Position numbers and translations under genes: made by a program | Part shown: positions 1 through 64,000 of the stretch, one piece after another | How the letters are laid out: every line of letters starts with the position of its first letter | Numbering within the stretch: position 1 is the first letter of the stretch | NCBI GenBank assembly: GCA_964391975.1 | Contig: CAYMNZ010000001.1 | Coordinates: 15,280-79,279 of the forward strand | Direction of reading: 5' to 3' | Length of the DNA stretch: 64,000 bases | From: an uncultured Candidatus Saccharibacteria bacterium | Lineage (GTDB): Bacteria > Patescibacteriota > Minisyncoccia > Phycocordibacterales > Phycocordibacteraceae | Notes under the pieces: generated by a model | Database searches by the model: none | Told to the model about the DNA's origin: nothing | Seen by the model: only the letters and a program-made list of their open reading frames with translations

Positions 1-240
1 CCGAACTCCGCTATTCGTAAGATTGCTCGTGTGCGCCTCACCAACGGTATGGAGGTTACTGCCTACATTCCGGGAGAGGGTCACAACCTCCAGGAGCACT
101 CCGTTGTTATGCTTCGCGGTGGCCGCGTGAAGGACATCGGTGTTCAGTACACCATCGTGCGTGGTCGCCTTGATACCGCAGGTATTGAGAAGCGCCGCCG
201 TGGTCGCTCTCGTTACGGAGCCAAGAAGCCTAAGAACTAA
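1..240 (+). CDS. rpsL: 30S ribosomal protein S12 (C-terminal part; 5' end outside window)
   Basis: Frame +1 from base 1 reads ...[51 protein letters not shown]..., the conserved S12 C-terminus; stop TAA at 238-240; rpsG follows immediately. Confidence 0.93.
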
Positions 241-242
241 GC

Positions 243-707
243 ATGCGTCGCCCAATTAAGAACAAGCACCCTCGCAAGCCTGACCTGACCTACAAGTCAG
301 AGGGTATTACGCGTTTCATTAACACTGTCATGCTCGACGGCAAGAAGGACACTGCCCGCAAGGTGGTCTACGCCGCCCTCGACATCATCAAGAAGGGTGA
401 CGTTGACCCACTTGAGACTTTTGAGACTGCTATCAGGAACGTTTCTCCTCTTATGGAGGTCCGCTCTCGCCGTGTGGGAGGTGCTAACTACCAGGTTCCT
501 CGCGAGGTTCCTCAGCAGCGCCGCGTTTCCTTGGCGTACCGCTGGCTCATCAATGCCGCCCGCGCCAAGAAGGGTAAGCCTATGGCAGAGAAGCTTGCCA
601 ATGAGATTTTGATGGCCGCTAAGAACGAAGGAGAGGCAATCAAGAAGAAGGATGACATGCACCGCATGGCCGAGGCCAACAAGGCCTTCGCCCACTTCGC
701 CTGGTAA
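243..707 (+). CDS. rpsG: 30S ribosomal protein S7
   Basis: 154 aa; typical S7 length and sequence; starts 2 nt after the rpsL stop. Confidence 0.93.
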
Positions 708-712
708 CAACA

Positions 713-738
713 ACCGCCCTAAGGGGCGGTTTTTCTTA
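713..738 (+). terminator. Rho-independent terminator after rpsG
   Basis: GC hairpin ccgccc-taa-ggggcgg followed by TTTTTCTT directly after the rpsG stop. Confidence 0.7.
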
Positions 739-753
739 TACGCACACAGTGCT

Positions 754-1170
754 ATGCTTGCCGACATGAGTGAGGCACCAAAAGAGAAAGAAGGAGGGAG
801 GGGGCTCAGTCCGATAGGCTGGGCAAAGGTACTGCTAGCTGGCGCAGCAATTGGCACGCCTTTGTATGTGGCGACGCAGCATGCGCTTGAGCAAAGCCAA
901 TCCGCTCCTGAGAGCCTCTCGAGCGACATCGCCCCTGGCGTCATTCTTCATATAGACCCCGTAGCGCCGGAAGAAGGGGGCGTCCCAATGGTGGATGTCA
1001 CCGTTGCCTACCTGGGGGTTGAGCAAAAGTTGCCAATGACAGCTGCCGAAGCAGCAGATTTTTTCGAGAATCAAGAGGTGGATGTCGATTTCAGCGTACG
1101 GCTTGGACGTGAGGAAGGCGAGGTTGAGGTACACATAAATTCAATAACCCCGCCCGGAGACCCAACGTAG
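754..1170 (+). CDS. hypothetical small protein with one predicted TM helix
   Basis: ORF-track ORF 652..1170 trimmed to the first ATG downstream of the rpsG terminator (MLADMSEAP...). Hydrophobic stretch GWAKVLLAGAAIGTPLYVA. No recognisable family. Confidence 0.45.
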   Translation: MLADMSEAPKEKEGGRGLSPIGWAKVLLAGAAIGTPLYVATQHALEQSQSAPESLSSDIAPGVILHIDPVAPEEGGVPMVDVTVAYLGVEQKLPMTAAEAADFFENQEVDVDFSVRLGREEGEVEVHINSITPPGDPT

Positions 1171-1182
1171 TAGAAACAAAAG

Positions 1183-1210
1183 AAAAAACCGCCCGAAAGG
1201 GCGGTTTTTA
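1183..1210. terminator. bidirectional terminator between convergent genes
   Basis: aaaaaaccgccc-gaaa-gggcggttttta: an A-run / hairpin / T-run serving the + gene ending at 1170 and the - gene ending at 1208. Confidence 0.7.
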
Positions 1211-1873
1211 AAGCCTGTGCGTGCGTTTGAAGGAGGCGATTGCTGAGGGAAGCACTGTTTTTGCGAAAGGCTCCGAAAGAGTCTCGGGTTTGAGGTCGAG
1301 TATTTCTCGAGACCCCGTTTTGGTTTCGAAGTTGAGCATGAATTCAGAAGGAAAGCGCTCACCAGGGTTCTCGTTAGCGGGCTTCGGGTTCCGGCTCTCG
1401 ATGTTGAGGTTCCATCGCTCGATGTTGAAGGTCTTTCCTTTCTCGGCTTGGGGGTAGAGGAGAGAGCGGAAAAGCCGTAACTCATACATGCGGTTGATGG
1501 GGAGACGATAGATATCTACAGTGGCCTCAGCGGGGCCTGGGGAGCCCTTCTCGCGATTCCACTTCATGGTTGAGAGGCGGTTGAACGCCTCGACAAGAGC
1601 AGTGGCGACTTTCACTTCAAGCTCTGCCGAGCCGTCCTTGAATGCTTCTTCAATGTCTTGTACGCGGATATACTCACCTTCATCGTTAGAGAGCATTGCT
1701 TCCTCGTATTCCGCCATGCGCTGGTCACGCTTGGCGACGAGGAGGCGATAGTCGCTATGGAACCCTGCAAGCACCTGCTCGATGGTGCCGAGCTTCTTAG
1801 ATACCTCAGGGAATGGGGCGCGTTCTCTTGCAGGCATACCTCTATAGTACCCAGCATTGCTTTTTGAGGCCAA
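1208..1873 (-). CDS. hypothetical protein inserted between rpsG and fusA on the opposite strand
   Basis: 221-aa ORF with no antisense overlap to a known gene; flanked by terminators; exact start uncertain (several in-frame Met). Confidence 0.5.
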   Translation of the reverse strand: MASKSNAGYYRGMPARERAPFPEVSKKLGTIEQVLAGFHSDYRLLVAKRDQRMAEYEEAMLSNDEGEYIRVQDIEEAFKDGSAELEVKVATALVEAFNRLSTMKWNREKGSPGPAEATVDIYRLPINRMYELRLFRSLLYPQAEKGKTFNIERWNLNIESRNPKPANENPGERFPSEFMLNFETKTGSREILDLKPETLSEPFAKTVLPSAIASFKRTHRL

Positions 1874-1927
1874 TTTCAGTATCTTACGAGTAACGCATCA
1901 CGCGCCTTTTTATTTACCTACATCCCT

Positions 1928-4075
<2,148 letters not shown>

Positions 4076-4086
4076 TCCTCCCCACA

Positions 4087-4117
4087 TAAAAAGAGCCGCA
4101 GATGCGGCTCTTTTTAT
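4087..4117. terminator. bidirectional Rho-independent terminator after fusA
   Basis: aaaaagagccgca-gat-gcggctctttttatt; a perfect hairpin flanked by an A-run and a T-run; the minus-strand gene ends at 4117. Confidence 0.8.
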
Positions 4118-4671
4118 TATTGTGCCTCTGCTGCTTTTTCTTCGAGGACTCGCGTGGACTCAGTTTGGAGTATGCGGGTAAGGGAGCTGTCGAATTCGTC
4201 TGATGTTATCCCGAAGGTCGAGCGGAACTCGGCGCGCAGTTCGCTTACATAGCGGTACCCGAGGGCGAATGACACCCGTACGTCAGAGGTAGCCGCGTGT
4301 TCGGTCGCTTTAGCGTGGTCAAAGAGCGCGTCGTAATGCTTTTTCACTATCGTGTCGATGATGGGGCTACGGTCATTGGGGTGGAGGCTATCGATGAGCT
4401 TGTGCAACTTGTTTGTCGCCTCACCTTGTCCGAGCTTCGCATTCTGTTCGGCGGCCAACAGGCGTTCAGGCTCGATGGGAGGTACTGAGGTAGCGTTCAC
4501 AATCTGGAGCGCCTCCTCGATTTTCATTCTTTTCTGCTCTGCGGGATTTTTCCCTCCTTGTTCCACTCTGGCGCTCATAGACGTTACTTGGTCAGTTACA
4601 GGGGATAGATACTCAGTGTACACCCACCGTCTTCCTTGGAGGGAGGACAAGATAGACTTTATCCCCGTCAT
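4117..4671 (-). CDS. hypothetical protein between fusA and tuf (opposite strand)
   Basis: 184-aa ORF, no family recognised; bounded by the fusA terminator and a ~210-nt divergent intergenic region upstream of tuf. Confidence 0.5.
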   Translation of the reverse strand: MTGIKSILSSLQGRRWVYTEYLSPVTDQVTSMSARVEQGGKNPAEQKRMKIEEALQIVNATSVPPIEPERLLAAEQNAKLGQGEATNKLHKLIDSLHPNDRSPIIDTIVKKHYDALFDHAKATEHAATSDVRVSFALGYRYVSELRAEFRSTFGITSDEFDSSLTRILQTESTRVLEEKAAEAQ

Positions 4672-4883
4672 CCACAGCCGGGCCTAAGGTTGACCCCTCC
4701 CGCCCCTTCCTGTAGGTTAGCTAGTAACGCGGTACGGCGCTCTTTGTAAACTTTCCCCATACGGGACAGGTCTATGAAGGCGTCGCGCGGGTATTCCGTC
4801 CGACGCCTTGGTTGTTATATGCCTCCCGGCCTGTAACAGGTGAGCGGTACTGATTAGAAACTTAGACGTAACGTAAACATTGT

Positions 4884-6080
<1,197 letters not shown>

Positions 6081-6096
6081 GCCAGGTATCACTCGT

Positions 6097-6453
6097 ATGG
6101 CCACCAAAGCTACCAAGACCCTGAAGAAAGAAGCGTCGGCTCCAACCGAGCCGAAGCTCCGCATCCGGGTCCGCGCCTACGAGCACAAGATTCTCGATCT
6201 CTCGGTAAAGCAGATTATGGACACCGCTAATCGCTTCGAAGCGAAAATCGTTGGCCCCGTTCCGCTCCCGACTGAGATAAAGCGATGGACCGTGAACCGC
6301 TCAACGTTCGTCCACAAGGACGCACGCGAGCAGTTCGAAATGCGCATCCACAAGCGACTCATCGATATCCTCTCCCCGAATCCGAAGGTCATCGAGGCTC
6401 TCACGAACCTCAACCTTCCATCCGGAGTGACGATTGACGTGAAGATGGTCTAA
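6097..6453 (+). CDS. rpsJ: 30S ribosomal protein S10 (with short N-terminal extension)
   Basis: 118 aa; IRVRAYEHKILD...RSTFVHKDAREQFE core; 16 nt after the tuf stop. Confidence 0.92.
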   Translation: MATKATKTLKKEASAPTEPKLRIRVRAYEHKILDLSVKQIMDTANRFEAKIVGPVPLPTEIKRWTVNRSTFVHKDAREQFEMRIHKRLIDILSPNPKVIEALTNLNLPSGVTIDVKMV

Positions 6454-6463
6454 CCAGGCCGCA

Positions 6464-6500
6464 GAAAAGCCGCCCCCACAGGGGGCGGCTTTTCTTTATT
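6464..6500 (+). terminator. Rho-independent terminator after rpsJ
   Basis: aaaagccgccccc-aca-gggggcggcttttctttatt. Confidence 0.8.
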
Positions 6501-6548
6501 CCCACCAGTGCTAGGCTTAAAGGATACCCGTAACGCTGTAACAAACGC

Positions 6549-6854
6549 ATGGTACGAGAAATTGGAGAAGGCATGCACGACGTCCGTCCACCTCAGAAAG
6601 CGGAGAGGCCGCGCGCGTGGCGCCCGAAGACAGGAGAGGCAATTACCATCACCAAGCGCGGCGGAGGCATCGTTGCACAAGGTCGCCTTGATGCAGACCT
6701 CAACATCATCGATGGCAGACCAGCAGCCTTCCGTATAGGGGGCGCCGCAGAGGACCTTCTCCCAAGCGTGGTGAGTTCAAACCAAGAGGGAAAGAAACTT
6801 GTTGTCGTGACCAAGAAAGGAATCTTTGAGATAAATAAGGAGACCGTTCACTAA
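6549..6854 (+). CDS. hypothetical protein (first of three genes inserted between rpsJ and rplC)
   Basis: 101-aa ORF followed by its own terminator; start may be the internal Met (MHDVRPP, near 6573). Confidence 0.45.
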   Translation: MVREIGEGMHDVRPPQKAERPRAWRPKTGEAITITKRGGGIVAQGRLDADLNIIDGRPAAFRIGGAAEDLLPSVVSSNQEGKKLVVVTKKGIFEINKETVH

Positions 6855-6855
6855 A

Positions 6856-6886
6856 CAACCGCCCCAGAGATGGGGCGGTTTTTGTT
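6856..6886 (+). terminator. Rho-independent terminator
   Basis: aaccgcccc-agaga-tggggcggtttttgtt. Confidence 0.75.
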
Positions 6887-6900
6887 ATACTCTCTTCATC

Positions 6901-7863
6901 ATGTTTGAGCGGAAAAACCCCATTCCCAAGCTGAGCGAGCAACGGAAGCGAGAAAAGGCAAAGTATCGAGATGAGGGGCTCAAAAGGAATGCGAAGGATA
7001 GGCGCGAGCAGCTGTTGTACTCAGATCCCCTTGGCTACCTCGGGGATTTACTCACCGGCAAACTTCCAACCGCTAAACAACTTGGTGAAGAGCTGAAAGC
7101 ACGCGATCAGGAGCGCCTTAAGAAACTAGTGCTAGAGGCGAAAGATGCGGCGCGCATTATGATGCTCGACGATGCGACGAGCTATCGCGCACACGAAATG
7201 GAACACGAGCTTCCGATGGTAGAGCTTGGGGCCTGGCTAGAGGGTGCCCTACGAGAGGGGAAGCTGCCAGATACTATCATTGCTGAGGACGTTACGGGTC
7301 GACCGCTGGCGCAGATATGTCGCACCCTCCTCACGCTCCTGAACAAGAGAATCCATCCCGATGCTGAAAATGTACCAGTTATCTCGTATGCGGTTGGACG
7401 ATATACGTCGCCCACGTTGGCGAAGCAACTCGCCCAGGGCGTGGCACAGAAGCTTGAAAAGCGAGGTGCGCGCAATGTGCTGGTCTGCACCGATGCTGTT
7501 GAGACTGGAAGCTCGATGGGCCCGCTGCTCACTGAAATTGGAGGACAATCGTACTCTCTCGCTCTTATGATAGATAGGATTACTCCACGCGCCGAGACGA
7601 TGATACTAGAACGTACGGAGAAGAATCCGGCCGTGCACATCTCGCTTCACCCAGATATGGATATTGGACAAGATTCAGTACTTATCATGCGTACGCTCGA
7701 GCGTCGGTATAAGAAAAACGCTGATTACAGAGACCTCCTCCTGGTGATAGAAGAGCTAGAGAACCGCCCGTACCGCCTCCAGGCAATTGAAGAGATTGCC
7801 AACGTGCTTTATGAAACCTTCCTCGAACGCCCTGGGGTGCAACAGCTCTTGCCCGCTCAGTAA
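6901..7863 (+). CDS. hypothetical protein with a C-terminal type I phosphoribosyltransferase-like PRPP-binding motif
   Basis: 320 aa; motif NVLVCTDAVETGSSMG resembles the PRTase signature (compare comF in this window: IVVDDVLTTGSTL); ~190-aa N-terminal extension of unknown type. Confidence 0.5.
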   Translation: MFERKNPIPKLSEQRKREKAKYRDEGLKRNAKDRREQLLYSDPLGYLGDLLTGKLPTAKQLGEELKARDQERLKKLVLEAKDAARIMMLDDATSYRAHEMEHELPMVELGAWLEGALREGKLPDTIIAEDVTGRPLAQICRTLLTLLNKRIHPDAENVPVISYAVGRYTSPTLAKQLAQGVAQKLEKRGARNVLVCTDAVETGSSMGPLLTEIGGQSYSLALMIDRITPRAETMILERTEKNPAVHISLHPDMDIGQDSVLIMRTLERRYKKNADYRDLLLVIEELENRPYRLQAIEEIANVLYETFLERPGVQQLLPAQ

Positions 7864-7878
7864 GGGTATACTTTTCGC

Positions 7879-8238
7879 ATGGCTTCTCCAGAAACTCCTA
7901 CGCACTCGGCTAACAAGGACATTCCAACTCTTTCGGTTGCGGCCATTGCTACTGAATACAAAGACATACTCGACCGCTACAATCGGTTCATTGATTCTCA
8001 GATGGTTGCGCTTGGGAAGCCAAAGGAGGTGGTAGAAGAACCCCCTCCGAGCGAACAGGCACGCGGAGAACTGCTCTGGAAGGAGCTTCTCCGGAGGGCG
8101 GTTGCCGGGAACGCCGAAGCCAAGCAGGCCATTATCGAGATTGATGTAGATGATGAGCTCAAAGAGCCTGATGGCTCTCTGAGCAAAGAAACGCTTCAGC
8201 GCCTTCTCGACTCCTCTGACACTCTGGCGGACGGCTAG
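7879..8238 (+). CDS. hypothetical acidic protein
   Basis: 119-aa ORF, co-directional, 15 nt after the preceding gene; no family recognised. Confidence 0.45.
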   Translation: MASPETPTHSANKDIPTLSVAAIATEYKDILDRYNRFIDSQMVALGKPKEVVEEPPPSEQARGELLWKELLRRAVAGNAEAKQAIIEIDVDDELKEPDGSLSKETLQRLLDSSDTLADG

Positions 8239-8356
8239 CTTGCGCTTTTTAGGCCCCGCCTGTATAGTCCTCGAAACGCTACGTACCTCCTCGGAGGGAC
8301 CAATGGCCGGAAAGGGGAGACCCTCTACGCGCTATTGAAGGCGCGTTTTCCATTTC

Positions 8357-8962
8357 ATGAAATTCATCCTCGCTCGCAAAGACTGCATGACCCAGATCTT
8401 CGATGATCAGGGTATTGTCCACGCCGGAACCATCCTCAAGGTGGTGCCGAACGTCGTCACGCAGGTGAAGGCCAAGGACGGCAAGGACGGCTATGCCGCT
8501 GTCCAGGTAGGAATGGACGCGCAGACTGAGAAGCGCCTCAACAAGCCTCAGTTCGGCAAGGCCTTTAAAGTACTTAAGGAATTCCGCGTTGATGACACTG
8601 CAGGCTTTGAGGTGGGCAACGAGATTACGCTTGATACCTTCGCTCCCGGCGATGGGGTCCGCGTTGTGGGTACCTCCAAGGGTAAGGGCTTCTCGGGTGT
8701 GGTGAAGCGCCATGGTTTCCATGGTGGTCGCCGCTCCCACGGTCAGAAGCACTCTGAGCGCGAGGCAGGTTCCATCGGTGGAGGAGGTCGCGCCGGAGGC
8801 CGTGTGGCTAAGGGTATGCGCATGGCCGGCCGTATGGGTGGAGAGCGCGTTACCGTCACCAACCTCAAGGTGCTTCACATCGACAGCAAGAGCGGCGAGA
8901 TGATTATCTCAGGCGCTGTTCCGGGTCCTCGTGGCTCCGTCGTGGAAATCATTTCCGCATAA
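8357..8962 (+). CDS. rplC: 50S ribosomal protein L3
   Basis: 201 aa; KFILARKDCMTQIFD...GTSKGKGFSGVVKRHGF L3 signature. Confidence 0.95.
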   Translation: MKFILARKDCMTQIFDDQGIVHAGTILKVVPNVVTQVKAKDGKDGYAAVQVGMDAQTEKRLNKPQFGKAFKVLKEFRVDDTAGFEVGNEITLDTFAPGDGVRVVGTSKGKGFSGVVKRHGFHGGRRSHGQKHSEREAGSIGGGGRAGGRVAKGMRMAGRMGGERVTVTNLKVLHIDSKSGEMIISGAVPGPRGSVVEIISA

Positions 8963-8970
8963 ATTTTCGT

Positions 8971-9732
8971 ATGGCAACTACCAAAAAGACAACCGTAAAG
9001 AAGACAGCCCCTAAGAAGGCAGCAGCACCACGCGCAAAGAAGGCGCCTGAGATTACCGCCGGCAAGGACGAGGCAGTTGTCTTCGGCATGGATGGCTCTA
9101 AGAGTGGCACCGTCGCTCTTCCAGCAGAGCTCTTCGGCGTGCAGTGGAACGCAGACCTCGTACACCAGGTCGTCGTTGGTATGCAGGCAAACGCTCGCCC
9201 AACGGTCGCTAACACCAAGTTCCGCGGTGAAGTATCCGGAGGAGGAAAGAAGCCGTGGAAGCAGAAGGGTACGGGACGCGCTCGTCACGGTTCTAACCGC
9301 TCCCCAATCTGGGTAGGTGGAGGTACCTCTCACGGCCCTCGCGCAGAGCGCCTCTACACCGTGAAGATCAACAAGAAGATGCGCACCGCCGCTCTTATGT
9401 CAGTTCTTTCTCGCAAGATGAAGGATGGTGAAGTGATTCTTGTTGAGAAGATGTCCTTTGGTACGCCAAAGACCTCCGCAGCAGTGAAGACCCTTTCTGC
9501 ACTCGCTAAGGCAGCTGATGCGCCGAACCTCACGAAGAAGCGCGTAAACGCTGCACTCATCGTGCTCTCGGGTAACGATGCGAACGTGAAGAAGAGCTTC
9601 CGCAACATCGGCAACATCACGAGCGAGGAGGTTCGTAACCTCAACCCCGTGGACATCATGAACCGCCGCTACCTCGTGATTGAGAACCCGACGGAATCCT
9701 TTGCGGTTCTTTCCGGCAAACTAAAGAAATAA
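8971..9732 (+). CDS. rplD: 50S ribosomal protein L4 (K/A-rich N-terminal extension)
   Basis: 253 aa; L4 core (GGGKKPWKQKGTGRARHGS) preceded by a ~30-aa Lys/Ala-rich extension. Confidence 0.93.
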   Translation: MATTKKTTVKKTAPKKAAAPRAKKAPEITAGKDEAVVFGMDGSKSGTVALPAELFGVQWNADLVHQVVVGMQANARPTVANTKFRGEVSGGGKKPWKQKGTGRARHGSNRSPIWVGGGTSHGPRAERLYTVKINKKMRTAALMSVLSRKMKDGEVILVEKMSFGTPKTSAAVKTLSALAKAADAPNLTKKRVNAALIVLSGNDANVKKSFRNIGNITSEEVRNLNPVDIMNRRYLVIENPTESFAVLSGKLKK

Positions 9733-9735
9733 TTT

Positions 9736-10092
9736 ATGGGACTCTTTTCATCCGACAAGAAGAAAGTAACGAAGACCAAAAAGGTCTCGAAGGCAAAGAA
9801 GCCTGCAGTCATGAACGCTAACACCGTGCTTAAAGCACCGTGGATGAGCGAGAAGGCACTCATTGGTACCGAGAAGGGCGTCTACGTCTTTGAGGTACCA
9901 CCTGAGGCAACCAAGACCGATGTCATTGCTGCTATGGAGACCATCTACAAGGTCACGCCTCGCCAGATTCGCATGGTGAACCTTCCAGGTAAGCGCAAAG
10001 CTCTTCGCCACAAGCGCGGTATGGGAACACGTGCACGCCGCCACAAGGCCTACGTCTACCTCAAGAAGGGAGACACCATCACCCTCGTCTAA
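9736..10092 (+). CDS. rplW: 50S ribosomal protein L23
   Basis: 118 aa; position and sequence (YVFEVPPEATKTDV) match L23. Confidence 0.9.
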   Translation: MGLFSSDKKKVTKTKKVSKAKKPAVMNANTVLKAPWMSEKALIGTEKGVYVFEVPPEATKTDVIAAMETIYKVTPRQIRMVNLPGKRKALRHKRGMGTRARRHKAYVYLKKGDTITLV

Positions 10093-10103
10093 CCTTTAGC
10101 ACT

Positions 10104-10946
10104 ATGAAATCCTACAAACCGTACACCAAGAGCCGCCGTGGCATGACCACACTGCCGTACAAGCAGCTTCTTTCCGGTGACCGCCCATTCAAGGCCCTCT
10201 TGAAGGCGAAGAAGGACCAGGCAGGACGCAACTCCCAGGGCCGCGTTACTACGCGCCACCAGGGAGGCGGCCACAAGAAGCGCCTTCGCGATGTCGACTT
10301 CCAGTACAACAAGAAGAACATCCCGGCGAAGGTTGAGACTATCGAGTACGATCCATACCGTACCGGTTTCATCGCGCTTGCGCTCTACGCAGACGGCGCT
10401 CGCCGCTACGTGCTCGCACCTAAGGACCTTAAGGTCGGCGACAGCTTTGTTGTCTCTGAGGACGCACCAGTTAAGACTGGTAACCGCATGCCGCTTGGCA
10501 AGATTCCTACCGGTACCTTCGTGTACAACATCGAGCTCCAGGTTGGAGCCGGCGCACGCCTCGCTCGCTCTGCAGGTAACTATGCAGAAGTCATCGCGCA
10601 TGACGCAGGCTATGCGCAGATCAAGCTTCCTTCGACTGAGGTCCGCAAGGTCTCTGACCTCTGCTGGGCATCCATCGGTGCAGTGGGCAACGAAGAGAGT
10701 CGCCTCGTGAAGTATGGAAAGGCAGGACGCTCTCGTTGGAAGGGTATTCGCCCTACGGTGCGTGGTACGGCTATGAACCCGGTAGATCACCCACACGGAG
10801 GAGGTGAAGGACGTCAGGGTCGTGGTCTCCGTCGTGCAAAGACTATGTGGGGCAAGCCATCCGGCAAGGGACAGAAGACTCGTACGCCGAAGAAGTACTC
10901 GAACTCACACATCGTTTCTCGCCGAAAGGTTGGCAAGAAGGGATAA
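10104..10946 (+). CDS. rplB: 50S ribosomal protein L2
   Basis: 280 aa; GRNSQGRVTTRHQGGGHKK and C-terminal GGGEGRQG motifs. Confidence 0.96.
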   Translation: MKSYKPYTKSRRGMTTLPYKQLLSGDRPFKALLKAKKDQAGRNSQGRVTTRHQGGGHKKRLRDVDFQYNKKNIPAKVETIEYDPYRTGFIALALYADGARRYVLAPKDLKVGDSFVVSEDAPVKTGNRMPLGKIPTGTFVYNIELQVGAGARLARSAGNYAEVIAHDAGYAQIKLPSTEVRKVSDLCWASIGAVGNEESRLVKYGKAGRSRWKGIRPTVRGTAMNPVDHPHGGGEGRQGRGLRRAKTMWGKPSGKGQKTRTPKKYSNSHIVSRRKVGKKG

Positions 10947-10948
10947 GC

Positions 10949-10978
10949 AAAAGACCGGGGTTGACCCGGTCTTTTTTG
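10949..10978 (+). terminator. Rho-independent terminator after rplB
   Basis: aaaagaccgggg-ttga-cccggtcttttttgtt. Confidence 0.8.
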
Positions 10979-10990
10979 TTACGTTTCTTG

Positions 10991-10996
10991 TATAAT
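10991..10996 (+). promoter_or_regulatory. candidate -10 box (TATAAT) 6 nt upstream of the ATG of the PEK-repeat micro-gene
   Basis: A perfect TATAAT hexamer only 6 nt before the ATG (11003) implies a transcript start at or next to the start codon (leaderless mRNA); no convincing -35. Confidence 0.3.
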
Positions 10997-11002
10997 TACC
11001 CT

Positions 11003-11206
11003 ATGCCAGCCCCAGAAAAACCAGAGAAACTGCAGAAAAAGAAACCAGAGAAACCAGAGAAACCAGAGAAACCAGAGAAACCAGAGAAACTGCAGAAAAA
11101 GGAATCAGATCCAGTTGAGGAAGTAGATACCTCTAACGAAGACCACTGGTTTGGTAGCGACTCATCAATGGGTCCTCGGTACGATAACGAGAGCGAAGAA
11201 TTTTAA
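11003..11206 (+). CDS. small protein with (PEKPEK)n tandem repeats
   Basis: 67 aa: MPAPEKPEKLQKKKPEKPEKPEKPEKPEKLQKKESDPVEEVDTSNEDHWFGSDSSMGPRYDNESEEF. The ORF-track ORF 10847..11206 overlaps the rplB 3' end and was trimmed to the internal ATG behind the TATAAT box. Own terminators on both sides. Confidence 0.5.
   Translation: MPAPEKPEKLQKKKPEKPEKPEKPEKPEKLQKKESDPVEEVDTSNEDHWFGSDSSMGPRYDNESEEF
11018..11100 (+). repeat. 9-bp tandem repeat (aaaccagag)n with two aaactgcag variants, coding
   Basis: Seen directly: aaaccagag x1, aaactgcag, aaaaag, aaaccagag x5, aaactgcag; encodes PEK/LQK repeats. Confidence 0.9.
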
Positions 11207-11218
11207 GAAGCGGTAGAT

Positions 11219-11250
11219 AAGAACCCTGCAGATGCAGGGTTCTTTCTATT
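11219..11250. terminator. bidirectional terminator between the PEK gene (+) and the DUF3298-like gene (-)
   Basis: agaaccctgca-gat-gcagggttctttctatt. Confidence 0.7.
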
Positions 11251-12049
11251 GGTACTTCGCTTTCAGTATTGCAGAGAGTTCGCTCTTCGGAAGGCGCACT
11301 TCCTGCATTCCGAGCGCCCACGGGCCTACCTGATACGGAGCGAAGATGATAACGAGCGCATTCCCCTCAAGGTAGAAGTTGAGGTAGTTGTCCTCGTCAG
11401 GGGTCGTGCCCGCGTCAATCATGTCCATATTGAGCTCTGACTCGCTTACGCCTGATACCTCTGCAATCTGTGTCACGAGCTTCGCGCGAGAGCTTGATGA
11501 GAGTCGTGCAAGGTAGTCGCTTCCAGGAACGAAGAGGTCTCCGAGCGTGAGTCCCTCACCGGTTTCCTTGTCGAAGGTGAAGGTGCGGTAGTAGGCGTTG
11601 GGGTGCGCGCCAAGGGTATCTGCGTACATGAGATAGACGTACGAGACAGTTGAATCGGAGGTGTGGAGCTCGTACTCCATACCGAAGGCATACTTTCTCT
11701 CACCACCAAGTCCCTGCACCTCAATGTCTTCCGCAGAAAGGGAAAGCAGCTGGTTCTCCTCCTTGAAGGACTCGACTGATATTTCCGCGAACTGCTTCAT
11801 GACCTCAACGGCGTGTGCATCGGCTCCAGCGCCTGCTGACGCCCTGAGTGGGGTCTGATTGGGGTATGCCGCCTCAATCTCCCAATACTGCTCGTTCTCC
11901 CTAATAACCCCTGCTTCCGCCTGTGGCTCTCCTACCTGAGGAGCAGGCACCTCAGGGGCAGGAGTGCTGGCCATATACCAGATAAGGGCGCCCAGGATGA
12001 TAATGATGAGGGCGATACCCCCGATAAGTAGCTTCTTGTTGGTGTCCAT
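11246..12049 (-). CDS. membrane-anchored DUF3298/DUF4163-like protein (RsiV-type C-terminal domain)
   Basis: 267 aa; N-terminal TM helix (LLIGGIALIIIILGALIWYM); C-terminus ...NYLNFYLEGNALVIIFAPYQVGPWALGMQEVRLP matches the DUF3298 motif. Confidence 0.6.
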   Translation of the reverse strand: MDTNKKLLIGGIALIIIILGALIWYMASTPAPEVPAPQVGEPQAEAGVIRENEQYWEIEAAYPNQTPLRASAGAGADAHAVEVMKQFAEISVESFKEENQLLSLSAEDIEVQGLGGERKYAFGMEYELHTSDSTVSYVYLMYADTLGAHPNAYYRTFTFDKETGEGLTLGDLFVPGSDYLARLSSSSRAKLVTQIAEVSGVSESELNMDMIDAGTTPDEDNYLNFYLEGNALVIIFAPYQVGPWALGMQEVRLPKSELSAILKAKYQ

Positions 12050-12102
12050 ACCTCTCTATACTACCCCCTACCCGGAAGGAATCATGAAGAATAGGCCGTA
12101 AT

Positions 12103-12129
12103 TTGACACTACGCCCTCTTTCCTATAGA
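12103..12129 (+). promoter_or_regulatory. candidate sigma70-like promoter upstream of rpsS (TTGACA-15nt-TATAGA)
   Basis: TTGACA at 12103-12108 and TATAGA at 12124-12129 in the 121-nt gap that restarts the r-protein cluster; the 15-nt spacer is short of optimal. Confidence 0.3.
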
Positions 12130-12170
12130 TTTCACCTATCCCGCGACGCGGGCTTTTCATTGCTTAACTC

Positions 12171-12524
12171 ATGTCTCGCTCCCTCAAGAAAGGACCGTAT
12201 GTGGACGTCAAACTCCTCAAGAAGGTCAAGGACAAGAAACCAGCTTCGGCGGGGGTAATTAAGACATGGGCCCGCAATTCCCAAATCGCACCTGAGTTCG
12301 TCGGCTTCACGTTCGGCGTTCACAACGGAAAGACCTTCGTAGATGTCCTCGTCACCGAGGACATGGTGGGACACCGCCTTGGTGAGTTCTCACCTACCAA
12401 GAAGTTCATCCGCCACGGAGGAAAGATGCAGAAGGAGCTCGAGCAGAAGAAGAAGGACTCTGAGATTGCAGCCGCTAAGGCTTCCAAGGAGCCTGCTGCC
12501 GCAGCCCCTGCCAAGAAGAAATAA
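12171..12524 (+). CDS. rpsS: 30S ribosomal protein S19 (K/A-rich C-terminal extension)
   Basis: 117 aa; [11 protein letters not shown]...[18 protein letters not shown] core plus a ~25-aa tail. Confidence 0.94.
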
Positions 12525-12526
12525 CT

Positions 12527-12844
12527 ATGAAAGCCTCACTTACAAGCCACAACCAGCCTCCGCGCAAAGTCCGTCTCGTGACTGACCTTGTGAAGGGCAA
12601 GAAGGTCGAAGACGCACTTGCTGCGCTCTCGTTCCTCCCTAAGCGTGCTGCCGCTCCAATCAAGAAGTTGATTGAGTCTGCTGCTGCTAATGCTAAGAAC
12701 AAGGGGGAGGACGTCACGAAGCTCAAGGTGAAGAACATCACTGTGGATTCCGCTGGCATGCTCGTTAAGTACATGCCGCGCGCCATGGGTCGTGGAGCAC
12801 CGGTACGCCGCCGCAAGAGCCAGATAAGCGTCGAGCTCGCATAA
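12527..12844 (+). CDS. rplV: 50S ribosomal protein L22
   Basis: 105 aa; position and sequence match L22. Confidence 0.9.
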   Translation: MKASLTSHNQPPRKVRLVTDLVKGKKVEDALAALSFLPKRAAAPIKKLIESAAANAKNKGEDVTKLKVKNITVDSAGMLVKYMPRAMGRGAPVRRRKSQISVELA

Positions 12845-12851
12845 CTTTTAT

Positions 12852-13562
12852 ATGACACACACCGTACATCCTTACGCACACCGCCTCGGTATCATCCGGG
12901 ACTGGAAGAGCCGTTGGTTTGCCCGTGGCAAGGCGCAGTACCGCGAGAACATCGCTATTGATGAGGGTATACGCCGTTTCCTCACCAAGCGTCTTAAGGG
13001 CATGCACGTCTCTGACATTGAGATTGAGCGCTCTGCAACCGAGACTCGCGTGCTTTTGCACACTGCCCGCCCAGGTCTCGTGATTGGCCGCTCTGGTGAG
13101 AACGCAACGAAGCTCCGCAAGGAACTCGCTGGCGTTATTGCTAAGGCATCTCCTAAGGATTCTGCAGCTCGCAAGTCGCTCGTGAAGCTCGACATCATGG
13201 AAGTTCGCCAGCCTGAGACCAACGCCGCTGTCGTCGGTCAGATGGTTGCTGAGGGACTTGAGAAGCGCCTTCCGTTCCGCCGCGTGTTGAAGAGCACTGT
13301 CGAGAAGGTTATGGCCGTTCGCGATGTCGTTGGAGTTCGCATCGTGATTTCTGGTCGCCTTGGTGGCGCAGATATGTCTCGCATCGAGCAGATCAAGCGC
13401 GGACGTATTCCTCTTCAGACCTTCCGTGCAAACATCGACTACGCACACACGGAGGCACACCTTCCGTATGGTCAGATTGGCATCAAGGTTTGGGTCTACC
13501 TCGGCGATACCTTCACTGAGCGTAACCGTGGTGCTCAGCCAGCTGCGACACCTCGCGCATAA
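12852..13562 (+). CDS. rpsC: 30S ribosomal protein S3
   Basis: 236 aa; KH-domain motif LVIGRSGENATKLRKEL. Confidence 0.95.
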   Translation: MTHTVHPYAHRLGIIRDWKSRWFARGKAQYRENIAIDEGIRRFLTKRLKGMHVSDIEIERSATETRVLLHTARPGLVIGRSGENATKLRKELAGVIAKASPKDSAARKSLVKLDIMEVRQPETNAAVVGQMVAEGLEKRLPFRRVLKSTVEKVMAVRDVVGVRIVISGRLGGADMSRIEQIKRGRIPLQTFRANIDYAHTEAHLPYGQIGIKVWVYLGDTFTERNRGAQPAATPRA

Positions 13563-13572
13563 TATTTTTCGT

Positions 13573-13995
13573 ATGTTGTTTCCTAAAAAAGTAAAACACC
13601 GCAAGTGGCAGACTGGACGAAAGTCTCCAGCGAAGATGGCGCGTCCTGATACGCGTGGTACGAAGGTATCCTTCGGTTCCCACGGCATGAAGGCAACCAC
13701 TGCGTCTCGCATCACCTCTAACCAGATTGAGGCCGCTCGTAAGGTGCTCACCCGCGTTACTGGTAAGGGAGGCAAGCTCTGGATTCGCATCTTCCCTGAT
13801 CGCCCAATTACGCAGAAGGCAGACGGTCTGAAGATGGGTAAGGGAAAGGGAGATCCGAAGCACTTTGTGTTTGAGGTGCACCCAGGTCGTGTGCTCTTCG
13901 AGCTCGATGGTGTTGAGGATGCGATTGCCCGCGACGCTATGCGCCGCGCCGGTGCAAAGCTTCCGCTTAAGACCTCCGTCGTCCTTCGTTCCTAA
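13573..13995 (+). CDS. rplP: 50S ribosomal protein L16
   Basis: ORF-track ORF 13360..13995 trimmed to the ATG at 13573 just after the rpsC stop; MLFPKKVKHRKWQTGRK... is the canonical L16 N-terminus. Confidence 0.92.
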   Translation: MLFPKKVKHRKWQTGRKSPAKMARPDTRGTKVSFGSHGMKATTASRITSNQIEAARKVLTRVTGKGGKLWIRIFPDRPITQKADGLKMGKGKGDPKHFVFEVHPGRVLFELDGVEDAIARDAMRRAGAKLPLKTSVVLRS

Positions 13996-14001
13996 TCATT
14001 T

Positions 14002-14202
14002 ATGGCAAAGAAACCTACATTCAAGGACCAGAGCGTCGAAGAGCTCAACAAGGCACTTCTCGAGAAGAAGGAGGAGCTCCGCAAGCTTCGTTTTGAGGCT
14101 GCGGGCGCACGGCCGAAGGAGAGCAATGCTCCAGCAAAGATTCGCAAGGATATTGCTCGCATCTTGACGGAACTCACGCTTCGCGCGAAGGTAAGCAACT
14201 AA
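14002..14202 (+). CDS. rpmC: 50S ribosomal protein L29
   Basis: 66 aa; position and coiled character typical of L29. Confidence 0.85.
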   Translation: MAKKPTFKDQSVEELNKALLEKKEELRKLRFEAAGARPKESNAPAKIRKDIARILTELTLRAKVSN

Positions 14203-14204
14203 CC

Positions 14205-14450
14205 ATGGAAACTCCTACCTCCCGTCCCCAGAGCTTCAAGGGCGTCGTCGTAAAGACGGCGATGAAGGACACCGCTACGGTGGCTGTCTCTCGCTACGTG
14301 AAGCACCCGAAGTACAAGAAGTTCCAGACCCGCACGAAGAAGTTCTTGGTCCATGACCCAGGCAACACAGTGAAGGTCGGTGACAATGTCACCATCGTCG
14401 CGTGCCGCCCGCTTTCGAAGATGAAGCGCTTCAAGATCGCTACCGCATAA
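14205..14450 (+). CDS. rpsQ: 30S ribosomal protein S17
   Basis: 81 aa; GVVVKTAMKDTATVAVSRYVKHPKYKK. Confidence 0.9.
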   Translation: METPTSRPQSFKGVVVKTAMKDTATVAVSRYVKHPKYKKFQTRTKKFLVHDPGNTVKVGDNVTIVACRPLSKMKRFKIATA

Positions 14451-14454
14451 GCCT

Positions 14455-14832
14455 ATGATTCACGACCGCACTATCGTTACCGTTGCAGACAACTCAGGAG
14501 CCAAGATTGGCCGTGTCTTCAAGGTGCTTGGTGGGTCTAAGCGCCGCTACGCAAGCCTTGGCGACGTCGTCGTTATTTCCATCCAGACTGCAGAGCCTCG
14601 CAAGGCCACTAAGAAGAAGGATGTCGTGAAGGCAGTCGTTGTCCGCACCAAGAAGGCTGCACGCCGCGCCAATGGTTCCTACATTGCCTTCGATGACAAC
14701 GCCGTCGTTATCATCGAGAAGCAGGGTAAGGAGATGGGCCCTCGTGGTAACCGCGTCTTCGGTCCAGTTGCTCGTGAGCTCACCGAGAAGGGTTGGCAGA
14801 ACATTGCGTCACTCGCACCTGAAATCGTTTAA
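14455..14832 (+). CDS. rplN: 50S ribosomal protein L14
   Basis: 125 aa; MIHDRTIVTVADNSGAK L14 N-terminus. Confidence 0.95.
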   Translation: MIHDRTIVTVADNSGAKIGRVFKVLGGSKRRYASLGDVVVISIQTAEPRKATKKKDVVKAVVVRTKKAARRANGSYIAFDDNAVVIIEKQGKEMGPRGNRVFGPVARELTEKGWQNIASLAPEIV

Positions 14833-14834
14833 GT

Positions 14835-15224
14835 ATGAAAAAGTACACCAAGACCAAGCAGAAGTCCTACGCCGCAGGACGCAGGAAGAAGAACTCCCGC
14901 CGCGCGCCGAAGATTGTCATCATGAAGATGAAGCTCAAGAAGGGCGACCATGTCGTGGTTGTCTCGGGCAAGGACAAGGGAAAGGAGGGCACCATCCTCA
15001 CGGTCTTCCCAAAGCTTAACCGCATCGTCGTTGATGGCGTCGCCATGGCGAAGCGCCACCTCAGGAAGACTGGCCGCGGGCAGTCTGGCCGCATCGTCGA
15101 GCACCCAGCAGCTATCAACGCCTCAAACGTGATGCTTATTGATGCTGAGACCAAGAAGCCTACTCGCGTAGGACGCAAGGATGGCCAGCGCATCACCAAG
15201 AAGAGTAAGACTGTTCTCAAATAA
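14835..15224 (+). CDS. rplX: 50S ribosomal protein L24
   Basis: 129 aa; KOW-like KKGDHVVVVSGKDKGKEGTI. Confidence 0.9.
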   Translation: MKKYTKTKQKSYAAGRRKKNSRRAPKIVIMKMKLKKGDHVVVVSGKDKGKEGTILTVFPKLNRIVVDGVAMAKRHLRKTGRGQSGRIVEHPAAINASNVMLIDAETKKPTRVGRKDGQRITKKSKTVLK

Positions 15225-15230
15225 ACTTTT

Positions 15231-15761
15231 ATGATGCTTTCAAAACAACGCCAGCAGACTGCCTTCGAGGCACTTTCAGAACAATTCGGGTACAAAAACC
15301 GAATGGCGGCTCCGCGCATCGTTAAGGTAGTCGTCTCTTCTGGAGTTGGTAAGGCAGACAAGGTGAAGAAGGCACTCGTCGAGAAGAAGCTTGCTATCAT
15401 CACGGGTCAGAAGCCATCTCCTCGTGGTGCAAAGCAGTCAGTCGCGCAGTTTAAGGTGCGCGAGGGCGATATAGTCGGGTACCAGGTCACCATTCGTGGC
15501 GGTCGCATGTTTGATTTCGTTGATAAGCTCATCCACATCGCGCTTCCTCGTACTCGCGACTTCCGCGGCATCGCAAAGACCACCGTTGATGACATGGGCA
15601 ACATCACCATCGGCATCAAGGAGAACACGATTTTCCCTGAGACCTCTGACGAGGACCTCAAGGACGTGTTTGGGGTGGCAATCACGATTGTGACTACGGC
15701 TAAGTCGAAGCCGGAGGCGGAGGCCTTCTTCACGCACCTTGGCGTGCCTTTTAAGGCGTAG
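15231..15761 (+). CDS. rplE: 50S ribosomal protein L5
   Basis: 176 aa; position and sequence match L5. Confidence 0.92.
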   Translation: MMLSKQRQQTAFEALSEQFGYKNRMAAPRIVKVVVSSGVGKADKVKKALVEKKLAIITGQKPSPRGAKQSVAQFKVREGDIVGYQVTIRGGRMFDFVDKLIHIALPRTRDFRGIAKTTVDDMGNITIGIKENTIFPETSDEDLKDVFGVAITIVTTAKSKPEAEAFFTHLGVPFKA

Positions 15762-15773
15762 AATCAGCGTCGT

Positions 15774-15802
15774 TTGACACTGACCTTCACTGTTGATACA
15801 TT
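15774..15802 (+). promoter_or_regulatory. candidate internal promoter between rplE and rpsN (TTGACA-17nt-TGnTACATT)
   Basis: TTGACA at 15774-15779, a 17-nt spacer, then an extended -10 TGaTACATT at 15794-15802, inside the 71-nt rplE-rpsN gap. Confidence 0.35.
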
Positions 15803-15832
15803 GATTCGACGCTCCTCGGAGCTATTTTTCTT

Positions 15833-16102
15833 ATGGCCAAAAAGTCCCAAATCGCCCGCAACAATAAGCGTATGAAGCTCGTCGCTCAGTACGCTGTTAA
15901 GCGTGCCGAGATGAAGAAAGCAGGGGACTTTGAGGGCCTACAGACGCTTCCGAAGAACTCCTCCCCAGTCAGGGTTAAGAACCGCTGCTCGATTACGGGC
16001 CGTGGTCGCGGGTACCTCAGGGCCTTTGGCCTTTCCCGTATCCAGTTCCGCGAGATGGCCCGCCAGGGCAAGATCCCGGGCGTAAAGAAAGCATCATGGT
16101 AA
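15833..16102 (+). CDS. rpsN: 30S ribosomal protein S14
   Basis: 89 aa; ...[40 protein letters not shown]-terminus. Confidence 0.9.
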
Positions 16103-16491
16103 GCGATCGCGTTGGAGATTTCATAATCCGCCTCAAGAATGCCGGCGCTATCGGCAACACTTCGGTCGTACTCCCACACTCAGGTCACCTTGAGGACATT
16201 GCTAAGAAGCTCCGCGATCTCGGGTTCGTGGCTTCGGTTGATGTTCGCGAGAAGGCAGGCAAGAAGATGCTTGAGGTCGGTCTCGCCTACCACGAGAACG
16301 GCGTCCACAAGATTAACGACGTGAAGCGCATTTCAAAGCCAGGTCGTCGCCTCTACGTATCGAGCCGCACTGCGCACTCGGTAAAGAATGGTCTTGGTGC
16401 ACGCATCATCTCGACTCCGAAAGGCATCCTTGCTGACAAGGAGGCTCGCCAGGTAAAGGTCGGTGGTGAGGAGTTGTTTGAAATCTGGTAA
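16096..16491 (+). CDS. rpsH: 30S ribosomal protein S8
   Basis: 131 aa; overlaps rpsN by 7 nt; S8-like sequence. Confidence 0.9.
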
Positions 16492-16498
16492 TACTTTT

Positions 16499-17035
16499 AT
16501 GGCATCCCGTCTCGCAAAGAAACCAATCGTTATTCCTTCGAAGGTCCAGGTGACCTCGGCTGATGGCGTACTCACCGTTAAGGGTTCGAAGGCAACGCTC
16601 TCTCGCGCAGTGCACACCTCACTTTCTATAGAAGTTACTCCTGAGGGCGTTGAGATTAAGCCAAAGAACAACACGCGCCTTGCGCATGCACTCACTGGTA
16701 CCTTTGCGGCACACCTCAAGACCATGATTAAGGGAGTAGAGGAGCCGTTCAAGAAGAACCTCATTCTTACCGGTGTTGGTTACAAGGTTGAGCTTCAGGG
16801 CAAGGACCTCGTCTTCACCGTTGGCTTCTCGCACAAGGTGACGCTCCCTGTTCCTGAAGGACTCACTGCAGCGGTCGTGAAGAACACGATTACCGTTGAG
16901 GGCTCGGACAAGCAGCAGGTTGGACAGTTCGCTGCTGAAATCCGCGCTATCAAGCCACCGGAGCCATACCTTGGAAAGGGTATCGCCTACGAGGGTGAGG
17001 TCATCCGCCGTAAGCAGGGCAAGAAGGCCGTCTAA
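16499..17035 (+). CDS. rplF: 50S ribosomal protein L6
   Basis: ORF-track ORF 16463..17035 trimmed to the ATG after the rpsH stop ([18 protein letters not shown]...). Confidence 0.9.
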
Positions 17036-17043
17036 TATTTTGT

Positions 17044-17391
17044 ATGCCTAAGACTCTCACCAAAGCTGAATCCCGCATCCGCCGCCACAAGCGGGTACGC
17101 GGCAAGATTAAGGGAACTGATGCGCGCCCACGTCTCGCTATTTTCCGTTCCAACCGCTTCATCAGCGCGCAGATTATTAATGACGACGCGAGCACCACGC
17201 TTGTTGCTGCACACGGTCGCGAATTCCCTGGCCCACTCGGGAAGCAGGCAATCGCGGTTGGTAAAGCAATTGCTGAGCGTGCAGTAGCAAAGGGTGTGAA
17301 GACGATTGTCTTTGATCGCGCTGGCTACGCGTATGCCGCACAGGTGAAGGCACTTGCCGACGCCGCTCGTGAAGGCGGACTTTCTTTCTAG
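17044..17391 (+). CDS. rplR: 50S ribosomal protein L18
   Basis: 115 aa; [19 protein letters not shown]18 signature. Confidence 0.92.
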
Positions 17392-17395
17392 TACT

Positions 17396-17995
17396 ATGAC
17401 CGACACAGCAACTATGGACCCTATCGCACCAACCGACGCTCCGGCAGTCGAGGCAAAGCCTGCAGAGGCTGCTCGTACCGACGCTCCTCAGCGCGGAGGA
17501 CCTCGCGGACGTGGAGGTGACCGCCGTGGCGGAGGCCGCCCTCGTGAGCGCCGTGAGCGCGAGCGAAGCGAGTTCGACCAGGTAACGGCCGACGTGCGCC
17601 GTGTGGCCCGTGTTATGGCCGGAGGTCGCCGTTTCTCCTTCTCCGTCACCATTGTTATCGGTGACCGCAAGGGACGTGTGGGCGTTGGTCTTGGTAAGGG
17701 AGCAGACACTGCGCTCGCTATTGATAAGGCTGTGCGTGACGCGAAGAAGCACCTCGTCACGGTTCCTCGCACCAAGAGCGGCTCCATCCGCCACGATGTA
17801 TCGGTTGTCTACGGCACTACCACTCTTTCCATTATTCCTTCCCCGGGTCGTGGACTTGTCGCTGGCTCTGCAATGCGCACCGTGCTTGAGCTCGCCGGTA
17901 TCGGAGACGTGGTGACGAAGATTCTCACCCGCTCGAAGAACAAGCTCACGATTGCGCGCGCTACCGTTGCTGCACTCAAGCAGCTCAAGGGCTAA
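17396..17995 (+). CDS. rpsE: 30S ribosomal protein S5 (Arg/Gly-rich N-terminal extension)
   Basis: Trimmed to the ATG after the rplR stop; S5 core (RVARVMAGGRRFSFSVTIVIGDRKGRVGVGLGKGAD) preceded by GGPRGRGGDRRGGGRPRERRERE. Confidence 0.92.
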   Translation: MTDTATMDPIAPTDAPAVEAKPAEAARTDAPQRGGPRGRGGDRRGGGRPRERRERERSEFDQVTADVRRVARVMAGGRRFSFSVTIVIGDRKGRVGVGLGKGADTALAIDKAVRDAKKHLVTVPRTKSGSIRHDVSVVYGTTTLSIIPSPGRGLVAGSAMRTVLELAGIGDVVTKILTRSKNKLTIARATVAALKQLKG

Positions 17996-18005
17996 CCTTT
18001 TATTT

Positions 18006-18461
18006 ATGCAGACCAACACACTCAAAGCAAAATCCAAGCGCGTGACATCGATGCGCGTTGGTCGCGGCGGTAAGCGCGGAAAGACCTCTGGTCGTGGTAC
18101 CAAGGGTCAGAAGGCACGCTCTGGTCGCAAGATGCGCCCTGAGATGCGCGACCTCATCAAGAAGATTCCTAAGCTTCGTGGACACGGCAAGAACCGTAGC
18201 CGCACCGTGCGCCTCGACCGCGTGGTCGCAAAGCCAGTGAACCTCGCCGTTCTTGAGGCAGCGTTTGAGGCAGGCGATACGATTACGCCAGCCATCCTCA
18301 TCAAGAAGGGCATCATCTCAACGCGCGGCGGACGCGTTCCGGCAATCAAGATTCTTGGTGCGGGTGAACTCACCAAGAAGCTCTCGATTTCAGGAGTGAG
18401 CTTCTCCGCTACCGCCAAGGCCGCCATCGAAAAGGCAGGTGGCTCCATCCTCAATGGTTAG
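18006..18461 (+). CDS. rplO: 50S ribosomal protein L15
   Basis: Starts 10 nt after the rpsE stop (MQTNTLKAKSKRVTSMRVGRGGKRGKTSGRGTKGQ...). No room for an L30 gene between S5 and L15. Confidence 0.92.
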   Translation: MQTNTLKAKSKRVTSMRVGRGGKRGKTSGRGTKGQKARSGRKMRPEMRDLIKKIPKLRGHGKNRSRTVRLDRVVAKPVNLAVLEAAFEAGDTITPAILIKKGIISTRGGRVPAIKILGAGELTKKLSISGVSFSATAKAAIEKAGGSILNG

Positions 18462-19728
18462 CGAATTCTTCAGGAAAATCTCCCTCGTCGTAACGGACCC
18501 AGTCCTCAGGTTCCGCGTTCTCTTCATCGTTGCCGCGTTTGCTGTTTTCCGTTTCCTCGCAGCTGTTCCGATTCCGGGCGTTAACCCGCTTGCACTTGAG
18601 CAGTTCTTCTCAAACAACCAGTTCCTTGGTCTCTTGAACGTCTTCTCCGGAGGCGGGTTCGAGAACCTTTCTATCGTGATGCTCGGTGTGGGTCCGTACA
18701 TTACGGCATCCATCATCATGCAGCTTGCAACCGTTATTTTCCCAGCCGTTAAGGCTATGTACTCTGAGGAGGGTGAGGCAGGCCGCACCAAGTTCATCGC
18801 TATTTCCCGCGCGCTCACCATTCCGCTCGCTATTCTTCAGGCAGTCGCCTTCCTCTCGCTTCTTGAGACGCAGGGTGTCGTGACCTCGCTCACGCCGTTT
18901 GATTTCGCAGTGAACGTCTTCCTCGTTGCGGCAGGTTCCATGCTCCTCATGTGGATTGGTGAGCTCATCACCGAATTCGGCATTGGTAACGGTGTATCGC
19001 TCATCATCTTCGCAGGCATCATTGCTGGTATTCCTGGCGGCCTCACGCAGATTCTCTACACCGCAACCGCGGCCAACATTCCGGCCTACCTTGGCTTCTT
19101 CATCCTCTCGCTCGCAGCCATCTATGCGGTGGTGTCGGTGTCTGAGGCAGAACGCTCTGTTCCCATTGCCTACGCTCGCCAGGTACGCGGTGCGGCACAT
19201 CAGCAGGGTGCTGCTACCTATCTTCCGATTCGCATTCTCCAGGCAGGGGTGATGCCAATCATCTTCGGTCTCTCGCTCGTGCTCCTTCCACAGGTAGTGC
19301 TTACTGGTCTCTCGGCGGTTGGCGTTGCCGGGATTGATCCTTGGATTGCAGGCTATGCTGCCTTCTCCGCAAACCCATGGCTCCATGGCGCGGTCTACTT
19401 TATCTTCGTGTTCATGTTCACTTTCTTCTACACCTCTATTACGTTCGAGCCACACCGCGTCGCTGAGAACCTCCAGAAGTCTGGTGCCTTCGTTCCAGGT
19501 GTCCGCCCTGGACGCGAGACCGAGACTTACATCGGTAACGTCGTTTCCCGCGTGACCTTCCCGGGCGCTCTCTTCCTCGGTGCCATCGCCGTCGTTCCGT
19601 TTATCGTGCAGGGACTGACCGGCATCACCGCCATCCTCGTTGGTGGTACTGCGCTTATCATTGCCGTGACCGTGGTGCTCGACCTCATTCGCAAGATCGA
19701 CGCGCAGGTTTCGCTCAAAGAATACTAA
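18454..19728 (+). CDS. secY: preprotein translocase subunit SecY
   Basis: ~425 aa polytopic membrane protein with SecY motifs; start could be 18439 (ORF track) or 18454 (MVSEFFRK, overlapping the rplO stop). Confidence 0.93.
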   Translation: MVSEFFRKISLVVTDPVLRFRVLFIVAAFAVFRFLAAVPIPGVNPLALEQFFSNNQFLGLLNVFSGGGFENLSIVMLGVGPYITASIIMQLATVIFPAVKAMYSEEGEAGRTKFIAISRALTIPLAILQAVAFLSLLETQGVVTSLTPFDFAVNVFLVAAGSMLLMWIGELITEFGIGNGVSLIIFAGIIAGIPGGLTQILYTATAANIPAYLGFFILSLAAIYAVVSVSEAERSVPIAYARQVRGAAHQQGAATYLPIRILQAGVMPIIFGLSLVLLPQVVLTGLSAVGVAGIDPWIAGYAAFSANPWLHGAVYFIFVFMFTFFYTSITFEPHRVAENLQKSGAFVPGVRPGRETETYIGNVVSRVTFPGALFLGAIAVVPFIVQGLTGITAILVGGTALIIAVTVVLDLIRKIDAQVSLKEY

Positions 19729-19754
19729 TTCCCCTTGTGCTACAGTAGTGCGGT

Positions 19755-20321
19755 ATGGATTTGAACACAGTACTCCTCATAGGTAAGCCAGGCAGCGGCA
19801 AGGGCACGCAGGCACAGCTCCTTGCCGAGATGACAGGGTTTCAAGTCATCGCCTCAGGCGACCTCTTCCGCGCGCTTATGAAAGAGGATACGGAGGTGGG
19901 TGCCAAGATGCGGGAGGAAATCGAGAAGGGTTTACTCGCTCCTGATTGGTTTGCAATGTACCTCTTCCAGAAGTCGGTGCTCAATCTTCCGTCGACTCAG
20001 GGGGTAATCTTTGACGGCTTTGGTCGTAAGGTGCCTGAGGCCAAAGTAGTGGTTGATGTGCTCACGTGGCTCGGGCGTCCGTTCACGGCAGTGCATGTGA
20101 AGGTCTCAGATGCTGAAATTATTGACCGCCTCGAGAAGCGCAAGGGAGTCTCCGGACGTGCTGACGACCATGCGGTTGAGAAGCGTCTTGAGGAATACCG
20201 TATCTTCACCGAGCCTTCTATTGAAGTGTTCCGCGAAGCCGGAAAGCTCGTTGAGGTGAATGGCGAGGGAGCGGTCGACGCTATTCAGGCAGAGATTCAG
20301 AAAGCACTCAACCTCGGATGA
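19755..20321 (+). CDS. adk: adenylate kinase
   Basis: 188 aa; P-loop LIGKPGSGKGTQA. Confidence 0.93.
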   Translation: MDLNTVLLIGKPGSGKGTQAQLLAEMTGFQVIASGDLFRALMKEDTEVGAKMREEIEKGLLAPDWFAMYLFQKSVLNLPSTQGVIFDGFGRKVPEAKVVVDVLTWLGRPFTAVHVKVSDAEIIDRLEKRKGVSGRADDHAVEKRLEEYRIFTEPSIEVFREAGKLVEVNGEGAVDAIQAEIQKALNLG

Positions 20322-21094
20322 TTGTTCGCACACCAGAAGAGCGGGAGGGAATCATTGAAGCAGGACGCAGGCTTGGCGTGGTGCTCTCTGAGGTTGCCAA
20401 AATTGTTGCGCCGGGCGTTTCAACCGCTGAGCTCGATATCCTTGCAGAGAAGTTAATTCTCGAAGGAGGAGATACTCCTGCCTTCCTTGATTACACGCCA
20501 GAGCGTGGAGTGCGTCCGTATCCAGCGACACTGTGCGTTTCAATAAATGATGAGGTTGTTCACGGCATACCAAACGAAGCGCCGCGTATTCTCGAAGAGG
20601 GAGACATCGTCGCGCTTGATCTTGGGTTGATTCACAAGGGGTTCGTAACCGACTCTGCCCTTACGGTTGCCGTAGGGGAAGTTAGTGACGAGGCGAAGCG
20701 GCTTATGCAGGTGACACAGAAATCACTTGAAGACGCTATTGCGGCAGCTCGTCCTGGCAATCGCATTGGCGACATATCGCACGCTACTGAAGCTGCCTTT
20801 AAGGGAAGCGGGTTCTCGGTCGTAAAGGTGCTTGGTGGGCACGGTGTGGGCTCGGCAGTGCATGAAGAGCCGTGGATTAGTAACGTAGGTACGCCTGGTA
20901 CCGGACCTGAGATTGTGGAGGGTATGGTGCTTGCGCTTGAGCCGATTGCCAACGCAGGAAAGGCCTCAGTCATCCTTGCTCCCGATGGCTACACGTATCG
21001 CTCCAAGGATGGCTCCATTTCTGCTCACTTCGAGCACACTATTTTGGTAGAGAAGGAGAAGACCCTTGTGATTACGAGGCGCCCTGGCGAGTAA
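20318..21094 (+). CDS. map: type I methionine aminopeptidase
   Basis: 258 aa; ATGA overlap with adk; pita-bread fold motifs (DxxALD, HGVG, EPI). Confidence 0.92.
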   Translation: MIVRTPEEREGIIEAGRRLGVVLSEVAKIVAPGVSTAELDILAEKLILEGGDTPAFLDYTPERGVRPYPATLCVSINDEVVHGIPNEAPRILEEGDIVALDLGLIHKGFVTDSALTVAVGEVSDEAKRLMQVTQKSLEDAIAAARPGNRIGDISHATEAAFKGSGFSVVKVLGGHGVGSAVHEEPWISNVGTPGTGPEIVEGMVLALEPIANAGKASVILAPDGYTYRSKDGSISAHFEHTILVEKEKTLVITRRPGE

Positions 21095-21154
21095 CAGGAT
21101 TTAGGCTATACTCCCCACATACAAGCGCGAAAGCGATTTTTTACTATAGGAATC

Positions 21155-21763
21155 ATGCCTACCCCACACCCAAAGAAAGAGCGTACGTTCGTGATGATTA
21201 AGCCTGACGGTGTTCAGCGCGGACTCGTTGGCGAGATTGTTCGTCGCTTCGAGAACACGGGCCTCAAGCTCGTCTACCTCAAGCTCTCTATGCTCGATGA
21301 AACAAAGCTCTGGGAGCACTACGGCAAAGATGACGTATGGTTTGAGAAGAAGGGTGCTGGCATCATGGCCGACCGCCAAGCAGCAGGACTTCCGGTAGAG
21401 AAGGAAGCACTTGAGTACGGTAAGGACATCATTCGTGCACTCGTGACGTTCATGACCGCGGGTCCGGTTGTCATGATGGTGATTGAAGGCAACCAATCAG
21501 TTGCAGTGGTGAAGAAGCTTGTGGGGGGCACGGAGCCGGCAACGTCTGATGTGGGTACCATTCGTGGTGACCTCACGGTGGACTCCTACTCCATTGCAGC
21601 AATTGATGACCGCGCAGTACGCAACCTCATTCACTGCTCTGATCAGCCTTCGGAGGCTGAGCGCGAGATTGCGCTTTGGCTCCCTGGAGCAGAAGTACTC
21701 AATTACCGCCTCGTTGGCGAACAGATTCTCTACGACGTTAACCTCGACGGTATTCTCGAATAG
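21155..21763 (+). CDS. ndk: nucleoside-diphosphate kinase (longer than typical)
   Basis: 202 aa; ERTFVMIKPDGVQRGLVGEIV and NLIHCSD (catalytic His). Confidence 0.85.
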   Translation: MPTPHPKKERTFVMIKPDGVQRGLVGEIVRRFENTGLKLVYLKLSMLDETKLWEHYGKDDVWFEKKGAGIMADRQAAGLPVEKEALEYGKDIIRALVTFMTAGPVVMMVIEGNQSVAVVKKLVGGTEPATSDVGTIRGDLTVDSYSIAAIDDRAVRNLIHCSDQPSEAEREIALWLPGAEVLNYRLVGEQILYDVNLDGILE

Positions 21764-21796
21764 CTAAAAAACCGCCGTTAGTGATATTCTCACTCT

Positions 21797-22102
21797 ATGG
21801 CTACAGCAAGGATTTCTGGCGGCACCGTACACACCCTGCCGTCTGATGTGCGAAAGGTCTTGGCTGCTGATGCTAAGGCACGTGCGGCATGGGAGAGCCT
21901 GACGCCGCTTGCACGCAATGAATGGATCTGTTGGACCATTTCCGTTAAAAAAGCAGAGACACGGAAGGACCATGTACGACGAGTACGGAGTCAACTGAAA
22001 GAAGGGAAGCGTCGCCCGTGCTGCTGGATTGGGTGTATTCACCGTCCGGATAAGCCGCTGAGTCCATCGGTGAAAGGGGTGCTCAGTAAACGAAGGAAAT
22101 AA
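21797..22102 (+). CDS. YdeI/OmpD-associated family (DUF1905-like) small protein
   Basis: 101 aa; ...VRKVLAADAKARAAWESLTPLARNEWICWTISVKKAETR resembles the YdeI family. Confidence 0.5.
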   Translation: MATARISGGTVHTLPSDVRKVLAADAKARAAWESLTPLARNEWICWTISVKKAETRKDHVRRVRSQLKEGKRRPCCWIGCIHRPDKPLSPSVKGVLSKRRK

Positions 22103-22296
22103 AGGCGATTGCGGTATCCACATGACTTTCATGGAGGAGGAGTATACTTATACATGGAGCCATTCCTTGAAACGCAACTTACTTTCCCTACGGGAGTCTT
22201 ATATCTACGCACGATAGTGAACTTTGTTCCGATTCGAGCGATGCGGACACCCACTTGGCACTATCGAGTTGCCAAACGGGAATGGCTCTTCGAAAG

Positions 22297-22322
22297 AATC
22301 CCGCTCGGCGGGATTTTCTCGT
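22297..22322 (+). terminator. hairpin plus T-tract at the end of a ~230-nt structured intergenic RNA candidate
   Basis: aatcccgc-tcgg-gcgggattttctcg. Confidence 0.45.
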
Positions 22323-22337
22323 GCTAAAGTGGTTTCT

Positions 22338-22697
22338 ATGCGGATTCGCTGGCTCCTTCTCGCGCTCGCCTTGAGCGCGCTTCTGCTCTCTCTCCATCTC
22401 TGGGGTACGGCAGAGTTTTTGTACTGGAAGTTCGTATGGTTCGACAGTCCGATGCATCTCTTGGGAGGAATCACACTTGGCGTGTTCGTTGCTGCGTTCT
22501 TGAACGCTCCCCAGCCTGCTAAATTTTATGCGCTCATCATCGTGCTCATTGTCGGGTGGGAGGTATTTGAGTTCTTCCTCGGTTCCCCACGCAAGGAGAA
22601 TTATGGGTTTGATACCGCACTCGATCTCTTTCTCGGTCTGCTTGGTGCGTCACTTGCGTATTACTCCGCCCGACGGTCACTATGGCGCTCCGAGTAA
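22338..22697 (+). CDS. small multi-pass membrane protein (unassigned family)
   Basis: Trimmed from 22224 to MRIRWLLLALALSALLL...; three or four hydrophobic helices. Confidence 0.5.
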   Translation: MRIRWLLLALALSALLLSLHLWGTAEFLYWKFVWFDSPMHLLGGITLGVFVAAFLNAPQPAKFYALIIVLIVGWEVFEFFLGSPRKENYGFDTALDLFLGLLGASLAYYSARRSLWRSE

Positions 22698-24091
22698 CTT
22701 TCTACGGTGGAGCGGGCACCGTCACAGGCTCTAATTTTCTTGTTGAGAGTGGAGCGAGCAAAGTGCTTGTCGACTGTGGAATTGAACAAGGAAAAGATTA
22801 TTGTGAATCCTGTTCATATGACCCATTTCCGTACGAGCCTTCAAGTATTAATGCGCTCGTGATAACGCACGCGCATCTCGACCACATCGGACGCGCACCA
22901 CGTTTGGTAAAAGAAGGATTCGCAGGCCCCGTGTACATGACGGCTCCCACGCGCGATATCGCAGAGGCAATGCTTCACGACAGTGCTGACATCCTCGCGC
23001 AGAATGCAGAAGCGCGCGACCTTGCACCGCTCTACCTGCAGGAACATGTGACGAAGTTTCTTTCACTCATTAAGGTGATTGAGTACCGCACAGAAACGAA
23101 GCTCACCGATGACCTCTCTGTGTATTTGCGAGACACTGGCCACATTCTTGGTGGGGCGAGTGTGCGGTTCGTTGATAAGGAAGGTGTGTCATTTGCCTTC
23201 ACAAGCGACATCGGGAACTCCCCAACGCCTCTGCTGCCGGACGCAGAGCCCATTACGGACGCAGATGCTATCGCCATTGAAAGCGTCTACGGCGACCGCT
23301 TGAATCCTGAGAAGGTGCATCGGGTAGAGAAGTTTAGGGATACGCTTAAGAGCGCACTTGCTCGAGGTGGCCCCATCCTTATTCCTTCGTTCTCCATTGA
23401 GCGCACTCAGCTGATGCTCTATGAGCTCTCGAACCTCATGGAAGCAGGGGAGCTGCCGCAGGTGCCCGTCTTCCTTGATTCGCCTTTGGCTATTGAGATT
23501 ACCAACATCTACCGCAAGCACGGCGCGAAGTTCTTTAAGGACACCGCCCAGGAAGAGCTTAAGCGTGAGCACGACCTCTTTAACTTCCCGTTCCTGCGGA
23601 TGACGAAGTCCCGGGAGGAGTCTATGAGTATTGCGGAGGTGAAGGACCCAAAGATTATCATTGCGGGCGCGGGCATGAGTCACGGTGGCCGCATTGGGAA
23701 GTGGGAGCACCGCTACCTCCCAGACCCCAAGACCACTCTCATCATGGTGGGGTATCAGGCACCAGGCAGTCCTGGGCGCATGCTCCAGGACGGCGCTAAG
23801 AAGGTGCGCATTGATCATCGTGATGTCACCGTGCGTGGACACATTGAGACGCTACATGGCTGGTCCGGACACGCGGATAGAGATGGGCTCCTCAAGTTTG
23901 CAGAAGGCTGCCTGCCTCGGACAAAGAACTTTTTCGTAACGCTCGGAGAGCCGTCGTCTGCGCGCTTTCTTGCCCAACGCATTCACGACTTCCTCGGGAC
24001 ACGTGCGATTGTGCCAGGGAAGGGGGACGTGTGGGAGGTGACCAAGGAAGGTGTGAAAAGGATAGAGAGTCAGAAGGGATTTGAATCCTAG
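22682..24091 (+). CDS. beta-CASP family MBL-fold ribonuclease (RNase J / CPSF-like)
   Basis: 469 aa; HAHLDHIG metallo-beta-lactamase motif 2 near the N-terminus and a beta-CASP-length C-terminal half. Confidence 0.75.
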   Translation: MALRVTFYGGAGTVTGSNFLVESGASKVLVDCGIEQGKDYCESCSYDPFPYEPSSINALVITHAHLDHIGRAPRLVKEGFAGPVYMTAPTRDIAEAMLHDSADILAQNAEARDLAPLYLQEHVTKFLSLIKVIEYRTETKLTDDLSVYLRDTGHILGGASVRFVDKEGVSFAFTSDIGNSPTPLLPDAEPITDADAIAIESVYGDRLNPEKVHRVEKFRDTLKSALARGGPILIPSFSIERTQLMLYELSNLMEAGELPQVPVFLDSPLAIEITNIYRKHGAKFFKDTAQEELKREHDLFNFPFLRMTKSREESMSIAEVKDPKIIIAGAGMSHGGRIGKWEHRYLPDPKTTLIMVGYQAPGSPGRMLQDGAKKVRIDHRDVTVRGHIETLHGWSGHADRDGLLKFAEGCLPRTKNFFVTLGEPSSARFLAQRIHDFLGTRAIVPGKGDVWEVTKEGVKRIESQKGFES

Positions 24092-24120
24092 TCAGCAGCG
24101 TTTGTAGTACAGTACGAGGA

Positions 24121-24600
24121 ATGGAAGAACGTTTTGAATCATCCCCTAAACCTACGACCGCTACCATTGCAGGGAAAGACCTGCTTCGTCGCATTGTAAT
24201 CAACGGGAGGCCTGACCCAAGGTTTTTACCCTTAAAAGAAGGAGGCGTATTCCACTATAGTCCACTCGTACCGTTTCTTGAGGAAGTTGATCAGAAAAAT
24301 ATCTACTACTCAATTGTTGAAGAAAGTGGGACCATTGTCGCACTTATTGAATTGGTTCAAAATCCTCACATAGATGCAGAATTATTTGCCGAAACCGCCA
24401 GTGTTGATATAAATCTTCAAGGGCAAAAACTATCTGAACCACTTCTGCGTGAGATGTTTTCCTTTGCAAAGAGTAAAGGAAAAAAACTCAAGATTTCTGA
24501 ATTTACTCTCATGGGTCAGGAGCGATTAGCGCACAAAATTGAGACATTGGCTAAGGAGTATGATGTTCAAGTCTCCCTCAATCAATCCACCCTACGATAA
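24121..24600 (+). CDS. hypothetical protein, possibly GNAT-fold; visibly AT-richer than its surroundings
   Basis: 159 aa; NLQGQKLSEPLLREMFSFAKSKG loosely fits GNAT motif A; many AAA/GAA/TTT codons unlike flanking genes. Confidence 0.4.
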   Translation: MEERFESSPKPTTATIAGKDLLRRIVINGRPDPRFLPLKEGGVFHYSPLVPFLEEVDQKNIYYSIVEESGTIVALIELVQNPHIDAELFAETASVDINLQGQKLSEPLLREMFSFAKSKGKKLKISEFTLMGQERLAHKIETLAKEYDVQVSLNQSTLR

Positions 24601-24646
24601 ATAGGTAGTCCGACCATCGTCCGTCCGCTCAAGGTATAGTTGCAGC

Positions 24647-25894
24647 ATGATTTCGAAACCCCACCATTTTGATGTCATCGTCATAGGAGGAGGGGCTGCA
24701 GGCCTTATGGCAGCTGGCCGTGCGGCAGAGCGCGGTAAGCGCGTCTTGTTGTTTGAGAAGAATCAGAAGGCAGGGGAGAAGCTCCGTATTACGGGAGGAG
24801 GGCGCTGCAATATCACGAATGCAGAGGAGGACACGAAGGCGCTCCTTTCTCACTACGGTTCCGCAGAACCGTTTCTCCATTCCGCATTCTCTGAGTTCGG
24901 TGTGCAAGAAACGTTCAAGTTCTTCGAGCCCCGCAAGCTGCCGCTTAAGGTTGAGGCACGCAAGCGTGCGTTCCCTCAGAGCGAGAAGGCGCCTGATGTC
25001 GTGCGAACACTTGTCTCCTACGTACGGGAGGGGAAGGTAGATGTGCGACTTGGTACGCCAGTGCGGCAGGTCGTTGTTGCGGATGGGAAAGTGGAGAAGA
25101 TAATCGCAAGCGGTGGAGAATTCTTCGCTGACTCCTATATCTTTGCGACTGGCGGCGTGTCACATCCGGAGACTGGTTCCACGGGAGATGGGTTTGGCTG
25201 GCTGCGGGCGCTCGGGCACACGGTGGAAGAGCCAACACCGACCATCGTGCCGCTCAAGGCCAAGGACCCGTGGATACGCTCTTTGGCTGGCAAATCACTG
25301 CCTGACGCGAAGATAACGTTCTACTTGGGGACCGAGAAGAAATTCAGTAGTACCGGGACCATTCTTCTAACGCACTTCGGTCTGTCAGGTCCAACGATTC
25401 TCAACAATGCCGGGAAGGTTGCAGACCTGCTGCATGAAGGGCCGGTTACTGCCACCATAGATCTGTATCCTACGTTCAATATCGGAGAGCTGGATACAAA
25501 GTTTCGTGAGCATCTCGACGCACATAAGAACAAGCTTCTGAAGAACGTCGCGCACGGGTTCTTGCCACCAGGAACCGTGGATGTGCTTCTGGCACTGGCG
25601 CCTAGCGTTGACCCAGAGAAGAAAGCACACAGTGTCACGAAGGAAGAGCGCCGCGCACTTGTAGATATGGCGAAGGCGCTTCCGGTCTCTATATCCGGGC
25701 TGATGGGCTTTGACCGTGCAGTAGTTGCTGACGGCGGGGTACGGCTTACCGAAATTGATATGCGCACCATGCGCTCGCTCCGCGCTCCGAATCTATTTGT
25801 GATAGGGGACCTGCTCCATATTCAGCGACCGTCTGGCGGGTACTCGCTCCAGCTCTGCTGGACCACTGGGTATGTGGCGGGGAGCAACGCGTAG
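24647..25894 (+). CDS. HI0933-like (BaiN family) NAD(P)/FAD-dependent oxidoreductase
   Basis: 415 aa; FDVIVIGGGAAGLMAAGRAAERGKRVLLFEKNQKAGEKLRITGGGRCNITN N-terminus is characteristic of the HI0933 family. Confidence 0.8.
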   Translation: MISKPHHFDVIVIGGGAAGLMAAGRAAERGKRVLLFEKNQKAGEKLRITGGGRCNITNAEEDTKALLSHYGSAEPFLHSAFSEFGVQETFKFFEPRKLPLKVEARKRAFPQSEKAPDVVRTLVSYVREGKVDVRLGTPVRQVVVADGKVEKIIASGGEFFADSYIFATGGVSHPETGSTGDGFGWLRALGHTVEEPTPTIVPLKAKDPWIRSLAGKSLPDAKITFYLGTEKKFSSTGTILLTHFGLSGPTILNNAGKVADLLHEGPVTATIDLYPTFNIGELDTKFREHLDAHKNKLLKNVAHGFLPPGTVDVLLALAPSVDPEKKAHSVTKEERRALVDMAKALPVSISGLMGFDRAVVADGGVRLTEIDMRTMRSLRAPNLFVIGDLLHIQRPSGGYSLQLCWTTGYVAGSNA

Positions 25895-25898
25895 GAAA

Positions 25899-25922
25899 GG
25901 TTCGAATCCTGGGCGGCCAGCA
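25899..25922 (+). repeat. R1 repeat copy A (GGTTCGAATCCTGGGCGGCCAGCA)
   Basis: Begins 4 nt after the HI0933-like stop; identical 24-mer at 28983-29006; contains the tRNA T-loop-like GGTTCGAATCC and a small hairpin CTGG-gcgg-CCAG. Confidence 0.85.
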
Positions 25923-25940
25923 CGTGATAGGCTTATCCAT

Positions 25941-26498
25941 ATGAGCGCGGAGGTACCCAAGACTTCCACAGACCTATCTAGTCAATCTGTAGAGCAGTTA
26001 AAAAAACTCTGTGACTCGCTTGATAAGAAAAGGCATAGAAAGGCCGATACATATCAGGCAGCCAATGCTGTATGGGAAATACTTCAGAAGAAACTATACG
26101 ATCTAGAAGATGAAGCGTTGGATTCGGGAAAACCACTCAGACTTTCTACTCGGATAGTTCTTGAGCATCAGATAAACGCCGCGAAGATAAAAGCAGAGGC
26201 ACTTCTGAAGGAGTCTGAGGACGCTTATATGGAATGGTCTCGTGCGCGCGGTACGTACGTCTATAAATATGACATGGAAGAGATTCTCCTGAAGGAACCT
26301 ATTGAATCTTTACTTTCGCGCTTCCACAAAGGAAACCTCATATATCTTGAAGAGCCGTATCTTGGGAAGATTAAAGATAGGTTAGAAGAGTTCGCGAAAG
26401 AAGGCACAAGTGAGGTCCACGAGAGTGCACGGTTACAAGCTGAGCATCTCACATGGAAGATTGATAGGTTACGGAAGAGGAAAGTTGAAGATTCATAG
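25941..26498 (+). CDS. hypothetical protein (AT-richer; between R1 and R2)
   Basis: 185 aa from a CATATG start 18 nt after R1-A; coiled/charged sequence; no family. Confidence 0.45.
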   Translation: MSAEVPKTSTDLSSQSVEQLKKLCDSLDKKRHRKADTYQAANAVWEILQKKLYDLEDEALDSGKPLRLSTRIVLEHQINAAKIKAEALLKESEDAYMEWSRARGTYVYKYDMEEILLKEPIESLLSRFHKGNLIYLEEPYLGKIKDRLEEFAKEGTSEVHESARLQAEHLTWKIDRLRKRKVEDS

Positions 26499-26502
26499 AC
26501 AA

Positions 26503-26524
26503 GTTCCAACATCGTCCCAGACAG
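26503..26524 (+). repeat. R2 repeat copy A (GTTCCAACATCGTCCCAGACAG)
   Basis: Starts 4 nt after the stop of the preceding ORF; copies at 27126-27147 and, with one mismatch, 29514-29535. Confidence 0.85.
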
Positions 26525-26547
26525 CCCGCAAGAGGTATACTTGAAGA

Positions 26548-27123
26548 ATGTTCCCGACTCACTTAGATAAGTCACAGAAAACTATCCTTGCACTTGTCCT
26601 CATACTCCTTCTCGGAGGAGGCTTGTACTTGTTGTTGCAACATCCATCACAACCAAGCGATGACCCGAACAGTTCTCTTGAGATAGTGTCCAGTTTTGAA
26701 GAATGTGTGGCCGCGGGCTACCCGGTGATGGAGTCCTATCCGCGTCAGTGTAGAAGCGCTGAAGGAACCCGCTTCGTAGAAAAGGTCGATGGGCCTATTG
26801 CGGAATCCTTTGGCTCGATTCAAGGCATTATCCTTCTCGGCCCAGTCTGCCCAGTCATGCAGGATCCGCCGGACCCAGAATGCAACGACAAGCCCTATCA
26901 AACCACCCTCGTACTTACAAGCGCTGACGGTTCGCGTGTCATACAGCAGTTCACGTCTAAGATCGATGGCACGTTTGCTCTTGATGTGCCTGCTGGCAAT
27001 TATGCGATTCGATCAACCGCGACGGCGAACACATTCCCACGCTGCTCATCGACCGACGTCATTCATGTTCCAGTGAACGATACGGTCGTAGCTAACGTTT
27101 CTTGCGACACGGGAATTCGATAG
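26548..27123 (+). CDS. secreted/membrane-anchored hypothetical protein
   Basis: 191 aa; N-terminal hydrophobic helix ILALVLILLLGGGLYLLL; Cys-containing extracellular domain. Confidence 0.5.
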   Translation: MFPTHLDKSQKTILALVLILLLGGGLYLLLQHPSQPSDDPNSSLEIVSSFEECVAAGYPVMESYPRQCRSAEGTRFVEKVDGPIAESFGSIQGIILLGPVCPVMQDPPDPECNDKPYQTTLVLTSADGSRVIQQFTSKIDGTFALDVPAGNYAIRSTATANTFPRCSSTDVIHVPVNDTVVANVSCDTGIR

Positions 27124-27125
27124 TG

Positions 27126-27147
27126 GTTCCAACATCGTCCCAGACAG
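27126..27147 (+). repeat. R2 repeat copy B
   Basis: Identical 22-mer GTTCCAACATCGTCCCAGACAG, 2 nt after the TAG stop at 27121-27123. Confidence 0.85.
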
Positions 27148-27213
27148 TCAGATACGGCCTCACTAAGCCACGTTCATCTCAACCTAAAAGTACACATGGT
27201 ACGATGGCTGCAT

Positions 27214-28107
27214 ATGAAATACATACTTTCTGCAATCATTCTTATCCTTCTTCTTGGTGCTGGATGGTATTTCTTCCTTCGGGAGGCACCGACGCCCACC
27301 CCACAGAGTCCTGAGGTCTCCACAGGCACAGAGAATTCGGGACAGGTAACGTCGCCGCAGGAGGACGACGGCACGACCGTTATCGGACGCTCAGCAGACG
27401 GAGCTGATATTACTGCTTACCACTACGGTACAGGAGCGGACGAAGTCGTGTTTGTGGGCGGTATTCACGGCGGATACTCATGGAACACTGCGTTGGTTGC
27501 CTACGAGCTCATGGACCATCTCGAGGCAAATCTAGCAACCATTCCTTCAAATGTGCGCGTGACCGTCATCCCAGCGCTCAACCCTGATGGCCTTGAGGAT
27601 GTTGTTGGGACAACGGGCCGTTTCGAAGCTAGTGACGTATCTACGAGCGCTGACACTACCGCAGCGCGCTTCAACGGAAACGAGGTGGACCTGAACCGTA
27701 ACTTCGACTGTGATTGGCAGGAAAAGGCAGTGTGGCAGAGCAAGCAGGTAAGTGGCGGTACCGCTGCATTCTCTGAGCCTGAAGCCCAGGCGATTCGTGA
27801 TTATGTAGGAACAAAGGGTCCCAAGGCGGTCATTGTCTGGTACGCATCTGCGGGCGGCGTGTATGCCTCCAATTGTCACAATGGCGTGCTCGCCGAGACG
27901 CGCGAGATACTCAACCGCTACGCGCAGGCGTCAGGGTACTCTGCCCACGAGACGTTCGACTACTACGCCGTTACTGGTGACATGACTAACTGGCTCGCCA
28001 AGGTTGGTATCCCATCCATCAGCGTCTTGCTCTCCGACCATACCAGCACCGAGTGGTCTAAGAACCGCGCCGGCATCGACGCCATCCTCAGCTACTACGC
28101 CGATTAA
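27214..28107 (+). CDS. M14-family zinc carboxypeptidase-like protein, membrane-anchored (paralog 1)
   Basis: ~297 aa; NPDG and DLNRNF motifs typical of M14 peptidases; N-terminal TM helix; start may be 27196. Confidence 0.65.
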   Translation: MKYILSAIILILLLGAGWYFFLREAPTPTPQSPEVSTGTENSGQVTSPQEDDGTTVIGRSADGADITAYHYGTGADEVVFVGGIHGGYSWNTALVAYELMDHLEANLATIPSNVRVTVIPALNPDGLEDVVGTTGRFEASDVSTSADTTAARFNGNEVDLNRNFDCDWQEKAVWQSKQVSGGTAAFSEPEAQAIRDYVGTKGPKAVIVWYASAGGVYASNCHNGVLAETREILNRYAQASGYSAHETFDYYAVTGDMTNWLAKVGIPSISVLLSDHTSTEWSKNRAGIDAILSYYAD

Positions 28108-28982
28108 TGTTTCCGGCCTCGACCAAGGTACGGGTCATAGCAGGTGCGCTCGTGCTCGTGGCTCTCGCCGCGGGCGTCCTGCTATTCTTCCTGACGCGCT
28201 CAGGGGCGCCGATTGAGGAGGCACCAGCTGTTGAACAGTCTGCCGTTGAACGTTCGGTTATTGGGAGTTCTGTTGAGGGCCGGTCTCTAGAAGCGTATAC
28301 GTACGGAACGGGCGACACTACGCTCGCGTTCGTGGGCGGCATCCATGGTGGCTACGAATGGAACAGTGTGCTCCTTGCCTATGAGCTCATGGACCATCTC
28401 GAAGGGAATCCCGAGCTCATACCGACGAACCTACAGATAGTGGTCATCCCTTCTGCAAACCCAGACGGCCTCTACAAGATAGTGAAGAAAGAGGGGCGCT
28501 TTACGCGTTCGGACGTTGTTTCTGGTGACCAATCCGCAGGCCGGTTCAATGCAAACGGCGTGGATTTGAATCGTAACTTTGCGTGCAAGTGGCAGCCACA
28601 AGCGACGTGGAGAGGGGAAACTGTAAGCGCGGGTACTGCGGCGTTCTCAGAACCGGAGGCCAAAGCGCTGCGCGACTTCTTCGAGGAAGAGCGGCCTGTC
28701 GCGGCGGTTTTCTTTCACAGTCAGGCGAATGCCGTATATGCGTCAGAGTGTGAGGCTGGTGTGCTTTCGGAGACCCTTGCAGTCATGAACGCGTATGCGA
28801 GCGCAGCTGGATATCCTGCCGTGAGCACGTTTGATGCGTATCCGGTTACGGGCGACATCGAAGGGTGGCTCGCGTCCATTGGTATCCCTGCGGTCACGGT
28901 AGAGCTTTCCTCTCACGAGGCGGTGGAGTGGGAGCGAAACTGGCGTGGTGTGTCCGCGCTTCTGGGGCGGTACGGAGAGTAG
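28107..28982 (+). CDS. M14-family zinc carboxypeptidase-like protein (paralog 2, tandem duplicate)
   Basis: 291 aa; the same motifs in the same order (AFVGGIHGGYEWNSVLLAYELMDHLEGN; NPDG; DLNRNF); start overlaps the stop of paralog 1 (TAATG). Confidence 0.65.
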   Translation: MFPASTKVRVIAGALVLVALAAGVLLFFLTRSGAPIEEAPAVEQSAVERSVIGSSVEGRSLEAYTYGTGDTTLAFVGGIHGGYEWNSVLLAYELMDHLEGNPELIPTNLQIVVIPSANPDGLYKIVKKEGRFTRSDVVSGDQSAGRFNANGVDLNRNFACKWQPQATWRGETVSAGTAAFSEPEAKALRDFFEEERPVAAVFFHSQANAVYASECEAGVLSETLAVMNAYASAAGYPAVSTFDAYPVTGDIEGWLASIGIPAVTVELSSHEAVEWERNWRGVSALLGRYGE

Positions 28983-29006
28983 GGTTCGAATCCTGGGCGG
29001 CCAGCA
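28983..29006 (+). repeat. R1 repeat copy B
   Basis: Identical 24-mer, starting the base after the TAG stop of M14 paralog 2. Confidence 0.85.
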
Positions 29007-29026
29007 GATTGGTATACTTTACACAT

Positions 29027-29509
29027 ATGGAGAGAGCAGAGAGCGGTAAGCGTACAGCGGCTCAAAAGACGGCTGATTTAGTGCAGATGCGCATTATCAG
29101 AGAGAAACTTACTTCGGGGAAGCCCCTATTTCCTGATGAAGAGGCATTGATCGGACGAGAAGGCGGAACACCCGAGCAAAAGCGAAAAGGATTCCAGGCA
29201 GAAGCACGAAAGATAATTAAGGAAATCTCGCAACGTGAGTCTTTCTGGAAGAAACTAAGTAATTCAACGGATAGGGGTGAGGGACGTATAGGGCGGTTAG
29301 CAGAAATCTTAGAGCTTGCAGCACTGATACGCGAGTATTATCAGACAGACTCCGCCACCAGAGAACAAGTGGGGCATTCCGTTGTGCGCATGCTGTACAA
29401 GCACGCTGGATTAACCAGCTTGACTGAGATTGATTTAGGTCGAGCCGCGGATCTTGTTGATGGAGAGATGACTATCGAAGAAATAGCCTCACGATTGCTG
29501 AAAAATTAA
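29027..29509 (+). CDS. hypothetical protein (AT-richer; between R1 and R2)
   Basis: 160 aa from a CATATG start 20 nt after R1-B; no family. Confidence 0.45.
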   Translation: MERAESGKRTAAQKTADLVQMRIIREKLTSGKPLFPDEEALIGREGGTPEQKRKGFQAEARKIIKEISQRESFWKKLSNSTDRGEGRIGRLAEILELAALIREYYQTDSATREQVGHSVVRMLYKHAGLTSLTEIDLGRAADLVDGEMTIEEIASRLLKN

Positions 29510-29513
29510 AGCG

Positions 29514-29535
29514 GTTCCAACATCGTCCCTGACAG
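29514..29535 (+). repeat. R2 repeat copy C (one mismatch: ...GTCCCTGACAG)
   Basis: 4 nt after the TAA stop of the preceding ORF. Confidence 0.8.
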
Positions 29536-29580
29536 CCCCGCCGTACAAAGTAAGAACTTACAACCAGTCGCCCTGCATTG

Positions 29581-38816: not shown

Positions 38817-38969
38817 ATTAGTTTGGAACAGCAACCATTCCACGTTACACTGCCTACACCATGTTTTCGTTGACCACCCGCCGTATGTACAAGTGGCACT
38901 TCCGTATTTCACGGAGGGGTTGGTCCATGCGCGCTAGTATATAAACTACTTACACCGCACAGACTCTCA

Positions 38970-38998
38970 AACGCCCTCCAACCGGAGGGCGTTTTTAT
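38970..38998 (+). terminator. Rho-independent terminator 150 nt downstream of the previous one
   Basis: acgccctcc-aacc-ggagggcgtttttatttt. Confidence 0.75.
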
Positions 38999-39007
38999 TT
39001 TCCACCT

Positions 39008-39586
39008 ATGACCAACTCTGAAGTACGACCACCGCCTAACATTGAAAAGCTCCTTTGGGACGTGGAGCACCGCATGGCGCACGCCAAGGAGAAAAATCTT
39101 GGGAAGCATCCTTTGTTCACCCATGAAGTGCAGGAGCGACAGGGGTGCCGAGTGGGGTATATGGAGCCAGGTCTCTTTGCTGAGCTGTGTGGCCAGTTCA
39201 AGCTTGAGCCAGAGAGCCTTGAACTTTCTTTTGTGCAGATACACGCGCGAACCGTTCCCTACGTGCCGATGACAAGCGGCCTCCTATATATGCCGCTCGG
39301 GCAAAAGCAGGGCTACCACAATTCACGCGGAGGCATCTACAAAGGGAAGTACCACGGGCGAGAGCCGGCGTACCACCTTTCCTATACCTCCTCACGTTCC
39401 CATAAGTTTCTGCGCGTGTACCCGAAGGATATGGTGTTTCTGACGCCTGAAACCAATGCGGTGTTTTCGGCAATCGTACTTGTCTCGCCGAAGATGAAAA
39501 AAGACGACGGCTTTTACAATATGCTGCATTTTCCGAGCTCGTTTGTGAGTGTAGACCAACCTCGTGCAACGGTAATCATCCCGTAG
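39008..39586 (+). CDS. hypothetical protein
   Basis: 192-aa ORF with no family recognised. Confidence 0.45.
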   Translation: MTNSEVRPPPNIEKLLWDVEHRMAHAKEKNLGKHPLFTHEVQERQGCRVGYMEPGLFAELCGQFKLEPESLELSFVQIHARTVPYVPMTSGLLYMPLGQKQGYHNSRGGIYKGKYHGREPAYHLSYTSSRSHKFLRVYPKDMVFLTPETNAVFSAIVLVSPKMKKDDGFYNMLHFPSSFVSVDQPRATVIIP

Positions 39587-39638
39587 AACTCGAAGCGTTT
39601 GCGAAGCGGGTGCGGCCTCGCGAGGGGTCAGCGAAGAA

Positions 39639-40046
39639 CTAGACGCGCCAGCCGCCCAGTATCGCGCCAGTGATAAGAAGCGTGAGGAGTACCGATCCTG
39701 CATTAAGTAAGAGGAGCATCGGTGAATTCGCTTCAAACGCATACAGCGGGCCCAAGACAGCAACGACGAACCCAAGCCAGACAAGTCCTCCGAGCAGCAT
39801 TCCTTGTTGAACGCTTGTATACCCGAGACGCGCCATGAGCCACGCGAGTACTCCTGCGAGTACGAGGTTACCGATAACTTGTAATACGGATGCTTGAAGG
39901 CCGCTCGGTCCTTTCGCAAGTTGCTCGGTTGTTTTTCCCAGCGCTTCTATGTACGGGGCTCGGAAGACGACGAGATACCATAGGGCGCTTACAAGATACG
40001 AGGCGATGGCGGAAACGAGTATAGGTAAAAAGGTCATGATTGGCAT
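39639..40046 (-). CDS. small multi-pass membrane protein
   Basis: ORF-track ORF 39639..40184 trimmed to the internal Met (MPIMTFLPIL...) because its N-terminus would overlap the tmRNA 3' end and terminator. Confidence 0.45.
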   Translation of the reverse strand: MPIMTFLPILVSAIASYLVSALWYLVVFRAPYIEALGKTTEQLAKGPSGLQASVLQVIGNLVLAGVLAWLMARLGYTSVQQGMLLGGLVWLGFVVAVLGPLYAFEANSPMLLLLNAGSVLLTLLITGAILGGWRV

Positions 40047-40080
40047 AGAACTGCATAGTGGTATGGAGCAAATGAAGAGG

Positions 40081-40113
40081 CAATTAAAATACTCCGCATC
40101 ACTGCGGAGTATT
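40081..40113 (-). terminator. terminator immediately 3' of tmRNA
   Basis: Minus sense AATACTCCGCA-gtga-TGCGGAGTATT-TTAATTG. Confidence 0.7.
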
Positions 40114-40120
40114 GTTGTGT

Positions 40121-40529
40121 TGTGGAGGTGGGGAGAATTGAACTCCCGTCCGAATCCGTCTTCGACAGCGACTCTACGACGCATAGTCCTGGTTAGAGAC
40201 TGGGGCAGGGTGCGAGGAACCAGAACGAAACCACTCCTGCCTGATCCCTTATTTAGAGAATACGTTCGGGAGGACGTACCTCGATTCCCTAGATGATTCC
40301 ACCCGGGCCGGACACTACGGAAGCTGAGCCGGTCGGATGTCGCTTAGGCGAGGCGTTTATGCAACGCGCGCGTAAGCGAACGCGAAATCGGACTTACTAA
40401 AGTAAGGCGAGATCACGCTTGCAAGAGTGTTCTTGGCAAGTTTGGGTGCCTGCGGGATTAAGGTGGTCAGCAGACTTCCACCGCGTCGCACGTCTGTCAA
40501 AGAGCAGACCGTCAAAACCGGTCACCCCC
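40121..40529 (-). ncRNA. ssrA: tmRNA (transfer-messenger RNA)
   Basis: Minus sense 5' GGGGGTGACCGGTTTTGACGG... (compare E. coli GGGGCUGAUUCUGGAUUCGACGGG) and 3' ...GGACGGGAGTTCAATTCTCCCCACCTCCA (T-arm plus acceptor). The acceptor pairs GGGGGTG/CACCTCC with G3-U70; CCA not encoded; directly downstream of smpB. Confidence 0.85.
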
Positions 40530-40571
40530 GGAAAGGGCATTCTAGCTCGAGAACGCACTTTCCGGGAGCGG

Positions 40572-41024
40572 TCACTTGCGCCGCATCGCTCTATCCATAT
40601 CCCTCTTATCATCCTGACGTTTGAGGTCCTCTCTTCTGTCAGCCTTGCCTTTGCCTTTCACGATGGCAACCTGCACCTTTACGTATTTATTATTATACAA
40701 CGATAATGGCACTACTGTCAAGCCTTTCTTGGATTCAGCCTCAGCAAGCTGCGCAATCTCGCTCTTCTTAAGGAGGAGGCGGCGAGTGCGGTCGGGTTCG
40801 TAGGACTTGGCGGTGTTGCTCGCCTGGTAGGGAGGAATGGTCATGCCAACGAGGTATGCCTCACCCCCGCGCACAATGACGCGTGCGCCGTCGAGTGAGC
40901 CGTGCTTCCCACGAAGCGCTTTCACTTCGCTCCCAGATAGCTCAAGGCCAGCCGAGTAGGTCTCGACCAAGGTGTAGCGCATGCGCGCCTTCTTGTTCTC
41001 TATAAGTAGTGCATCTGGTTTCAT
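40572..41024 (-). CDS. smpB: SsrA-binding protein SmpB
   Basis: 150 aa; NKKARMRYTLVETYSAGLELSGSEVKALR is the SmpB signature. Confidence 0.92.
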   Translation of the reverse strand: MKPDALLIENKKARMRYTLVETYSAGLELSGSEVKALRGKHGSLDGARVIVRGGEAYLVGMTIPPYQASNTAKSYEPDRTRRLLLKKSEIAQLAEAESKKGLTVVPLSLYNNKYVKVQVAIVKGKGKADRREDLKRQDDKRDMDRAMRRK

Positions 41025-41059
41025 AAAGCTATCCTCCTATTGTATAGTGTCTTCTACTA

Positions 41060-42972
41060 TGGCGCCTACAGGCAAACAGACTCCGTCCGGGAAGAAGGGA
41101 CGGAAGGGTTCTACGCGCGGACGTGGTCTTATCCCGTCTCCCGGGAAGCCCGGATTCATGGGGAACCTCCTCTCCACCATCCTGGTGTTCCTTATTCTCA
41201 TGAGTGTCTACTCCTTCCTCATGACGGGGACCGAGGAGACCAAGAAGATTGCGCTCTCGCAGGTAGCCAACGACGTGAAGGCGGGACTGGTGACCGAGAT
41301 TGAGGTTGCGGGCGACACCCTTAAGGTGACGTACGCCGACACGACAGTGAAGGAATCCCAGAAGAGTCCCGAGGCAGGACTCCCAGAGACACTCGCAGCG
41401 TATGGTGTTGAGCCTGACGATCTCTCAAAGATTGCCATTGATATCACCGGGGAATCTGGTTGGCGCTTCTGGCTCGCAACACTTCTTCCAATTGCAATTC
41501 CTATTCTTTTCCTCGCAGTGTTGTTCTGGTTCCTCGCACGCCAGGTGAAGGGGGCAGGTATGCAGGCGTTTACCTTCGGGCAGTCGAAGGCAAAGATGAT
41601 TGACCCATCGGACGCCAACAATCGCGTGACCTTCGCGGATGTTGCGGGTGCTAAGGAAGCGAAGGAAGAGCTTCTTGAGATTGTGGACTTCCTCAAGAAC
41701 CCAAAGAAGTTCCTTGATATCGGTGCACGTATTCCAAAGGGCATCCTCCTTATGGGTGCACCGGGAACGGGCAAGACTCTTCTTGCTCGCGCAGTTGCCG
41801 GAGAGGCAGGCGTACCGTTCTTCTCCATCTCGGGTTCTGAATTTGTTGAGATGTTCGTTGGTGTTGGTGCCTCTCGTGTGCGTGACCTCTTCCAGCTTGC
41901 AAAGCGTTCTGCTCCGGCAATCATCTTCGTGGATGAAATTGATGCGGTGGGACGTGTGCGCGGCGGGGGAACAGGTGGCGGCAACGACGAGCGCGAGCAG
42001 ACCTTGAACCAGATTCTTGTGGAGATGGATGGCTTCGAGCCTACTGAAAAGGTGATTGTCATGGCGGCAACCAACCGTCCCGACGTGCTCGACCCGGCGC
42101 TTCTTCGCCCAGGACGCTTTGATAGGCGCGTGACGATTGACCTTCCAGATCGTAAGGACCGTGTGGCTATCCTCACCGTTCACGCTCGCAAGAAGCCGTT
42201 TGGTCCTGATGTGAACCTTGAAGTTATTGCCGAGCGCACGCCAGGCTTCTCAGGTGCTGAACTCTACTCACTCATGAACGAGGGCGCCATTCTCGCTGCA
42301 CGCGAAGACCGCAAAGAGGTAACGCAGTACGATCTTCTTCGTTCTATCGAGAAGGTCATGCTCGGTCCCGAGCGGAAGTCGCACCTGCTTTCTCTAAAGG
42401 AGAAGAAGGTCACTGCCTTCCACGAGATGGGGCACGCACTCGTATCTTCTATCCTTCCGTACGCAGACCCAGTGCATAAGGTTTCCATCATTTCTCGTGG
42501 GCGTGCAGCCGGCTACACCCTTAAGCTTCCATTTGAAGACAAGAAGATGCAGTCGAAGAAGCAGTTCCTTGATGACATCGCAGCTACGCTCGGTGGCTAC
42601 GTCGCAGAGAACCTCGTCTTTGATGACGTGACGACTGGTCCGCACAACGATCTTTCCGTTGCAACCGCGCTTGCTCGCGACATGGTGTCGCGCTACGGCA
42701 TGAGTGATCTTGGTCCAGTAGCATTCGGCAATGACCGCACCATTGAAGCTAACTACTCTCAGGAGGTAGCCGCAAAGATAGACGCCGAGGTTTCGCTCAT
42801 CATCGAGGAGGCGAAGGACAAGGCATACAAGGTGCTTACCGGCCACCGCAAGGCACTCGACATGATGAGCGCAAAGCTCATAGAAGTAGAAACGCTTGAG
42901 CGCGAGGAGTTTGAGAAGCTTCTTATCCTCAACGGCATTACGCCGAAATCAAAGGAAGAGGAGGCGGCCTAA
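41060..42972 (+). CDS. ftsH: ATP-dependent zinc metalloprotease FtsH
   Basis: ~637 aa from the internal Met (MAPTGKQ...); AAA Walker [18 protein letters not shown]; HEMGHAL zinc motif. Confidence 0.93.
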
Positions 42973-42974
42973 AC

Positions 42975-43331
42975 ATGCCCGAAGGATTCGACATCGATAA
43001 GTCTGTACCGGCCAACGACAACAGCTCTCCAGCACAAGAGGCGCAGACAGAGGCATTCCTTGCGGATTTGACACAGCGTCTTGAAGCACAAGGGCAGATA
43101 CTTTCCCTTGGAGCGGTCTTTGACGAGGCACTCAGGAAACTTGAAGTATATGTATATAGCCCAGGCGCTAAGCACGAGGTCGCGGCTTCACTCTTTAACC
43201 GGACACTTGCCGTCTGGGACGCTTTAAGCGCAGAAAAAGCAGCAGCGTCCGACTCGTTCGCCTACGATCAGGCGGCGGAAGAAAAACAGAAGCAGATTGT
43301 CGCACTGCGCGAGAAGATAGCGGCGCTGTAG
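42975..43331 (+). CDS. hypothetical protein co-directional with ftsH
   Basis: 118 aa; starts 3 nt after the ftsH stop; acidic and coiled. Confidence 0.4.
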   Translation: MPEGFDIDKSVPANDNSSPAQEAQTEAFLADLTQRLEAQGQILSLGAVFDEALRKLEVYVYSPGAKHEVAASLFNRTLAVWDALSAEKAAASDSFAYDQAAEEKQKQIVALREKIAAL

Positions 43332-43335
43332 TATC

Positions 43336-43412
43336 TGGTCCACCCGCTTGGACTCGAACCAAGGACCCTCGAGGTATAAGCTCGATGCTCTAACCAGCTG
43401 AGCTACGGGTGG
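43336..43412 (-). tRNA. tRNA-Ile with anticodon UAU (reads AUA); CCA encoded
   Basis: Minus sense CCACCCG-TA-GCTC-AGCTGGTTA-GAGC-A-TCGAG-CTTATAC-CTCGA-GGGTC-CTTGG-TTCGAGT-CCAAG-CGGGTGG-A-CCA. Full cloverleaf; anticodon loop CU-UAU-AC; discriminator A. Confidence 0.8.
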
Positions 43413-43451
43413 ATTTTTGTACTCTAGCGCATCCCCAGGGGCGATGCACGT

Positions 43452-44321
43452 TCACTCCTCGTCAATACTAAGCGTGAGGATATTCTTTCCGTACTCACCT
43501 TCGTCACCGTGGGGAAGAAGCTCGAACTCCGCGGTTGTAGAAGCCCCTGTCTTGAGCTGTTGCCGGGCACGTATCTCGAGAACCTGTCCCTTCTTAATAT
43601 TCTCTCGAGTACTCAATACTTCTCCCATGAGACGTGAGGGCACTTCCTCATGTGTGACCGCTATGATGCGGAGACGCTTACCCTCGAGCCGTGCCTTGGT
43701 AGCGGCATCAAGGTACCTGTTGATGTTGGTTGCGTGTCGGATGAAGCGCTTTAGGCGTGCGTCGATGTCTTGGTAGTCTTCGGTGAATATGTCTGAGAGT
43801 TCGCGACCCAGTGCGGCAGCGATCTTTTCATGGGCTTGTTCAGGGGGAAGTTTCGTATGTAGTTGCGCTTCTGCACGGAACGCCCCGTCCGCGACTATCC
43901 AGTCTGCGCGGTCGCCTTGATCCTTGAAGTTTATCTGCCGAAGGTTGTTCACGATACGTAGGTTCTCCTCCCGAGGAAGCAGCATGCTTACACCTGCCGC
44001 CCGTAACTCTTCGTCGATGAGAAGGTCAGTCGACTGCGCGCGGAAGTTGGGACTCGTGAGGATGAGGACGACCTCGTTCTTCTTGTCTATCTTTGCGGCA
44101 AGCTGCTTTCCCGTATTTCGTATTATCTCGATACCCTCCTCGGTGAGGTCCAAATGTTCGACATCGAGCTTAAACCCTTCAGCAGTCGGGTCAAACACGA
44201 ACGAAGGGTCCTTAAGTTCCTTGTATACGGTTGGTCCGTGTCGAACGATGTCGATGATGGGAACTATTGGGTCTTGTTCTTTAGATTCTTGTTGGCGGAA
44301 CGGTTCGATTCGAAATGACAT
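43452..44321 (-). CDS. hypothetical protein, possibly histidine phosphatase superfamily (RHG motif)
   Basis: 289 aa; IDIVRHGPT near the N-terminus; otherwise unassigned. Confidence 0.35.
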   Translation of the reverse strand: MSFRIEPFRQQESKEQDPIVPIIDIVRHGPTVYKELKDPSFVFDPTAEGFKLDVEHLDLTEEGIEIIRNTGKQLAAKIDKKNEVVLILTSPNFRAQSTDLLIDEELRAAGVSMLLPREENLRIVNNLRQINFKDQGDRADWIVADGAFRAEAQLHTKLPPEQAHEKIAAALGRELSDIFTEDYQDIDARLKRFIRHATNINRYLDAATKARLEGKRLRIIAVTHEEVPSRLMGEVLSTRENIKKGQVLEIRARQQLKTGASTTAEFELLPHGDEGEYGKNILTLSIDEE

Positions 44322-44324
44322 AGG

Positions 44325-45305
44325 TTATACAAACAGAGTAGCAAACTTCTCCTTTGAGATATGCAGGTTCCGTTGCGTAGCGAGCAGGTGCTTCACCTCC
44401 CACAGCATGTAGTCCTGAGGAATGCGGAGGGTCGGGAAGTCCTTCGAGTGGTGCACATACGGGTTCACGATGAAGTGGGAAAGGATATTGTAATGGAAGA
44501 CGGTAAAGAAGGCGGCACGCTCGGCCCCTGAGAGCGGTCGCTCCTTCGTGTATGCCTTGTAGATGATTCGTGCCTTACGGAAATCGAAGCGTCCATTATG
44601 TGAGCACCACCACATAAGCGTGTTCGCAAGGTCCAGTAGCAGCGGGCCGGTGTAGGAATTATCGAAATCGACGACGCCCGAAAGGCGTCCGTTTCTGAAG
44701 AGTGCGTTCTCCGGCTTCAAATCTATGTGCATGGCCCCTCGTGGGAGATTCTTTGGGAGTTCGTACGAAAGGAGTTGGTCGCCCGCATACGCGATAGCTT
44801 CTGCGAGTATGGGGTGCTTCTCCTTTGATGCATCCTTCAGAATCTTGGCCAGGTTTTTTGAAGGCATATCGTAGTATTCAATGCGCGGTATCTTCGAAGA
44901 GAATCCTCGGGTCTGGAGATGAAGTTTGCCGAGGAACGTGCCGACTCCACGTAACATGGTGTCAGTGAACCGCTTCCGTTCGATTCCGGGTAGGAATGGA
45001 TACAGGAAAGACTTGTATCCTTTGAAGTCGCGAAGGTAGGTACCGTCTTTGGCGCGTACTGGTTGCGGAATCGGAAGGTGCTTCACGTGCCGCAGCAGCT
45101 CTATTTCGTAACCAACACGCACCGGGTTATTCCGTATAGCAATCTTAAATGTATAGTCTCCGGTCGTCGTTCGAATACGATAGAGGGCGTTGCCGAGCCC
45201 TTTCTTCATCTTTGAATAGGAATGAAGCTTTCCCAGTTCGTAGTGTTGGGCAAGATGGCGCTCAAGCTCTTGCTTGGTGACTGAAGGCCCGACGATAAGA
45301 CTCAT
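44325..45305 (-). CDS. phosphotransferase-family kinase (APH / homoserine kinase type II-like)
   Basis: 326 aa; catalytic loop HIDLKPENALF and VVDFD metal-binding motif. Confidence 0.7.
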   Translation of the reverse strand: MSLIVGPSVTKQELERHLAQHYELGKLHSYSKMKKGLGNALYRIRTTTGDYTFKIAIRNNPVRVGYEIELLRHVKHLPIPQPVRAKDGTYLRDFKGYKSFLYPFLPGIERKRFTDTMLRGVGTFLGKLHLQTRGFSSKIPRIEYYDMPSKNLAKILKDASKEKHPILAEAIAYAGDQLLSYELPKNLPRGAMHIDLKPENALFRNGRLSGVVDFDNSYTGPLLLDLANTLMWWCSHNGRFDFRKARIIYKAYTKERPLSGAERAAFFTVFHYNILSHFIVNPYVHHSKDFPTLRIPQDYMLWEVKHLLATQRNLHISKEKFATLFV

Positions 45306-45317
45306 GCGGAAATGATA

Positions 45318-47558
45318 TCACTCAGGGTGCACGCTCTCATCCGCACGCGCGGCAATCATTGCTAGCCTCGGATATTTCTTGAGCTCAGGGTCTGCCTTTA
45401 TAAGTGCAGACGCTTCTTTCCTTGCCGCCTCTACCATCTTTATATTCTTGAGCGCTTCCATAGCGATGTCTGAGACACCCCACTGGCGTGCTCCCGTGAG
45501 TTCTCCAGCACCACGCAGCGCGAGGTCGTACTCAGCAAGTTCAAAGCCGTTCTTTGCGGTAACGAGTGCTTTGAGACGGTCTCTAGTTGCTGGACCGTAT
45601 TTCTCCGGAAGCACGAAGCAGTACGCTTGGTCAGTGGAGCGTATGACGCGCCCGCGCAGCTGATGGAGCTGTGCGAGCCCAAAACGCTCTGCTCCCTCTA
45701 TAAGGATGACGGTAGCGTTTGGGACGTTCACGCCCACCTCCACCACCGAGGTGGCGACCAGTATCTTTACTTCACCCTTAGCGAAACGGTCCATGACCTC
45801 CTCCTTCGCCTTTGGAATCATCTTGCTGTGGAGGATGTCTATCTCCACATCCGGGAAGACGTCTTTCTTAAGGCGTGCAGCTTCTGCCTTCACTGACTTC
45901 GCCTGGAGCGCGAGTTCTTTGGTCGGGTCGGGTTCATCGATGCGCGGGCAGATGACGTACGCCTGGTGCCCGAGAGCGAGCTGTTCACGCACGCGCTCAT
46001 ATGCTCGCTCGCGCTTGTCGGGCCCGAGTGTCTCGGTAATGACGGGCTTACGTCCGGCAGGCATCTCATCAAGTAAGGAAAGATCGAGGTCTCCGTAGAT
46101 AGAGAGTGCGAGTGTGCGAGGAATCGGCGTAGCGGTCATGGAAAGCAAATGCGGAGAGAGTCCTTCCTTACGTACCAACTTCTGGCGGTGTGCCTTACCG
46201 AAGCGGTGCTGCTCGTCGATGATGGCGTAGGCCAGGTTCTGGAACTGGAGTGACTGGTACACAAGCGCGTGCGTACCAATGACAATAGGAATTTCACCGT
46301 TGGCTACCCACTTAGCAAACTGCGCGCGCGAAATCTTTGTTGACTCCTCTTTATGTATCTTGCTTGGGAACTTGCGGCACTCACTTCCCGTAATAAGGCC
46401 AATGGGAATGGGGTGCTGTTTGAAATAGGAAACGAAGGTGGAGAAGTGCTGCTTGGCGAGTATTTCAGTCGGGCACATGTAGGCAACCTGCAGGTATCCG
46501 CCGAGGCGGCGCTTCAGTATTCCTTTAGCACCCGTCTCAATTGCGGGATGAGAGCTTGCGACCATGTACGCGGTTGCTGCAGCAACGGCAGTCTTTCCGC
46601 TACCCACGTCTCCCTCAAGCAGACGGCGCATGGGGTGCGACTCCTCGAAGTTAGCGACGATATCTTCAATGGCACGGCTCTGCGCTTTGGTCGGGGGGAA
46701 GGGGAAGGAGGCGACGAAGTCAGCGAGTGCTTTGCGGTTAGCGTCCACTGGGAGCGCACGTTCCTTGAGTGACTTCGCTTTGTTTGATTGCACGGCAAGT
46801 TGAATTGCAAACACTTCCTCAAATGCGAAGCGCTTCTTCGCGACGTCAGCGTCCTTCTGCTGCTTAGGCGCATGTATCCAGACAAGGGCGGTAGAAAGTC
46901 CGGGAAGGTTATAGCGGTCGAGGATGTCTTGAGGGATTGGGTCTTCAATTGTTTCGTGTGCTCTAGCTTCAAACACGCGTTTCATCGCGTGGAGCAACCA
47001 GAGAGAGGAAATACCCTTGCTCTCTGAGTAGATAGGGTAGAGCGCTTCACCGTCTGGCAGTTCGCTGTGCGCGAAGAGGTTGTCGACTGCCTCTTCAGGA
47101 CGTACGGCAGAGCGGTCTACCGCAGGGTTCGCAATATAGGGAGAAGACGAAGAGCCCGTCACTTTCCCCGTTACCTTCACCACCTGGCCATCGGTGAGCA
47201 TCTTTGCGATGTAGGGTTGGGAGAACCAACGGAGCTTGATGCGACCGCTTGCGTCCTCAAGCCACGCTTCTGCCATCGGTCGGCGACTCTTCCACGCCTT
47301 CTTGGTCTCAGGTTTGCGGATGGTGCCGTAGAGGGTGACCTCGCCACCGAAGGTTGCACCTGAAATAGTGCCCGCAGGTCCAGCTGCTTCGTAGCGAGCA
47401 GGGTAGTGGTAGAGGAGATCGCGAATCGTTTGAATGCCAAGCTTTACAAGCGCCTTTTTCTGCTCTGGCTTGAGGCGAGTGAAGTGCTTTTCGATCGGGT
47501 CTCCGGGCAACATGCCTACAGTATATCGCTCGTTTACAGGAGACCCTTTCTGTTGCAT
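45318..47558 (-). CDS. recG: ATP-dependent DNA helicase RecG
   Basis: 746 aa; wedge domain then SF2 helicase motifs (GDVGSGKT, DEQHRFG). Confidence 0.9.
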   Translation of the reverse strand: MQQKGSPVNERYTVGMLPGDPIEKHFTRLKPEQKKALVKLGIQTIRDLLYHYPARYEAAGPAGTISGATFGGEVTLYGTIRKPETKKAWKSRRPMAEAWLEDASGRIKLRWFSQPYIAKMLTDGQVVKVTGKVTGSSSSPYIANPAVDRSAVRPEEAVDNLFAHSELPDGEALYPIYSESKGISSLWLLHAMKRVFEARAHETIEDPIPQDILDRYNLPGLSTALVWIHAPKQQKDADVAKKRFAFEEVFAIQLAVQSNKAKSLKERALPVDANRKALADFVASFPFPPTKAQSRAIEDIVANFEESHPMRRLLEGDVGSGKTAVAAATAYMVASSHPAIETGAKGILKRRLGGYLQVAYMCPTEILAKQHFSTFVSYFKQHPIPIGLITGSECRKFPSKIHKEESTKISRAQFAKWVANGEIPIVIGTHALVYQSLQFQNLAYAIIDEQHRFGKAHRQKLVRKEGLSPHLLSMTATPIPRTLALSIYGDLDLSLLDEMPAGRKPVITETLGPDKRERAYERVREQLALGHQAYVICPRIDEPDPTKELALQAKSVKAEAARLKKDVFPDVEIDILHSKMIPKAKEEVMDRFAKGEVKILVATSVVEVGVNVPNATVILIEGAERFGLAQLHQLRGRVIRSTDQAYCFVLPEKYGPATRDRLKALVTAKNGFELAEYDLALRGAGELTGARQWGVSDIAMEALKNIKMVEAARKEASALIKADPELKKYPRLAMIAARADESVHPE

Positions 47559-47569
47559 AGTCCCTCTAT

Positions 47570-48401
47570 GAACAAACTCATTACCGGTGCGCTCGTGCTT
47601 GCTGTCCTTCTTATTCCTTCAGGAGCACTTGCTGCTACAAAAAAGCCATCCGTCACTGTCGTAGTTCCTACGAAGGGAGCAAGCTACGACCGCTTGGCGA
47701 AGATGCCAGTTTCATTCGAGTATGAGAACGTGACCCGTCCTATGGTCGTGGTTACGAACTTCAAGCTCGTGAAGCAGGACACCAAGCACCCCGGTATAGG
47801 CTTTAGCTCCGGAAGCGGCTACCAGCACACGCTCTACACTGGCCAGACCACTGGAGGTTTTGTGCACGACTGGGGACTCAACTCCACCATCCCAGGAAAG
47901 TACGAGGTCCGCGCTGAGCTCCGTGAATGTAACCCCAAGGGATGCGATATGGCACCAGCCGGTAAACTTCTCTCCAAGAAAGGGAAGGCGGTAACGTTTA
48001 CCGTACGCAATGATGCAGGCACGACGATTGAATCGACTGGAGACACCGGCACTACGGTTGACCTCACTTCTCCTGATGGTGGCGAATCCTATGTTGCAGG
48101 TTCAAACAAGAAACTTGCTATCAAATGGGTTGCAGCAGGTGTTCCAAAGGGCGCTACTGTCTGCACCATTCTTGAGAAGCGCGGTACGGGCGGGATGTTC
48201 GCATTCCCAGGTGAGAAGTCCTGCAAGAAGGCAAAGAACGGTAAGGATTCGGTGAGCGGGAAGCTCATTCAGACCGCAGGCTACGACCTCGGTCCCGGTG
48301 ATTACTGGGCACGCGTTACCATCGGCGCAAAAGCGTCAGGAGGCAAGGACGGCGCAACGCTCGCGCAGGATATTAGCGAGTCGTTCTTCACGCTTCGTTA
48401 G
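47570..48401 (+). CDS. secreted hypothetical protein
   Basis: 277 aa from MNKLITGALVLAVLLIPSGALAATKK (signal peptide); Gly/Thr/Lys-rich. Confidence 0.5.
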
Positions 48402-48443
48402 CTTCCCCCATTCTTCATACCTCTCGTGCGGTACTATAGGGAC

Positions 48444-49595
48444 ATGAAGGTCCTCGTTGTAGCGCTGCTTCTCTTTATCGCTTTCGGAGCGCCTGTAGCG
48501 GACGCTTCCACCGCAAGCGCTGACTTGCTTCGCGCTCGTTATGAGCTTGCAGGAACAGGAGGTGAGAAGGTCCGCGTCCTCGTGATGCCCGGACATGAGC
48601 CAGGTTACGGCGGCGCCGAATATCGAGGCATCCGCGAGCGAGATATTGCGGTTGAGATAGCAGACAAGCTTGCGACAGAGTTGCGTAAGGACCCGAGACT
48701 TGAGGTGTTTGTTGCGCGCGACGCTCTTTCCTGGAATCAGGAACTCTCTACGTACTTCGAAAAGAATTGGAAAGGTATACAGAAGTTCGTGAAGGCACAA
48801 AAGAGAGCGATGGAGAGACTTCTCAAGGAAGGAGAAGTCGAGGATCGAGAGTTTGAGGTTGCGCACAACACTGCCGCGACCGATGTAGCGCTACGCCTCT
48901 ATGGCATCAATAAGTGGGGGAACGAAAACGATATCGACCTTGCCATTCACGTGCACTTAAACGACAACCTTGGCCATGGGTTAAGTGCGCCTGGATTCCA
49001 TTCCGGATTTGCGGTCTATGTTCCTGACGAGCACTACGGCAATGCGTCGGTCAGCCTTGCGCTCGGAGAAGCGGTTGCCTCTGAACTCAACCATTGGAAC
49101 GCAACGTCGACGCTTCCTATCGAGAACTATGGTGTGGTGCCGGACCAGGACCTGATTGCGCTCGGCTCGTTCAACACTGCCAACTTCGCGAGCATCCTTG
49201 TTGAGTACGCGTACATCTATGAATCAAAGATTTCATATCCGGAGGCACGCGGTACGGTCACCTCTGATTTCGCGTACCAGACCTATCGAGGTATCAAGAA
49301 GTTCTTTGGTGCACCCGTTGTGGGCGATGACACGCTCGCACTTCCGTACCCGTGGGTGACAGGGGAATTGGAAGTTGGTTCCTCAAGTCCGCAGGCCTAT
49401 GCGCTTCAGGTGGCGCTCCATAAGCTTGGCTTCTACCCTCCTGCGGGTGAACTTCTCATTGGCTGTCCGGTCTCAGGGTATGTGGGTGAGTGCACAGTGC
49501 GTGCGCTAAAGAGCTTCCAAGCAAGTAAGGGTCTCGAGCAAACAGGCTCAATTGGGCCTAAGACCAAGGCGGCTCTACAAGCGGCAGGTTTTTGA
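48444..49595 (+). CDS. N-acetylmuramoyl-L-alanine amidase (Amidase_3-like) with C-terminal peptidoglycan-binding domain
   Basis: Signal peptide; VRVLVMPGHEPGYGGAEYRGIRERDIAVEIADKL (amidase_3-like); C-terminal LQVALHKLGFYPP...GPKTKAALQAAGF (PG_binding_1). Confidence 0.7.
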   Translation: MKVLVVALLLFIAFGAPVADASTASADLLRARYELAGTGGEKVRVLVMPGHEPGYGGAEYRGIRERDIAVEIADKLATELRKDPRLEVFVARDALSWNQELSTYFEKNWKGIQKFVKAQKRAMERLLKEGEVEDREFEVAHNTAATDVALRLYGINKWGNENDIDLAIHVHLNDNLGHGLSAPGFHSGFAVYVPDEHYGNASVSLALGEAVASELNHWNATSTLPIENYGVVPDQDLIALGSFNTANFASILVEYAYIYESKISYPEARGTVTSDFAYQTYRGIKKFFGAPVVGDDTLALPYPWVTGELEVGSSSPQAYALQVALHKLGFYPPAGELLIGCPVSGYVGECTVRALKSFQASKGLEQTGSIGPKTKAALQAAGF

Positions 49596-49607
49596 TATAC
49601 TAGGGCG

Positions 49608-49931
49608 ATGAAGACATCCGCACTCGTGCTCGCAGCCCTTATCCTCCTCATGCCGTTCTCGGCAGACGCCGCAGCAAAGAAGACGAATATCACCTGTGAA
49701 GTGAGCGCATCCTCCAAAGTCGTGAAGAAGGGGGAGGCGGTTACGCTCTTTTGGAAGAGCTCGCACTCTATCCTCACGTACGGCCCGGATGGGGCTAAGA
49801 TTGCTCCGTTTGGGAGCATGGAGGTCAAGCCCGAAAAGCGCACCATCTATAAGTTCAAGTTCGTCGGTATAGGCGGCAACGAGAAGTGTGGCGTTCGGGT
49901 GCGCATTGCTGGCGAGACGGTTGCTCCGTAA
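49608..49931 (+). CDS. small secreted two-Cys domain protein
   Basis: 107 aa; signal peptide; TCEVSASSKVVKKGEAVTLFWKSSHS...KCGVRV; the same domain recurs twice at the C-terminus of the 935-aa neighbour. Confidence 0.5.
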   Translation: MKTSALVLAALILLMPFSADAAAKKTNITCEVSASSKVVKKGEAVTLFWKSSHSILTYGPDGAKIAPFGSMEVKPEKRTIYKFKFVGIGGNEKCGVRVRIAGETVAP

Positions 49932-50003
49932 CTATTCCCCACAGAGGCCTTGCCCTCGAGAGGGCCATGCTACGCTTAGGTCGTAAAACCTAACCGTACC
50001 CTT

Positions 50004-52811
50004 ATGTCATCATTACGTACCTGGATTGCCGGAGTAGCCATTCTCCTTTTCGTCGCGGTTGCCGCACCACAGGCGGCCTACGCGAACGAATGCACTGATG
50101 GCTACCAGGAGCAGATAAGCGTGCTGCTCGATCGAATTGCCGACACGTCGTCTGGCCTTGCGCAGCAAATCATGCAGCTCCAGATTCAGCTCCTGCAACT
50201 CCAGATGCAGACGTGCGAGGGTGTCCCTGACACGGATGATGGGGACGTTGATCCGGATGCACCACTTGCGCTTACCGTTCCAAACGGTGGCGAGCGCTGG
50301 GAGGTAGGTTCCACCAATAGCATCACGTGGACCCCCTACGGCTACAATCCTGAAATCAATGTGTCGAGCGATGTTAAGGCCTATCTTGAGAAGAAGAAGG
50401 GTAATGGGTTTGTGAAGGTGGGAGAAATCGTTCCCTCAGGCAAGGCTTCGATACACTGGGACGGACAGATTAACGACTATAACGAATGGCCAAGTCCTGG
50501 TTCGTACTACATACGCATCGTGAACGAAAAGACGGGTGAGAGCGATCGAAGTGACAAGGCCTTCACGCTTACCGAACGTTCCGTTGATATCAAGGTCAAT
50601 GGGAGCGATGGGCCAGTGGACCTTGAGGACGGTGAGAAGATTGTGATTTCCTGGAAGACCAAAGGCTCGTTCACGTCCTGTTCCATCTCTTCGATAAGCA
50701 ATAACCCGAATCTCGATTATTCGACGGGTTTCGGCAGCGTCGGTAAGAGTGGCCGCGCTACCGCCTACTACACCGGTGACGGCTCACCAATCGGACTCAA
50801 CTGTGATCGCTCTGATGGTACGGGGCGTTACGACAGCGTGTACGTCAACTTCGAGGATGGCTCGACCTCCGCAATGATTAATGTGGATGTTCCCAATGGT
50901 GGCGAGGTCATCAATCCGGACCGCGAAATGCAGATTGCCTTCAATCACCGAGGTGTCGACCGCGTCTCCCTTGCACTCTATAAGAACGATAAGTGGAAGT
51001 ATTGGATTTATCGTGACCAGCCGATTGAGAAGGACCTCACTCCGTATTCGTGGGTTCCGAGCAGCGCTCTTCAGGGACTCGGCGAGGGCGACAACGCAGG
51101 CGCAATCTTCAAGATTTACGTGACCGGCCACAAGAGTGATGGCACAGGCTATGTGGATGATAAGAGCAACCAGGCGTTCAGCTTCGGTGCGACCAACACT
51201 CCGCCGGCCGCAAACAACACGCGTATAAACGTCGACGTCGAAGGGGAGCGACCACTCATCGTCGGAAATACTTATCGGGTTTCCTGGCGAGACGGCGGTG
51301 GGCACTTTGGCTTAAGCGGTGTGCCAATAGACGAGGTCATGAGGAAATTCCCGAATGCGGTCGGGCACATCCACGCGAGGAACCAGGATATGTCGACCGG
51401 TATCGGCCAGACGGTCGCGAAGAAGCTTACGAAAGCCCAGATTCTTTCAGGAAGGACGGACTGGACCATCCTGGACTACAGCAATGACGGACGCGAGATG
51501 CCTACGGGTGGCTACCGCATTGAGATGGATATCAGCCTCCCGAGCGGAGTAGTGCTTGCAAACGGCACGGGCGGACTCTTCAATCTTGAAGGTGAAGATG
51601 CAGAGGAGGGAGCGGAGATTGTCGACATCGACCTTGATGTAGAAGTCCTTAATCAGAGCGCCGCGCCCCTTCAAGTAATAGCGACTGCGGAAATCGAAGC
51701 TGAAGGTCCTGACTGTCCTCTTGAGTTCCCGACCCCCACTCTTACGTGGGGAGACGGCACGACCGGCTCAATCATGGCGCAGACGGTGTCGACCGCTGGG
51801 AACTCTTCCAGCTGGTGCCGACAGACGCTCACGATGGCGTACGACCATACGTACAGCGCCGCAGGCTCGTACACTCTGGTCTTCAAAGCAGGTGGGCTTA
51901 CGAAGTCAGTCACGATACAGGTAGCCGGGACTGGGACTTCCTCCGGTACCGTCGACAACCAGACGTACGCTACTCCGTATCCGACCCTTACCGGTACCGC
52001 ACGCGGCACTTCGGCGGTGGGACTCAACATCGTCAAAGGGGACAAGATATACGGAAGCGGGAAAATCCTAGTCTCAAGCGGACGATGGTCACATGTGGTG
52101 AGTGAGAGTATTCCTGCAGGTACCTATGACGTCGTCCTCTACAACTACGGCACGAATGCCAGAATCGCCTCAGGAACAATCACCATACAGTTGAGAAGCG
52201 AAGGGACCACGAGCTGTAGCGCGTCGGTAACCCCGAGCTCTATAACCCGAGGAAGTGCTGCGGTGCTCAAGTGGAGCAGCAAGAACGCGTCATACGTCTT
52301 GCTTGATGGTGAGAAGGCAGAGGCGTCCGACAGCAAGTCGGTGAGTCCGACTGCCACGAAGACTTACTATTTCACCGTGCTCGGTATGAGTGGAGGGAAG
52401 AGTGCGTGCTCGACGACACTTACGGTCACCGAGCCTGAGACACCGGGCCCAGCCGCTACGCCGACGGTTACGTTCTCAGGTCCGCGGATCGCCACCGCAG
52501 AAAGCGGAGCCATGCTCTCTTGGAGCACCACGAACGCAAAGCGTTGTGTGCTCTCAAGCAGCGACGGCAACGAGTGGAATGTGCCCGTCAACAATGACAA
52601 CTACATGGTGTATCCGTACGAGACAACGACGTACAGACTCTGGTGCGCAAACGACACCGGGGGAGGCAAGGATGGCCCGTCTGCGGAGAAGAGCATTACG
52701 GTCCGTATCTTCGAACGTCGTGACGGCCGGCTCGAGGCGTCCGCACTCATGTCGGTCCAGAGTCAGCTCGATGCGATTCTTAAGGGAATGAAGGAACTCT
52801 TCGGAAACTAA
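50004..52811 (+). CDS. large secreted multi-domain protein (935 aa)
   Basis: Signal peptide; coiled coil QIMQLQIQLLQLQMQ; several beta-rich domains; two C-terminal copies of the two-Cys domain (SCSASVTPSSITRGSAAVLKWSSKNAS... and ...AMLSWSTTNAKRCVL...). Confidence 0.6.
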   Translation: MSSLRTWIAGVAILLFVAVAAPQAAYANECTDGYQEQISVLLDRIADTSSGLAQQIMQLQIQLLQLQMQTCEGVPDTDDGDVDPDAPLALTVPNGGERWEVGSTNSITWTPYGYNPEINVSSDVKAYLEKKKGNGFVKVGEIVPSGKASIHWDGQINDYNEWPSPGSYYIRIVNEKTGESDRSDKAFTLTERSVDIKVNGSDGPVDLEDGEKIVISWKTKGSFTSCSISSISNNPNLDYSTGFGSVGKSGRATAYYTGDGSPIGLNCDRSDGTGRYDSVYVNFEDGSTSAMINVDVPNGGEVINPDREMQIAFNHRGVDRVSLALYKNDKWKYWIYRDQPIEKDLTPYSWVPSSALQGLGEGDNAGAIFKIYVTGHKSDGTGYVDDKSNQAFSFGATNTPPAANNTRINVDVEGERPLIVGNTYRVSWRDGGGHFGLSGVPIDEVMRKFPNAVGHIHARNQDMSTGIGQTVAKKLTKAQILSGRTDWTILDYSNDGREMPTGGYRIEMDISLPSGVVLANGTGGLFNLEGEDAEEGAEIVDIDLDVEVLNQSAAPLQVIATAEIEAEGPDCPLEFPTPTLTWGDGTTGSIMAQTVSTAGNSSSWCRQTLTMAYDHTYSAAGSYTLVFKAGGLTKSVTIQVAGTGTSSGTVDNQTYATPYPTLTGTARGTSAVGLNIVKGDKIYGSGKILVSSGRWSHVVSESIPAGTYDVVLYNYGTNARIASGTITIQLRSEGTTSCSASVTPSSITRGSAAVLKWSSKNASYVLLDGEKAEASDSKSVSPTATKTYYFTVLGMSGGKSACSTTLTVTEPETPGPAATPTVTFSGPRIATAESGAMLSWSTTNAKRCVLSSSDGNEWNVPVNNDNYMVYPYETTTYRLWCANDTGGGKDGPSAEKSITVRIFERRDGRLEASALMSVQSQLDAILKGMKELFGN

Positions 52812-52823
52812 GGCTTCTCTAAA

Positions 52824-52860
52824 AACACCCGCAGGGCCCTTGGCTCTGCGGGTGTTTGTG
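52824..52860 (+). terminator. hairpin terminator after the large secreted protein gene
   Basis: acacccgcag-ggcccttggctct-ctgcgggtgtttgtgt (10-bp stem, weak T-tract). Confidence 0.5.
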
Positions 52861-52881
52861 TATCTGCTAGTATGGGTGCCT

Positions 52882-54021
52882 ATGGCCCCCGATGACATTC
52901 TTGCCGCCTACCGGAAGGTAGGTGGGCGCGTTGAAACCCGCGGCAAGGTGACCCTCTCCACCAAGGAGGACTTCGCGCTCTTTTACACGCCGGGCGTGGG
53001 CAAGGTGTCGACCTATCTTGCAGAACATCCTGAAGACGCACGCGAACTCTCTATAAAAGGAAACAGTGTTGCAGTCGTGTCTGATGGCACGGCGGTGCTA
53101 GGGCTCGGCAACATTGGTCCGTATGGCGCGCTTCCGGTTATGGAAGGAAAGGCGCTTATCTTCAAACAGCTTGCGAACATCGATGCGTGGCCGTTGGTGC
53201 TTGATACCAAGGACCCAGAAGAAATTATCCGCATTGTGAAAGCAATAGCTCCGAATTTTGGTGGCATAAACCTCGAGGACATTGCCGCCCCACAGTGTTT
53301 CGAGATTGAACGCAGGCTTATCGAAGAGCTCGATATCCCAGTGATGCATGACGATCAGCACGGCACTGCCATTGTGACGCTTGCGGGTTTGATTAACGCA
53401 GCGAAAGTTACGGGTCGTGACCTCAACACTTCAAGGGTTGTGGTAAATGGTGTGGGAGCTGCAGGCAGCGCCATCATGCGTCTCTTGAAGCGCTATGCAG
53501 CGGGCATGACTATTATCGCTGTTGATACGAAGGGCATCATCTCAACTGGACTTGAGGGACTCAATCCAGAGAAGCGTTCACTCATTGACGATGGCATCAT
53601 TTCAGGGGAGGAGAGTGGGGATTTGGCAAAGGCGCTTACTGGTGCGGATATCTTCATTGGCGTCTCGAAGGGCAACATTCTTTCAGGTGAGATGGTGAAG
53701 ACGATGAGCGCAAACCCCATCATCTTCGCAATGGCGAATCCAGTGCCGGAAATCATGCCGGAGGAGGCGAAGGCAGCCGGGGCTGCGATTATGGCAACGG
53801 GACGCTCTGACTTCCCGAACCAGATAAACAACGCGCTCGTGTTTCCGGGCGTCTTCCGCGGAGCGCTTGATGGCAAGGTCCGCAAGATTACGGAAGACAT
53901 GAAGCTCAATGCTGCGAAGGCTATTGCAGCGCTTGTTGAGACACCAACTGCTGAACACATCATCCCGGACATTCTTGACGAACGGGTGGTGGGAGCGGTC
54001 GCTAAAGCTATACAGTCATGA
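52882..54021 (+). CDS. NAD(P)-dependent malic enzyme (short form)
   Basis: ~380 aa from MAPDDILAAYRKVGGRVETRGKV; FYTPGVGKVS; Rossmann GVGAAGSAIMRLL. Confidence 0.85.
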   Translation: MAPDDILAAYRKVGGRVETRGKVTLSTKEDFALFYTPGVGKVSTYLAEHPEDARELSIKGNSVAVVSDGTAVLGLGNIGPYGALPVMEGKALIFKQLANIDAWPLVLDTKDPEEIIRIVKAIAPNFGGINLEDIAAPQCFEIERRLIEELDIPVMHDDQHGTAIVTLAGLINAAKVTGRDLNTSRVVVNGVGAAGSAIMRLLKRYAAGMTIIAVDTKGIISTGLEGLNPEKRSLIDDGIISGEESGDLAKALTGADIFIGVSKGNILSGEMVKTMSANPIIFAMANPVPEIMPEEAKAAGAAIMATGRSDFPNQINNALVFPGVFRGALDGKVRKITEDMKLNAAKAIAALVETPTAEHIIPDILDERVVGAVAKAIQS

Positions 54022-55280
54022 ACATCCTCGTTCTAGGTTCGGGTGGAAGGGAACACGCACTCGCGTGGAAGATTAACCAGTCCACCATGACGGAGAAGCT
54101 CTATATCGCCCCAGGAAATGGCGGAACGACTGCCTTCGGAGAGAATGTTGCGCTCGACATCAAGGACCACCAGTCAATTATTAATTTCTGTACGGAGAAA
54201 CACATCGAACTCGTGGTAGTCGGTCCTGACGATTATCTTGCTACCGGCATCGTGGATTCGCTTGTTGCTGCAGGCATCTTTGCATTCGGCCCCACACGCA
54301 AGGCAGCAGAGGTTGAGTGGTCCAAAGCCTACGCCAAGGAGGTGATGGAAGCTTCGGGCGTGCCTACCGCGCGTAGCCGCACCTTTACGGACTACGAGAC
54401 TGCACGTGACTACCTCTCCACGCATTCAGTTCCCGTTGTGGTGAAGGCAAGCGGCCTTGCGCTCGGTAAGGGCGTCACCATTGCACAGACCTTTGATGAG
54501 GCGGACGCAGCGCTCAAGGAATGCTTTGTCGATGCAAAGTTTGGCACGGCAGGACAGGAAGTTCTTATTGAGGAGTTCATGGAAGGACTTGAGTTCTCTG
54601 TTCACGCTATTTGTGCCGGAACAGATACGCTTTTGTTCCCATCATCGCAGGACCACAAACGTATATTTGACGGGGATAAAGGTCCCAACACTGGAGGCAT
54701 GGGCGTTGTTGCACCACTTCCACAGGTATCAGAGGAAGTCATGAAGCAGATAGAGGACACGATTGTGCGCCCTACGCTTACGGAACTCGAGAAACGCGGG
54801 CGTTCGTTCTCCGGCATTCTCTATCCGGGCATCATGCTCACCAACGAAGGGCCGAAGGTAATTGAATTTAATGCACGCTTTGGTGACCCGGAAGCACAGG
54901 TGTACATGCGTCTTATGGAAAGCGATATCGTTCCGCTTCTGTTTGCCTCTGCAAAAGGAAGTTTCTTGGGAGTAGAACTCGAGTGGAAGAAGGGAGCAGT
55001 GGCGTGCGTAGTGATGGCGTCAGGAGGGTATCCGGGAGCCTATGAGAGAGGAAAAGAGATAACGGGCCTTACGGAAGCGGAGAAGGACGAGGTGGTGGTA
55101 TTCCATGCAGGGACTAAGAAAGAGGGCGATACGTTTGTCACGAGCGGCGGGCGAGTATTGAACGTAACCGCAACGGGAGACACGCTCAAAGAAGCGCTTG
55201 CGCAAGCGTACAAGGGCGTCGAAGGTATTTCGTTTGAAGGTGCACAGTATCGCACTGATATCGGGGAGAAGGCGCTTTAA
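54018..55280 (+). CDS. purD: phosphoribosylamine--glycine ligase
   Basis: 420 aa; MNILVLGSGGREHALAWKI N-terminus; ATP-grasp core; ATGA overlap with the upstream gene. Confidence 0.92.
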   Translation: MNILVLGSGGREHALAWKINQSTMTEKLYIAPGNGGTTAFGENVALDIKDHQSIINFCTEKHIELVVVGPDDYLATGIVDSLVAAGIFAFGPTRKAAEVEWSKAYAKEVMEASGVPTARSRTFTDYETARDYLSTHSVPVVVKASGLALGKGVTIAQTFDEADAALKECFVDAKFGTAGQEVLIEEFMEGLEFSVHAICAGTDTLLFPSSQDHKRIFDGDKGPNTGGMGVVAPLPQVSEEVMKQIEDTIVRPTLTELEKRGRSFSGILYPGIMLTNEGPKVIEFNARFGDPEAQVYMRLMESDIVPLLFASAKGSFLGVELEWKKGAVACVVMASGGYPGAYERGKEITGLTEAEKDEVVVFHAGTKKEGDTFVTSGGRVLNVTATGDTLKEALAQAYKGVEGISFEGAQYRTDIGEKAL

Positions 55281-55639
55281 GCCTTCCGATGCATGAGCGC
55301 AAGTGCGATTGCTGCAAGCGCAATTGAGATATCGCGGAAGAGTACTTCCATCTGGTTCCAATTGAGGAGCACAATCACAACAAGCATCACTGCTGCGATA
55401 ACGCTCGGGATAAAGACGCGCTTGCCGAAGAGTATCCAGAGCGCAAGGATGACTTCGATGACGCCGAAGGCATGGAGCATGAGCATCTGGTTGCTTCCCG
55501 CGAGCTCCATCAAGAACTGCGGGAAATACCCAATCCAGGAATAGGGGTCAACGAGTGCTGAGAGCGGCGGATACAGGAACGAAATTGCAACCGCGACTCT
55601 CAGCAAGGTCTCTGGAAGAGGGAGAGAGAAGGGTCGCAT
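55277..55639 (-). CDS. DoxX-family membrane protein
   Basis: 120 aa; three or four TM helices; DoxX-like sequence. Confidence 0.55.
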   Translation of the reverse strand: MRPFSLPLPETLLRVAVAISFLYPPLSALVDPYSWIGYFPQFLMELAGSNQMLMLHAFGVIEVILALWILFGKRVFIPSVIAAVMLVVIVLLNWNQMEVLFRDISIALAAIALALMHRKA

Positions 55640-55640
55640 G

Positions 55641-56111
55641 CTACTTCACGATAACGGTGCCCGTGTCACTTGCTCCTAGATGGTTGTGGTAACCGAAGGT
55701 ACCTGCGGTGTCGAAGGTGAACTCCCACGTGGTGCCGGAGCCAGTTCCATTGCACTGGTCAAAGGAACTACCGGTTGGGCAATGTTCTTGGCGAGTGGTG
55801 CCATCGTAGTCGGCGTGGCTTGGATGCTGGTCTGCTCCTACCCACATGGTCTTGGTGGATTGGTTCACGAAGCGCACGGTGTCGCCGACGTTTACGGTGA
55901 CGGTTGCCGGGCTGAAGCCCTCATTGGTAAGAGTCACCGTAGCAGCAGGAGTTGAACCGATGCCTCCGTCGCTTTCAACTGGGATGGGGGTTTCTCCTTG
56001 TGTGCTGTTGTATTCAGGGGCGAGTACAGGTTCAGTTGCTGGTCCACCGAGGACGACGTAGGCGCCGATACCAAGCACAATGATAACGACGGCAATGATG
56101 AGAATTTTCAT
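55641..56111 (-). CDS. secreted cupredoxin-like domain protein
   Basis: 156 aa; signal/TM; TVTVNVGDTVRFVN...GTFGYHNHLG pattern reminiscent of plastocyanin/azurin-type copper sites. Confidence 0.45.
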   Translation of the reverse strand: MKILIIAVVIIVLGIGAYVVLGGPATEPVLAPEYNSTQGETPIPVESDGGIGSTPAATVTLTNEGFSPATVTVNVGDTVRFVNQSTKTMWVGADQHPSHADYDGTTRQEHCPTGSSFDQCNGTGSGTTWEFTFDTAGTFGYHNHLGASDTGTVIVK

Positions 56112-56164
56112 GGTCTGGTGGTTAGGGGATTCTCTCTATTCTAGCAAACCAGACTATCCCCGGA

Positions 56165-57235
56165 ATGGGGCAGAGTGCACTAAGTACAGGCTTTGCCAAT
56201 TCTTCATTCGTAGGCCATACTAGGGCAGCTGTGACGAAGCTCGATATCATCGTTGATCTCCAATACGGGGATTCCGGAAAGGGCAAGGTAGCCCATTTTT
56301 TGTGTAAGAAGAATAAGTACACCCACGTTATCCGCTACAACGGCGGCGCAAACGCAGGGCACACTATTTTCCATAAGGGCGTGAAGTTTGCTACCCACCA
56401 AATACCAGCGGGTGTCTTTTTTGGTGTGAAGTCCATCATTGGTCCGGGCTGCGTCGTGGATGTTGCGGTCCTGATGAAGGAAGCTGCGGAGCTTCAAAAG
56501 CATGGCATCAGGGTGAAGGGCAATCTGTTCGTTGCTAAAAATGCGCACGTTGTTACTGCAGCGCACAAAAAGGAAGATGGCGTCGATAAGAAAATCGGCA
56601 CCACCAAGCGCGGCATTGGTCCGGCCTATCGTGATAAGTTCGCCCGCACCGGCATCCGTGCTGAAGATGTGAAGGCCCTCAAGCCGTATCTCATCGACAT
56701 GTATGAGGAGTTCAAGGGGGGACTCAAGAAAGCACATGTACTCTGCGAAGGCGCACAGGGGTTCGGTCTTGATATCGATTGGGGCGACTATCCATTCGTC
56801 ACTTCAAGTCATTGTCTTTCAGGCGGTGCTCTTTTGAACGGTTTTGCGCCAAAGACCGTGCGCGATGTCTGGGGAATCGCAAAAGTATATGAGACCTATG
56901 TGGGACAGAAGAAGTTTGAACCCAAGGATCCCATCTTCCCGAAGATTCGTGAGGTAGGGGAAGAGTACGGGGTAACGACCGGTCGCGCTCGTCAGTGCAA
57001 CTGGCTTGATATTGAACTCTTGGAGCGTGCAGTGCGCTTAAACGGCGTTACGCACCTCGTGCTTTCCAAGATGGACGTGCTTGATACGGTGAAGGTATGG
57101 AAGGTGCGCGAAGGAAAGAAGACACATAAATTTAAGGACGGTGCGGGTCTCCGGAAGTTCATAAGGAATCGTCTTAAGAAGAGTGGCATTGCTCCTAATC
57201 ACGTGCACTTTTCAGTAAGCAAGGACAAGATTTAA
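56165..57235 (+). CDS. purA: adenylosuccinate synthetase
   Basis: DLQYGDSGKGKV P-loop and GTTKRGIGPAY; start could alternatively be the GTG at 56231. Confidence 0.9.
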   Translation: MGQSALSTGFANSSFVGHTRAAVTKLDIIVDLQYGDSGKGKVAHFLCKKNKYTHVIRYNGGANAGHTIFHKGVKFATHQIPAGVFFGVKSIIGPGCVVDVAVLMKEAAELQKHGIRVKGNLFVAKNAHVVTAAHKKEDGVDKKIGTTKRGIGPAYRDKFARTGIRAEDVKALKPYLIDMYEEFKGGLKKAHVLCEGAQGFGLDIDWGDYPFVTSSHCLSGGALLNGFAPKTVRDVWGIAKVYETYVGQKKFEPKDPIFPKIREVGEEYGVTTGRARQCNWLDIELLERAVRLNGVTHLVLSKMDVLDTVKVWKVREGKKTHKFKDGAGLRKFIRNRLKKSGIAPNHVHFSVSKDKI

Positions 57236-57251
57236 TACGCACGGGTCGTTC

Positions 57252-57803
57252 ATGAACATCGACCGCATAGTCATTCCGCAATACGAAGAAGGAAAGACGC
57301 CGGAACTTGGGCACTTTACGCCGAGTACCATTGAACAGCTGCCGTCTGGGATTTTGAAGGAAAGCGGCAATGAAATTAATCTCAATGAGATTGAGTCAGT
57401 TGCTTCTGCCGCCCATGATAACGGTGTTGTGACGTATCGAATCTCAATGCATCCCACGCAAGGAAAAGAGCCGCACCAAGCTATCTATTTTGTGGATTAT
57501 GCAGAAGCGAAAGAGGCAGGATATTTACGAGTCGACCACACCGACCAAATGTCCTTCGCGCGGAACATACGCACAGATGATGCATTTGAAGGCAAAGGAC
57601 TCGCAGCTCAGCGGCTTATCATGGCGCACCAGTATTGCCTTGAGCGTTACGGCCAAGAACTCTATTCCGGACTCGCGACGCTTACCGAAGGGCGAAGTCT
57701 CTGGAAGAGTCTCATAGCGAAAGGATTCGTTGAACCAACCGGGAATGTGATAAATCACCTCTATCGTTTCAAAGCGAACCTGCCTCCTACGGACGCTGCT
57801 TAG
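57252..57803 (+). CDS. hypothetical protein, possibly GNAT-like acetyltransferase
   Basis: 183 aa; FEGKGLAAQRLIMAHQY loosely fits GNAT motif A. Confidence 0.35.
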   Translation: MNIDRIVIPQYEEGKTPELGHFTPSTIEQLPSGILKESGNEINLNEIESVASAAHDNGVVTYRISMHPTQGKEPHQAIYFVDYAEAKEAGYLRVDHTDQMSFARNIRTDDAFEGKGLAAQRLIMAHQYCLERYGQELYSGLATLTEGRSLWKSLIAKGFVEPTGNVINHLYRFKANLPPTDAA

Positions 57804-58471
57804 CCTTTCTTCCGATACTCGTTCACTGCATTATGTGCGAGACGCGTCGGCTCCGGCATACGATGTTTCTGCACGCAGCCCAGCACTACCTCAATTGATT
57901 CCTCAAGGGTGATGAGATGTCCGGGAGAGATGAACATCGGCTTCACGTTGTTCTTCGTGCGCACTGCCGCTCCAATGATGTCCTTAGTTGCTTTGTCATA
58001 CATATACGAGATGGAACCCTGCTCCTTCCCTGGTTCCTCAAAGACCCCAGTCAGCACGCTCTTGGCGCATCCGATGGTAGGGATGCCGAGCATAAGACCC
58101 AGGTGCGACGCGATGCCAAGCCTTCGTGGGTGTGCAATGCCGACACCATCGACCAAGAGTACGTCCGGCTGTATCGCAAGGTCTTCCCAAGCGCTAAGGA
58201 GCATAGGAATTTCGCGGAAGGAAAGAAGTCCTGGAATGTACGGGAAGCCGATGGGAGCTTTCACCACCGAGACTGCAACTGGTTCTTGTTCCGGGTACAT
58301 GAGCGTGACAAAGCCTGCGAAGCCGTCTTTCGCAAAGAGACTCATGGAAACATCAGCACCACCGACAAATGTTATCGGTTTTTCAAGTGGCACGAGTTCC
58401 ACGCGCTCGCGCAGACGCTTCTGGATGTCGACCGCTTCACGAGGGGAGACATTCCAGATTGCCGTTTCCAT
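57800..58471 (-). CDS. nfi: endonuclease V (deoxyinosine 3'-endonuclease)
   Basis: 223 aa; VGGADVS...LLVDGVGIAHPRRLGIASHLG motifs of the endonuclease V family. Confidence 0.85.
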   Translation of the reverse strand: METAIWNVSPREAVDIQKRLRERVELVPLEKPITFVGGADVSMSLFAKDGFAGFVTLMYPEQEPVAVSVVKAPIGFPYIPGLLSFREIPMLLSAWEDLAIQPDVLLVDGVGIAHPRRLGIASHLGLMLGIPTIGCAKSVLTGVFEEPGKEQGSISYMYDKATKDIIGAAVRTKNNVKPMFISPGHLITLEESIEVVLGCVQKHRMPEPTRLAHNAVNEYRKKG

Positions 58472-58472
58472 A

Positions 58473-59315
58473 TCAAGCAGGGAAGAGGTCGCGCAGTTCG
58501 TCGGAGCGGAAGAAGCGACCTCCTAAGTCACCAAAGCTGTAGACGTTTCCTCCTACTTCAATAGGAGCTCCACCGATTGCAGGCGTGGGACCAGGGCGTG
58601 AGTTCGCAAACCCGATGTTAAAGAGCGTCACGAGTATTTCCGGACGGTTGCCAAGGTCAAAGCCCGCCTGCTTCCATTGTGCTCCTACTTCCTTGAGATA
58701 GAGAGCGGTATAGAGATAGGAGTAGTAGTGGTCCTTGTCATCGGTAAGCCGATTGTAGAGCTCGGCGTTCTGGTCAACACCGGGCGCGTACTCAATAAGC
58801 TTGGCGAATTCAGGACCAGGATAGAAGGGAGAGGTGGGGTCCGCTGCGTGGAGTTCTATTTCCCGCGCCGTCTCCTGCTTGATGCCCGATACGCCCAAGG
58901 AAAACTGCGTGAGAGAACCAAGGATTTTGAGCGGTTCGAAATAACGCTTGAACACTTCGCGCTCGGAGGTAAAGAAGCGAATCTGCTCTGGAATAACGAC
59001 CGCAGCTATAAGACGTGCGGAAACGCCAGTCTCCTTTGAAACTCGCTTGATGAGTTCAGCGTCCTTGGTAAGCCCTCCAGCGACCACCACCCATTCGGGT
59101 GTTTCCTTCCAGTCGCAGGAGGAAATCCCGTCCTTAATGCAGGGCTCTGCAGGAATCTCCTGGCCATCCGTAAAGAACGCGTTGCGCTCAAGGATGGAGC
59201 CACGCACGTTAAGCAGCCCGAACTGCATGGCGATAAACACCAAGGTAAAGGCGAGCCCCACCACCGCAAAGACGGTGACGAGGGCGTAGAAGAGTTTTTT
59301 GAGCAATCGCGGCAT
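58473..59315 (-). CDS. membrane-anchored hypothetical protein
   Basis: 280 aa; N-terminal TM helix; no family recognised. Confidence 0.45.
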   Translation of the reverse strand: MPRLLKKLFYALVTVFAVVGLAFTLVFIAMQFGLLNVRGSILERNAFFTDGQEIPAEPCIKDGISSCDWKETPEWVVVAGGLTKDAELIKRVSKETGVSARLIAAVVIPEQIRFFTSEREVFKRYFEPLKILGSLTQFSLGVSGIKQETAREIELHAADPTSPFYPGPEFAKLIEYAPGVDQNAELYNRLTDDKDHYYSYLYTALYLKEVGAQWKQAGFDLGNRPEILVTLFNIGFANSRPGPTPAIGGAPIEVGGNVYSFGDLGGRFFRSDELRDLFPA

Positions 59316-59371
59316 AGTTCCTCTATAGCAGGAACTATGAGTTTGCGCGACTGTGGATGAGATTCCTATGT

Positions 59372-59461
59372 TGGCGGAGACGCAGGGATTCGAACCCTGG
59401 AGAGCTTTTACACCCTACCTCGTTAGCAGTGAGGCGCTTTCGACCACTCAGCCACGTCTCC
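59372..59461 (-). tRNA. tRNA-Ser (anticodon GCU), class II with long variable arm; CCA encoded
   Basis: Minus sense GGAGACG-TG-GCT-GAGTGGTCGAA-AGC-G-CCTCA-CTGCTAA-CGAGG-[18-nt variable arm]-CAGGG-TTCGAAT-CCCTG-CGTCTCC-G-CCA. Confidence 0.85.
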
Positions 59462-59487
59462 GGAGCTTCCAAAGTACCACCTAGGGC

Positions 59488-60138
59488 CTAATGCGCCAAT
59501 GCGACGGCAATGACCCGGTCGGCGCCAGCGCCAGTGAGAGTGCGGACGGCTTCACGAAGCGTGCTCCCCGTCGTTAGTACATCGTCCACTACTATATAAA
59601 GGTATGTGGAGTCTGGGGTGCCGGAACGGAAGGCACTGGCGATATTTTCTTGGCGTTTCTCTCTGGTAAGCCTGGTCTGCGGCGTGGTGTCGCGTGTGCG
59701 TGTAAGCAGGTTCGTTTCCATGCGGGCGCCGAGTTGCTTGGCGGTCTTCCGAAGCACTTGCTCTACTTGGTTGTATCCGCGCTCCCGTTTTCTTTTACCA
59801 GAAAGCGGAAGTGGAACGAGGGCGATGTTCCTTTGTTCAAGTTCAGTCTCCTCACTCATGCGCTCGAGAAGATAGTCGGAAAGTACGGAAGCGAGAAGCT
59901 CGGAAGCGGTGGTGTTCCCGTGGTACTTGGTTTCAATGATGAGCGCGTGAACTACTGGCTCGCGATAGGGGAGAAGTGCAGTAACACCACCCTCGTTTGT
60001 TACCGGGTTCACGAGGGCTGCCAGTGTTTCTGGCTGTATCGACCGCACGATACGCTCGGTTTCTCTCGGTGGAAACACAAAATCAAGGAGGCCGCGCATG
60101 TCGCCATGATACACTTTGCGAATGGGCATCTTCGACAT
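59488..60138 (-). CDS. comF: ComF family phosphoribosyltransferase-domain protein
   Basis: LLDFVFPP N-terminal motif and C-terminal PRTase motif IVVDDVLTTGSTLREA; start uncertain (ORF extends to 60201). Confidence 0.7.
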   Translation of the reverse strand: MSKMPIRKVYHGDMRGLLDFVFPPRETERIVRSIQPETLAALVNPVTNEGGVTALLPYREPVVHALIIETKYHGNTTASELLASVLSDYLLERMSEETELEQRNIALVPLPLSGKRKRERGYNQVEQVLRKTAKQLGARMETNLLTRTRDTTPQTRLTREKRQENIASAFRSGTPDSTYLYIVVDDVLTTGSTLREAVRTLTGAGADRVIAVALAH

Positions 60139-61204
60139 GTTCGTACCAAAAAAGAAGACGAAGAGCGTCATTGGCATTGACATGGGCTCCTCCTCTCTCA
60201 AGGTCGTGCAGTTGCGGCGTGAGGGCGGGACGGCGGTTCTTGAAAACTACGGCGAGCTCGCGCTTGGTCCCTATGCTGGCTCTGAAATTGGTACTGCAAC
60301 CAACCTTCCTGCCGAGAAGCTTGCCGAGGCGCTCACTGACCTCATTCGCGAGGTAGGCATCACCACCACTGACGCAGGCATCTCCATTCCATTCTCCCGT
60401 TCGCTCCTTACGTTGGTGGAGCTTCCTCGTCGGGATAATGCAGAAGAACAAAAAACCATCATCTCGCTTGAAGCGAGGAAGTACATTCCGGTACCGGTGT
60501 CAGAAGTGCAGCTCGATTGGTTCGTCGTCCCCGAGACCTTGCCGGAAGGGAACGAGCTGCCAAACAAGGTAAAGGTATTGCTCGTGGCGGTGCACAACGA
60601 TGAACTTACTCTTTTGCAAAGTGTGATTACCGCAGCGAAGCTCCAAGCAACCTTTTATGAGATTGAGATTTTCAGTACTATTCGTTCCGTTGTTGATGAG
60701 CCGGTGAAGCCAGTGTTGGTACTTGATATCGGTGCATCTGCCGCCAAGGTGTACGTGGTGGAGCGCGGCGTGGTCGCACTTTCGCACAACATCCGTGCAG
60801 GTGGACAGGACATCACGCGCTCCATTGCGACGGCAAATAATCTTGCCATCGCTGCTGCTGAAGCACAGAAGAAAGAATTCGGCTTTGCCACAGGAGCCAG
60901 CTACGACCGCGCAACGGTGGAAACCATCTTCTCGCGCATCTTTGAAGAAGCGAAGCGTGTGATGGTGCAGTATGAGACCGCTCACAACAAAGCTGTCTCA
61001 GGGCTTGTGCTTACCGGTGGGGGAGCAGTGACCAAGGAACTGGCCGCCTACGCCACCTCCTTCTTCTCGGTTGATGTGCGCATTGCCGATCCGTTCGCAA
61101 AGACCGCCGCTCCTGCATTCATGCGCCCCGTACTCCAGGAGATAGGACCAGAGTTTGCTGTTGCGGTAGGTCTTGCGCTCCGTAAGCTTGAAAACCTCGA
61201 CTAA
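60116..61204 (+). CDS. pilM: type IV pilus assembly protein PilM
   Basis: Actin-like ATPase fold; SVIGIDMGSSSLKVVQL N-terminus; start may be the ATG at 60137 to avoid overlap with divergent comF. Confidence 0.8.
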   Translation: MRMGIFDMFVPKKKTKSVIGIDMGSSSLKVVQLRREGGTAVLENYGELALGPYAGSEIGTATNLPAEKLAEALTDLIREVGITTTDAGISIPFSRSLLTLVELPRRDNAEEQKTIISLEARKYIPVPVSEVQLDWFVVPETLPEGNELPNKVKVLLVAVHNDELTLLQSVITAAKLQATFYEIEIFSTIRSVVDEPVKPVLVLDIGASAAKVYVVERGVVALSHNIRAGGQDITRSIATANNLAIAAAEAQKKEFGFATGASYDRATVETIFSRIFEEAKRVMVQYETAHNKAVSGLVLTGGGAVTKELAAYATSFFSVDVRIADPFAKTAAPAFMRPVLQEIGPEFAVAVGLALRKLENLD

Positions 61205-61266
61205 TTGTTTCCACACGTGTGCGTAAGGGATACATAGGAGGCCCGTAGGACTGGTATACTGCTTGC

Positions 61267-61962
61267 ATGGCTCTTTCTCCGACCATACCGACTTCCTTCG
61301 TACCTAAGCAGCCGGTACTGCGCACGGTTCCCAACCGCCCGAAATCAAGCGGTGCGAACTTGTTCATGGTCGTCTCCTTCTTTCTCCTTGGTGCAGCGGT
61401 GATAGGTTCGATTGCCGTGTTTGGGTACCAGCAGTATCTGAAGGGAGTGATTGCAAGCAAGGAAGCTGATCTCAAGGCAGCTGAGGAGCGCATCAATTTC
61501 TCAACGGTGGAGGAATTCATTCGTGTGCGCAACCGCTTTACGGCAAGTCAGGAGTTGCTCGACCAGCACGTTGCACTTTCGCAGTTTTTGACCGTGCTTG
61601 AGACCACCACGCTCGCAAGCGTTCGGTTCAGCACGATGGGCTTCACGCTTGAAGATGACGGCACCCCTACCGTGGAAATGGCTGGTACCGCCCGCAGCTT
61701 CAACGCGCTTGCTGCACAATCAAACGCCTTTGGTACCGATACGCGCATCAAGAGCGCCATCTTCTCTGGCATCAAAGTGAATCCAAATAACTCAGTTTCG
61801 TTCACACTCACCGCTAACCTTTCTCCATCCCTGGTTACCATGATGGATCCTGCTGACTTGCCAACACAGCAGCGCTTTGTACCACCAGTGGCAACGTCGA
61901 CAGCAACGACCACCACTCCTACTTCCGCAACGACGACCGCTACTACCACGCCACGCCTATGA
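61267..61962 (+). CDS. PilN-like pilus assembly protein
   Basis: 231 aa; single TM then coiled coil; gene order after pilM; Thr-rich tail. Confidence 0.55.
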   Translation: MALSPTIPTSFVPKQPVLRTVPNRPKSSGANLFMVVSFFLLGAAVIGSIAVFGYQQYLKGVIASKEADLKAAEERINFSTVEEFIRVRNRFTASQELLDQHVALSQFLTVLETTTLASVRFSTMGFTLEDDGTPTVEMAGTARSFNALAAQSNAFGTDTRIKSAIFSGIKVNPNNSVSFTLTANLSPSLVTMMDPADLPTQQRFVPPVATSTATTTTPTSATTTATTTPRL

Positions 61963-62516
61963 CCCGCTTCCTTCCCATCGTCGGCATTCTCATCGCACTC
62001 GGTCTTTTCGTAGGCTACATCCATCCGACGTACACGGGCGACGTTGCTGCCGCACGCGCACAGGTGAAGAGCTACGATAATGCGCTTGCTGCTGCTCGTG
62101 CGTTTGCTGAAAAGGAAGGGGAGCTGCTTTCTGAGAAGAGCGCGCTTCCTGAGGAACAGCTTGCGCGCCTCCAGACCTTCCTGCCTGATGGCGTGGACAA
62201 CGTGCAGCTCATCCTCGACCTTGATGCGCTTGCTACTCGAAGTGGTCTCAAGCTCTCGAACTTCGATGTTGCCGCTCCGGACCTGAACCAGGAATCCGAA
62301 CTTACCGGCAATCGTCTTCCGCTCGTGAGCGAGAAGCCAGCAGAGTCGCTTACGCTCTCAGTTTCTGCGACGGGAACCTATGGTGCCTTCCGTGCCTTCC
62401 TTGATGGCGCTGAGCACTCCTTGCGCCTGCTTGACCTCATCGGGCTTGAGATTCGTGACTCTGCCACGGGGGTCTACACATACAGCATGGTCTTCCGCAT
62501 CTATTGGCTCCAGTAA
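61959..62516 (+). CDS. PilO-like pilus assembly protein
   Basis: 185 aa; TM helix plus coiled coil; ATGA overlap with the upstream gene. Confidence 0.55.
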   Translation: MTRFLPIVGILIALGLFVGYIHPTYTGDVAAARAQVKSYDNALAAARAFAEKEGELLSEKSALPEEQLARLQTFLPDGVDNVQLILDLDALATRSGLKLSNFDVAAPDLNQESELTGNRLPLVSEKPAESLTLSVSATGTYGAFRAFLDGAEHSLRLLDLIGLEIRDSATGVYTYSMVFRIYWLQ

Positions 62517-62523
62517 TACTTCT

Positions 62524-62829
62524 ATGAACTCACGCACTAACGTACTCCTTATCGTTCTCGGACTCATCGTCCTGGGTGCTGCTGCGTACATGCTGCTTGC
62601 GAAGGGGGAGCAAGCACCTGCTATTTCCGAGACTGACGGAGGGAACGAGACTGAGAGCGCCTTCCTAGCCCTCACTGCTGAAATTGGTGCCATCACCTTT
62701 GATACCGATGTTTTTGCGGACCCACGTTTCGCCACCCTGCGCGATATTCGTACTGTGATTCTTCCTGAGACGGCAGGACGCACCGACCCCTTTGCGCCGC
62801 TGCCGGGACTTGCTCCCGTACAGCCGTAG
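62524..62829 (+). CDS. small membrane-anchored protein in the pilus cluster (PilP-like position)
   Basis: 101 aa from MNSRTNVLLIVLGLIVLGAAAYML...; trimmed from 62380. Confidence 0.4.
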   Translation: MNSRTNVLLIVLGLIVLGAAAYMLLAKGEQAPAISETDGGNETESAFLALTAEIGAITFDTDVFADPRFATLRDIRTVILPETAGRTDPFAPLPGLAPVQP

Positions 62830-62832
62830 CGC

Positions 62833-64000
62833 ATGACGAACCTTCTCTCGCTGCTTCAGGACAAGGGCATACTGAAGCCCGGTGATGCCGTGGCGATTGA
62901 ACGCGAGGCGAAAGACTCAGGGGTTTCCCTTGAAGCCGCACTCATTGGTAGGGGTATTGCAATTGAGGACTTGCTCGCACTCAAAAGCGAGCGCTACGGC
63001 ATTCCCTCACGCGTGCTTCCAGCACAGACGCCTATTGAGCAGTCGGTACTGCAATACATTCCTGAGGACTCGGCTCGTCACTACCGTGCGGTCCCGCTGT
63101 TGGTGCGCGAAGGCGCGCTCGAAGTCGGCATCGTCGACCCAGACAACATTGAGGCTCTTGATGCACTCCAGTTTATCGCTGGCAGAATTGGCATGCCGTA
63201 CAAGCTGTTTATTATTTCAGAAGCAGATTTTGGGCGCGTGATTGACGAGTACAAGAACCTGACAGGGGAGGTGGGTGCTGCGCTCACTGAGTACGAGGGC
63301 TCTGAAGTTCCCGTTGAGCTTGATGCGGCGCCTGTCTCTTCACGAAAGGATGTTGAAGACACCATCAAGGCAGATGCACCGGTGACCAAGATTGTCGCGA
63401 CCGTATTGCGCTACGCGGTAGAAGGCGGTGCCTCTGATATTCACATTGAGCCTACTCCTGAGAGCACGCGGGTGCGTTTTCGCATGGATGGAGATTTGCA
63501 TACTTCGCTTGAACTTCCGCAGAAAGTGCACCCGGCAGTGGTGGCGCGCATCAAGATTCTTTCGCAGATGCGTCTTGATGAGAAGCGAAAGCCGCAGGAC
63601 GGGCGCTTCTCGACGTCGGTTGAAGGCCGTCGCATCGACTTCCGCGTGTCGACGTTCCCCACACAGTATGGCGAGAAGGTGGTGATGCGTATTCTCGACC
63701 GCTCGAAGGCCACTGCAACTATGGAGACGGTTGGGTTTAATGCTGAGCAGCTTGTGGTGGTGCGCGAAATGATTAAAGCTCCGTACGGCATCATCCTTAT
63801 GTCGGGTCCTACCGGTTCCGGTAAATCGACCACACTCTTCGCCATGCTCTCTGAGCTTGATCGCGAGGCCGCCAACGTGGTCTCGATTGAGGACCCGGTG
63901 GAGTACGAGATTTCTGGCGTGGCGCAGTCGCAGGTGCACCCAGAAATTGGCTACACCTTCGCTTCAGGACTTCGTTCCATCCTTCGTCAGGACCCGGACA
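62833..64000 (+). CDS. pilB: type IV pilus assembly ATPase PilB/GspE (3' end outside window)
   Basis: Not in the ORF track because it runs off the window. Frame from the ATG at 62833 reads MTNLLSLLQDKG...; Walker A SGPTGSGKSTTLFAML; VEDPVEY. Confidence 0.85.
   Translation, partial: MTNLLSLLQDKGILKPGDAVAIEREAKDSGVSLEAALIGRGIAIEDLLALKSERYGIPSRVLPAQTPIEQSVLQYIPEDSARHYRAVPLLVREGALEVGIVDPDNIEALDALQFIAGRIGMPYKLFIISEADFGRVIDEYKNLTGEVGAALTEYEGSEVPVELDAAPVSSRKDVEDTIKADAPVTKIVATVLRYAVEGGASDIHIEPTPESTRVRFRMDGDLHTSLELPQKVHPAVVARIKILSQMRLDEKRKPQDGRFSTSVEGRRIDFRVSTFPTQYGEKVVMRILDRSKATATMETVGFNAEQLVVVREMIKAPYGIILMSGPTGSGKSTTLFAMLSELDREAANVVSIEDPVEYEISGVAQSQVHPEIGYTFASGLRSILRQDPD

Follow-up and report, generated by a model that had tools for sequence, protein, structure and literature searches.

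The ribosomal-protein cluster is among the most conserved of bacterial gene orders, and this order is routinely used for the binning and phylogenomics of uncultured bacteria. In CPR bacteria, ribosomes are reduced and few regulators are known. In E. coli, the S10 leader is the site of L4-mediated transcription attenuation and translational repression; PyrR, a UPRTase homologue that binds pyr leaders, is an RNA-binding attenuation protein with a phosphoribosyltransferase (PRT) fold. A general concept of bacterial pangenomics is that of chromosomal hotspots, where a variable slot lies between conserved core genes. The E. coli S10 leader element is confined to Gammaproteobacteria (PMC3616713), and an L4 r-leader candidate has been described in Archaeoglobi upstream of rplC, rplD, rplW and rplB (Eckert and Weinberg 2020, PMC7247131, Table 1), in a paper that lists no CPR leader. 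Our search of the literature found no reported ribosomal-protein leader in CPR/Patescibacteria and no relevant report of an S10-operon split in Patescibacteria.

The locus described here lies in a 64,000-nt stretch of DNA (the window), and all features are given as positions on its + strand. We think it probable, on balance, that in the host, a Paceibacteria lineage (Patescibacteria/CPR, near Kaiserbacteria), a two-unit S10 operon, a cargo slot and an rplC leader occur jointly; the candidate rplC leader is the most interesting part of this finding. In this CPR branch, the cluster would be broken into separately controlled units, with the break tolerating a fast turnover of accessory genes. Since cluster gene order serves binning and phylogenomics, genes found inside the cluster should not be presumed to be translation-related.

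Predicted transcription units and terminators

The genes tuf (4884-6080) and rpsJ (6097-6453; Pfam Ribosomal_S10, E 6e-34) are separated by 16 nt, stand in an order common to all relatives compared and would form the upstream transcription unit (4884..6453). The downstream unit, rplC-rplD-rplW-rplB (8357..10946), begins with rplC (8357-8962; Pfam Ribosomal_L3) and was delimited from ORFs, Pfam matches and the gene order of relatives. Between the two lie a predicted terminator, three ORFs of 101, 320 and 119 aa (ORF101, X and ORF119) and a 118-nt spacer (8239-8356), with all elements from rpsJ to rplC on the + strand. A previous sequence-only reading of the window had described three same-strand non-ribosomal ORFs, the 118-nt stretch before rplC, a strong intrinsic terminator directly after rpsJ and an acidic 119-aa protein, and the ORF and sequence checks agree with it on each, coordinates included. 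ORF101 (6549-6854) is a putative gene, basic in its product, that gene callers start at 6573 (93 aa); X occupies 6901-7863; ORF119 (7879-8238; pI 4.5) begins 15 nt past the X stop codon and is probably co-transcribed with X. This layout suggests that the S10 operon here consists of two transcription units, tuf-rpsJ and rplC-rplD-rplW-rplB, and because of this division an accessory slot would be available between rpsJ and rplC. One of the two origins suggested earlier for the non-ribosomal genes was insertion where rpsJ and rplC normally abut, which is borne out by the gap between these two: it is 106 nt or less in all 10 non-CPR loci, and among 58 CPR loci with both genes it reaches at least 300 nt in 18 and at least 800 nt in 10.

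Terminator T1 (6463..6503) has a 15-bp perfect stem with a 3-nt loop (6463-6495), followed by UUUUCUUUAUU. It corresponds to inverted repeat I6 (100 % complementary) and folds at -30.2 kcal/mol (z -6.0), a value equalled by 0/200 shuffles. Terminator T2 (6857..6885), on the far side of ORF101, comprises AACCGCCCCAGAGATGGGGCGGTT (stem-loop 6857-6880) and a U-run, and folds at -20.4 kcal/mol (z -4.8 against shuffled sequence). Both are stable GC-rich hairpins followed by a U-run, as in rho-independent terminators, and together they make up direct repeat D3, being diverged copies with 75 % identity over 24 nt. The position of T1 directly 3′ of rpsJ is ancestral, and blastn alignments of relatives starting from tuf extend through T1. 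The T2 stem-loop sequence is the sole terminator directly 3′ of rpsJ in lineages L010 and L006, it is near-identical in L005, and a predicted rpsJ terminator of the T2 type is kept after rpsJ in the seven X-bearing lineages. Hence T2, which had been taken for ORF101's own terminator, is the ancestral rpsJ terminator. Weak Rfam matches to the rnk, Phe and Thr leaders were rejected, as they were merely the T1 and T2 hairpins.

ORF101, flanked by the two terminator copies, may be a species-specific insert bracketed by the duplicated terminator. Its homologues are confined to its own species among 5.8 billion proteins, and it is absent from L001, L005, L006, L007 and L010. In L007, the space matching ORF101 spans ~330 nt, and only a 48-aa reverse ORF is called there. 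Searches of the three ORFs against Pfam, NCBIfam, PHROG and PADLOC returned nothing significant (PADLOC, 0 matches), and the best toxin–antitoxin (TA)-type match of ORF101 is a phd-like fragment (E-value 0.4). It is possible, if doubtful, that the annotation is partly noise and that ORF101 is non-coding filler between the duplicated terminators rather than a gene; besides lacking homologues outside its species and any family match, it has a low GC3 and an ambiguous start (101 or 93 aa), and the corresponding space in L007 has no called gene but the short reverse ORF. Against this, the frame runs unbroken for 101 codons on the operon strand, ends 2 nt before the terminator and is predicted by gene callers in three assemblies. 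Such doubt does not extend to X and ORF119, which are under purifying selection; they are real genes because their dN/dS is low (X, 0.09-0.11; ORF119, 0.12 against a protein variant 89 % identical, DNA 91 %). ORF101 and ORF119 are near-orphans, ORF119 being found only in its own species except for a 36 % homologue directly after X in the sister lineage L007.

Gene turnover at the rpsJ|rplC junction

X is the only one of the three ORFs conserved beyond close relatives, lying between rpsJ and rplC in six lineages and, as two tandem copies 43 % identical, in a further one (L218). Comparison with related genomes, which had been proposed as a check on the three genes, gave a divided answer: X sits at the rpsJ|rplC junction in at least seven lineages, but ORF101 and ORF119 are limited to their own species, barring the L007 homologue. 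The idea that all three are lineage-specific operon members survives in part, as X keeps its place in the clade, but the three genes are not a unit and X is replaced in L119. In that relative, whose tuf, S10 and L3 are 96, 97 and 86 % identical to those of the window, two unrelated ORFs take its place. The partners of X also vary, being ORF119, a pair of 110 and 120 aa, or a Cupin_2 gene, and X has no partner genes in four lineages.

Ribosomal proteins divide the six X lineages into two groups, with at least 94 % identity within groups and, between them, 85 % for L3, 77-79 % for L4 and 71 % for L23. In L006 and L001, X shares only 47-59 % identity with every other allele, those of same-group relatives included. 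At the DNA level, the flanks of the window and L006 are 94 and 91 % identical and X is unalignable; identity breaks off at the terminator (~6499) on one side and at the promoter (~8259) on the other. Within the main allele class, the dS of X is close to that of L3 and L4, which, together with its low dN/dS (L3 and L4, 0.06-0.14), fits vertical descent under purifying selection. Large gaps in related Paceibacteria hold PemK, ParE, NYN, GNAT plus MOSC, PaaX-like, sugar transferase and SpoU methylase genes and ORFans, and the presence of such unrelated genes at the same junction indicates that the site serves as an accessory-gene slot. When every gap ORF was searched with an HMM, no distant X homologue turned up in the rpsJ-rplC gaps of other lineages; the distant homologues known lie elsewhere, adjoining gyrB or, in one case, between rpe and rpiB.

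No integrase, transposase/IS or tRNA was found between rpsJ and rplC, the T1/T2 pair is the sole flanking repeat, and the hallmarks of a mobile element (transposase or integrase, terminal inverted repeats, target-site duplication) are missing. We propose that the slot DNA would lie functionally insulated between two units and next to extremely conserved flanking genes, and that its content would turn over among close relatives by gain, replacement and loss, with homologous recombination via the conserved flanks as the probable route, as the break-points suggest. X may be a long-established occupant of the slot, equipped with a -10 box of its own, and the three genes look like exchangeable cargo and not like parts of the ribosome. 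The slot resembles pangenome hotspots between core genes in its mixed, fast-exchanged cargo (TA genes included), its fixed junction and its sharp flank break-points; it differs from them in lying inside the highly conserved str-S10 cluster, in lacking an integrase or tRNA and in having one long-lived cargo family, X. For cargo, it is unusual that X has stayed at a single locus in at least seven lineages while subject to strong purifying selection.

The PemK and ParE toxins and the NYN nuclease domain found in the slot elsewhere, the divergent allele classes between flanks more than 90 % identical, the tandem divergent copies in L218 and the changing neighbours of X would also suit a small conflict or defence island, in which X, diversifying rapidly, would encode a PRT-fold effector, toxin or immunity protein and the small ORFs its partners. 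We regard this as unlikely, as PADLOC and PHROG gave no matches for the three ORFs and none of them corresponds to a defence/TA-system model, the evolution of main-class X is as slow as that of L3 and L4, four lineages have X without partners and much of the cargo elsewhere is housekeeping-like (methylases, GNAT, sugar transferase).

X as a putative phosphoribosyltransferase-fold protein

X comprises basic N-terminal helices (residues 8-89), an alpha/beta core (~106-250) containing ISEDVTGR and the predicted PRPP loop VLVCTDAVETGSS, and C-terminal helices; its N-terminal 95 residues are helical and basic (pI 9.6). The PRPP-loop motif, NVLVCTDAVETGSSMG, spans residues 192-207. Its presence had been noted correctly, but it is situated in the middle to C-terminal part of the protein and not at the C-terminus. 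The defining pattern is four hydrophobic, two acidic and two hydrophobic residues followed by T/S-G-x-T/S; the loop of X reads VLVC-TD-AV-ETGSS, D198 and G203 being invariant in 13 sequences and the first acidic position being T or N. A profile of these 13 sequences matched more than 40 HGPRT, HPRT, OPRT and APRT chains (best E 0.0017), all at the PRPP loop, where the family profiles align exactly with HGPRT, OPRT and APRT chains. Sub-threshold matches to PF00156 were obtained for 3/6 X-clade members (best E 1.3e-5); P0007 scored 14.8 bits, short of the gathering cut-off of 26.3 bits, and X of the window itself had no Pfam match and none to PF00156 at E up to 10. The predicted fold shows weak similarity to the UPRTase family, and a Foldseek comparison of the complete X model with PDB and BFVD yielded nothing significant. 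Of the homology and structure checks suggested for the 320-aa protein, then, the profiles pointed to a PRT-type fold and the Foldseek search added nothing to them.

Judging by these profile comparisons, X is probably a very divergent type-I PRT-fold protein. It differs from type-I PRTs (PF00156; HGPRT, UPRT, OPRT, APRT) by a ~95-residue basic helical N-terminal extension, by its C-terminal helices and by a T or N at the first residue of the acidic pair, which makes catalysis uncertain. X most likely binds PRPP or a nucleotide 5′-phosphate, with a role in nucleotide or ribose-phosphate metabolism or sensing. Only nine representatives were found among 1.84 billion proteins, and a tiny, very divergent putative PRT-fold family is now defined for biochemical testing. 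A putative extended -10 box, TGtTATACT (6883..6891), lies 9 nt upstream of the X ATG; it was not picked up by a -35/-10 scan, and sequence comparison showed that the TATACT position is kept in all six X lineages, suggesting a leaderless or nearly leaderless X mRNA.

The same comparison showed that neither X nor ORF119 is followed by a terminator ahead of the rplC promoter and leader. Transcription of X must therefore continue into the rplC unit, and in this sense X could be regarded as belonging to the operon. Alone or together with the two small ORFs, X might accordingly be pictured as a lineage-specific member of the rplC operon serving as an assembly or modification factor or as a ribosome-associated nucleotide sensor, and its place beside rplC, the selection acting on it and its basic N-terminal region are all compatible with such a role. 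We consider it decidedly unlikely. X is missing in the close relative L119 and in all other leader-bearing lineages, and the alleles of the close relatives L006 and L001 show only 47-59 % identity. Distant family members sit by gyrB or between rpe and rpiB, the family is very small and unrelated cargo fills the same slot in other lineages. The GC3 of the three ORFs (0.56-0.585) is below that of background genes (0.614) and well below that of translation genes (0.668). The sequence-only reading had raised the possibility of ribosome-associated factors; we found no evidence linking the three genes to the ribosome.

A candidate structured leader upstream of rplC

The putative rplC promoter (8240..8268; TTGCGC, 17 nt, TATAGT) starts 2 nt after the ORF119 stop. 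Its hexamers and 17-nt spacing are conserved in six lineages and also in L218, the spacer sequence being variable; across lineages it reads TTGCNN, 17 nt, TATAGT, and GTATAGT or GTAGAGT stands at the 5′ end of most aligned leaders. Covariance and folding analyses delimited a structured leader of ~85 nt (8273..8356). Its conserved 5′ domain consists of ACGCUACGUAC, the P2 hairpin (8286-8297) and GGACCAAUGG; an inner hairpin (GGGG/CCCU) and a GC-rich hairpin (8327-8346) with a U-run, 10 nt before the AUG, complete it. A competing pairing, P1/P3, is also predicted and would tie up the terminator arm. The leader is found upstream of rplC in about 22 lineages, and in most of the 22 a hairpin with a U-rich tail precedes the start codon. 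It keeps this place whatever the slot cargo, being present in at least 14 lineages without X and almost unchanged in X-less L119 (104.7 bits). The leader goes with rplC and is no part of the cargo.

In the leader alignment, 94.7 % of cells are paired, compared with 80.4 % in shuffles and 36-48 % in slid controls, and 15 pairs show compensatory changes, a number equalled by 0/500 shuffles. An independent run with MAFFT and RNAalifold recovered the P2 hairpin, with five covarying pairs. Covariance-model matches in 939 kb were directly upstream of rplC in 13/13 cases, the independent ones scoring 79.5, 42.9, 34.6 and 26.4 bits. The element thus has a covarying, conserved structure consistently upstream of a ribosomal-protein operon, as expected of an r-leader, and is a well-supported new candidate cis-regulatory RNA upstream of rplC. 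No Rfam family matched the window at gathering score, and on 8239-8356 none did so even at E up to 10. Mimicry of 23S rRNA was not detected with the E. coli sequence as reference, five leaders (Smith-Waterman) and k-mers of the conserved core being at shuffle level.

Most likely, the leader would exert feedback control of the rplC operon through a switch between the P1/P3 antiterminator and the terminator hairpin. Its ligand is probably an operon-encoded protein, and L4 would be favoured purely on precedent. The E. coli S10 leader, too, is a folded 5′ element that bears a terminator-type hairpin and stands before a unit including rplC-rplD-rplW-rplB, alternative folds being plausible. It differs in that no sequence or structure match to it was found via Rfam, and in its position, as rpsJ is here part of the tuf unit and the leader consequently stands before rplC instead. 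The Archaeoglobi L4 r-leader candidate shares the placement upstream of rplC-rplD-rplW-rplB and differs in being an archaeal motif.

Because no terminator insulates X, its expression might be wired into the rplC attenuator. A far-reaching version would make rpsJ|rplC a dedicated hypervariable cassette site and X a new PRT-fold conflict or sensor protein, whose allele classes are exchanged via the ultra-conserved flanks; X would then make ribosomal-protein synthesis responsive to nucleotide or alarmone status or to phage attack, a version that we hold to be very unlikely. A PyrR-like role, in which X as a PRT-fold RNA-binding regulator acts on the rplC leader and couples nucleotide/PRPP status to ribosomal-protein synthesis, would draw on the precedent of PyrR, the weak UPRTase-family similarity and the location of X directly upstream of a terminator/antiterminator-type leader, but is extremely improbable and is set aside as the principal explanation, since X-less L119 has an unchanged leader, besides which X alleles and leader sequence show no visible covariation. 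PyrR is thus alike in being a PRT-fold protein encoded beside a terminator/antiterminator leader; here the leader is widespread without X, and RNA binding by X would be hypothetical. The candidate rplC leader was also sought by scanning metagenome DNA with a loose leader pattern, and the covariance model picked out 8 of the 120 returned loci as true leaders.

Gene order around the rpsJ–rplC junction

The window is a Patescibacteria (CPR) fragment, its nearest database proteins carrying the labels Candidatus Pacebacteria or Patescibacteria. fusA (1928–4075), an oppositely oriented ORF, tuf (4884–6080) and rpsJ (6097–6453) are followed by an intrinsic terminator, T1 (6463–6503; perfect 15-bp hairpin and U-run), ORF101 (6549–6854), a second terminator, T2 (6857–6885), ORF320 (6901–7863) and ORF119 (7879–8238). 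A 118-nt spacer then precedes rplC (8357–8962), with rplD and rplW downstream and rplB ending at 10946. Sequence and ORF inspection bore out every detail of the layout described in the sequence-only reading, namely rpsJ, a terminator, three ORFs, the 118-nt spacer and rplC.

ORF101, a putative gene, is restricted to the window's own species and ORF119 to that species and one 89 % variant, with a 36 % relative of ORF119 directly 3′ of ORF320 in lineage L007. ORF320 occurs without other cargo in L004, L005, L006 and L010, and is followed by a Cupin_2 gene in L001. Pairwise dN/dS values of ORF320 (0.09–0.11) and ORF119 (0.12) lie in the same range as those of L3 and L4 (0.06–0.14), and by this measure both are real genes. 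Within the window, the GC3 of the three ORFs (0.56–0.585) is under that of background genes (0.614±0.027) and well under that of translation genes (0.668±0.035).

The junction as an accessory-gene slot

The rpsJ–rplC gap was measured in the surroundings of L3 homologues, at 80 loci of species-representative genomes. Among the 58 CPR loci with both genes, the gap was at least 300 nt in 18 and at least 800 nt in 10 (largest 2464 nt); at the 10 such loci from Actinobacteria and Chloroflexi, it reached neither threshold (largest 106 nt). Proteins unrelated to each other are encoded in the large gaps: a PemK/MazF toxin (L032), a ParE/RelE toxin with a partner (L062), an NYN domain (L023), GNAT and MOSC (L125), a PaaX-like protein (L163), a sugar transferase (L038), a SpoU methylase with a second, 287-aa ORF that we read as a putative methyltransferase (L072), and several ORFans. 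No relatives of ORF320 were found among the cargo of other lineages' large gaps. Neither an integrase nor an IS element is present in the rpsJ–rplC region of the window, where the only repeat of note is the diverged T1/T2 pair. Beyond this genome, too, the junction acts as a slot for accessory genes. The earlier proposal of three inserted genes stands as regards a non-ribosomal insertion; a conserved ribosome-linked module is not upheld, as ORF320 is replaceable and the small ORFs are not conserved. The three genes would be the present contents of a slot that arose when, long ago in this branch of the CPR, the S10 operon was split. At one further locus (L212, 1590–1865), a second S10-like stretch (30 % identical) lies in the slot directly 3′ of rpsJ; it lacks an intact reading frame of 70 aa or more and may be a decayed rpsJ duplicate.

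ORF320, a probable divergent phosphoribosyltransferase-fold protein

A Pfam search with the window's ORF320 protein returned no match; however, three of six clade members matched PF00156 (best E value 1.3e-5), and a 13-sequence family profile hit more than 40 PDB chains of HGPRT, HPRT, OPRT and APRT (best E value 0.0017), all aligning on the loop VLVCTDAVETGSS. The AlphaFold model (pLDDT 75) has long basic N-terminal helices (residues 8–89), a five-strand alpha/beta core (106–250) and C-terminal helices. Together, these lines point to a PRT fold, and the PRT motif guessed at from the sequence is supported. G166, R167, D198 and G203 are invariant across the family, and the first acidic position of the canonical acidic pair is T or N. 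We conclude that ORF320 most likely belongs, as a highly divergent member, to the type-I PRT superfamily and probably binds PRPP or a nucleotide 5′-phosphate.

Homologues are rare: a set of 5.8 billion proteins contains only five homologous clusters built at 90 % identity (94, 88, 82, 58 and 52 % identical to ORF320), and nine proteins in total were recovered when 1.84 billion representatives were searched exhaustively with a profile. Every contig bearing one of the five close homologues has it between rpsJ and rplC. A further lineage, L218, carries two tandem copies at the same junction (154–1478), mutually 43 % identical, which looks like allele replacement in progress; the first copy seems C-terminally degenerate, its frame overlapping the N-terminus of the second. 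Distant family members lie away from ribosomal genes: P0006 is beside gyrB, and P0009 is flanked by ribulose-phosphate 3-epimerase and ribose-5-phosphate isomerase B (L220, 4081–6219), the sole contextual hint tying the family to ribose-phosphate/PRPP metabolism.

Ribosomal proteins divide six lineages into {window, L007, L006} and {L001, L005, L010}, with at least 94 % identity inside groups and 85 % (L3), 77–79 % (L4) and 71 % (L23) between them. The ORF320 alleles depart from this split. Those of the window, L007, L005 and L010 are 79–93 % identical and span both groups, and their dS, similar to that of the flanks, fits vertical descent of this class. The L006 and L001 alleles show just 47–59 % identity to all others, same-group genomes included. 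Between window and L006, DNA identity is 94 % as far as the rpsJ terminator and 91 % from 8259 onward, whereas ORF320 is unalignable. L119 (tuf 96 %, S10 97 %, L3 86 %), comparable to the second group in its closeness to the window, lacks ORF320 and has two unrelated ORFs in its 1.1-kb gap instead. ORF320 is thus an old yet replaceable occupant of the slot.

Two predicted transcription units at the junction

Both terminators fold strongly (T1, −30.2 kcal/mol, z −6.0; T2, −20.4 kcal/mol, z −4.8), and in all ORF320-bearing relatives a terminator hairpin follows the rpsJ stop within ~15 nt. This terminator is AACCGCCCCAGAGATGGGGCGGTTTTT in L010 and L006, with near variants in L005, L001 and L218 and a more diverged form in L007. 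As exactly AACCGCCCCAGAGATGGGGCGGTTTTT is found in T2, after ORF101, while T1 sits at the ancestral position, ORF101 is an insert bracketed by a duplicated terminator.

Directly past the terminator, a TATACT box is separated from the ORF320 ATG by 9 nt (by 6 nt in L001) in six of six lineages, divergent alleles included; the window version, TGtTATACT, is an extended −10. We infer a promoter dedicated to ORF320 and an mRNA with no leader or hardly any. Every lineage also has TTGC(A/G)(T/C)-17 nt-TATAGT, 2–7 nt past the last cargo gene, with constant hexamers and spacing and variable spacer sequence, which we take as the putative rplC promoter. The interval from the cargo to this promoter leaves no room for a terminator, so ORF320 transcripts would have to run into the rplC leader. 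The presence of two transcription units would explain why the slot lies at this junction. No obvious Shine–Dalgarno sequence was seen at the rpsJ, ORF320, rplC and rplD starts (~6080–6096, 6886–6900, 8347–8356 and 8963–8970), and leader-bearing lineages differ hardly at all in the start context of rplC, UUUC-AUGAAAUUCAUC.

A conserved structured leader upstream of rplC

We consider the conserved, covarying, attenuator-type rplC leader a more valuable result than the three-gene cargo. The ~100 nt upstream of rplC are 93 % identical in five lineages in which ORF320 falls to 47–52 % and L23 to 71 %. A covariance model of five sequences located the leader directly 5′ of rplC in the more distant L018, L028, L048, L019 and L038 and in eight metagenome contigs; a second model, of 17 sequences, gave independent matches in L218 (79.5 bits), L023 (42.9), L025 (34.6), L068 (26.4) and L058 (21.7), and all 13 of its matches over 939 kb were immediately upstream of rplC. 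The leader is independent of slot content, being kept with gaps of only 162–170 nt (L019, L025) and in lineages without rpsJ close by (L048, L058).

In the model-fitted alignment, the paired share of cells was 94.7 % vs 80.4 % when shuffled, with compensatory changes at 15 pairs, a number reached by 0 of 500 shuffles; slid controls gave 36–48 % paired. Independently, MAFFT and RNAalifold on 21 sequences recovered the P2 hairpin, in which five pairs covary. Most of 22 leaders end in a GC-rich hairpin (core GCGC) and U-rich tail, ~10–15 nt before the AUG. As both arms of this hairpin are sequestered in the window's MFE fold, by P1 (GAAACGC/GCGUUUU) and P3 (CAAUGGCCG/CGCGCUAUUG), the leader is predicted to be able to switch between antiterminator and terminator forms.

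The leader has no match in Rfam 15, and no mimicry of the E. coli 23S rRNA sequence was detectable in it. A survey of new r-leaders reported an L4 candidate upstream of rplC for Archaeoglobi only (PMC7247131). The candidacy of the rplC element as a new ribosomal-protein leader is strong, with L4 suggested as a possible ligand by precedent only.

Other breaks and RNA genes

A second cluster break (10847–12170) is shared with L001, L004–L007, L010, L018, L019, L025, L038 and L218. After rplB comes a small PEKPEK-repeat-rich ORF of variable length (35–105 aa in relatives), and between it and rpsS lies an oppositely oriented DUF3298 gene (11246–12049), an arrangement common to more distant relatives (gene 34–47 % identical in L018, L019, L025 and L038). 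The region upstream of rpsS (start 12171), 12103–12170, contains a promoter-like TTGACA-17 nt-TAGATT (10/12 matches) and, just 5′ of the start, a short GC hairpin and T-run (12140–12152; −7.5 kcal/mol, z −1.6, a weak fold), a layout resembling the rplC leader. The fusA–tuf interval is a third variable slot: it holds a 184-aa ORF without family match in the window (4117–4671, − strand) and, instead, a 376-aa gene and 45–47-aa ORFs on the + strand in L001, L004 and L005.

Elsewhere on the − strand, the window encodes a tRNA-Ile with anticodon UAU (43336–43412); reading of AUA by a UAU anticodon is uncommon in bacteria, most of which use lysidine-modified CAU. A tmRNA gene (40122–40529, − strand; Rfam 95 bits) has the predicted tag peptide ASPKRHPTGSASVVSGPGGII, which departs from the usual hydrophobic ALAA-type C-terminus.

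Follow-up and report, generated by a model that had tools for sequence, protein, structure and literature searches.

What separates rplB from rpsS, neighbors in the S10 ribosomal-protein operon of E. coli, in a bacterium where this junction holds a 67-residue reading frame with an apparent promoter and terminator of its own and, on the opposite strand, a gene for a membrane protein? We consider this question for a window of 64,000 nucleotides (the whole stretch of DNA analyzed), which comes from the tiny genome of a member of the Paceibacteria (Parcubacteria, candidate phyla radiation). As set out below, the sequence makes it probable that the small reading frame (hereafter the micro-ORF or micro-gene) is a young, weakly constrained, independently expressed gene for a disordered peptide, situated in a slot whose contents turn over rapidly. 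The sequence features listed in the original prediction were all confirmed, to within two bases, but part of its interpretation needs correction. The locus is interesting within its group, but represents no new kind of system.

The gene order of the E. coli S10 operon (rpsJ, rplC, rplD, rplW, rplB, rpsS, rplV, rpsC and onward) is likewise present here. Unlike in E. coli, the cluster consists of separate units, each with terminators and promoters and with other genes lying between them, in the layout rpsJ / three ORFs / rplC to rplB / micro-gene and DUF3298 gene / rpsS onward. The rplC-rplD-rplW-rplB unit closes with rplB (uL2; 10104-10946, + strand; Pfam Ribosomal_L2_N, E 1e-30, and Ribosomal_L2_C, E 2e-50), and the next ribosomal-protein unit opens with rpsS (uS19; 12171-12524, + strand; Pfam Ribosomal_S19, E 3e-33). 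The original prediction described the intervening genes as inserted, which implies a local event, but a split of the operon at rplB/rpsS is routine in Paceibacteria: among 59 loci of this class selected by rplB alone, the junction is interrupted (gap of at least 200 bp) in 50, with varied cargo, and the DUF3298 gene holds the position between rplB and rpsS in essentially all of its orthologues from metagenome loci down to approximately 40% identity. The accompanying idea of separate transcription units fared better, given that terminator-like hairpins lie 3' of rplB in 85 of 131 distinct relatives (compared with 1.2% of shuffles) and that a TTGAC-N16/17-TAnnnT promoter lies upstream of rpsS in 85 of 111. 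A further promoter of the rpsS type is present upstream of rpsN.

In the window itself, the predicted rpsS promoter (12103-12131, + strand; 10/12 matches in a promoter scan) comprises TTGACA at 12103-12108, a 17-nt spacer and TAGATT at 12126-12131. Its TTGACA had been recognized previously, together with a proposed -10 element TATAGA, which lies 2 nt upstream of, and overlaps, the TAGATT hexamer; relatives keep a TAGATT/TATCTT/TACATT register. Absent from the earlier description is a hairpin (CCCGC-GAC-GCGGG, followed by CUUUUC; 12140-12158, + strand) at approximately +2 of the predicted rpsS transcript and 18 nt before the AUG. A GC hairpin with a T tract occurs in all 83 promoter-bearing relatives, 8-9 nt after the -10 element in 66 of them, and is built from 26 different 5' arms; a covariance model of it finds one match per locus. 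Covariation in the covariance-model alignment, which leans towards the model, is 0.287 compared with 0.152 in shuffles (0/500), and pair counting on a MAFFT alignment gives a modest signal (76.5% versus 71.7% paired). The predicted promoter and 5' hairpin are, on this comparative evidence, conserved class-wide. Transcription of rpsS would restart from its own TTGACA-17-TAGATT, and the short leader would open with the stem-loop and then a U-rich tract. The E. coli S10 operon has an L4-controlled leader; the rpsS leader here differs in being only about 33 nt long, with one hairpin and no Rfam ribosomal-leader match (searches of Rfam were empty for 10900-12250 with E values as high as 5, and for the whole window at gathering scores). 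Roles other than the favored one are also conceivable for a stem of 5 bp whose U tract is short and interrupted.

Two terminators delimit the space occupied by the micro-gene. T1, which bears out the terminator predicted 3' of rplB, spans 10949-10977 (+ strand) and folds into a GC-rich stem GACCGGG/CCCGGTC (arms 10953-10959 and 10965-10971) with the loop GTTGA, followed by T6; its fold energy is -19.5 kcal/mol (z -4.3), a stability equaled in 0 of 200 shuffles. T2 (11219-11244, both strands; repeat search and folding) has 12-nt arms of 100% complementarity (11219-11230 and 11233-11244), T-rich tails on both strands, and fold energies of -28.4 kcal/mol (+) and -25.5 kcal/mol (-), with z of -6.2 and -6.4, or about -6.3; the bidirectional terminator ascribed to the micro-gene is thus present, and it is common to the micro-gene and the convergent DUF3298 gene. 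A simple terminator scanner overlooked T1 and T2, the stems of which run into A and T tracts, but both are clear by folding.

The micro-ORF itself was confirmed at 11003-11206 (+ strand), where it encodes 67 residues, MPAPEKPEKLQKKKPEKPEKPEKPEKPEKLQKK followed by ESDPVEEVDTSNEDHWFGSDSSMGPRYDNESEEF, and it is annotated as a gene on 13 contigs. The peptide is basic and rich in PEK and K in its N-terminal half, acidic and with aromatic residues in its C-terminal half; its stretches include ESDPVEEVDTSNEDHWFGSDSSMGPR and YDNESEEF, with KPDPAEEVDTSNEDPWFGR as an allele-specific stretch. It contains no hydrophobic segment, and an AlphaFold prediction gives a pTM of 0.13 and no secondary structure. 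Upstream lies a -10 box, gTATAAT (10990-10996, with TATAAT at 10991-10996; + strand), without a recognizable -35 element. The perfect TATAAT reported 6 nt from the ATG is there at exactly that distance, although the ATG occupies 11003-11005 rather than beginning at 11004, and the predicted transcription start coincides with the A of the ATG, at 11003. The resulting transcription map is a predicted one: the rplC-rplB transcript would end at T1, the -35-less gTATAAT would start a monocistronic leaderless mRNA of about 240 nt that begins directly with the AUG at 11003, and this mRNA and the convergent DUF3298 mRNA would both terminate at T2. We also considered, and rejected, fusion of the micro-ORF to rplB by frameshift or read-through; a frame is open from 10847, but the micro-ORF frame differs from that of rplB, T1 stands between the two, and the feature is absent from relatives.

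Other genes in the genome appear to begin in the same way. The hexamer TA[TCG]ANT is most frequent at 6 nt before ATG (10 cases versus a background of 1.5; Poisson p 5e-6), and at nine of these ten sites the ATG begins an ORF no shorter than 60 codons; most are evident gene starts. Considering a broader range of spacings, TAnnnT lies 5-9 nt upstream of 22 of 59 gene starts, compared with 4% of random positions, while Shine-Dalgarno (SD) motifs show no enrichment (SD-like 4-mers at 8 of 59 gene starts versus 14% at random). The anti-SD motif is absent from about half of Parcubacteria (PMC9297842). The putative leaderless promoters of this genome have a G(G)TATACT-type box and no -35 element. 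At the DUF3298 gene, the candidate -10 box TAGTAT (12058-12063, - strand) lies 8 nt upstream of the ATG, so that its mRNA would be leaderless too (TAGTAT-N8-ATG), and a -10-like hexamer, mostly TATACT, is found 5-9 nt before an in-frame start in 66 of 73 distinct DUF3298 orthologues compared with 9 of 365 random regions. Judged by such positional signals, the standard way for a gene to start in this genome is with a -10 box 6-8 nt upstream of the ATG, and the leaderless start suggested for the micro-gene, TATAAT-N6-ATG, would be an instance of the dominant architecture; we regard that reading as well supported. Leaderless mRNAs have been mapped in Mycobacterium, Streptomyces and Deinococcus, and a study by Cortes (2013), which PMC12641261 cites, is reported to have described them. 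As here, those mRNAs have a -10 box approximately 6-8 nt before the start codon, lack a 5' UTR and an SD sequence, and include many small ORFs; the present case differs in being made only from positional statistics and from signal conservation across relatives. A search of the accessible literature found no paper on leaderless -10 starts in Patescibacteria.

The micro-ORF contains an in-frame 9-bp tandem repeat with the unit AAACCAGAG, which reads K-P-E (11012-11090, + strand; TRF: period 9, 9.1 copies, 84% matches). Five perfect copies occupy 11042-11086, with a further copy at 11018, and the window contains the 9-mer 7 times compared with 0.64 expected; at the peptide level, the repeat has the higher-order form (PEK)2-LQKK-K-(PEK)5-LQKK. 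The conjecture that the PEK count varies between strains proved correct. A second allele, P0121, found in a co-occurring strain from the same metagenome series (three independent assemblies, with diverged flanks), encodes 52 residues and is exactly 45 bp (five 9-bp repeat units) shorter, with the frame kept. The strain carrying it retains the promoter, start, stop and both terminators, with 1 change in the 56 nt upstream of the micro-ORF, and its rplB differs by 12 synonymous and 0 nonsynonymous changes. While the length polymorphism is observed directly, the mechanism would be replication slippage, which could change a 9-bp repeat in frame. In-frame coding variable-number repeats are known, as are Pro-Glu/Pro-Lys spacers, for example in TonB. 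The micro-gene resembles these in having a unit that is a multiple of three, a copy number that varies between strains without breaking the frame, and an extended segment rich in proline and charge; it differs in that the product belongs to no larger folded or surface protein, has no signal peptide or anchor, and amounts in its entirety to 52-67 residues without homologues. A role of the 9-mer as an iteron or DnaA box was rejected: the cumulative GC skew has no turning point near 11 kb, and the repeat unit does not resemble TTATCCACA.

The strongest competitor of the micro-gene reading is that there is no gene at all. The T1-T2 interval would then be a decaying or neutral spacer with a slippage-prone 9-bp minisatellite, the TATAAT and ATG would have come together by chance or be left over from the promoter of a lost gene, and a stable peptide would not be produced. 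Several observations lean in this direction. The repeat is stop-free in every frame and some 35 additional stop-free codons are not rare, so that much of the ORF length is uninformative and openness taken alone is weak evidence for a gene. The micro-ORF is compositionally atypical (GC 44% versus 54-55% for the genome; GC3 0.43 versus 0.63), and its in-frame codon score of 0.219 falls in the lower tail of real genes, at the 11th percentile. In the non-repeat part, the two strains differ by six nonsynonymous and two synonymous changes, a pattern that non-coding sequence would give too. The corresponding dN/dS of approximately 0.7 is indistinguishable from 1, while the value of 0.08 obtained for the DUF3298 gene in the same two strains is rejected (p 0.0048). 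Nor did searches of 5.8 billion clusters and 1.84 billion representatives find any homologue other than P0121, and several relatives have an empty slot of 14-90 bp. Set against this, the annotated frame far outscores the other two (-0.43 and -1.55), and its codon score is matched by 0 of 3000 off-frame windows and 7% of antisense windows. In 300 nt of one strand, chance alone would place a -10 hexamer 6-8 nt ahead of an ATG only about 0.011 times, and, as noted above, nine of the ten genomic sites with the exact 6-nt spacing open substantial ORFs. The micro-ORF moreover fills the promoter-terminator interval, ending 12 nt upstream of the T2 stem, the second strain has all of these signals intact, and in close relatives this slot is occupied by ORFs, of 105 and 174 aa, that clearly code for protein. 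Taking both sides together, we consider the absence of a gene unlikely, though deserving of serious attention.

If the micro-gene is a gene, as we think probable, it is likely to be a young orphan specific to this population. Profile searches against Pfam, NCBIfam and PHROG found no match to it, and it is missing from relatives with 98% identical rplB, including the nearest species-level relatives; that it is a conserved gene is not supported. The content of the T1-T2 slot is different in almost every relative, with other small genes of 61-174 aa between equivalent terminators in close relatives. By eye, the micro-peptide tail NEDHWFGSDSSMGPRYD recalls the 105-aa slot ORF of one relative (L095; NEDWLDSGALDPMMDDRGRSYD), but BLASTP returned nothing at E up to 10, and Smith-Waterman scores against shuffles (p 0.10-0.58 for all five of the relatives' slot ORFs) mark the likeness as chance. 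A common "MP..." N-terminus or promoter among the slot genes was likewise not supported; in a DNA alignment, homology stops soon after the terminator. The product would be a disordered polyampholyte of 52-67 residues, in which an arm of Lys/Pro/Glu repeats is joined to a tail that is acidic and aromatic; its amino-acid sequence is constrained little, if at all. Since the peptide is barely constrained, we take the micro-gene to be accessory or nascent, with a role that is at most composition-dependent, such as that of an electrostatic binder; we do not regard it as a conserved part of either the ribosome or a pathway of the RsiV type.

A separate question is whether the micro-gene arose or diverged in place or instead reached the locus already formed, through horizontal transfer or recombination, with a phage or a distant relative as conceivable sources. 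Its low GC content would suit an import, and recombination does occur here: pS is 0.42 in the C-terminal half of the DUF3298 gene, compared with 0.06-0.10 in the N-terminal part of that gene, in the micro-gene and in rplB. Even loci with 87% identical DUF3298 have different slot contents, and an IS200-like transposase fills the rplB/rpsS gap in other lineages. We nevertheless judge import improbable. Donor-like sequence is absent from all collections searched, flanking direct repeats and an integrase are absent, and the divergence of the micro-gene between the two strains is as low as that of rplB. Exact 27-mers of the micro-gene gave eight matches in viral contigs, several of them giant-virus MAGs, but we judge these to be low-complexity repeats of the PEK type, and they do not demonstrate relatedness.

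It is less probable still, and in our view very unlikely, that the functional product is a small non-coding RNA, A-rich and about 240 nt long, whose five AAACCAGAG motifs would titrate an RNA-binding protein or pair with targets, leaving the ORF incidental. The self-contained, sRNA-sized promoter-terminator unit, the repeated motif as a potential binding array and the weak amino-acid constraint would all accord with such an RNA. Nevertheless, the interval has no Rfam match even at the permissive threshold given above, a complementary CTCTGGTTT site is absent from the 64-kb window, and substitutions outside the repeat give no sign that RNA structure is preserved; furthermore, a transcript starting with AUG would be translated as a leaderless message, apparently the normal mode in this organism.

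The second gene at the junction was found as predicted, a 267-aa, membrane-anchored DUF3298 protein, possibly of the DUF4163+DUF3298 type, on the opposite strand (11246-12049, - strand; Pfam, AlphaFold and Foldseek). DUF3298 (PF11738) is matched over residues 171-256 with 57.6 bits (cut-off 24.1; E 2.4e-15), while the match to PdaC/DUF4163 (PF13739) is weak, at 16.4 bits against a cut-off of 29.1. In the AlphaFold model (pLDDT 93), a transmembrane helix at residues 5-28 is followed by a disordered linker (approximately 29-46) and a two-domain ectodomain, which aligns across both domains with 3cyg, 3s5t and 5jen. We identified 180 homologues of the protein; PHROGs contain no match to it or to neighboring hypothetical proteins. 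In contrast to the micro-gene, the DUF3298 gene is an old resident of the rplB-rpsS position and is under strong purifying selection. Its product is probably a type II membrane-anchored envelope protein with an ectodomain of the RsiV/MPT64 fold.

The DUF3298 domain had suggested a connection with RsiV, which in B. subtilis serves as anti-sigma-V factor and lysozyme receptor (5JEN), and in which a single membrane helix likewise precedes a two-domain ectodomain, there of DUF4163+DUF3298. The likeness in fold is clear (Foldseek E 1.3e-9, probability 1.0; profile search of PDB sequences, E 6e-7). However, RsiV has an N-terminal cytosolic sigma-V-binding domain before its membrane helix (PMC5014341), while here the helix starts at residue 5 (model) or approximately 8 (sequence), leaving 4-7 cytosolic residues and no sigma-binding domain. 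No ECF sigma factor gene, such as sigV in the case of RsiV, is adjacent; the neighbors here and in about 70 related loci are rplB, a micro-ORF and rpsS. In addition, the NCBIfam equivalog NF052658 scores 33.5 bits against a cut-off of 250. Because there is no anti-sigma domain and no sigma-factor neighbor, the DUF3298 protein is not RsiV or an anti-sigma factor, and the automatic label "RsiV family protein" overstates knowledge of these genes. Its relatives of MPT64 fold include 3CYG (Fervidobacterium), BF2082 (3S5T), PA4972 (4E72), MPT64/Rv1980c (2HHI), the esterase Rv3036c and the N-terminal domains of PgdA/PdaC. Structures 3cyg, 3s5t, 5jen, 4e72 and 2hhi were matched by Foldseek; this group supplies the best matches in both structure and sequence (3cyg, E 1.3e-11; 3s5t, 7.5e-11), and the top NCBIfam match is the model for exported esterase Rv3036c (E 9e-13). 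As is probable for the protein studied here, each of them is secreted or belongs to the envelope, with no link to a sigma factor; identity to them is only 14-21%, scores fall far short of the equivalog cut-offs (48 versus 200), and their functions are heterogeneous or unknown, with none transferable. Lysozyme binding is not general among DUF4163/DUF3298 proteins, and MPT64, although alike in fold, does not bind it (PMC5014341). What sets the DUF3298 genes of this Paceibacteria clade apart from those for other MPT64-fold proteins is their fixed location between rplB and rpsS.

The suggestion that micro-gene and DUF3298 gene form one module, with the peptide acting in the cytoplasm as partner or regulator of a membrane protein that senses lysozyme, can appeal to the convergent arrangement around a common terminator and to the RsiV fold of the ectodomain (Foldseek E 1e-9 to 5jen), but strikes us as barely credible, given that the clade keeps DUF3298 throughout whereas almost every relative has something different in the slot, or in some cases nothing at all, that so short a cytoplasmic segment offers nothing to bind such a partner, that the RsiV equivalog score is far below its cut-off, that no sigma-factor gene adjoins, and that some proteins of this type do not bind lysozyme.

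These observations bear on how Paceibacteria genomes are read. The "syntenic ribosomal-protein block" used in phylogeny and binning of the candidate phyla radiation is not a single operon here; it is cut at fixed points (rpsJ/rplC, rplB/rpsS and upstream of rpsN), which bear lineage-specific cargo together with their own conserved putative promoters and 5' hairpins. In a lineage where genes start without an SD sequence, and about a third of them apparently directly at a -10 box, short ORFs behind -10 boxes merit annotation, and standard start-site models will misplace starts. A bolder reading, of which we are doubtful, would place the micro-gene just after its birth and make the T1-T2 slot a nursery in which short ORFs arise, grow by tandem-repeat expansion and get tested; in a wider sense, the rplB/rpsS break with the conserved rpsS promoter and 5' hairpin would be an undescribed, class-wide rewiring of ribosomal-protein expression. 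Were this the case, a bare -10 box beside an ATG would suffice for expression in a genome without SD-dependent initiation, and the unrelated small genes at the slot of each relative would be successive products of the same process. As a clean natural orphan peptide gene with a repeat-length polymorphism in co-occurring strains, the locus may be of use for studying gene birth in minimal genomes.

All features that the original prediction listed between rplB and rpsS (10947-12170) are present, and its anatomy holds with only two small corrections. On the plus strand, rplB (Pfam L2 domains) ends at 10946 and is followed by a terminator, T1 (10953-10977), consisting of the hairpin GACCGGG-GTTGA-CCCGGTC and a T6 tract (folding energy -19.5 kcal/mol, z -4.3). 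A TATAAT box (10991-10996) lies exactly 6 bases 5' of the ATG of the micro-ORF, a 67-codon frame recovered from the sequence and the ORF list; this spacing had been claimed correctly, and the ATG itself is now placed at 11003, with the plus-strand frame ending at 11206. Within it, Tandem Repeats Finder reports a period-9 array of 9.1 copies (11012-11090), and exact matching yields five perfect copies of AAACCAGAG (11042-11086). T2 (11219-11244), the bidirectional terminator common to the micro-gene and the convergent DUF3298 gene, is a 12+12-nt perfect palindrome that folds on both strands (-28.4 and -25.5 kcal/mol). The product of the DUF3298 gene (11246-12049, minus strand) is 267 aa long; Pfam assigns it a DUF3298 domain (E 2.4e-15) and, weakly, PdaC/DUF4163. 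A promoter scan then places TTGACA-17-TAGATT at 12103-12131, ahead of rpsS (start 12171, both on the plus strand); a promoter had been proposed here, and the second correction is that the conserved -10, TAGATT, lies two bases downstream of the TATAGA originally named.

Compared by rplB, the window stands closest (60-87% identity) to genomes of Patescibacteria in the Paceibacteria/Parcubacteria group, among them Kaiserbacteria, Nomurabacteria and Zambryskibacteria. Across 59 species-representative loci, retrieved with rplB alone and carrying both rplB and rpsS, the gap between the two genes ranges from 24 to 3384 bp and reaches at least 200 bp in 50; a split at this point is characteristic of the class. 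Its cargo depends on lineage (diacylglycerol kinase, an IS200-like Y1 transposase, PemK toxin, a phosphoribosyltransferase, a mechanosensitive-channel-like protein), and in two Paceibacteria genomes rplJ-rplL, with Pfam-confirmed L10 and L7/L12, lies in this position (L081, ~4998-5865; L083, ~4834-5716). A terminator-like hairpin stands 3' of rplB in 85 of 131 distinct flanks, compared with 1.2% of shuffles, and TTGAC-N16/17-TAnnnT occurs at most 85 nt from rpsS in 85 of 111 distinct relatives, a conservation that argues for a real rpsS promoter. Together these lend support to the earlier proposal that the ribosomal cluster is divided into separate transcription units. The window's cluster is also interrupted elsewhere, by a 183-aa ORF between fusA and tuf (4117-4671, minus strand) and by three ORFs between rpsJ (6097-6453) and rplC (8357), of 101, 320 and 119 aa (6549-6854, 6901-7863 and 7879-8238). 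None of the four has a match in Pfam or PHROG, and two have TATACT boxes 6-9 nt 5' of their ATG. Elsewhere in the window, one tmRNA gene and two tRNA genes reach Rfam gathering scores (40120-40529, 43339-43412 and 59375-59461, all on the minus strand), and some mechanically listed ORFs overlap the tmRNA.

The DUF3298 gene had been read as an insertion, a view that its distribution does not bear out. When an alignment of 40 homologues was run against metagenome contigs, 80 loci were returned, in about 70 of which rplB and/or rpsS adjoin the gene, at identities to the window protein down to ~40%; wherever both flanks are on the contig, it lies between them on the opposite strand, and only the most distant matches (35-38% identity) have neither gene nearby. 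By synteny, the gene is an old resident of the gap. Between the window and a co-occurring strain it carries 60 synonymous and 21 nonsynonymous differences (dN/dS 0.08). This divergence is mosaic (window 11249-11760 against the co-occurring-strain contigs L183-L185), with pS rising from 0.06 in the N-terminal part to 0.42 in the C-terminal half and a hyperdivergent stretch at ~11690-11760, which points to a recombination tract with one end at T2. In an AlphaFold model (pLDDT 93), residues 5-28 form a membrane helix that a disordered linker joins to an ectodomain of two domains; the model's top structural matches are 3CYG, 3S5T, the RsiV-lysozyme complex 5JEN, 4E72, MPT64 and the N-terminal domains of PgdA. 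The suggested RsiV-like reading, with RsiV as defined in PMC5014341, fails on every feature testable here: unlike RsiV, the protein lacks a cytosolic domain, it scores 33.5 against a cut-off of 250 with the RsiV equivalog model, and no sigma gene is found among its neighbours. The RsiV/DUF3298 fold does not in itself imply lysozyme binding (PMC5014341), and we infer an extracytoplasmic envelope function.

To what extent the micro-gene's TATAAT-N6-ATG is an ordinary start can be judged from the window as a whole. TA[TCG]ANT occurs 6 nt before an ATG 10 times, compared with a background of ~1.5 for each spacing between 10 and 35 (Poisson p 5e-6), and nine of these ten sites open ORFs of at least 60 codons. 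TAnnnT precedes 22 of 59 inferred gene starts by 5-9 nt (4% of random positions), and no Shine-Dalgarno enrichment is found (SD-like 4-mers at 8/59, vs 14% at random), which fits a report that about half of Parcubacteria lack the anti-SD motif (PMC9297842). The DUF3298 gene itself starts with TAGTAT-N8-ATG, and a -10-type box, mostly TATACT, precedes the start by 5-9 nt in 66 of 73 distinct 5' regions of its orthologues (9 of 365 controls). Two promoter classes can be distinguished in the window: -35-less G(G)TATACT boxes mark the leaderless genes, and leadered ribosomal units combine TTGACA with a -10 that is weaker. On these patterns leaderless starts are the predicted rule in this genome; a literature search returned no paper on leaderless architecture in the Parcubacteria/Paceibacteria group. 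Given the spacing-6 peak, the TAnnnT excess and the lack of SD enrichment, the micro-ORF carries the genome's standard start signal, which supports the leaderless start proposed for it.

The DUF3298 protein and the micro-ORF product recur unchanged on 13-14 contigs from one JGI metagenome series and matching SRA runs; Logan short-read contigs stop within the repeat, as expected of a 45-bp perfect repeat or a polymorphic site. A word-indexed search of 5.8 billion clusters and an exhaustive HMMER search of 1.84 billion representatives returned a single homologue of the micro-ORF, P0121, a 52-aa second allele on three contigs of the same series and in the same context. Since rplB differs between the two at 12 positions, all synonymous, they represent distinct strains rather than assembly variants. 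T1, TATAAT, ATG and stop are conserved, T2 is kept with two base changes, and the 56 nt upstream of the ATG contain one change. The length difference is exactly 45 bp, or five units, inside the repeat (a deletion or an expansion), confirming the predicted copy-number variation; that five copies are perfect in the window's allele suggests that it expanded recently. Absence of the ORF from relatives had been named as evidence against the gene: other species do lack it, and within the population it is kept.

Beyond its start signal, the extent and codon usage of the micro-ORF favour an expression unit. Its frame opens at the predicted 5' end and closes 12 nt short of T2, and chance would place such a -10 box and ATG in a 300-nt stretch ~0.011 times. 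A codon model built from 32 genes of the window scores it at 0.219 in the annotated frame (-0.43 and -1.55 in the others), a value reached by no off-frame and by 7% of antisense windows of equal length. The 35 non-repeat codons carry 6 nonsynonymous and 2 synonymous changes (dN/dS ~0.7); a ratio as low as the DUF3298 gene's 0.08 is rejected (p 0.0048), and a ratio of 1 is not. The main competing explanation, that the micro-ORF is not a functional gene, we regard as unlikely. The micro-gene has a GC content of 44% (genome, 54-55%) and a GC3 of 0.43 (0.63). In close relatives the slot is again bounded by equivalent terminators and contains different small genes, of 105 aa (L094/95), 174 aa (L097), ~80 aa (L099) and 76-111 aa (L105/106), with no relatedness to the micro-ORF found. 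Their presence counts towards an expression unit here, and their dissimilarity, like the GC values and the single homologue, towards a young and weakly constrained gene. More distant relatives recurrently have 2OG-Fe(II) oxygenase, HIT or NUDIX genes, and slot size spans 14-3305 bp across 63 distinct loci. The slot ORFs of L099, L105 and L106 are weakly similar to one another (e.g., DPSKVTDEMIKETF and NPEGVTDEMRETF; shuffle p 0.004-0.04), which suggests a fast-evolving small-protein family excluding the window's micro-ORF. Eight exact matches to the 27-mer (AAACCAGAG)x3 in IMG/VR viral contigs (L186-L193, including three giant-virus MAGs) presumably reflect PEK-type coding repeats with no relation to this one.

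Downstream of the rpsS promoter, all 83 relatives analysed have a GC-rich hairpin and T tract, 10-40 nt before the rpsS AUG (window 12103-12170; loci L014-L118), so that the element is conserved across Paceibacteria. In 66 of the 83 it starts 8-9 nt past the -10 (~+2 of the predicted transcript), and 26 different 5' arms occur. A covariance model finds one match per locus, just upstream of rpsS, and no Rfam family matches. In an alignment fitted to that model, which makes the figures lean towards structure, 80.5% of cells are paired (72.3% in shuffles) and covariation is 0.287, compared with 0.152 when shuffled (0/500 shuffles) and at most 0.10 in slid controls. We infer that the hairpin stabilises the 5' end and that the U-rich stretch after it is an unstructured landing site; the element may instead be a new ribosomal-protein leader, and an attenuator is also conceivable. 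The same architecture precedes rpsN (S14), a further internal promoter within the cluster (15774-15832: TTGACA at 15774, TACATT at 15797-15802, hairpin GCTCC-TCG-GAGC, U tract, ATG at 15833). A separate promoter, TTGCGC-N17-TATAGT, and a structured ~85-nt leader precede rplC (8240-8356), the leader ending in a terminator-like hairpin (8327-8346) and U tract 10 nt 5' of the ATG; because rpsJ is separated from rplC, this may be an L4-type attenuator now placed before rplC.

The N-terminal 33 residues of the micro-peptide consist of PEK repeats punctuated by LQKK(K) and have a net positive charge, and the C-terminal 34 include 12 acidic residues, one basic, W, F, Y and a terminal F. It lacks any hydrophobic segment and hence an evident export signal, and AlphaFold predicts no secondary structure (pTM 0.13). 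The product would be a disordered polyampholyte of the cytoplasm, with slippage tuning its length. Terminal extensions of uL23 (9736-10092), uL4 (8971-9732) and uS19 (12171-12524) are rich in Lys/Ala/Pro, resembling the PEK arm in composition. Overall, we consider the micro-gene to be, with reasonable probability, an orphan gene of recent origin, placed in a slot with fast turnover at a class-typical operon break. The more general by-products, namely SD-free leaderless starts, fixed break points in the ribosomal cluster and a conserved rpsS leader, may outweigh the micro-gene itself in importance.

Follow-up and report, generated by a model that had tools for sequence, protein, structure and literature searches.

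In Bacillus subtilis, the genes at the spc-alpha boundary of the Gram-positive-type S10-spc-alpha cluster run ...rpsE-rpmD-rplO-secY-adk-map-infA-rpmJ-rpsM-rpsK-rpoA-rplQ; in Escherichia coli, a 180-nt rpmD gene, encoding ribosomal protein L30 (uL30), lies between rpsE and rplO, and neither adk nor map follows secY. A spc operon without rpmD has been described for CPR/Patescibacteria: Tsurumaki et al. 2022 (bioRxiv 10.1101/2022.01.07.475337) cite Brown et al. 2015 for the absence of L30 from all CPR, with S5 and L15 adjacent, and in surveys covering 69 complete and 828 draft CPR genomes L30 is reported from none. L30 is an often-lost, late-assembling surface protein, and the same dispensable protein has been lost independently in Mollicutes, Halanaerobiales, Blattabacterium, Portiera and Neorickettsia (bioRxiv 10.1101/2021.01.31.429008). 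As to what follows map in CPR, the papers on CPR spc and alpha operons that could be searched do not describe these genes.

The window studied here, by which we mean the whole 64-kb stretch of DNA that was analysed, carries a spc-type string in the order ...rplR-rpsE-rplO-secY-adk-map, with all six genes on the + strand. The L18 gene rplR (17044-17391, called Ribosomal_L18p in identical metagenome contigs) precedes rpsE (17396-17995; 199 aa; Pfam S5_N 4.5e-21, S5_C 3.2e-16), whose product S5 begins with an Arg/Gly-rich extension of ~50-60 aa, the tblastn alignment to E. coli S5 starting at 17570. The next gene is rplO (18006-18461; 151 aa; Pfam Ribosomal_L27A 3e-16), to which E. coli L15 aligns by tblastn over its whole length. 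Read directly from the sequence, the rpsE stop codon TAA occupies 17993-17995 and the rplO ATG begins at 18006, so that the usual site of rpmD is reduced to a spacer of exactly 10 nt (CCTTTTATTT; 17996-18005). The gene therefore cannot fit between its customary neighbours and, since the S5 and L15 domains span both proteins, neither carries a fused L30 domain; the absence of an L30 gene at this point, proposed in a first-pass annotation of the window, is thus borne out with both flanking genes identified by Pfam. The string continues with secY (18454-19728; 424 aa; Pfam SecY 1.7e-91), which overlaps the end of rplO, stop codon included, by 8 nt, and with adk (adenylate kinase, 19755-20321; Pfam ADK 6.1e-29), and is closed by map (methionine aminopeptidase, 20318-21094; Pfam Peptidase_M24 6.4e-43).

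The same junction is found across the clade. In 77 of 81 related loci (75 of them from GTDB species representatives) rpsE is directly followed by rplO, the S5-L15 spacer having a median length of 10 nt over the whole set, and six-frame translation of the larger gaps in the other four (111-276 nt) yielded no L30-like ORF. The window shares with the published CPR operon its rpsE-rplO adjacency without L30, a small genome, a lack of Shine-Dalgarno (SD) usage as in part of Parcubacteria, and a Parcubacteria/Paceibacteria affiliation; with no essential difference between them, it exemplifies what has been published. Loss of L30 had been put forward as a CPR/Patescibacteria hallmark before our analysis, and the published statements say the same. 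Because our observation matches that pattern, the earlier interpretation is supported, and the L30 part of it is already known from published work.

Compared with the Gram-positive-type cluster, the window retains the L18-S5-(...)-L15-SecY-Adk-Map order, including adk and map after secY, but differs in three respects. Besides the absence of rpmD, the S10 part contains extra genes: three ORFs (6573-8238) separate rpsJ from rplC, and an ORF at 11003-11206 plus an antisense DUF3298 gene (11246-12049) separate rplB from rpsS, so the canonical run rpsJ-rplC-rplD-rplW-rplB-rpsS-rplV is broken. Across the clade, insertions of up to ~3 kb, often with an antisense DUF3298 gene, occur at the rplB-rpsS junction, and ORFans lie between rpsG, fusA and tuf as well as between rpsJ and rplC. 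The third difference is that infA-rpmJ-rpsM-rpsK-rpoA-rplQ is missing from both the window and its flanks. Searches by tblastn with E. coli L30, L36, S13, S11, S4, RpoA and L17, and with an E. coli IF1 sequence, found none of the corresponding genes in the 64-kb window or within ~10 kb past each end, though the positive controls S5 (1.5e-24) and L15 (1.7e-9) were recovered in the window. Scanned with Pfam, the unassigned small ORFs and essentially every remaining called gene likewise gave no L30 or alpha-operon families. The upstream flank (10 kb, through S7) holds type IV secretion-like genes and the downstream flank (~10 kb, fetched via the 185-aa protein encoded at 61959-62516) holds type IV pilus genes, with neither rpoBC nor the alpha operon in the ~10 kb on either side. 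Nor did E. coli queries detect L30, IF1, L36, S13, S11, S4, RpoA or L17 in the 10 kb to either side of secY in any of 80 relatives, in most of which E. coli S5 and L15 were detected, a positive control that covers those two proteins and not the alpha-operon proteins of CPR. In none of these genomes, then, does (infA-)rpmJ-rpsM-rpsK-rpsD-rpoA-rplQ follow secY(-adk-map) in the DNA searched.

What follows map instead is ndk (21155-21763, + strand), separated from it by a 60-nt spacer (21095-21154). The gene encodes a long-form nucleoside diphosphate kinase (202 aa) that carries an internal insertion (Pfam NDK, PF00334, 9.6e-37; 126.3 bits, cut-off 27), and its translation contains the motif NLIHCSD, which we take to be the counterpart of the canonical catalytic-His motif NxxHGSD. 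Its true start is 21155 and not 21194 as called in public assemblies, the N-terminus MPTPHPKKERTF agreeing with MPHPKKERTF in relatives. Then comes a YdeI/OmdA-like gene (21797-22102, + strand; 101 aa; PF13376 OmdA 6.9e-16; 58.4 bits, gathering cut-off 25.6, with 58 of the 60 profile positions covered), which public assemblies do not call and which is shared only with the closest relatives; the YdeI-like gene noted earlier behind ndk is thereby identified. A - strand ORF at 21764-22132 was rejected for this role, having no Pfam match and a conservation in locus L008 of 71%, against 93% for the + frame. Further downstream on the + strand are a gene call for a small membrane protein (22338-22697; weak DUF2238 match), conserved in part of the clade with tblastn matches in 30 loci, and a beta-CASP/RMMBL protein of metallo-beta-lactamase fold (22682-24091; Pfam Beta-Casp 4.9e-31, Lactamase_B 2.4e-12, RMMBL 6.2e-12), its domains in combination suggesting a ribonuclease of the RNase J/CPSF type.

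This neighbourhood, too, is shared. Among the 71 relatives having map, ndk lies downstream of it in 61, the distance being no more than 700 nt in 42, all on the same strand, and a beta-CASP gene follows ndk in 47. Unrelated genes occupying 2-6.6 kb split map and ndk in 16 relatives; the four such gaps inspected contain an ORF of ~940-1415 aa together with GARS-like, GIY-YIG-like and other genes, and no hidden alpha operon. The first-pass annotation had read the region as a replacement of the alpha block after map by ndk and a YdeI-like gene. The first half of that reading stands, in that the alpha operon is not located after map, but there is no replacement peculiar to this genome: the map-ndk order is an old, clade-wide synteny, and relocation of the alpha operon is a modest trait of the lineage.

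Could ndk and the genes behind it nevertheless have been newly joined to the 3' end of the spc transcription unit, taking the alpha operon's position and being co-transcribed with secY-adk-map? The short, same-strand map-ndk distance in the 42 relatives would favour this, but the signals between the genes and the split arrangement of the 16 make it an unlikely proposition. A -10-like hexamer, TACTAT (21142-21147), stops 7 nt short of the ndk ATG, and in 41 of 61 relatives TANNNT is found the same distance away; a second, TATACT, lies at 21107-21112. Many relatives have a short GC hairpin and T-run between map and ndk, of which the window has a minimal version whose RNA fold is not significant (z = -1.3). 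Upstream of adk there is an extended -10-like box, TGcTACAGT (19738-19746), with TANNNT at the same distance in 56 of 70 relatives. Because adk and ndk each have a -10-like box ending ~7 nt before the ATG, the secY-adk-map-ndk string probably consists, to judge from these motifs, of several units with leaderless or very short-leader transcripts. A generic scan for sigma-70 promoters and intrinsic terminators over 16000-24500 gave counts at or below shuffled expectation.

The pattern extends to the window as a whole. An SD core at -20 to -4 precedes 12 of 76 genes, against a background of 16.2%, and the earlier remark that starts here are SD-less accordingly holds. TANNNT boxes at -20 to -10, ~12 nt before the gene, occur in 24 of 42 genes (57%) whose upstream gap is 25 nt or longer (background 7.7%, p ~2e-16), positions that suggest leaderless mRNAs. 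One study puts the absence of the anti-SD motif at about half of Parcubacteria (bioRxiv 10.1101/2022.01.07.475337); our search for literature specifically on leaderless or SD-less expression in Parcubacteria found none.

A second alternative is that rpmD was moved and not lost, so that an L30 gene lies somewhere beyond the ~84 kb examined (the window plus ~10 kb per side) of a genome of roughly 740 kb. In support, other pieces of the classical superoperon are clearly displaced in this genome, namely the alpha operon and rpoBC. Against it, the canonical site is without L30 in all 81 related loci and L30 was absent from every CPR genome in the surveys cited above, and we consider such a relocation very improbable. 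Within the window, three L30 queries, one of them from E. coli, found no gene by tblastn; a weak match to E. coli L30 at 25166-25246 (E = 0.02) was treated as chance because it lies in frame inside a flavoprotein gene (24647-25894). For the genome as a whole we infer the absence of rpmD from the literature, our own reading covering the 64 kb and ~10 kb of either flank.

The source of the DNA is evidently a metagenome assembly, and a chimeric join or collapsed region, in assembly or binning, might in principle produce both the missing L30 and the map-ndk junction. However, identical S5/L15 and/or map/ndk junctions are present in six metagenome contigs, each assembled independently and drawn from different JGI and Logan samples, and dozens of different species share the gene order; an assembly artefact can therefore be set aside with near certainty.

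Assignment of the organism rests on best-match names. Named SecY homologues at 74-100% identity all belong to Parcubacteria, Paceibacterota, Minisyncoccia or Patescibacteria, and the 80 GTDB species relatives (SecY 54-98% identical) are mostly Kaiserbacteria, Parcubacteria, Paceibacterota and Patescibacteria, the rest bearing generic uncultured-MAG labels. These names support the CPR call that had been drawn from gene layout and SD-less starts, and place the organism, on best matches, in Patescibacteria as a predicted member of Paceibacteria (Parcubacteria/OD1, near Kaiserbacteria). The longest contig bearing an identical SecY (P0001) measures 742 kb, consistent with the reduced genome suggested earlier. 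The independent losses of L30 noted above invite the thought of another L30-less lineage (Mollicutes, Halanaerobiales, insect endosymbionts, Neorickettsia), but these are unrelated, every named close SecY homologue is from Parcubacteria, Paceibacterota or Patescibacteria, and the GC content of 51-57% is unlike the low GC expected of Mollicutes and insect endosymbionts, so that this option has scarcely any claim to belief.

The explanation that we regard as highly probable is a small-genome member of Paceibacteria with an ancestral loss of uL30, an alpha operon detached from map and a clade-conserved ndk neighbourhood. On this view the spc-type cluster is without rpmD because the lineage had ancestrally lost uL30, a dispensable, surface-located and late-joining protein that has disappeared repeatedly in bacteria, and the ribosome works in its absence. 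The genes infA-rpmJ-rpsM-rpsK-rpsD-rpoA-rplQ are unattached to map in this clade and would have to lie elsewhere on the chromosome. Behind map come the clade-conserved ndk, often a small membrane protein, and then the beta-CASP probable ribonuclease, the string probably being transcribed, if the motifs are a guide, as separate leaderless or short-leader units with SD-independent initiation. More speculatively, the clade's broken str-S10-spc-alpha string might be linked to a switch to SD-independent, largely leaderless expression, with ndk, the membrane protein and the beta-CASP gene forming a new conserved module that ends the spc cluster; we think this doubtful. If true, loss of SD-based translational coupling would have relaxed the selection that holds operons intact.

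The ribosomal cluster described here is real but ordinary for its lineage, and its main value is diagnostic: an S5/L15 junction that lacks L30, combined with SD-free starts, marks the window as CPR (Paceibacteria). What the searchable literature does not contain is that secY-adk-map lacks an attached alpha operon throughout ~80 species of the clade, ndk usually occupying that place. This layout leaves the understanding of these systems unchanged, and is of use for annotation, for binning checks and for surveys of operon evolution.

The gene names given in the first-pass annotation are all borne out by reading of the sequence and a Pfam scan of its ORFs: rpsE (S5; 17396-17995; S5_N 4.5e-21, S5_C 3.2e-16), rplO (L15; 18006-18461; 3e-16), secY (18454-19728; 1.7e-91), adk (19755-20321; 6.1e-29), map (20318-21094; 6.4e-43) and ndk (21155-21763; 9.6e-37). 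Exactly 10 nt (CCTTTTATTT) separate the rpsE stop (TAA, 17993-17995) from the rplO ATG at 18006, the very gap, devoid of rpmD, that had been proposed; the E. coli record has the 180-nt rpmD at the corresponding site. As the S5 and L15 domains span their whole proteins, there is no hidden L30 fusion. S5 also carries an N-terminal extension of ~50-60 aa (17396-17570), rich in Arg, Gly and Glu (…RGGPRGRGGDRRGGGRPRERRERERSE…), with no counterpart in E. coli S5.

The window's SecY matches, at 100% identity, a database protein present on ten contigs of up to 742 kb, and the genome probably falls well short of 1 Mb. Among the 119 homologues ranked after it (74-84% identity), those with a name come from Parcubacteria, Paceibacterota, Minisyncoccia or Patescibacteria. 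Searching GTDB with each species represented by one genome gave 80 relatives (SecY 54-98% identical), labelled Kaiserbacteria, Parcubacteria, Paceibacterota, Zambryskibacteria, Taylorbacteria or with generic MAG names. Judged by these best hits, the organism (window GC 51-57%) is a member of the Paceibacteria (Parcubacteria/OD1) within the candidate phyla radiation (CPR), which supports the earlier placement in CPR/Patescibacteria.

A passage in Tsurumaki et al. (bioRxiv 10.1101/2022.01.07.475337), following Brown et al., gives L30 as absent from all CPR, in agreement with the claim that its loss is a CPR hallmark, and the same paper reports that S5 adjoins L15 in CPR genomes; in respect of L30, the finding thus reflects a textbook CPR trait. 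L30 is among the surface-located, late-assembling ribosomal proteins, and its loss has occurred repeatedly, the lineages concerned being Mollicutes, Halanaerobiales, several endosymbionts and Neorickettsia (Nikolaeva et al., bioRxiv 10.1101/2021.01.31.429008).

The S5-L15 and/or map-ndk junctions are identical in six contigs that were assembled independently from distinct JGI and Logan samples, and the layout at both is neither an artefact nor peculiar to this genome. Measured in 81 related loci, six from the same strain and 75 from the GTDB relatives, the gap between S5 and L15 has a median length of 10 nt and does not exceed 48 nt in 77; the other four (111-276 nt) encode nothing resembling L30 in six-frame translation.

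The second half of the finding concerns the block expected after map, infA-rpmJ-rpsM-rpsK-rpsD-rpoA-rplQ (the alpha operon). Six-frame tblastn of the 64-kb window with L30, L36, S13, S11, S4, RpoA and L17 from the E. coli record, together with E. coli IF1 and two additional L30 sequences, gave only chance-level matches for these eight proteins, while E. coli S5 (1.5e-24) and L15 (1.7e-9) were recovered as positive controls. The best 'L30' match (E = 0.02) was rejected, lying in frame within a flavoprotein gene. None of the eight emerged either when the other genes and unassigned small ORFs of the window were scanned with Pfam. The Pfam map instead runs rpsL-rpsG, fusA, tuf, the S10-spc string, ndk, an OmdA gene, a beta-CASP protein (22682-24091), M14 peptidases, infC-rpmI-rplT on the minus strand, a two-component system, smpB/tmRNA, ftsH, recG, purine genes and pilM. 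In the 10 kb fetched past each end, a type IV secretion-like cluster, without rpoBC, lies upstream of rpsL and type IV pilus genes lie downstream; this puts the alpha operon over 10 kb before the first base of the window or over ~8.5 kb after the last.

The same holds among relatives: in none of the 80 was an alpha-operon protein or L30 matched within 10 kb of secY. The locus extends to map in 71 relatives; ndk lies downstream of it in 61 of these (within 700 nt in 42 of the 61), and the beta-CASP gene continues the string in 47 of the 71. That the alpha operon might hide in the map-ndk gaps of 3-6.6 kb was rejected, as the four inspected are taken up by an ORF of ~940-1415 aa along with further unrelated genes. 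The window has its own 935-aa ORF (50004-52811), probably a large surface protein, with a signal-peptide-like N-terminus, no Pfam match and no tblastn homology to the ~940-aa ORFs that separate map from ndk in certain relatives. The literature searched describes neither the genes after map in CPR nor the location of the CPR alpha operon; both may be undocumented, and the layout after map is an ordinary gene-order difference.

For ndk, the previously proposed start at 21155 is preferable to 21194, which public gene calls place 13 codons too late, since the N-terminus MPTPHPKKERTF is kept in relatives. The protein is a long form of 202 aa, in which ~35-50 additional internal residues split the Pfam match into two stretches; a ~200-aa form is common to relatives. 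Its catalytic His motif reads HCSD, where HGSD is canonical. The YdeI-like gene is real, being a plus-strand ORF (21797-22102; PF13376, OmdA, 6.9e-16) missed by public gene callers; the overlapping minus-strand ORF was rejected, having no family match and lower conservation. As the OmdA gene is found only in this strain and the nearest species, it is a recent insertion.

The claim of starts lacking Shine-Dalgarno (SD) sequences also holds: cores (GGAG, GAGG or AGGA at -20 to -4) precede 12 of 76 window genes, equal to the 16% background. Anti-SD motifs have been detected in only 47.8% of Parcubacteria (Tsurumaki et al.). A TANNNT hexamer beginning between -20 and -10, most often at -14 to -12, stands before 34 of 81 genes against a background of 7.7%, rising to 24 of 42 (57%; p ~2e-16) where the upstream spacer is at least 25 nt, a subset free of the confounding effect of upstream stop codons. 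Examples are the boxes of adk (TGcTACAGT, 19738-19746) and ndk (TACTAT, 21142-21147), with others at 24633-24638 and 26534-26539. In relatives the box lies at matching distance before 56 of 70 adk and 41 of 61 ndk starts, versus 16 of 80 for secY. A -10 box ending ~7 nt before the ATG is a signature of leaderless or near-leaderless mRNAs established in other bacteria. Its position here suggests that leaderless or very short-leader mRNAs are widespread in this Parcubacterium, a pattern not described for Parcubacteria in the literature searched.

Many relatives have a short GC hairpin and T-run between map and ndk; in the window the hairpin is minimal and without statistical support, and the promoters and terminators predicted by a generic scan did not exceed chance. 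Co-transcription of ndk with the spc-type unit seems improbable beside the conserved box at the ndk start. The gene string is probably not a single long operon: the spc-type unit would end at map, adk may have its own transcription start, and ndk would be a separately transcribed, conserved neighbour.

The more unusual side observations of the window are this leaderless-type promoter pattern and the interruptions of its S10/str string. The normally invariant junction between rplB (10143-10946) and rpsS (12201-12524) is interrupted at 11003-12049 by a Pro/Glu/Lys-repeat ORF of 67 aa and an antisense DUF3298 gene (267 aa, 2.4e-15). Of 41 relatives, 13 have an antisense DUF3298 gene there, and L2 and S19 lie anywhere from 92 to 3151 nt apart within the clade, making this an insertion hot spot. 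Between rpsJ (6097-6453) and rplC (8357-8962) are three called ORFs without Pfam match (93, 320 and 119 aa; 6573-8238), two with a TATACT box ~12 nt ahead of the start codon. Interruptions affect the str operon too, with ORFans between rpsG and fusA (138 aa, plus strand; 209 aa, minus strand; 754-1837) and one more separating fusA from tuf (168 aa, minus strand; 4117-4623), and upstream of rpsL (positions 1-9507 of the fetched locus L088) PrgI, TraC-like and VirB4-like genes stand in place of rpoB-rpoC. That operon fragmentation is linked to the loss of SD-based initiation is a speculative and rather doubtful idea.

Elsewhere, ARAGORN calls a minus-strand tRNA-Ile with anticodon UAU (43336-43412), uncommon in bacteria, where AUA is usually read by a lysidine-modified CAU tRNA. 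The tmRNA (tag ASPKRHPTGSASVVSGPGGII) adjoins smpB (40122-41024); a DUF1761 ORF (39639-40184) overlaps its 3' end by ~60 nt, so the annotated extent of that ORF is doubtful. A minus-strand gene of the F420-0:gamma-glutamyl ligase (CofE) family (31736-32494; 3.7e-42), adjoining a Vut_1 vitamin-uptake transporter, is an unexpected cofactor-related gene in a reduced CPR genome.

The original observation is confirmed overall and its interpretation supported. The map-ndk-beta-CASP arrangement and the separate location of the alpha operon are shared across the clade and of modest interest, and the published record, with the clade-wide absence at this locus, suggests that the ribosome of this lineage would work without uL30.

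Follow-up and report, generated by a model that had tools for sequence, protein, structure and literature searches.

What are the two short direct repeats that bracket small, AT-rich open reading frames (ORFs) in this stretch of DNA, and by what route did the bracketed genes arrive? The window, meaning the whole 64-kb stretch analyzed, contains R1 (GGTTCGAATCCTGGGCGGCCAGCA) twice, at 25899-25922 and 28983-29006, and the core of R2 (GTTCCAACATCGTCCCWGACAG) three times, starting at 26503, 27126, and 29514. All copies are on the + strand, and neither repeat was matched in 100 dinucleotide shuffles, even at up to 3 mismatches. A first-pass annotation had described two repeat families in the order flavoprotein, R1, hypothetical gene, R2, secreted protein, R2, two M14 genes, R1, hypothetical gene, R2. 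The positions and the order are confirmed, and both families exist, but by sequence they are two versions of a single element, with GGTTC...CCAGC common to R1 and R2. R2 extends over about 34 nt, from 6 nt 5' of GTTCC to the C following CCAG (logo of 71 copies). The features of the locus are listed below; R2 copies were found by nhmmer with a model built from metagenome copies only.

24076-24099, + strand: tentative decayed B-type site, GGGATTTGAATCCTAGTCAGCAGC, read directly; E = 2.2 with the B-type model
24121-24600, + strand: low-GC ORF, 159 aa, GC 0.40-0.44
24608-24634, + strand: tentative decayed R2-like site, GTCCGACCATCGTCCGTCCGCTCAAGG, a 3-mismatch match to the R2 core; not significant by nhmmer
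25899-25922, + strand: R1a, attB/attL-type; exact repeat, matching 13 tRNA-Gln 3' ends; B-type nhmmer E = 2e-5
25941-26498, + strand: hyp1, cassette ORF, 185 aa, GC about 0.44
26497-26529, + strand: R2a, attP/attR-type; nhmmer hit at 26497-26530, E = 1.6e-9
26548-27123, + strand: secreted-protein cassette ORF, 191 aa
27120-27152, + strand: R2b, attP/attR-type, right end of the first array; nhmmer hit at 27121-27151, E = 1.1e-8
27196/27214-28107 and 28107-28982, + strand: two M14 carboxypeptidase genes (Pfam Peptidase_M14)
28983-29006, + strand: R1b, attB/attL-type, aligning with tRNA-Gln 3' ends; B-type nhmmer E = 2.8e-5
29027-29509, + strand: hyp2, cassette ORF, 160 aa, GC about 0.48
29508-29540, + strand: R2c, attP/attR-type, right end decayed (ACAGCCCCG); nhmmer hit at 29508-29537, E = 1.6e-7

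The repeats abut gene ends. The short distances to stop codons first reported are generally correct, R1a starting 4 nt past the flavoprotein stop, except that R1b begins 0 nt past a TAG rather than 1-4 nt. This TAG (28980-28982) is the stop codon of the second M14 gene; the same TAG occurs at the R1 copies of loci L003 and L005 and belongs to an extended repeat, TAGGGTTCG. The CATATG starts said to lie about 20 nt after R1 are 18 and 20 nt 3' of its copies. The bracketed ORFs are indeed AT-richer, with a GC of 0.43-0.50 versus 0.55-0.60 for the flavoprotein and M14 genes, the M14 genes being in line with the rest of the genome; within the window, GC is low in three of four cassettes. One of these three is the ORF at 24121-24600, probably an older cassette. 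It is probably bracketed by a decayed third pair, neither member of which is significant alone: the R1-like site overlaps the stop codon of a beta-CASP gene, and the R2-like site lies 13 nt 5' of the flavoprotein ATG. Measured centre to centre, the window cassettes are 608, 623, and 535 bp, with a non-coding part of 50, 47, and 52 nt, or approximately one att site each. The window holds three or four cassettes without a recombinase, each a single ORF plus about 50 nt. The M14 pair is read as a chromosomal segment separating two loaded sites, or possibly as a large cassette.

A tRNA T-loop motif had been pointed out in R1, and the resemblance goes further. R1 and R2 are both 3'-terminal fragments of tRNA-Gln, running through the T loop, the 3' strand of the T stem, and the 3' strand of the acceptor stem ending in CCA, followed by the discriminator G and C. 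In R1a, these parts are GG (52-53), the T loop TTCGAAT, CCTGG, GCGGCCA, the discriminator G, and CA. R2a consists of an A-rich lead, GG/AG, a 12-nt loop, CCCAG, ACAGCCC, G, and C. R1 matches 13 tRNA-Gln 3' ends base for base and keeps the normal 7-nt T loop; the sole departure of R2 from this anatomy is that a conserved 12-nt loop, TTCCAACATCGT, replaces it. R1a aligns as a tRNA-Gln 3' fragment, yet there is no tRNA gene at 25899-25922, and none of the window's repeats coincides with a tRNA gene or an Rfam family. Among the tRNA genes of 185,579 species genomes, none contained the exact R1 20-mer. R1 copies here lie outside any tRNA gene, and free-standing B-type sites follow three host genes. 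L003 and L005 share a gene (88% identical) and R1, and their homology ends exactly after GGCCAG. R1 shows perfect conservation across genomes, as does the left arm of R2, and conservation of the right-hand half-sites is poor (logo of 71 copies).

Published serine integrase sites differ in that the recognition block of attP sits 5 bp further out than that of attB (PMC3783163). The outer block of the B-type sites (GGTTCGAAT) aligns best with that of the P-type sites (GGTTCCAAC) at a shift of +5 (0.717 versus 0.023 at shift 0), and the inner 10 nt of both match at shift 0. The GGTTC block of R2 is 5 bp further from the crossover than that of R1, and the right part (CC... CCA G C) is alike. The crossover dinucleotide is bracketed to C71-C74, and the exchange presumably falls within the common CAGC.

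The first-pass annotation had remarked that no integrase lies nearby and that the mechanism would be unknown. The window indeed encodes no recombinase of the family described here, but a large serine recombinase (LSR) family with exactly these sites occurs in related genomes. This conserved protein of ~500 aa, with Resolvase, Recombinase, and Zn-ribbon domains, usually adjoins a rolling-circle Rep gene. Its homologs at E<=1e-10 number 2237, the best 120 of which are 56-69% identical (besides the query's own 100% match), and their sources, where named, are mostly Patescibacteria, Parcubacteria, Paceibacterota, or Zambryskibacteria. The 3' end of the LSR gene is overlapped by an oppositely oriented tRNA-Gln in five independent lineages (L009, and P0003, P0043, P0074, and P0049 in L211-L220). 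Four of the five have housekeeping genes on the far side of the tRNA (L211/212, L215/216, and L218-220; FtsX by L050/L091 synteny), and the L213/214 flank carries methyltransferase, solute-binding protein, and T4SS pilin genes. Integrated elements have Rep and cargo on the LSR side of tRNA-Gln and a single R2 on the same strand as the tRNA, at a distance of 4.5-6.8 kb.

The free form is also seen. L222 and L223 come from two samples, each with overlapping ends, and are the same sequence (100% identity) in circular permutation, which makes a circle of 6,521 bp. This circle has no tRNA; R2 is joined to the 3' end of the LSR gene and is its attP. Two predicted LSR C-termini correspond to the two states, ...LL-RDLDSNQD (tRNA T arm antisense) and ...LL-xVWDDVGT (R2 antisense). 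They part immediately beyond the codon that faces CAG (71-73), and the last ~20 codons are antisense tRNA in the attL form and antisense R2 in the attP form. In the circle, R2's left arm also encodes the LSR C-terminus, so part of the arm's conservation may be coding constraint. A search of IMG/VR for carrier elements found nothing. Because of the association with tRNA-Gln and the LSR, and because R2 is the attP of a free circle, R1 and the tRNA are assigned as attB/attL-type and R2 as attP/attR-type.

We put the probability at roughly 0.8 that R1 and R2 serve as the two attachment-site types of a family of small integrative elements found in Patescibacteria, which carry an LSR and usually Rep and target tRNA-Gln 3' ends. 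The target (attB, or attL once integrated) would be the T arm and acceptor-stem 3' strand of tRNA-Gln, with R1 a free-standing copy of this chromosomal target, and R2 would be the element-side site (attP, or attR once integrated). The exchange would be catalyzed by the R2-associated LSR, leaving the order attL (tRNA-Gln or R1), inserted DNA, attR (R2). Repeated integrations would stack units, producing tRNA-Gln or R1 followed by successive gene-R2 units. The window would then parse as R1a, hyp1, R2a, secreted ORF, R2b; as R1b, hyp2, R2c; and, probably, as decayed R1', low-GC ORF, R2'. Its units likely came by this route and may have been either left over after an LSR element excised via a nearer attR or mobilized in trans as minimal circles. 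On the att-site reading, single foreign genes have been left in the chromosome, bracketed by R1 and R2. In its favor are the tRNA anatomy, the links to tRNA-Gln and the LSR, the orientation rule, the integrated and circular forms, the paired C-termini, the 5-bp offset, the end of L003/L005 homology at R1, the compact units, and the ORFan or low-GC cargo. Counting against it, neither the window nor any sampled R2 array but L009 has an LSR of this family, R1 lies outside tRNA genes and its 20-mer is absent from those of other species, the right-hand half-sites vary, part of the R2 conservation may be coding constraint, no cassette turned up at a second location, and no occupied/empty polymorphism was seen. 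The earlier suggestion of att-site remnants or cassette boundaries that follow integron logic without integron sequence is upheld in this form, and the annotation's interpretation as a whole is partly supported.

Searches beyond the window found R1 in L003 and L005, and R2 is widespread among Patescibacteria-type metagenome contigs as same-strand arrays. Adjacent R2 copies are co-oriented in 47 of 47 pairs, at a median spacing of 608 nt. At the 11 R2-bearing metagenome loci where tRNA-Gln is present, the array is always downstream of it on the same strand.

It is possible, though rather unlikely, that successive full-size LSR-Rep integrations lost the recombinase, Rep, and most cargo, so that the repeats are dead, immobile scars. 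The window and most arrays lack an LSR, and the right ends are degraded in R2c, R2b, and the 24076/24608 pair. Full-size tandem elements are known, as in L218, where a second LSR of 608 aa abuts R2. No occupied/empty polymorphism was found within this population, the array being identical in all 16 of its contigs. Against such decay, no LSR or LSR fragment was found in the sampled arrays except L009 (a search for the LSR only). Window units are an intact ORF plus 47-52 nt, and in many co-oriented metagenome units 85-95% of the sequence is coding, unlike the product of random deletion. Moreover, the L221 element bears an R2, ORF, R2 unit beside its attP, and the perfect conservation of R1 and the R2 left arm does not suggest scars.

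Far less probable is a tyrosine route, in which attC-like or tRNA-identity-block sites serve an integron-type or other tyrosine recombinase encoded elsewhere. One-orientation arrays of small ORFans do look integron-like, tRNA 3' ends are classical tyrosine integrase targets, and canonical fragments like R1 could be displaced 3' ends. However, the R''/L''...L'/R' imperfect palindrome and a downstream inverted partner are both absent, and Phage_integrase is not among the families matched by at least 2 of the 93 large ORFs at 37 R2 loci. In every examined case the site-coupled recombinase is a serine recombinase, and the 5-bp offset is characteristic of serine integrases (PMC3783163).

Slightly less probable again is an RNA role, as a tRNA-like 3'-UTR or 5' element for processing (in the style of tRNA punctuation), termination, or transcript stabilization. 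The repeats lie 0-4 nt past stop codons, a hairpin and T run often follow R2 in AT-rich contigs, and R1 has a T-loop sequence and small hairpin. Yet among the longest ORFs enclosed by R2 pairs, 29 are co-oriented with the repeats and 17 of 46 are opposite; this mixed direction between uniformly oriented copies indicates that R2 acts at the DNA level. R2 also lacks the 5' half of a tRNA-like fold, the T-stem partner is missing, Rfam gives no match, and the identical sequence is the attP of the circle and the attR of integrated elements. The RNA-processing or regulatory role first offered as an alternative is not supported.

The least probable reading, that the repeats are promoters or operators of downstream genes, draws on TAnnnT hexamers 6-8 nt 5' of the ATG after R1a, R1b, and R2a (the -10-like TAGGCT at 25928-25933, 7 nt 5' of the hyp1 ATG; TATACT at 26536-26541, 6 nt 5' of the secreted-ORF ATG; TGgTATACT at 29010-29018, upstream of hyp2) and on full TTGACT-N17-TATAAT promoters directly 3' of R2 in AT-rich contigs, but the distance from repeat to -10 ranges from 6 to >30 nt, R2c and several more copies point toward convergent genes or terminators, opposite-strand promoters also abut the other side of the repeat, and scanning the window gave no sigma-70-type promoter at any repeat.

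The LSR elements share with the large serine integrases of phiC31, Bxb1, and A118/LI (attP x attB -> attL + attR) the domain composition, the overlap of attP with the end of the recombinase gene, hybrid sites flanking the integrated element, attP on a free circular form, and the block set 5 bp further out in attP (PMC3783163). They differ in targeting a tRNA gene 3' end, which the element regenerates, in drawing the last ~20 recombinase codons from antisense tRNA or R2, in being carried by 4.5-7 kb Rep plasmids rather than phages, and in sites that pile up in long arrays bounding single genes. Integron cassettes (ORF plus attC, moved by the tyrosine recombinase IntI) likewise form compact arrays of mostly single ORFs, often ORFans, with one constant-orientation site per unit and an array seeded at one primary site. 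Here, in contrast, the recombinase class is different, the sites are asymmetric, 34-nt, and tRNA-derived rather than folded palindromes, many cassettes bring a promoter of their own and can lie inverted (17/46), and no recombinase gene adjoins the array. Staphylococcal SCC islands of 3-60 kb use Ccr serine recombinases and an attB at the 3' end of rlmH/orfX. They too combine a serine recombinase, a conserved gene's 3' end, direct repeats bounding each unit, and tandem accretion, with recombinase-less units beside autonomous ones. In the present case each unit is a single ORF of 0.3-1.3 kb in a Patescibacteria host, the target is tRNA-Gln, and a rolling-circle plasmid serves as the autonomous form. 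Islands in tRNA genes, such as those of Prochlorococcus or those with P4-type integrases, use tyrosine integrases and an identity block and leave displaced 3' fragments in tandem. Direct repeats of the tRNA 3' end downstream of an intact tRNA and tandem accretion are common to both, whereas R2 is not identical to the tRNA and has a spacer that is longer by a fixed 5 nt.

Homologs of the secreted ORF are at most 65% identical and occur in three distinct neighborhoods; in L226 the homolog is preceded by an R1-like site, another cassette, and an R2-like site, and in L225 it lies within an island downstream of tRNA-Gln. No family was found in Pfam, PADLOC, or PHROGs for hyp2 or the ORF at 24121-24600, and hyp2 shows no homology to hyp1. 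For hyp1, PADLOC and PHROGs gave no match and Pfam nothing convincing (one DUF3135 match below threshold). hyp1 is an ORFan, its sole match among 5.8e9 proteins being itself. As a separate observation, hyp1 gives a weak profile match (probability 27%) to the coiled-coil region of the LSR.

The window carries two repeats, all copies of which lie on the + strand. R1 (24 nt) occurs twice, at 25899 and 28983, and R2 occurs three times, at 26503, 27126 and 29514. The first-pass annotation agrees with the sequence in its gene order, in where it places the repeats with respect to stop codons, in the CATATG starts and in the reduced GC of the bracketed open reading frames (ORFs). Identity between copies of a repeat drops abruptly at the repeat boundaries, and shuffled versions of the window contained no matches to R1 or R2, even at three mismatches. 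A decayed R1-like sequence, which overlaps the stop codon of a beta-CASP gene, and a decayed R2-like sequence are also present, and neither is significant on its own.

Repeats and ORFs of the window
24076-24099, decayed R1-like sequence
24121-24600, low-GC ORF
24608-24634, decayed R2-like sequence
25899-25922, + strand, R1a
25941-26498, hyp1, a cassette ORF
26503, + strand, R2a
26548-27123, secreted ORF
27126, + strand, R2b
27196-28982, M14 pair
28983-29006, + strand, R1b
29027-29509, hyp2, a cassette ORF
29514, + strand, R2c

ARAGORN and the Rfam tRNA model detected no complete cloverleaf at R1 or R2 in the window. The RNA genes that ARAGORN and Rfam identify there are a tmRNA, a tRNA-Ile(UAU) and a tRNA-Ser(GCU), none of which is at R1 or R2. 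Rfam searches at gathering thresholds and by E-value, covering the window region and nine array loci, returned nothing at the repeats, and neither R1/R2 base pairing nor internal covariation was seen. The tRNA-Ile gene (43336-43412, - strand) has the anticodon TAT (UAU). A UAU tRNA-Ile is an uncommon bacterial way of reading AUA; a lysidine-modified CAU tRNA is the usual route.

Judged by their sequence, R1 and R2 are 3' ends of tRNA-Gln and not tRNA genes, from which they differ in failing to form the defining cloverleaf. Both span tRNA positions 52-74 only, and they share with tRNA-Gln the T loop, the 3' strands of the T stem and of the acceptor stem ending in CCA/GCA, and G73. When compared to 13 tRNA-Gln genes, R1 matches G52 and G53, the T loop TTCGAAT, the T-stem 3' strand CCTGG, the acceptor 3' strand GCGGCCA, the discriminator G, and a C. 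The CCA-G ending (A72 opposite U1, G73) is found in 13/13 of the aligned genes. R2 keeps the tRNA-Gln frame, with an invariant 12-nt TTCCAACATCGT replacing the 7-nt T loop; its lineage-variable part is the acceptor strand. In 35 R2-bearing metagenome loci scanned, tRNA-Gln accounts for 11 of 17 tRNA genes, one in each of 11 loci, and in these loci the R2 array always lies 3' of the tRNA-Gln on the tRNA's strand. The genes 5' of the tRNA-Gln are of the housekeeping kind, with FtsX, DnaX and an M10 peptidase among them. The ~300-aa ORFs upstream of tRNA-Gln were considered as Xer-like recombinases and are actually FtsX, M10 peptidase and DnaX. A second type of tRNA-Gln(UUG), whose T loop (GGATCGTACCC) is odd and whose D arm differs, occurs in two metagenome loci (L037 1834-1907 and L068 964-1039); a canonical fragment, GGTTCGATCCCTAGTCTCCCAGC, follows 17-50 nt later and mismatches the tRNA's own acceptor stem.

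Outside the window, the exact R1 20-mer occurs in just two further genomes of the 185,579 species representatives, at loci labelled Paceibacterota (L003) and Saccharibacteria (L005 and L006). R1 directly follows a stop codon in L003 and L005 and a divergent gene start in L006, and R2-like sequences lie behind the next ORF after R1 in L003 and L006. Such 24-nt sites, identical in three genomes, sit behind the stop codons of unrelated host genes. The smallest unit is L006 3405-3482, where a 25-codon ORF encoding a CxxC motif (MRCEHCNGIMKFRKVGHKKLKEESK) lies between R1 and R2, themselves ~120 nt apart.

A metagenome scan with an R2 15-mer returned at least 120 loci, and about half of those listed are chance matches in GC-rich coding DNA. 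The remaining R2 copies among the matches listed number 72, come from 38 sources with a contig GC of 0.28-0.63, and give the 34-nt consensus A-n-A-n-A-G GTTCCAACATCGTCC CAgACnSCCAGC. The information content of R2 is asymmetric and ends at the C after CCAG. Arrays reach nine copies in 8.5 kb (L039), eight copies (L029) and five copies in 2 kb (L118), and an all-against-all comparison of the flanks of the 72 copies found no cassette common to two sampled arrays. With the R2 profile, adjacent copies lie on the same strand in 47/47 pairs, and the median distance between them is 608 nt. Of the ORFs lying between two neighbours, the longest, often 60-90% of the interval, is co-oriented with R2 in 29 cases and anti-oriented in 17. 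R2 orientation is constant whatever the gene direction, and the repeat therefore acts at the DNA level, which removes the RNA-processing and promoter readings; the first-pass annotation had offered an RNA-processing or regulatory element as an alternative, and this does not hold for repeats of one orientation around ORFs of mixed direction. A promoter was also rejected on the variable spacing between repeat and -10 and on a scan that found no sigma-70-type promoter at the repeats, and sigma-54 and ECF motifs, judged by eye, did not fit.

In the viral collection, the R2 15-mer matched nothing beyond chance sites and a single coding sequence, which belongs to GC-rich phages. About 22 nt of the latter (GGTTCCAACATCGTCCCAGACA) are common to R2 and phages of GC 0.60-0.70 (L142, L146-L150 and ~30 other IMG/VR loci, e.g. 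L148 6148-6162). The opposite strand of this coding sequence encodes VVWDDVGTF, a peptide identical to one form of recombinase C-terminus (the attP form described below); the likeness is either chance or a distant relationship. R2 variants split by a ~24-nt insertion (AGTTCCAACATC-CGTCTAGGCGCCGAAACTGATCCT-CCCAGACGACCAGC) are found at 2162-2217 and 3484-3500 of L225, an island downstream of tRNA-Gln.

The recombinase is found in relatives. In the metagenome locus L009, a 506-aa large serine recombinase (LSR; Resolvase, Recombinase and Zn_ribbon_recom domains) adjoins tRNA-Gln, and R2 is 6.8 kb away. This LSR has 2237 homologs at E<=1e-10, and the best 120 of the 2237 are 442-532 aa long and 56-69% identical to the query (its own 100% match aside). 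Sources with a named organism are mostly Patescibacteria, Parcubacteria, Paceibacterota or Zambryskibacteria, and the contigs reach 941 kb. Four further members were examined (P0003, P0043, P0074 and P0049, on L211-L220). In 4/4 the LSR ORF shares its final 12-61 nt with a tRNA-Gln that runs on the other strand, and a single R2 lies 4.5-6.8 kb downstream on the tRNA strand. Beyond the tRNA are housekeeping genes in 3/4 (FtsX/FtsE/RF; DnaX), and the flank of P0043 (L213/L214) carries methyltransferase, solute-binding protein and T4SS pilin genes. The LSR side has a rolling-circle replication gene (Rep; REP_ORF2-G2P) in 3/4, absent in L215/L216, and cargo in 4/4; element cargo includes restriction-modification genes, ThsB-TIR, Shedu and zeta toxin. 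L218 is two different recombinase elements in tandem at one tRNA-Gln: the R2 that closes the first (5121-5154) overlaps the 3' end of the second element's 608-aa serine recombinase (3347-5173). The first-pass annotation had noted that no integrase or transposase lies near the repeats and had left the mechanism unknown. The first part stands, in that tblastn with 120 LSRs found no LSR in the window; the second does not, as an LSR is linked to the sites in relatives (L009, L211-L220 and L221-L223). The LSR profile found no relatives in IMG/VR. At 59375-59479 of the window, the antisense translation of the tRNA-Ser GCT gene (59372-59461) matches the C-termini of the LSR homologs P0107 and P0099 (35 aa, 57% identical). 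Genes for tRNA-Ser thus appear to be the integration target of a sister branch of the family, and the copy in the window looks unoccupied.

An element integrated by an LSR is flanked by attL (B+P') and attR (P+B'), and its free form carries attP (P+P'). Here, whatever spans the site supplies, on its antisense strand, the coding sequence of the LSR C-terminus. An end of the type ...STLL-RDLDSNQD... is found by strict pattern in 48 of the 120 stored homologs (the best 120 of 2237), and many others have ESN or GSN variants; read as the antisense of the tRNA T arm, it is the predicted attL form. The C-terminus of P0012 is ...STLLHVWDDVGTII, and P0101, P0036, P0059, P0084 and P0091 share its xVW(D/x)(D/E)VGT tail. 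This tail is the antisense of R2, a prediction that was made before inspection. The two forms part right after the leucine opposite CAG (positions 71-73). Two contigs, each from a separate sample, carry P0101: L222 (6,551 nt) and L223 (6,539 nt), which are 100% identical circular permutations with terminal overlaps of 30 and 18 nt and therefore represent a closed 6,521-bp molecule. The circle lacks a tRNA; its genes are an HTH gene, Rep, LSR, CD-NTase, YunG and DUF2726. R2 is joined to the LSR-side arm where the LSR gene has its 3' end (AATAATCAATGTTCCAACATCGACCCAAACTG CCAGC ATTTCTGAAAAACTAGCATTTTTAGG), and this junction on the circle, AATAATCAATGTTCCAACATCGACCCAAACTGCCAGCATTTCTGAAAAACTAGCATTTTTAGG in L222, is attP. 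Accordingly named, attB is the tRNA-Gln 3' end, attL is tRNA-Gln followed by the LSR, and attR is R2 followed by chromosomal sequence. Both hybrid sites and the site of the free form were found: attL with tRNA-Gln over the LSR end, attR with R2 4.5-6.8 kb away, and attP on the free circle.

Serine recombinase att sites have an identical central dinucleotide that is cut with a 2-nt stagger. In the A118-family integrase, a 9-bp motif for the zinc-ribbon domain occupies half-site positions 16-24 in attP and 11-19 in attB, so it is 5 bp closer to the centre in attB, and the inner recombinase-domain region is common to both sites (PMC3783163). We compared B-type sites (13 tRNAs and five R1 copies) with P-type sites (63 R2 copies). 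The outer blocks, GGTTCGAAT in the B-type and GGTTCCAAC in the P-type, match best at a shift of +5, where the mean match is 0.717; without a shift it is 0.023, and no other shift exceeds 0.46. For the inner ten positions the match is at shift 0 (0.52), and CCAGCaaatt on the right side is alike in both types. This geometry fits serine integrases. Five LSR-side arms carry a T5 run, always equally far from CCAGC, as a mirror counterpart to the A5 run on R2's outer edge, which makes attP a ~56-bp imperfect dyad. Because CAGC (71-74) is common to all forms and attL and attR of single insertions differ at positions up to 70, the crossover is putatively bracketed to positions 71-74. A third copy of AAAGGTTCCAACA, in R2 orientation, lies inside every LSR gene, ~90-105 nt from the att site, and is read on the coding strand as the recombinase's invariant W-N-L. 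This copy may serve as an accessory binding site, or the left arm of R2 may derive from it.

Third AAAGGTTCCAACA copy in LSR genes, R2 orientation
L213, 11345-11357
L218, 11344-11359
L217, 6344-6356
L009, about 6840-6855

Integration here is predicted to work like that of serine integrases, with the LSR catalysing attP x attB recombination. With LSR att sites the system shares a physically linked recombinase (in relatives), attP and attB blocks offset by 5 bp, hybrid sites and the circular attP form, and it resembles SCC elements and integrons in population logic. Integron attC sites are imperfect palindromes, R''-L''...L'-R' (RYYYAAC ... GTTRRRY), that fold as single strands, and integron arrays have an IntI-type tyrosine recombinase and attI at one end. 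No inverted partner was found within or after R1 or R2, the R'/R'' boxes, judged by eye, did not fit, and Phage_integrase did not recur (in two or more members) among 93 ORFs scanned. The arrays here differ from integrons in beginning at tRNA-Gln or R1, with housekeeping genes upstream of the tRNA. The earlier description, integron-attC-like in logic and not in sequence, is borne out for the att-type cassette boundaries; the attC palindrome and the IntI/attI arrangement are lacking. No description of such a system in Patescibacteria/CPR was found in the searchable literature. What is rated as new is a family of Rep-LSR elements in Patescibacteria that target tRNA-Gln and whose sites build up into arrays around single-gene cassettes; the serine-integrase type itself is known.

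Applied to the window, R1 is predicted to be a free-standing B-type site and R2 a P-type site. R1a, hyp1, R2a, the secreted ORF and R2b are read as attL followed by two stacked units, R1b, hyp2 and R2c as a second loaded site, and the M14 pair and the flavoprotein gene, which have genomic GC, as chromosomal segments between sites. The low-GC ORF is probably an older unit, because its decayed brackets have the same spacing as those of other units. The three clear units measure 608, 623 and 535 bp between predicted site centres, and their non-coding DNA (24+26, 23+24 and 26+26 nt) amounts to about one att site. Genes start 6-8 nt after a TAnnnT hexamer in the right arm, with no Shine-Dalgarno sequence and no recognisable -35, and a promoter scan found no sigma-70-type promoter at the TAnnnT positions. 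This arrangement suggests that the cassette ORFs may be expressed leaderless.

Segments from TAnnnT to gene start in the window
24634-24646
25928-25940
26536-26547
29013-29026

Several observations are evidence that the window cargo is foreign or variable. hyp1 has no homolog but itself among 5.8e9 proteins. L003 and L005 have an 88% identical gene and R1 in common and cease to match exactly at the end of GGCCAG. Homologs of the secreted ORF occur in three unrelated neighbourhoods; in L226 the order is YchF, a decayed B-type site, a different cassette, an R2-like site and the homolog, and in L225 the homolog is in the tRNA-Gln-downstream island with DUF1428 and 3-dmu-9_3-mt genes, which border the window array too. 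In L050, a flavoprotein homolog lies just past a tRNA-Gln array. With these homologs at tRNA-Gln islands, the window locus itself looks like a tRNA-Gln island that lost its tRNA. Every contig with the identical flavoprotein gene carries the same array. hyp1 and hyp2 are unrelated, and the four cassette ORFs gave nothing usable in Pfam, PADLOC or PHROGs, with one sub-threshold Pfam match (DUF3135) for hyp1. hyp1 also resembles the LSR coiled coil weakly at profile level (hhalign: 27% probability, 95 columns at 24% identity; tblastn E 0.003-0.12), possibly a spurious result of coiled-coil composition. If hyp1 were a directionality or decoy factor, it would be of interest.

A more far-reaching reading, with a probability of about 0.4, is that Patescibacteria have an LSR-based, integron-like capture platform. 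Cassettes of one ORF and a ~50-bp att site would be inserted at tRNA-Gln-type sites; small Rep-LSR plasmids would take them up and release them according to which of the tandem attR sites they use, with R1 as a portable landing pad for new intergenic positions. The arrays would be unlimited because the regenerated tRNA end remains a valid target. Units that lack a recombinase may arise in two steps: excision via a more distant attR would pick up the neighbouring unit, and after integration elsewhere, excision via the nearer attR would leave that unit behind. Such a route is suggested by L221, where a second R2 stands beside attP and a 165-aa ORF lies between both R2. As an alternative, an LSR acting in trans would integrate minimal circles directly. 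Random decay of full elements is not the best fit, since a search for LSR remnants in the arrays found none and coding sequence fills 85-95% of many co-oriented units.

A large part of bacterial diversity belongs to the Patescibacteria, whose genomes are tiny and which are genetically near intractable. The compact conserved recombinase, attP (R2 and the LSR-side arm) and attB (the tRNA-Gln 3' end or the 24-nt R1) would offer a natural integration system as a genetic tool, the same elements could supply a small replicating plasmid backbone, and a well-sampled family is added to the serine integrases used in genome engineering. The system would also explain a hot spot of strain-specific genes, whose defence cargo includes restriction-modification systems, CD-NTase, ThsB-TIR, Shedu and zeta toxin, and suggests that a serine recombinase, beyond integron integrases, can build single-gene cassette arrays. 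For annotation, fragments of the R1/R2 type mark horizontally acquired ORFs in these genomes. Elsewhere in the window, 9-nt tandem repeats (CCAGAGAAA and variants) at 11012-11109 presumably code for a P-E-K repeat.

Follow-up and report, generated by a model that had tools for sequence, protein, structure and literature searches.

How does a bacterium read the AUA codon when its genome directly encodes a tRNA-Ile with a UAU anticodon? Reviews hold that almost all bacteria read AUA via lysidine, and TilS is regarded as bacteria-specific, essential, a candidate antibiotic target and a phylogenomic marker. In the canonical system, tRNA-Ile2(CAU) is modified, either with lysidine via TilS or, in some bacteria, with ava2C (PMC11938285). 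We analyzed a 64-kb stretch of DNA, referred to throughout as the window, that carries a tRNA-Ile(UAU) gene. Comparison of this locus with its relatives suggests that in this organism AUA is decoded by this tRNA alone, independently of TilS, a reading to which we assign a probability of about 0.8.

The window has a GC content of ~54% throughout and encodes EF-G, EF-Tu, a ribosomal-protein cluster, SecY, an RNase J-like protein, smpB-ssrA, ftsH, recG, purD, purA and type IV pilus genes. ARAGORN detects three RNA genes, namely a tmRNA, tRNA-Ile(tat) and tRNA-Ser(gct). The features around the tRNA-Ile gene are as follows:

43336..43412, minus strand: tRNA-Ile(UAU) gene, 77 nt including the encoded CCA (ARAGORN; Rfam RF00005; covariation in 32 orthologues)
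43376..43378, minus strand: anticodon UAU (ATA on the plus strand), read from the sequence, within the loop C32-U33-U34-A35-U36-A37, C38
40981..42972, plus strand: ftsH, exact start uncertain, the ORF overlapping smpB (Pfam Peptidase_M41, AAA and FtsH_ext)
40572..41024, minus strand: smpB, divergent from ftsH (NCBIfam SmpB, 157 bits)
40122..40529, minus strand: tmRNA (ssrA), downstream of smpB (ARAGORN; Rfam RF00023, 95.1 bits)
43452..44321, minus strand: 289-aa ORF, on the same strand as the tRNA and 40 bp upstream of it, with no Pfam or NCBIfam family

The tRNA gene lies 364-367 bp beyond the stop codon of ftsH, on the other strand, and encodes the RNA CCACCCGUAGCUCAGCUGGUUAGAGCAUCGAGCUUAUACCUCGAGGGUCCUUGGUUCGAGUCCAAGCGGGUGGACCA, with the CCA at 43336-43338. 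The original prediction had placed a tRNA-Ile with a UAU anticodon at 43336-43412, and ARAGORN calls tRNA-Ile(tat) at identical coordinates; the placement needs correcting only as to strand, since the gene lies on the minus strand. The clean cloverleaf and the loop CU-UAU-AC that had been described are likewise borne out. Rfam RF00005 matches 43339-43412 (minus strand) with 68.4 bits (gathering score 29, E 8.6e-13), all stem positions are canonical with zero non-canonical pairs, and the loop reads CUUAUAC (C32-U33-U34-A35-U36-A37-C38), with C1-G72, A73 and A37 present. The single-sequence MFE fold does not give a cloverleaf (z -1.8); we set it aside because we prefer the evidence from covariation, described below.

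A scan around the tRNA recognized neither a promoter nor a terminator, and no sigma-70-like promoter was seen between the 289-aa ORF and the tRNA. It is possible that the two are co-transcribed. The GTDB genome scan returned no relatives of the 289-aa ORF, and since it is not conserved in related genomes, it is probably unrelated to tRNA function.

Several other features of the neighborhood deserve mention. The tag peptide that ARAGORN reports for the tmRNA (40122-40529, minus strand), ASPKRHPTGSASVVSGPGGII followed by a stop, is probably mis-framed; the frame starting from GCC at 40437 gives AKNTLASVISPYFSKSDFAFAYARVA, again followed by a stop, which agrees with the ...SPYF...DFAFAY... tags of three related loci (L007, L029 and L019). 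The S10 ribosomal-protein operon is broken up at window positions 6549-8238 and 11246-12049: three ORFs of 93, 320 and 119 aa with zero Pfam matches separate rpsJ from rplC, and rplB is separated from rpsS by a DUF3298 gene of opposite orientation. A 935-aa ORF at 50004-52811 (plus strand) is kept on all same-species contigs and has no Pfam or NCBIfam match. These contigs supplied ~16 kb of extra flank beyond the window edges. They include JGI 3300020186 Ga0163153_10000238 (98.8 kb) and Logan SRR6448204-10, metagenome contigs that match purD and other window proteins exactly, among them EF-G and a 185-aa ORF; these matches mark the organism as an uncultured one. Genes for PrgI, TraC-like and TraG P-loop proteins, which resemble T4SS or conjugation genes, lie ~5-10 kb upstream of the window start (L207:1-5149, contig Ga0163153_10000238), and a type IV pilus cluster at the 3′ end (60116-64000, continuing in L208) encodes PilM, two T2SSE ATPases, T2SSF, a prepilin peptidase and pilins.

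How widespread is this gene? We collected relatives by scanning for FtsH in one genome per GTDB species and compared 80 FtsH loci. The best matches to the window FtsH, at 83% (partial), 77%, 75% and 74% identity, come from genomes labeled "Patescibacteria group" and from Candidatus Kaiserbacteria MAGs; Paceibacteria, Taylor-, Nomura- and Jorgensenbacteria and Minisyncoccia follow, and the NCBI lineage of the matches is Patescibacteria group > Parcubacteria group. Judged by these protein matches, the window is a piece of a Patescibacteria (CPR) chromosome of Parcubacteria/Kaiserbacteria-like affinity. ARAGORN finds tRNA-Ile(tat) in 32 of the 80 loci, always downstream of ftsH, at distances of +8 to +4,944 bp. 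In a 33rd, L028, the sequence breaks off 56 bp beyond ftsH and includes only the initial 24 nt of this tRNA. On a neighbor-joining tree of FtsH, the 33 UAU loci and the window form one clade with zero other members, and the nearest neighbors of this clade (L032, L036, L037 and L042, all Moranbacteria-like) all carry tilS.

Fitted to the cloverleaf, the 32 UAU tRNAs (31 of them distinct) are paired in 99.4% of stem cells, compared with 69.7% after shuffling, and 17 of the 21 stem pairs have changed on both sides. The covariation score is 0.755, versus 0.18 for shuffled alignments (0 of 500 shuffles reach the score) and 0.08-0.16 for slid controls. All 32 GTDB orthologues share the loop CUUAUA (C32-U33-U34-A35-U36-A37) and A73 without variation, and the tRNA hallmarks U8, A14, G18-G19, G53-T54-T55-C56, A58 and U33 in a 7-nt loop are likewise invariant across the 32-sequence alignment. 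Position 38 is C in 26 of the 32, A in five, all deep-branching, and U in one. The first pair is C1-G72 in 13 and G1-C72 in 19. The original prediction had called C1-G72 uncommon, and it is: only 2 of 71 other elongator tRNAs at the same loci start with C, which marks C1-G72 as a trait peculiar to this tRNA within a sub-clade. When metagenomes were scanned with the pattern of the UAU tRNA, with either C or T allowed at position 34, it was found on at least 120 contigs; T34, never C34, is present in 120 of 120 copies among the matches listed.

The tRNA-Ile(UAU) gene is real and under strong purifying selection, with compensatory changes in its stems. It is not a pseudogene, and the isotype and anticodon first proposed for it stand. 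Could it nonetheless be non-functional or foreign, that is, a chance cloverleaf, a decayed copy or a tRNA recently brought in by a phage or mobile element? Synteny in 33 species-level genomes that form one clade, together with abundant compensatory substitutions, speaks against all of these. Phages often bear tRNAs for rare codons; however, the UAU tRNA pattern had 0 matches in 2.9 million viral contigs and the GC content near the tRNA equals that of the rest of the window. The T4SS-like genes noted above, some 50 kb from the tRNA, could hint at mobility. That no promoter was recognized would fit a silent gene. We regard this family of explanations as having almost no chance of being right, and pseudogene, chance and phage origins are rejected on the conservation and covariation data.

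The comparison also yielded observations on other genes at these loci. In six deep-branching members of the UAU clade (L033, L043, L051, L055, L059 and L086), a tRNA-Val (TAC or GAC) follows soon after the UAU tRNA, at a gap of about 10-120 bp, or about 630 bp in L059, and sometimes within a larger tRNA cluster. A tRNA-Val(GAC) is also found downstream of ftsH in the tilS-bearing L032, L036, L037 and L042, and in L042 a weak tRNA-like match (13130-13200, 29.5 bits) that ARAGORN does not call lies after it. ARAGORN reports a tRNA-Ser with the anticodon ACT (A34) beside tRNA-Ser(GCT) at L015:14175-14262, L020:14871-14960 and five metagenome loci. In L009 (9534-12188) and L013 (3568-6390), the helicase of RecG is interrupted by a PD-(D/E)XK nuclease domain (PF13366), and L040 has an intein in its GyrA (2973-6455).

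If the UAU tRNA reads AUA, what has become of tilS? In three loci outside the UAU clade (L037, L049 and L052), the ORF immediately preceding ftsH encodes TilS, with the PF01171 PP-loop domain and, in L037, the PF09179 substrate-binding domain. A TilS profile built from these three proteins and run on the 80 loci and the window places tilS adjacent to ftsH in 11 of the 80 (L032, L036, L037, L039, L042, L049, L052, L063, L069, L070 and L085), and none of the 11 has tRNA(tat). CAT tRNAs with a classic ileX-type anticodon arm (...GCGACUCAUAAUCGC...) occur near tilS, at +79 bp after ftsH in L039, +1,055 in L049 and +2,049 in L037, and just upstream of tilS in L085. The order in some sister CPR lineages is thus tilS-ftsH-tRNA-Ile2(CAU), whereas in the window clade there is no tilS, ftsH is followed by tRNA-Ile(UAU), and smpB-ssrA lies upstream of ftsH, with smpB in the position that tilS holds in tilS-bearing CPR relatives.

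No TilS is found in the 64-kb window, the ~16-kb flanks or the 33 orthologous GTDB loci, and there is neither TilS nor a CAT tRNA in 759 kb around the metagenome copies (120 among the matches listed, with 86 ftsH genes). No tRNA-Ile2(CAU) is present in the window or at any UAU locus. Together with the tilS and CAU genes of sister lineages, these results give indirect support to the link with tilS loss that the original prediction had drawn, and the window's lineage appears to have dropped the lysidine (TilS) system. At 35 of the 80 FtsH loci, both tilS and tRNA(tat) are missing from the surroundings of ftsH, so that tilS is not always linked to ftsH. A database search with a Moranbacteria TilS is of little use for judging absence elsewhere, since all 120 matches listed are Moranbacteria-like.

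One alternative is that the UAU tRNA works as a redundant decoder, with tilS and tRNA-Ile2(CAU) kept elsewhere in the genome so that two tRNAs read AUA. Bacteria with both systems exist (PMC3575796), only about 80 kb of the window organism's genome is covered, and tilS need not sit beside ftsH. However, the UAU gene occupies the slot of tRNA-Ile2(CAU), tilS is missing from its usual place in 33 of 33 loci, and the metagenome loci are equally devoid of TilS and CAT tRNAs.

Counts from complete genomes also bear on this alternative. For 95 complete Patescibacteria genomes, Table S2 of Nakagawa et al. (2026; PMC13011429) gives the number of tRNAs for each amino acid, though not their anticodons. 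ARAGORN "Met" counts comprise every CAT tRNA, and tRNAscan-SE "Ile" counts exclude Ile2(CAT). Paired as (tRNAscan Ile, ARAGORN CAT), the 95 genomes fall into the combinations (1,3) in 48, (2,2) in 33, (2,3) in five, (2,1) in four, (3,2) in three and (1,4) in two. Hence two or more Ile tRNAs accompany at most two CAT tRNAs in 40/95 and a single Ile tRNA accompanies three or more CAT tRNAs in 50/95, and a single Ile tRNA with at most two CAT tRNAs occurs in 0/95 (Fisher p 1.2e-21). The complete Paceibacteria (n = 20) comprise 14 genomes with (2,2), five with (1,3) and one with (2,3). All Microgenomatia (12/12) and Dojkabacteria (7/7) combine two or more Ile tRNAs with two CAT tRNAs or fewer, and the standard set is found in 33/36 Saccharimonadia and 7/7 JAEDAM01.

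Because UAU is the anticodon found at the FtsH loci, we infer that the extra Ile tRNA in these complete genomes is UAU; Nakagawa et al. (2026) make no comment on it. If a genome has just two CAT tRNAs, TilS is left without a substrate, which for 14 of 20 complete Paceibacteria argues against a redundant decoder. On the other side, five of the 95 genomes have an extra Ile tRNA together with three CAT tRNAs. All told, we consider it unlikely that the window organism retains a second AUA decoder. The five genomes with both sets comprise two ABY1, one Paceibacteria (GCA_022530585.1) and two Saccharimonadia, and could possibly represent transitional states with both AUA decoders.

How far does UAU decoding extend? 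We lean, by a little, towards the view that AUA is decoded by UAU in the ftsH-linked Paceibacteria clade and also in Microgenomatia, Dojkabacteria and parts of ABY1, amounting to ~40% of complete Patescibacteria. A UAU anticodon for Ile had been described as rare in the original prediction; this is true of cultured bacteria but not of this radiation, where it is clade-wide and tRNA counts suggest that ~40% of complete genomes are without a third CAT tRNA.

Does AUA still mean isoleucine? The codon, to whose usage attention had been drawn at the outset, is in normal use in the window (8.6 per 1000 codons and 15% of Ile codons). The FtsH genes of the 32 UAU genomes contain 347 AUA codons; at these positions, the residue in orthologues of non-UAU genomes is I in 40.3%, V in 17.2%, L in 16.0% and M in 3.2%. 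The same comparison at AUU gives I 42.7, V 18.8, L 16.9 and M 3.9%, so that AUA is indistinguishable from AUU/AUC; AUG positions, with M at 35%, are unlike AUA. In FtsH, UAU genomes use AUA about twice as often as the others do (16.3 versus 8.3 per 1000, raw values uncorrected for GC). By this comparison of aligned codons, AUA is still isoleucine in the UAU genomes.

The tRNA itself can be read against the known identity rules. E. coli tRNA-Ile identity is said to have been traced by Nureki and colleagues in 1994 to A73, A37 (as t6A), A38, C4-G69, U12-A23 and C29-G41. Although these are rules for E. coli IleRS1 and may not transfer, the UAU tRNAs have A73 in 32/32, A37 in 32/32, U12-A23 in 31/32 and C4-G69 in 24/32 (U-A in the other 8). 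They depart from the same rules, with the same caveat, at position 38, which is C rather than A in 26/32, and at 29-41, which is G-C in the window.

These data weigh on another explanation, in which the tRNA has changed identity and carries a different amino acid from Ile, such as Met, which is the case in many mitochondria, and AUA has been reassigned. UGA and CGA/CGG are recoded in other CPR lineages (Absconditabacteria; PMC8629427), and a bacterial tRNA-Ile does not usually have C1-G72 or C38. Yet AUA in FtsH matches Ile, Val and Leu in the manner of AUU/AUC, and A73, A37, U12-A23 and C4-G69 of the E. coli identity set are present. We find a reassigned AUA very hard to credit.

We return to the reading in which tRNA-Ile(UAU) alone decodes AUA. 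The genomically encoded U34-A35-U36 anticodon would read AUA directly, with the molecule serving as the minor tRNA-Ile. It would do the same job as canonical tRNA-Ile2(CAU), reading AUA as Ile, and it sits in the same slot after ftsH in which the canonical gene is found in L037, L039 and L049. The canonical tRNA has C34, the TilS target; the window tRNA and every orthologue have T34, and position 38 is mostly C, not A. As U34 is encoded in the gene, lysidine is neither possible nor needed.

How might such a system have arisen? tRNA-Ile(UAU) would have replaced the pair of tRNA-Ile2(CAU) and TilS in the slot downstream of ftsH, and the simplest route would be a change of C34 to U34 in place. 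TilS would then have been left without a substrate, and tilS would have been lost. With a covariance model of the 32 UAU tRNAs, CAT (Ile2-like) and Val(UAC) tRNAs score equally, at about 79-83 bits, and outside the anticodon the identity of the UAU tRNA to every tRNA class is about 0.6; sequence therefore cannot pick out tRNA-Ile2, tRNA-Ile1 or tRNA-Val as the ancestor. Descent from tRNA-Ile2 is more likely, and what favors it is only synteny.

Such a tRNA would have to be charged with Ile and kept from reading AUG. The IleRS of the lineage would need to recognize U34, for which it should have a basic residue where the E. coli enzyme has W905 or else be a type-2 IleRS. No ileS lies within ~16 kb beyond the window edges, and a Pfam screen of 36 large ORFs, taken from the window and from the 200 GTDB and metagenome loci, turns up no IleRS. 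Misreading of AUG through a U34-G pair could be limited by the ribosome, by competition from tRNA-Met, by tuning of the tRNA body or by a novel modification of U34. The 32-38 pair has a role in decoding accuracy, and for this reason the change from A38, present in tRNA-Ile2 and in deep-branching UAU tRNAs, to C38 in the crown group is a candidate tuning element. The C1-G72 flip may be another, although both suggestions are speculative.

How does the proposed system compare with those already described? The closest parallel is Mycoplasma mobile, for which experiments show an unmodified UAU tRNA, an IleRS with Arg865 and a ribosome that discriminates against misreading (Taniguchi et al., 2013; PMC3575796). 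In the same study, W905R/K in E. coli IleRS mimics Arg865, UAU tRNA is poorly charged by an E. coli-type IleRS, and an origin from the lysidine system via tilS loss is proposed (PMC3575796). M. mobile uses, and the window clade would use, an encoded UAU as AUA decoder in place of tRNA-Ile2(CAU) and TilS, with AUA meaning Ile. However, M. mobile is a single species in a tilS-positive genus, whereas the UAU anticodon of the window is fixed across a large CPR clade. The window tRNA has C38, plus C1-G72 in its sub-clade.

Other bacteria have arrived at related arrangements. Bifidobacterium and Neorickettsia have tRNA-Ile(UAU), a type-2 (eukaryote-type) IleRS and no tilS (PMC3575796); they are independent tilS-less lineages with a TAT gene, and their solution is tied to the type-2 enzyme. 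Lactobacillus casei and L. plantarum, Cyanothece PCC 7424 and Ferrimonas balearica have a TAT gene together with tilS (PMC3575796). They share a bacterial tRNA-Ile(TAT) with the window clade and could represent a transitional state, but they keep tilS and tRNA-Ile2(CAU), whereas in the window clade tilS is missing from its conserved position. TAT tRNA-Ile genes have been catalogued in 19 bacterial species (PMC4013482). In Bacillus subtilis, a tilS deletion is suppressed by one mutation, G34U in tRNA-Ile1, which yields UAU and makes TilS dispensable (PMC3919564; cited in PMC3575796). That suppressor was obtained in the laboratory from tRNA-Ile1(GAU), whereas the window gene is natural, ancient and, by synteny, more likely derived from tRNA-Ile2. 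The eukaryotic cytosolic tRNA-Ile(UAU) has its anticodon modified to pseudouridine-A-pseudouridine (PMC8007984). The window gene shares with it a UAU anticodon dedicated to AUA. The eukaryotic gene is often intron-containing and its pseudouridines 34 and 36 are Pus1-dependent; the window gene is without an intron.

What, then, is new? A bacterial TAT tRNA-Ile, with or without tilS, is a kind of gene already known. The apparent novelty lies in the scale, which takes in a whole CPR clade and probably several classes, and in the clean syntenic contrast with tilS-bearing sisters. In a search of openly accessible full texts, no paper connected Patescibacteria, CPR or Parcubacteria with lysidine, TilS or tRNA-Ile(UAU), and an mSystems paper on tRNA introns mentions neither UAU nor TilS.

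If our reading is correct, this would be by far the largest natural clade to decode AUA by a U34 tRNA, and one apparently undescribed. Were whole CPR classes to use a plain UAU tRNA, they would form a very large exception to the textbook lysidine rule. There would be practical consequences as well, since completeness estimates and marker sets based on tilS would misjudge such genomes, and tRNA annotation in these lineages should reckon with Ile(TAT) and with no more than two CAT tRNAs. The finding would also imply lineage-specific solutions to AUG misreading, such as an adapted IleRS or ribosome, tuning by C38 or C1-G72, or a novel U34 modification. Finally, the clade would offer dozens of natural, independently evolving cases in which U34 reads AUA without misreading AUG. 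With sister lineages that retain tilS-ftsH-tRNA-Ile2(CAU), and with A38 to C38 and C1-G72 as tuning candidates, it would provide a comparison accessible to mutagenesis.
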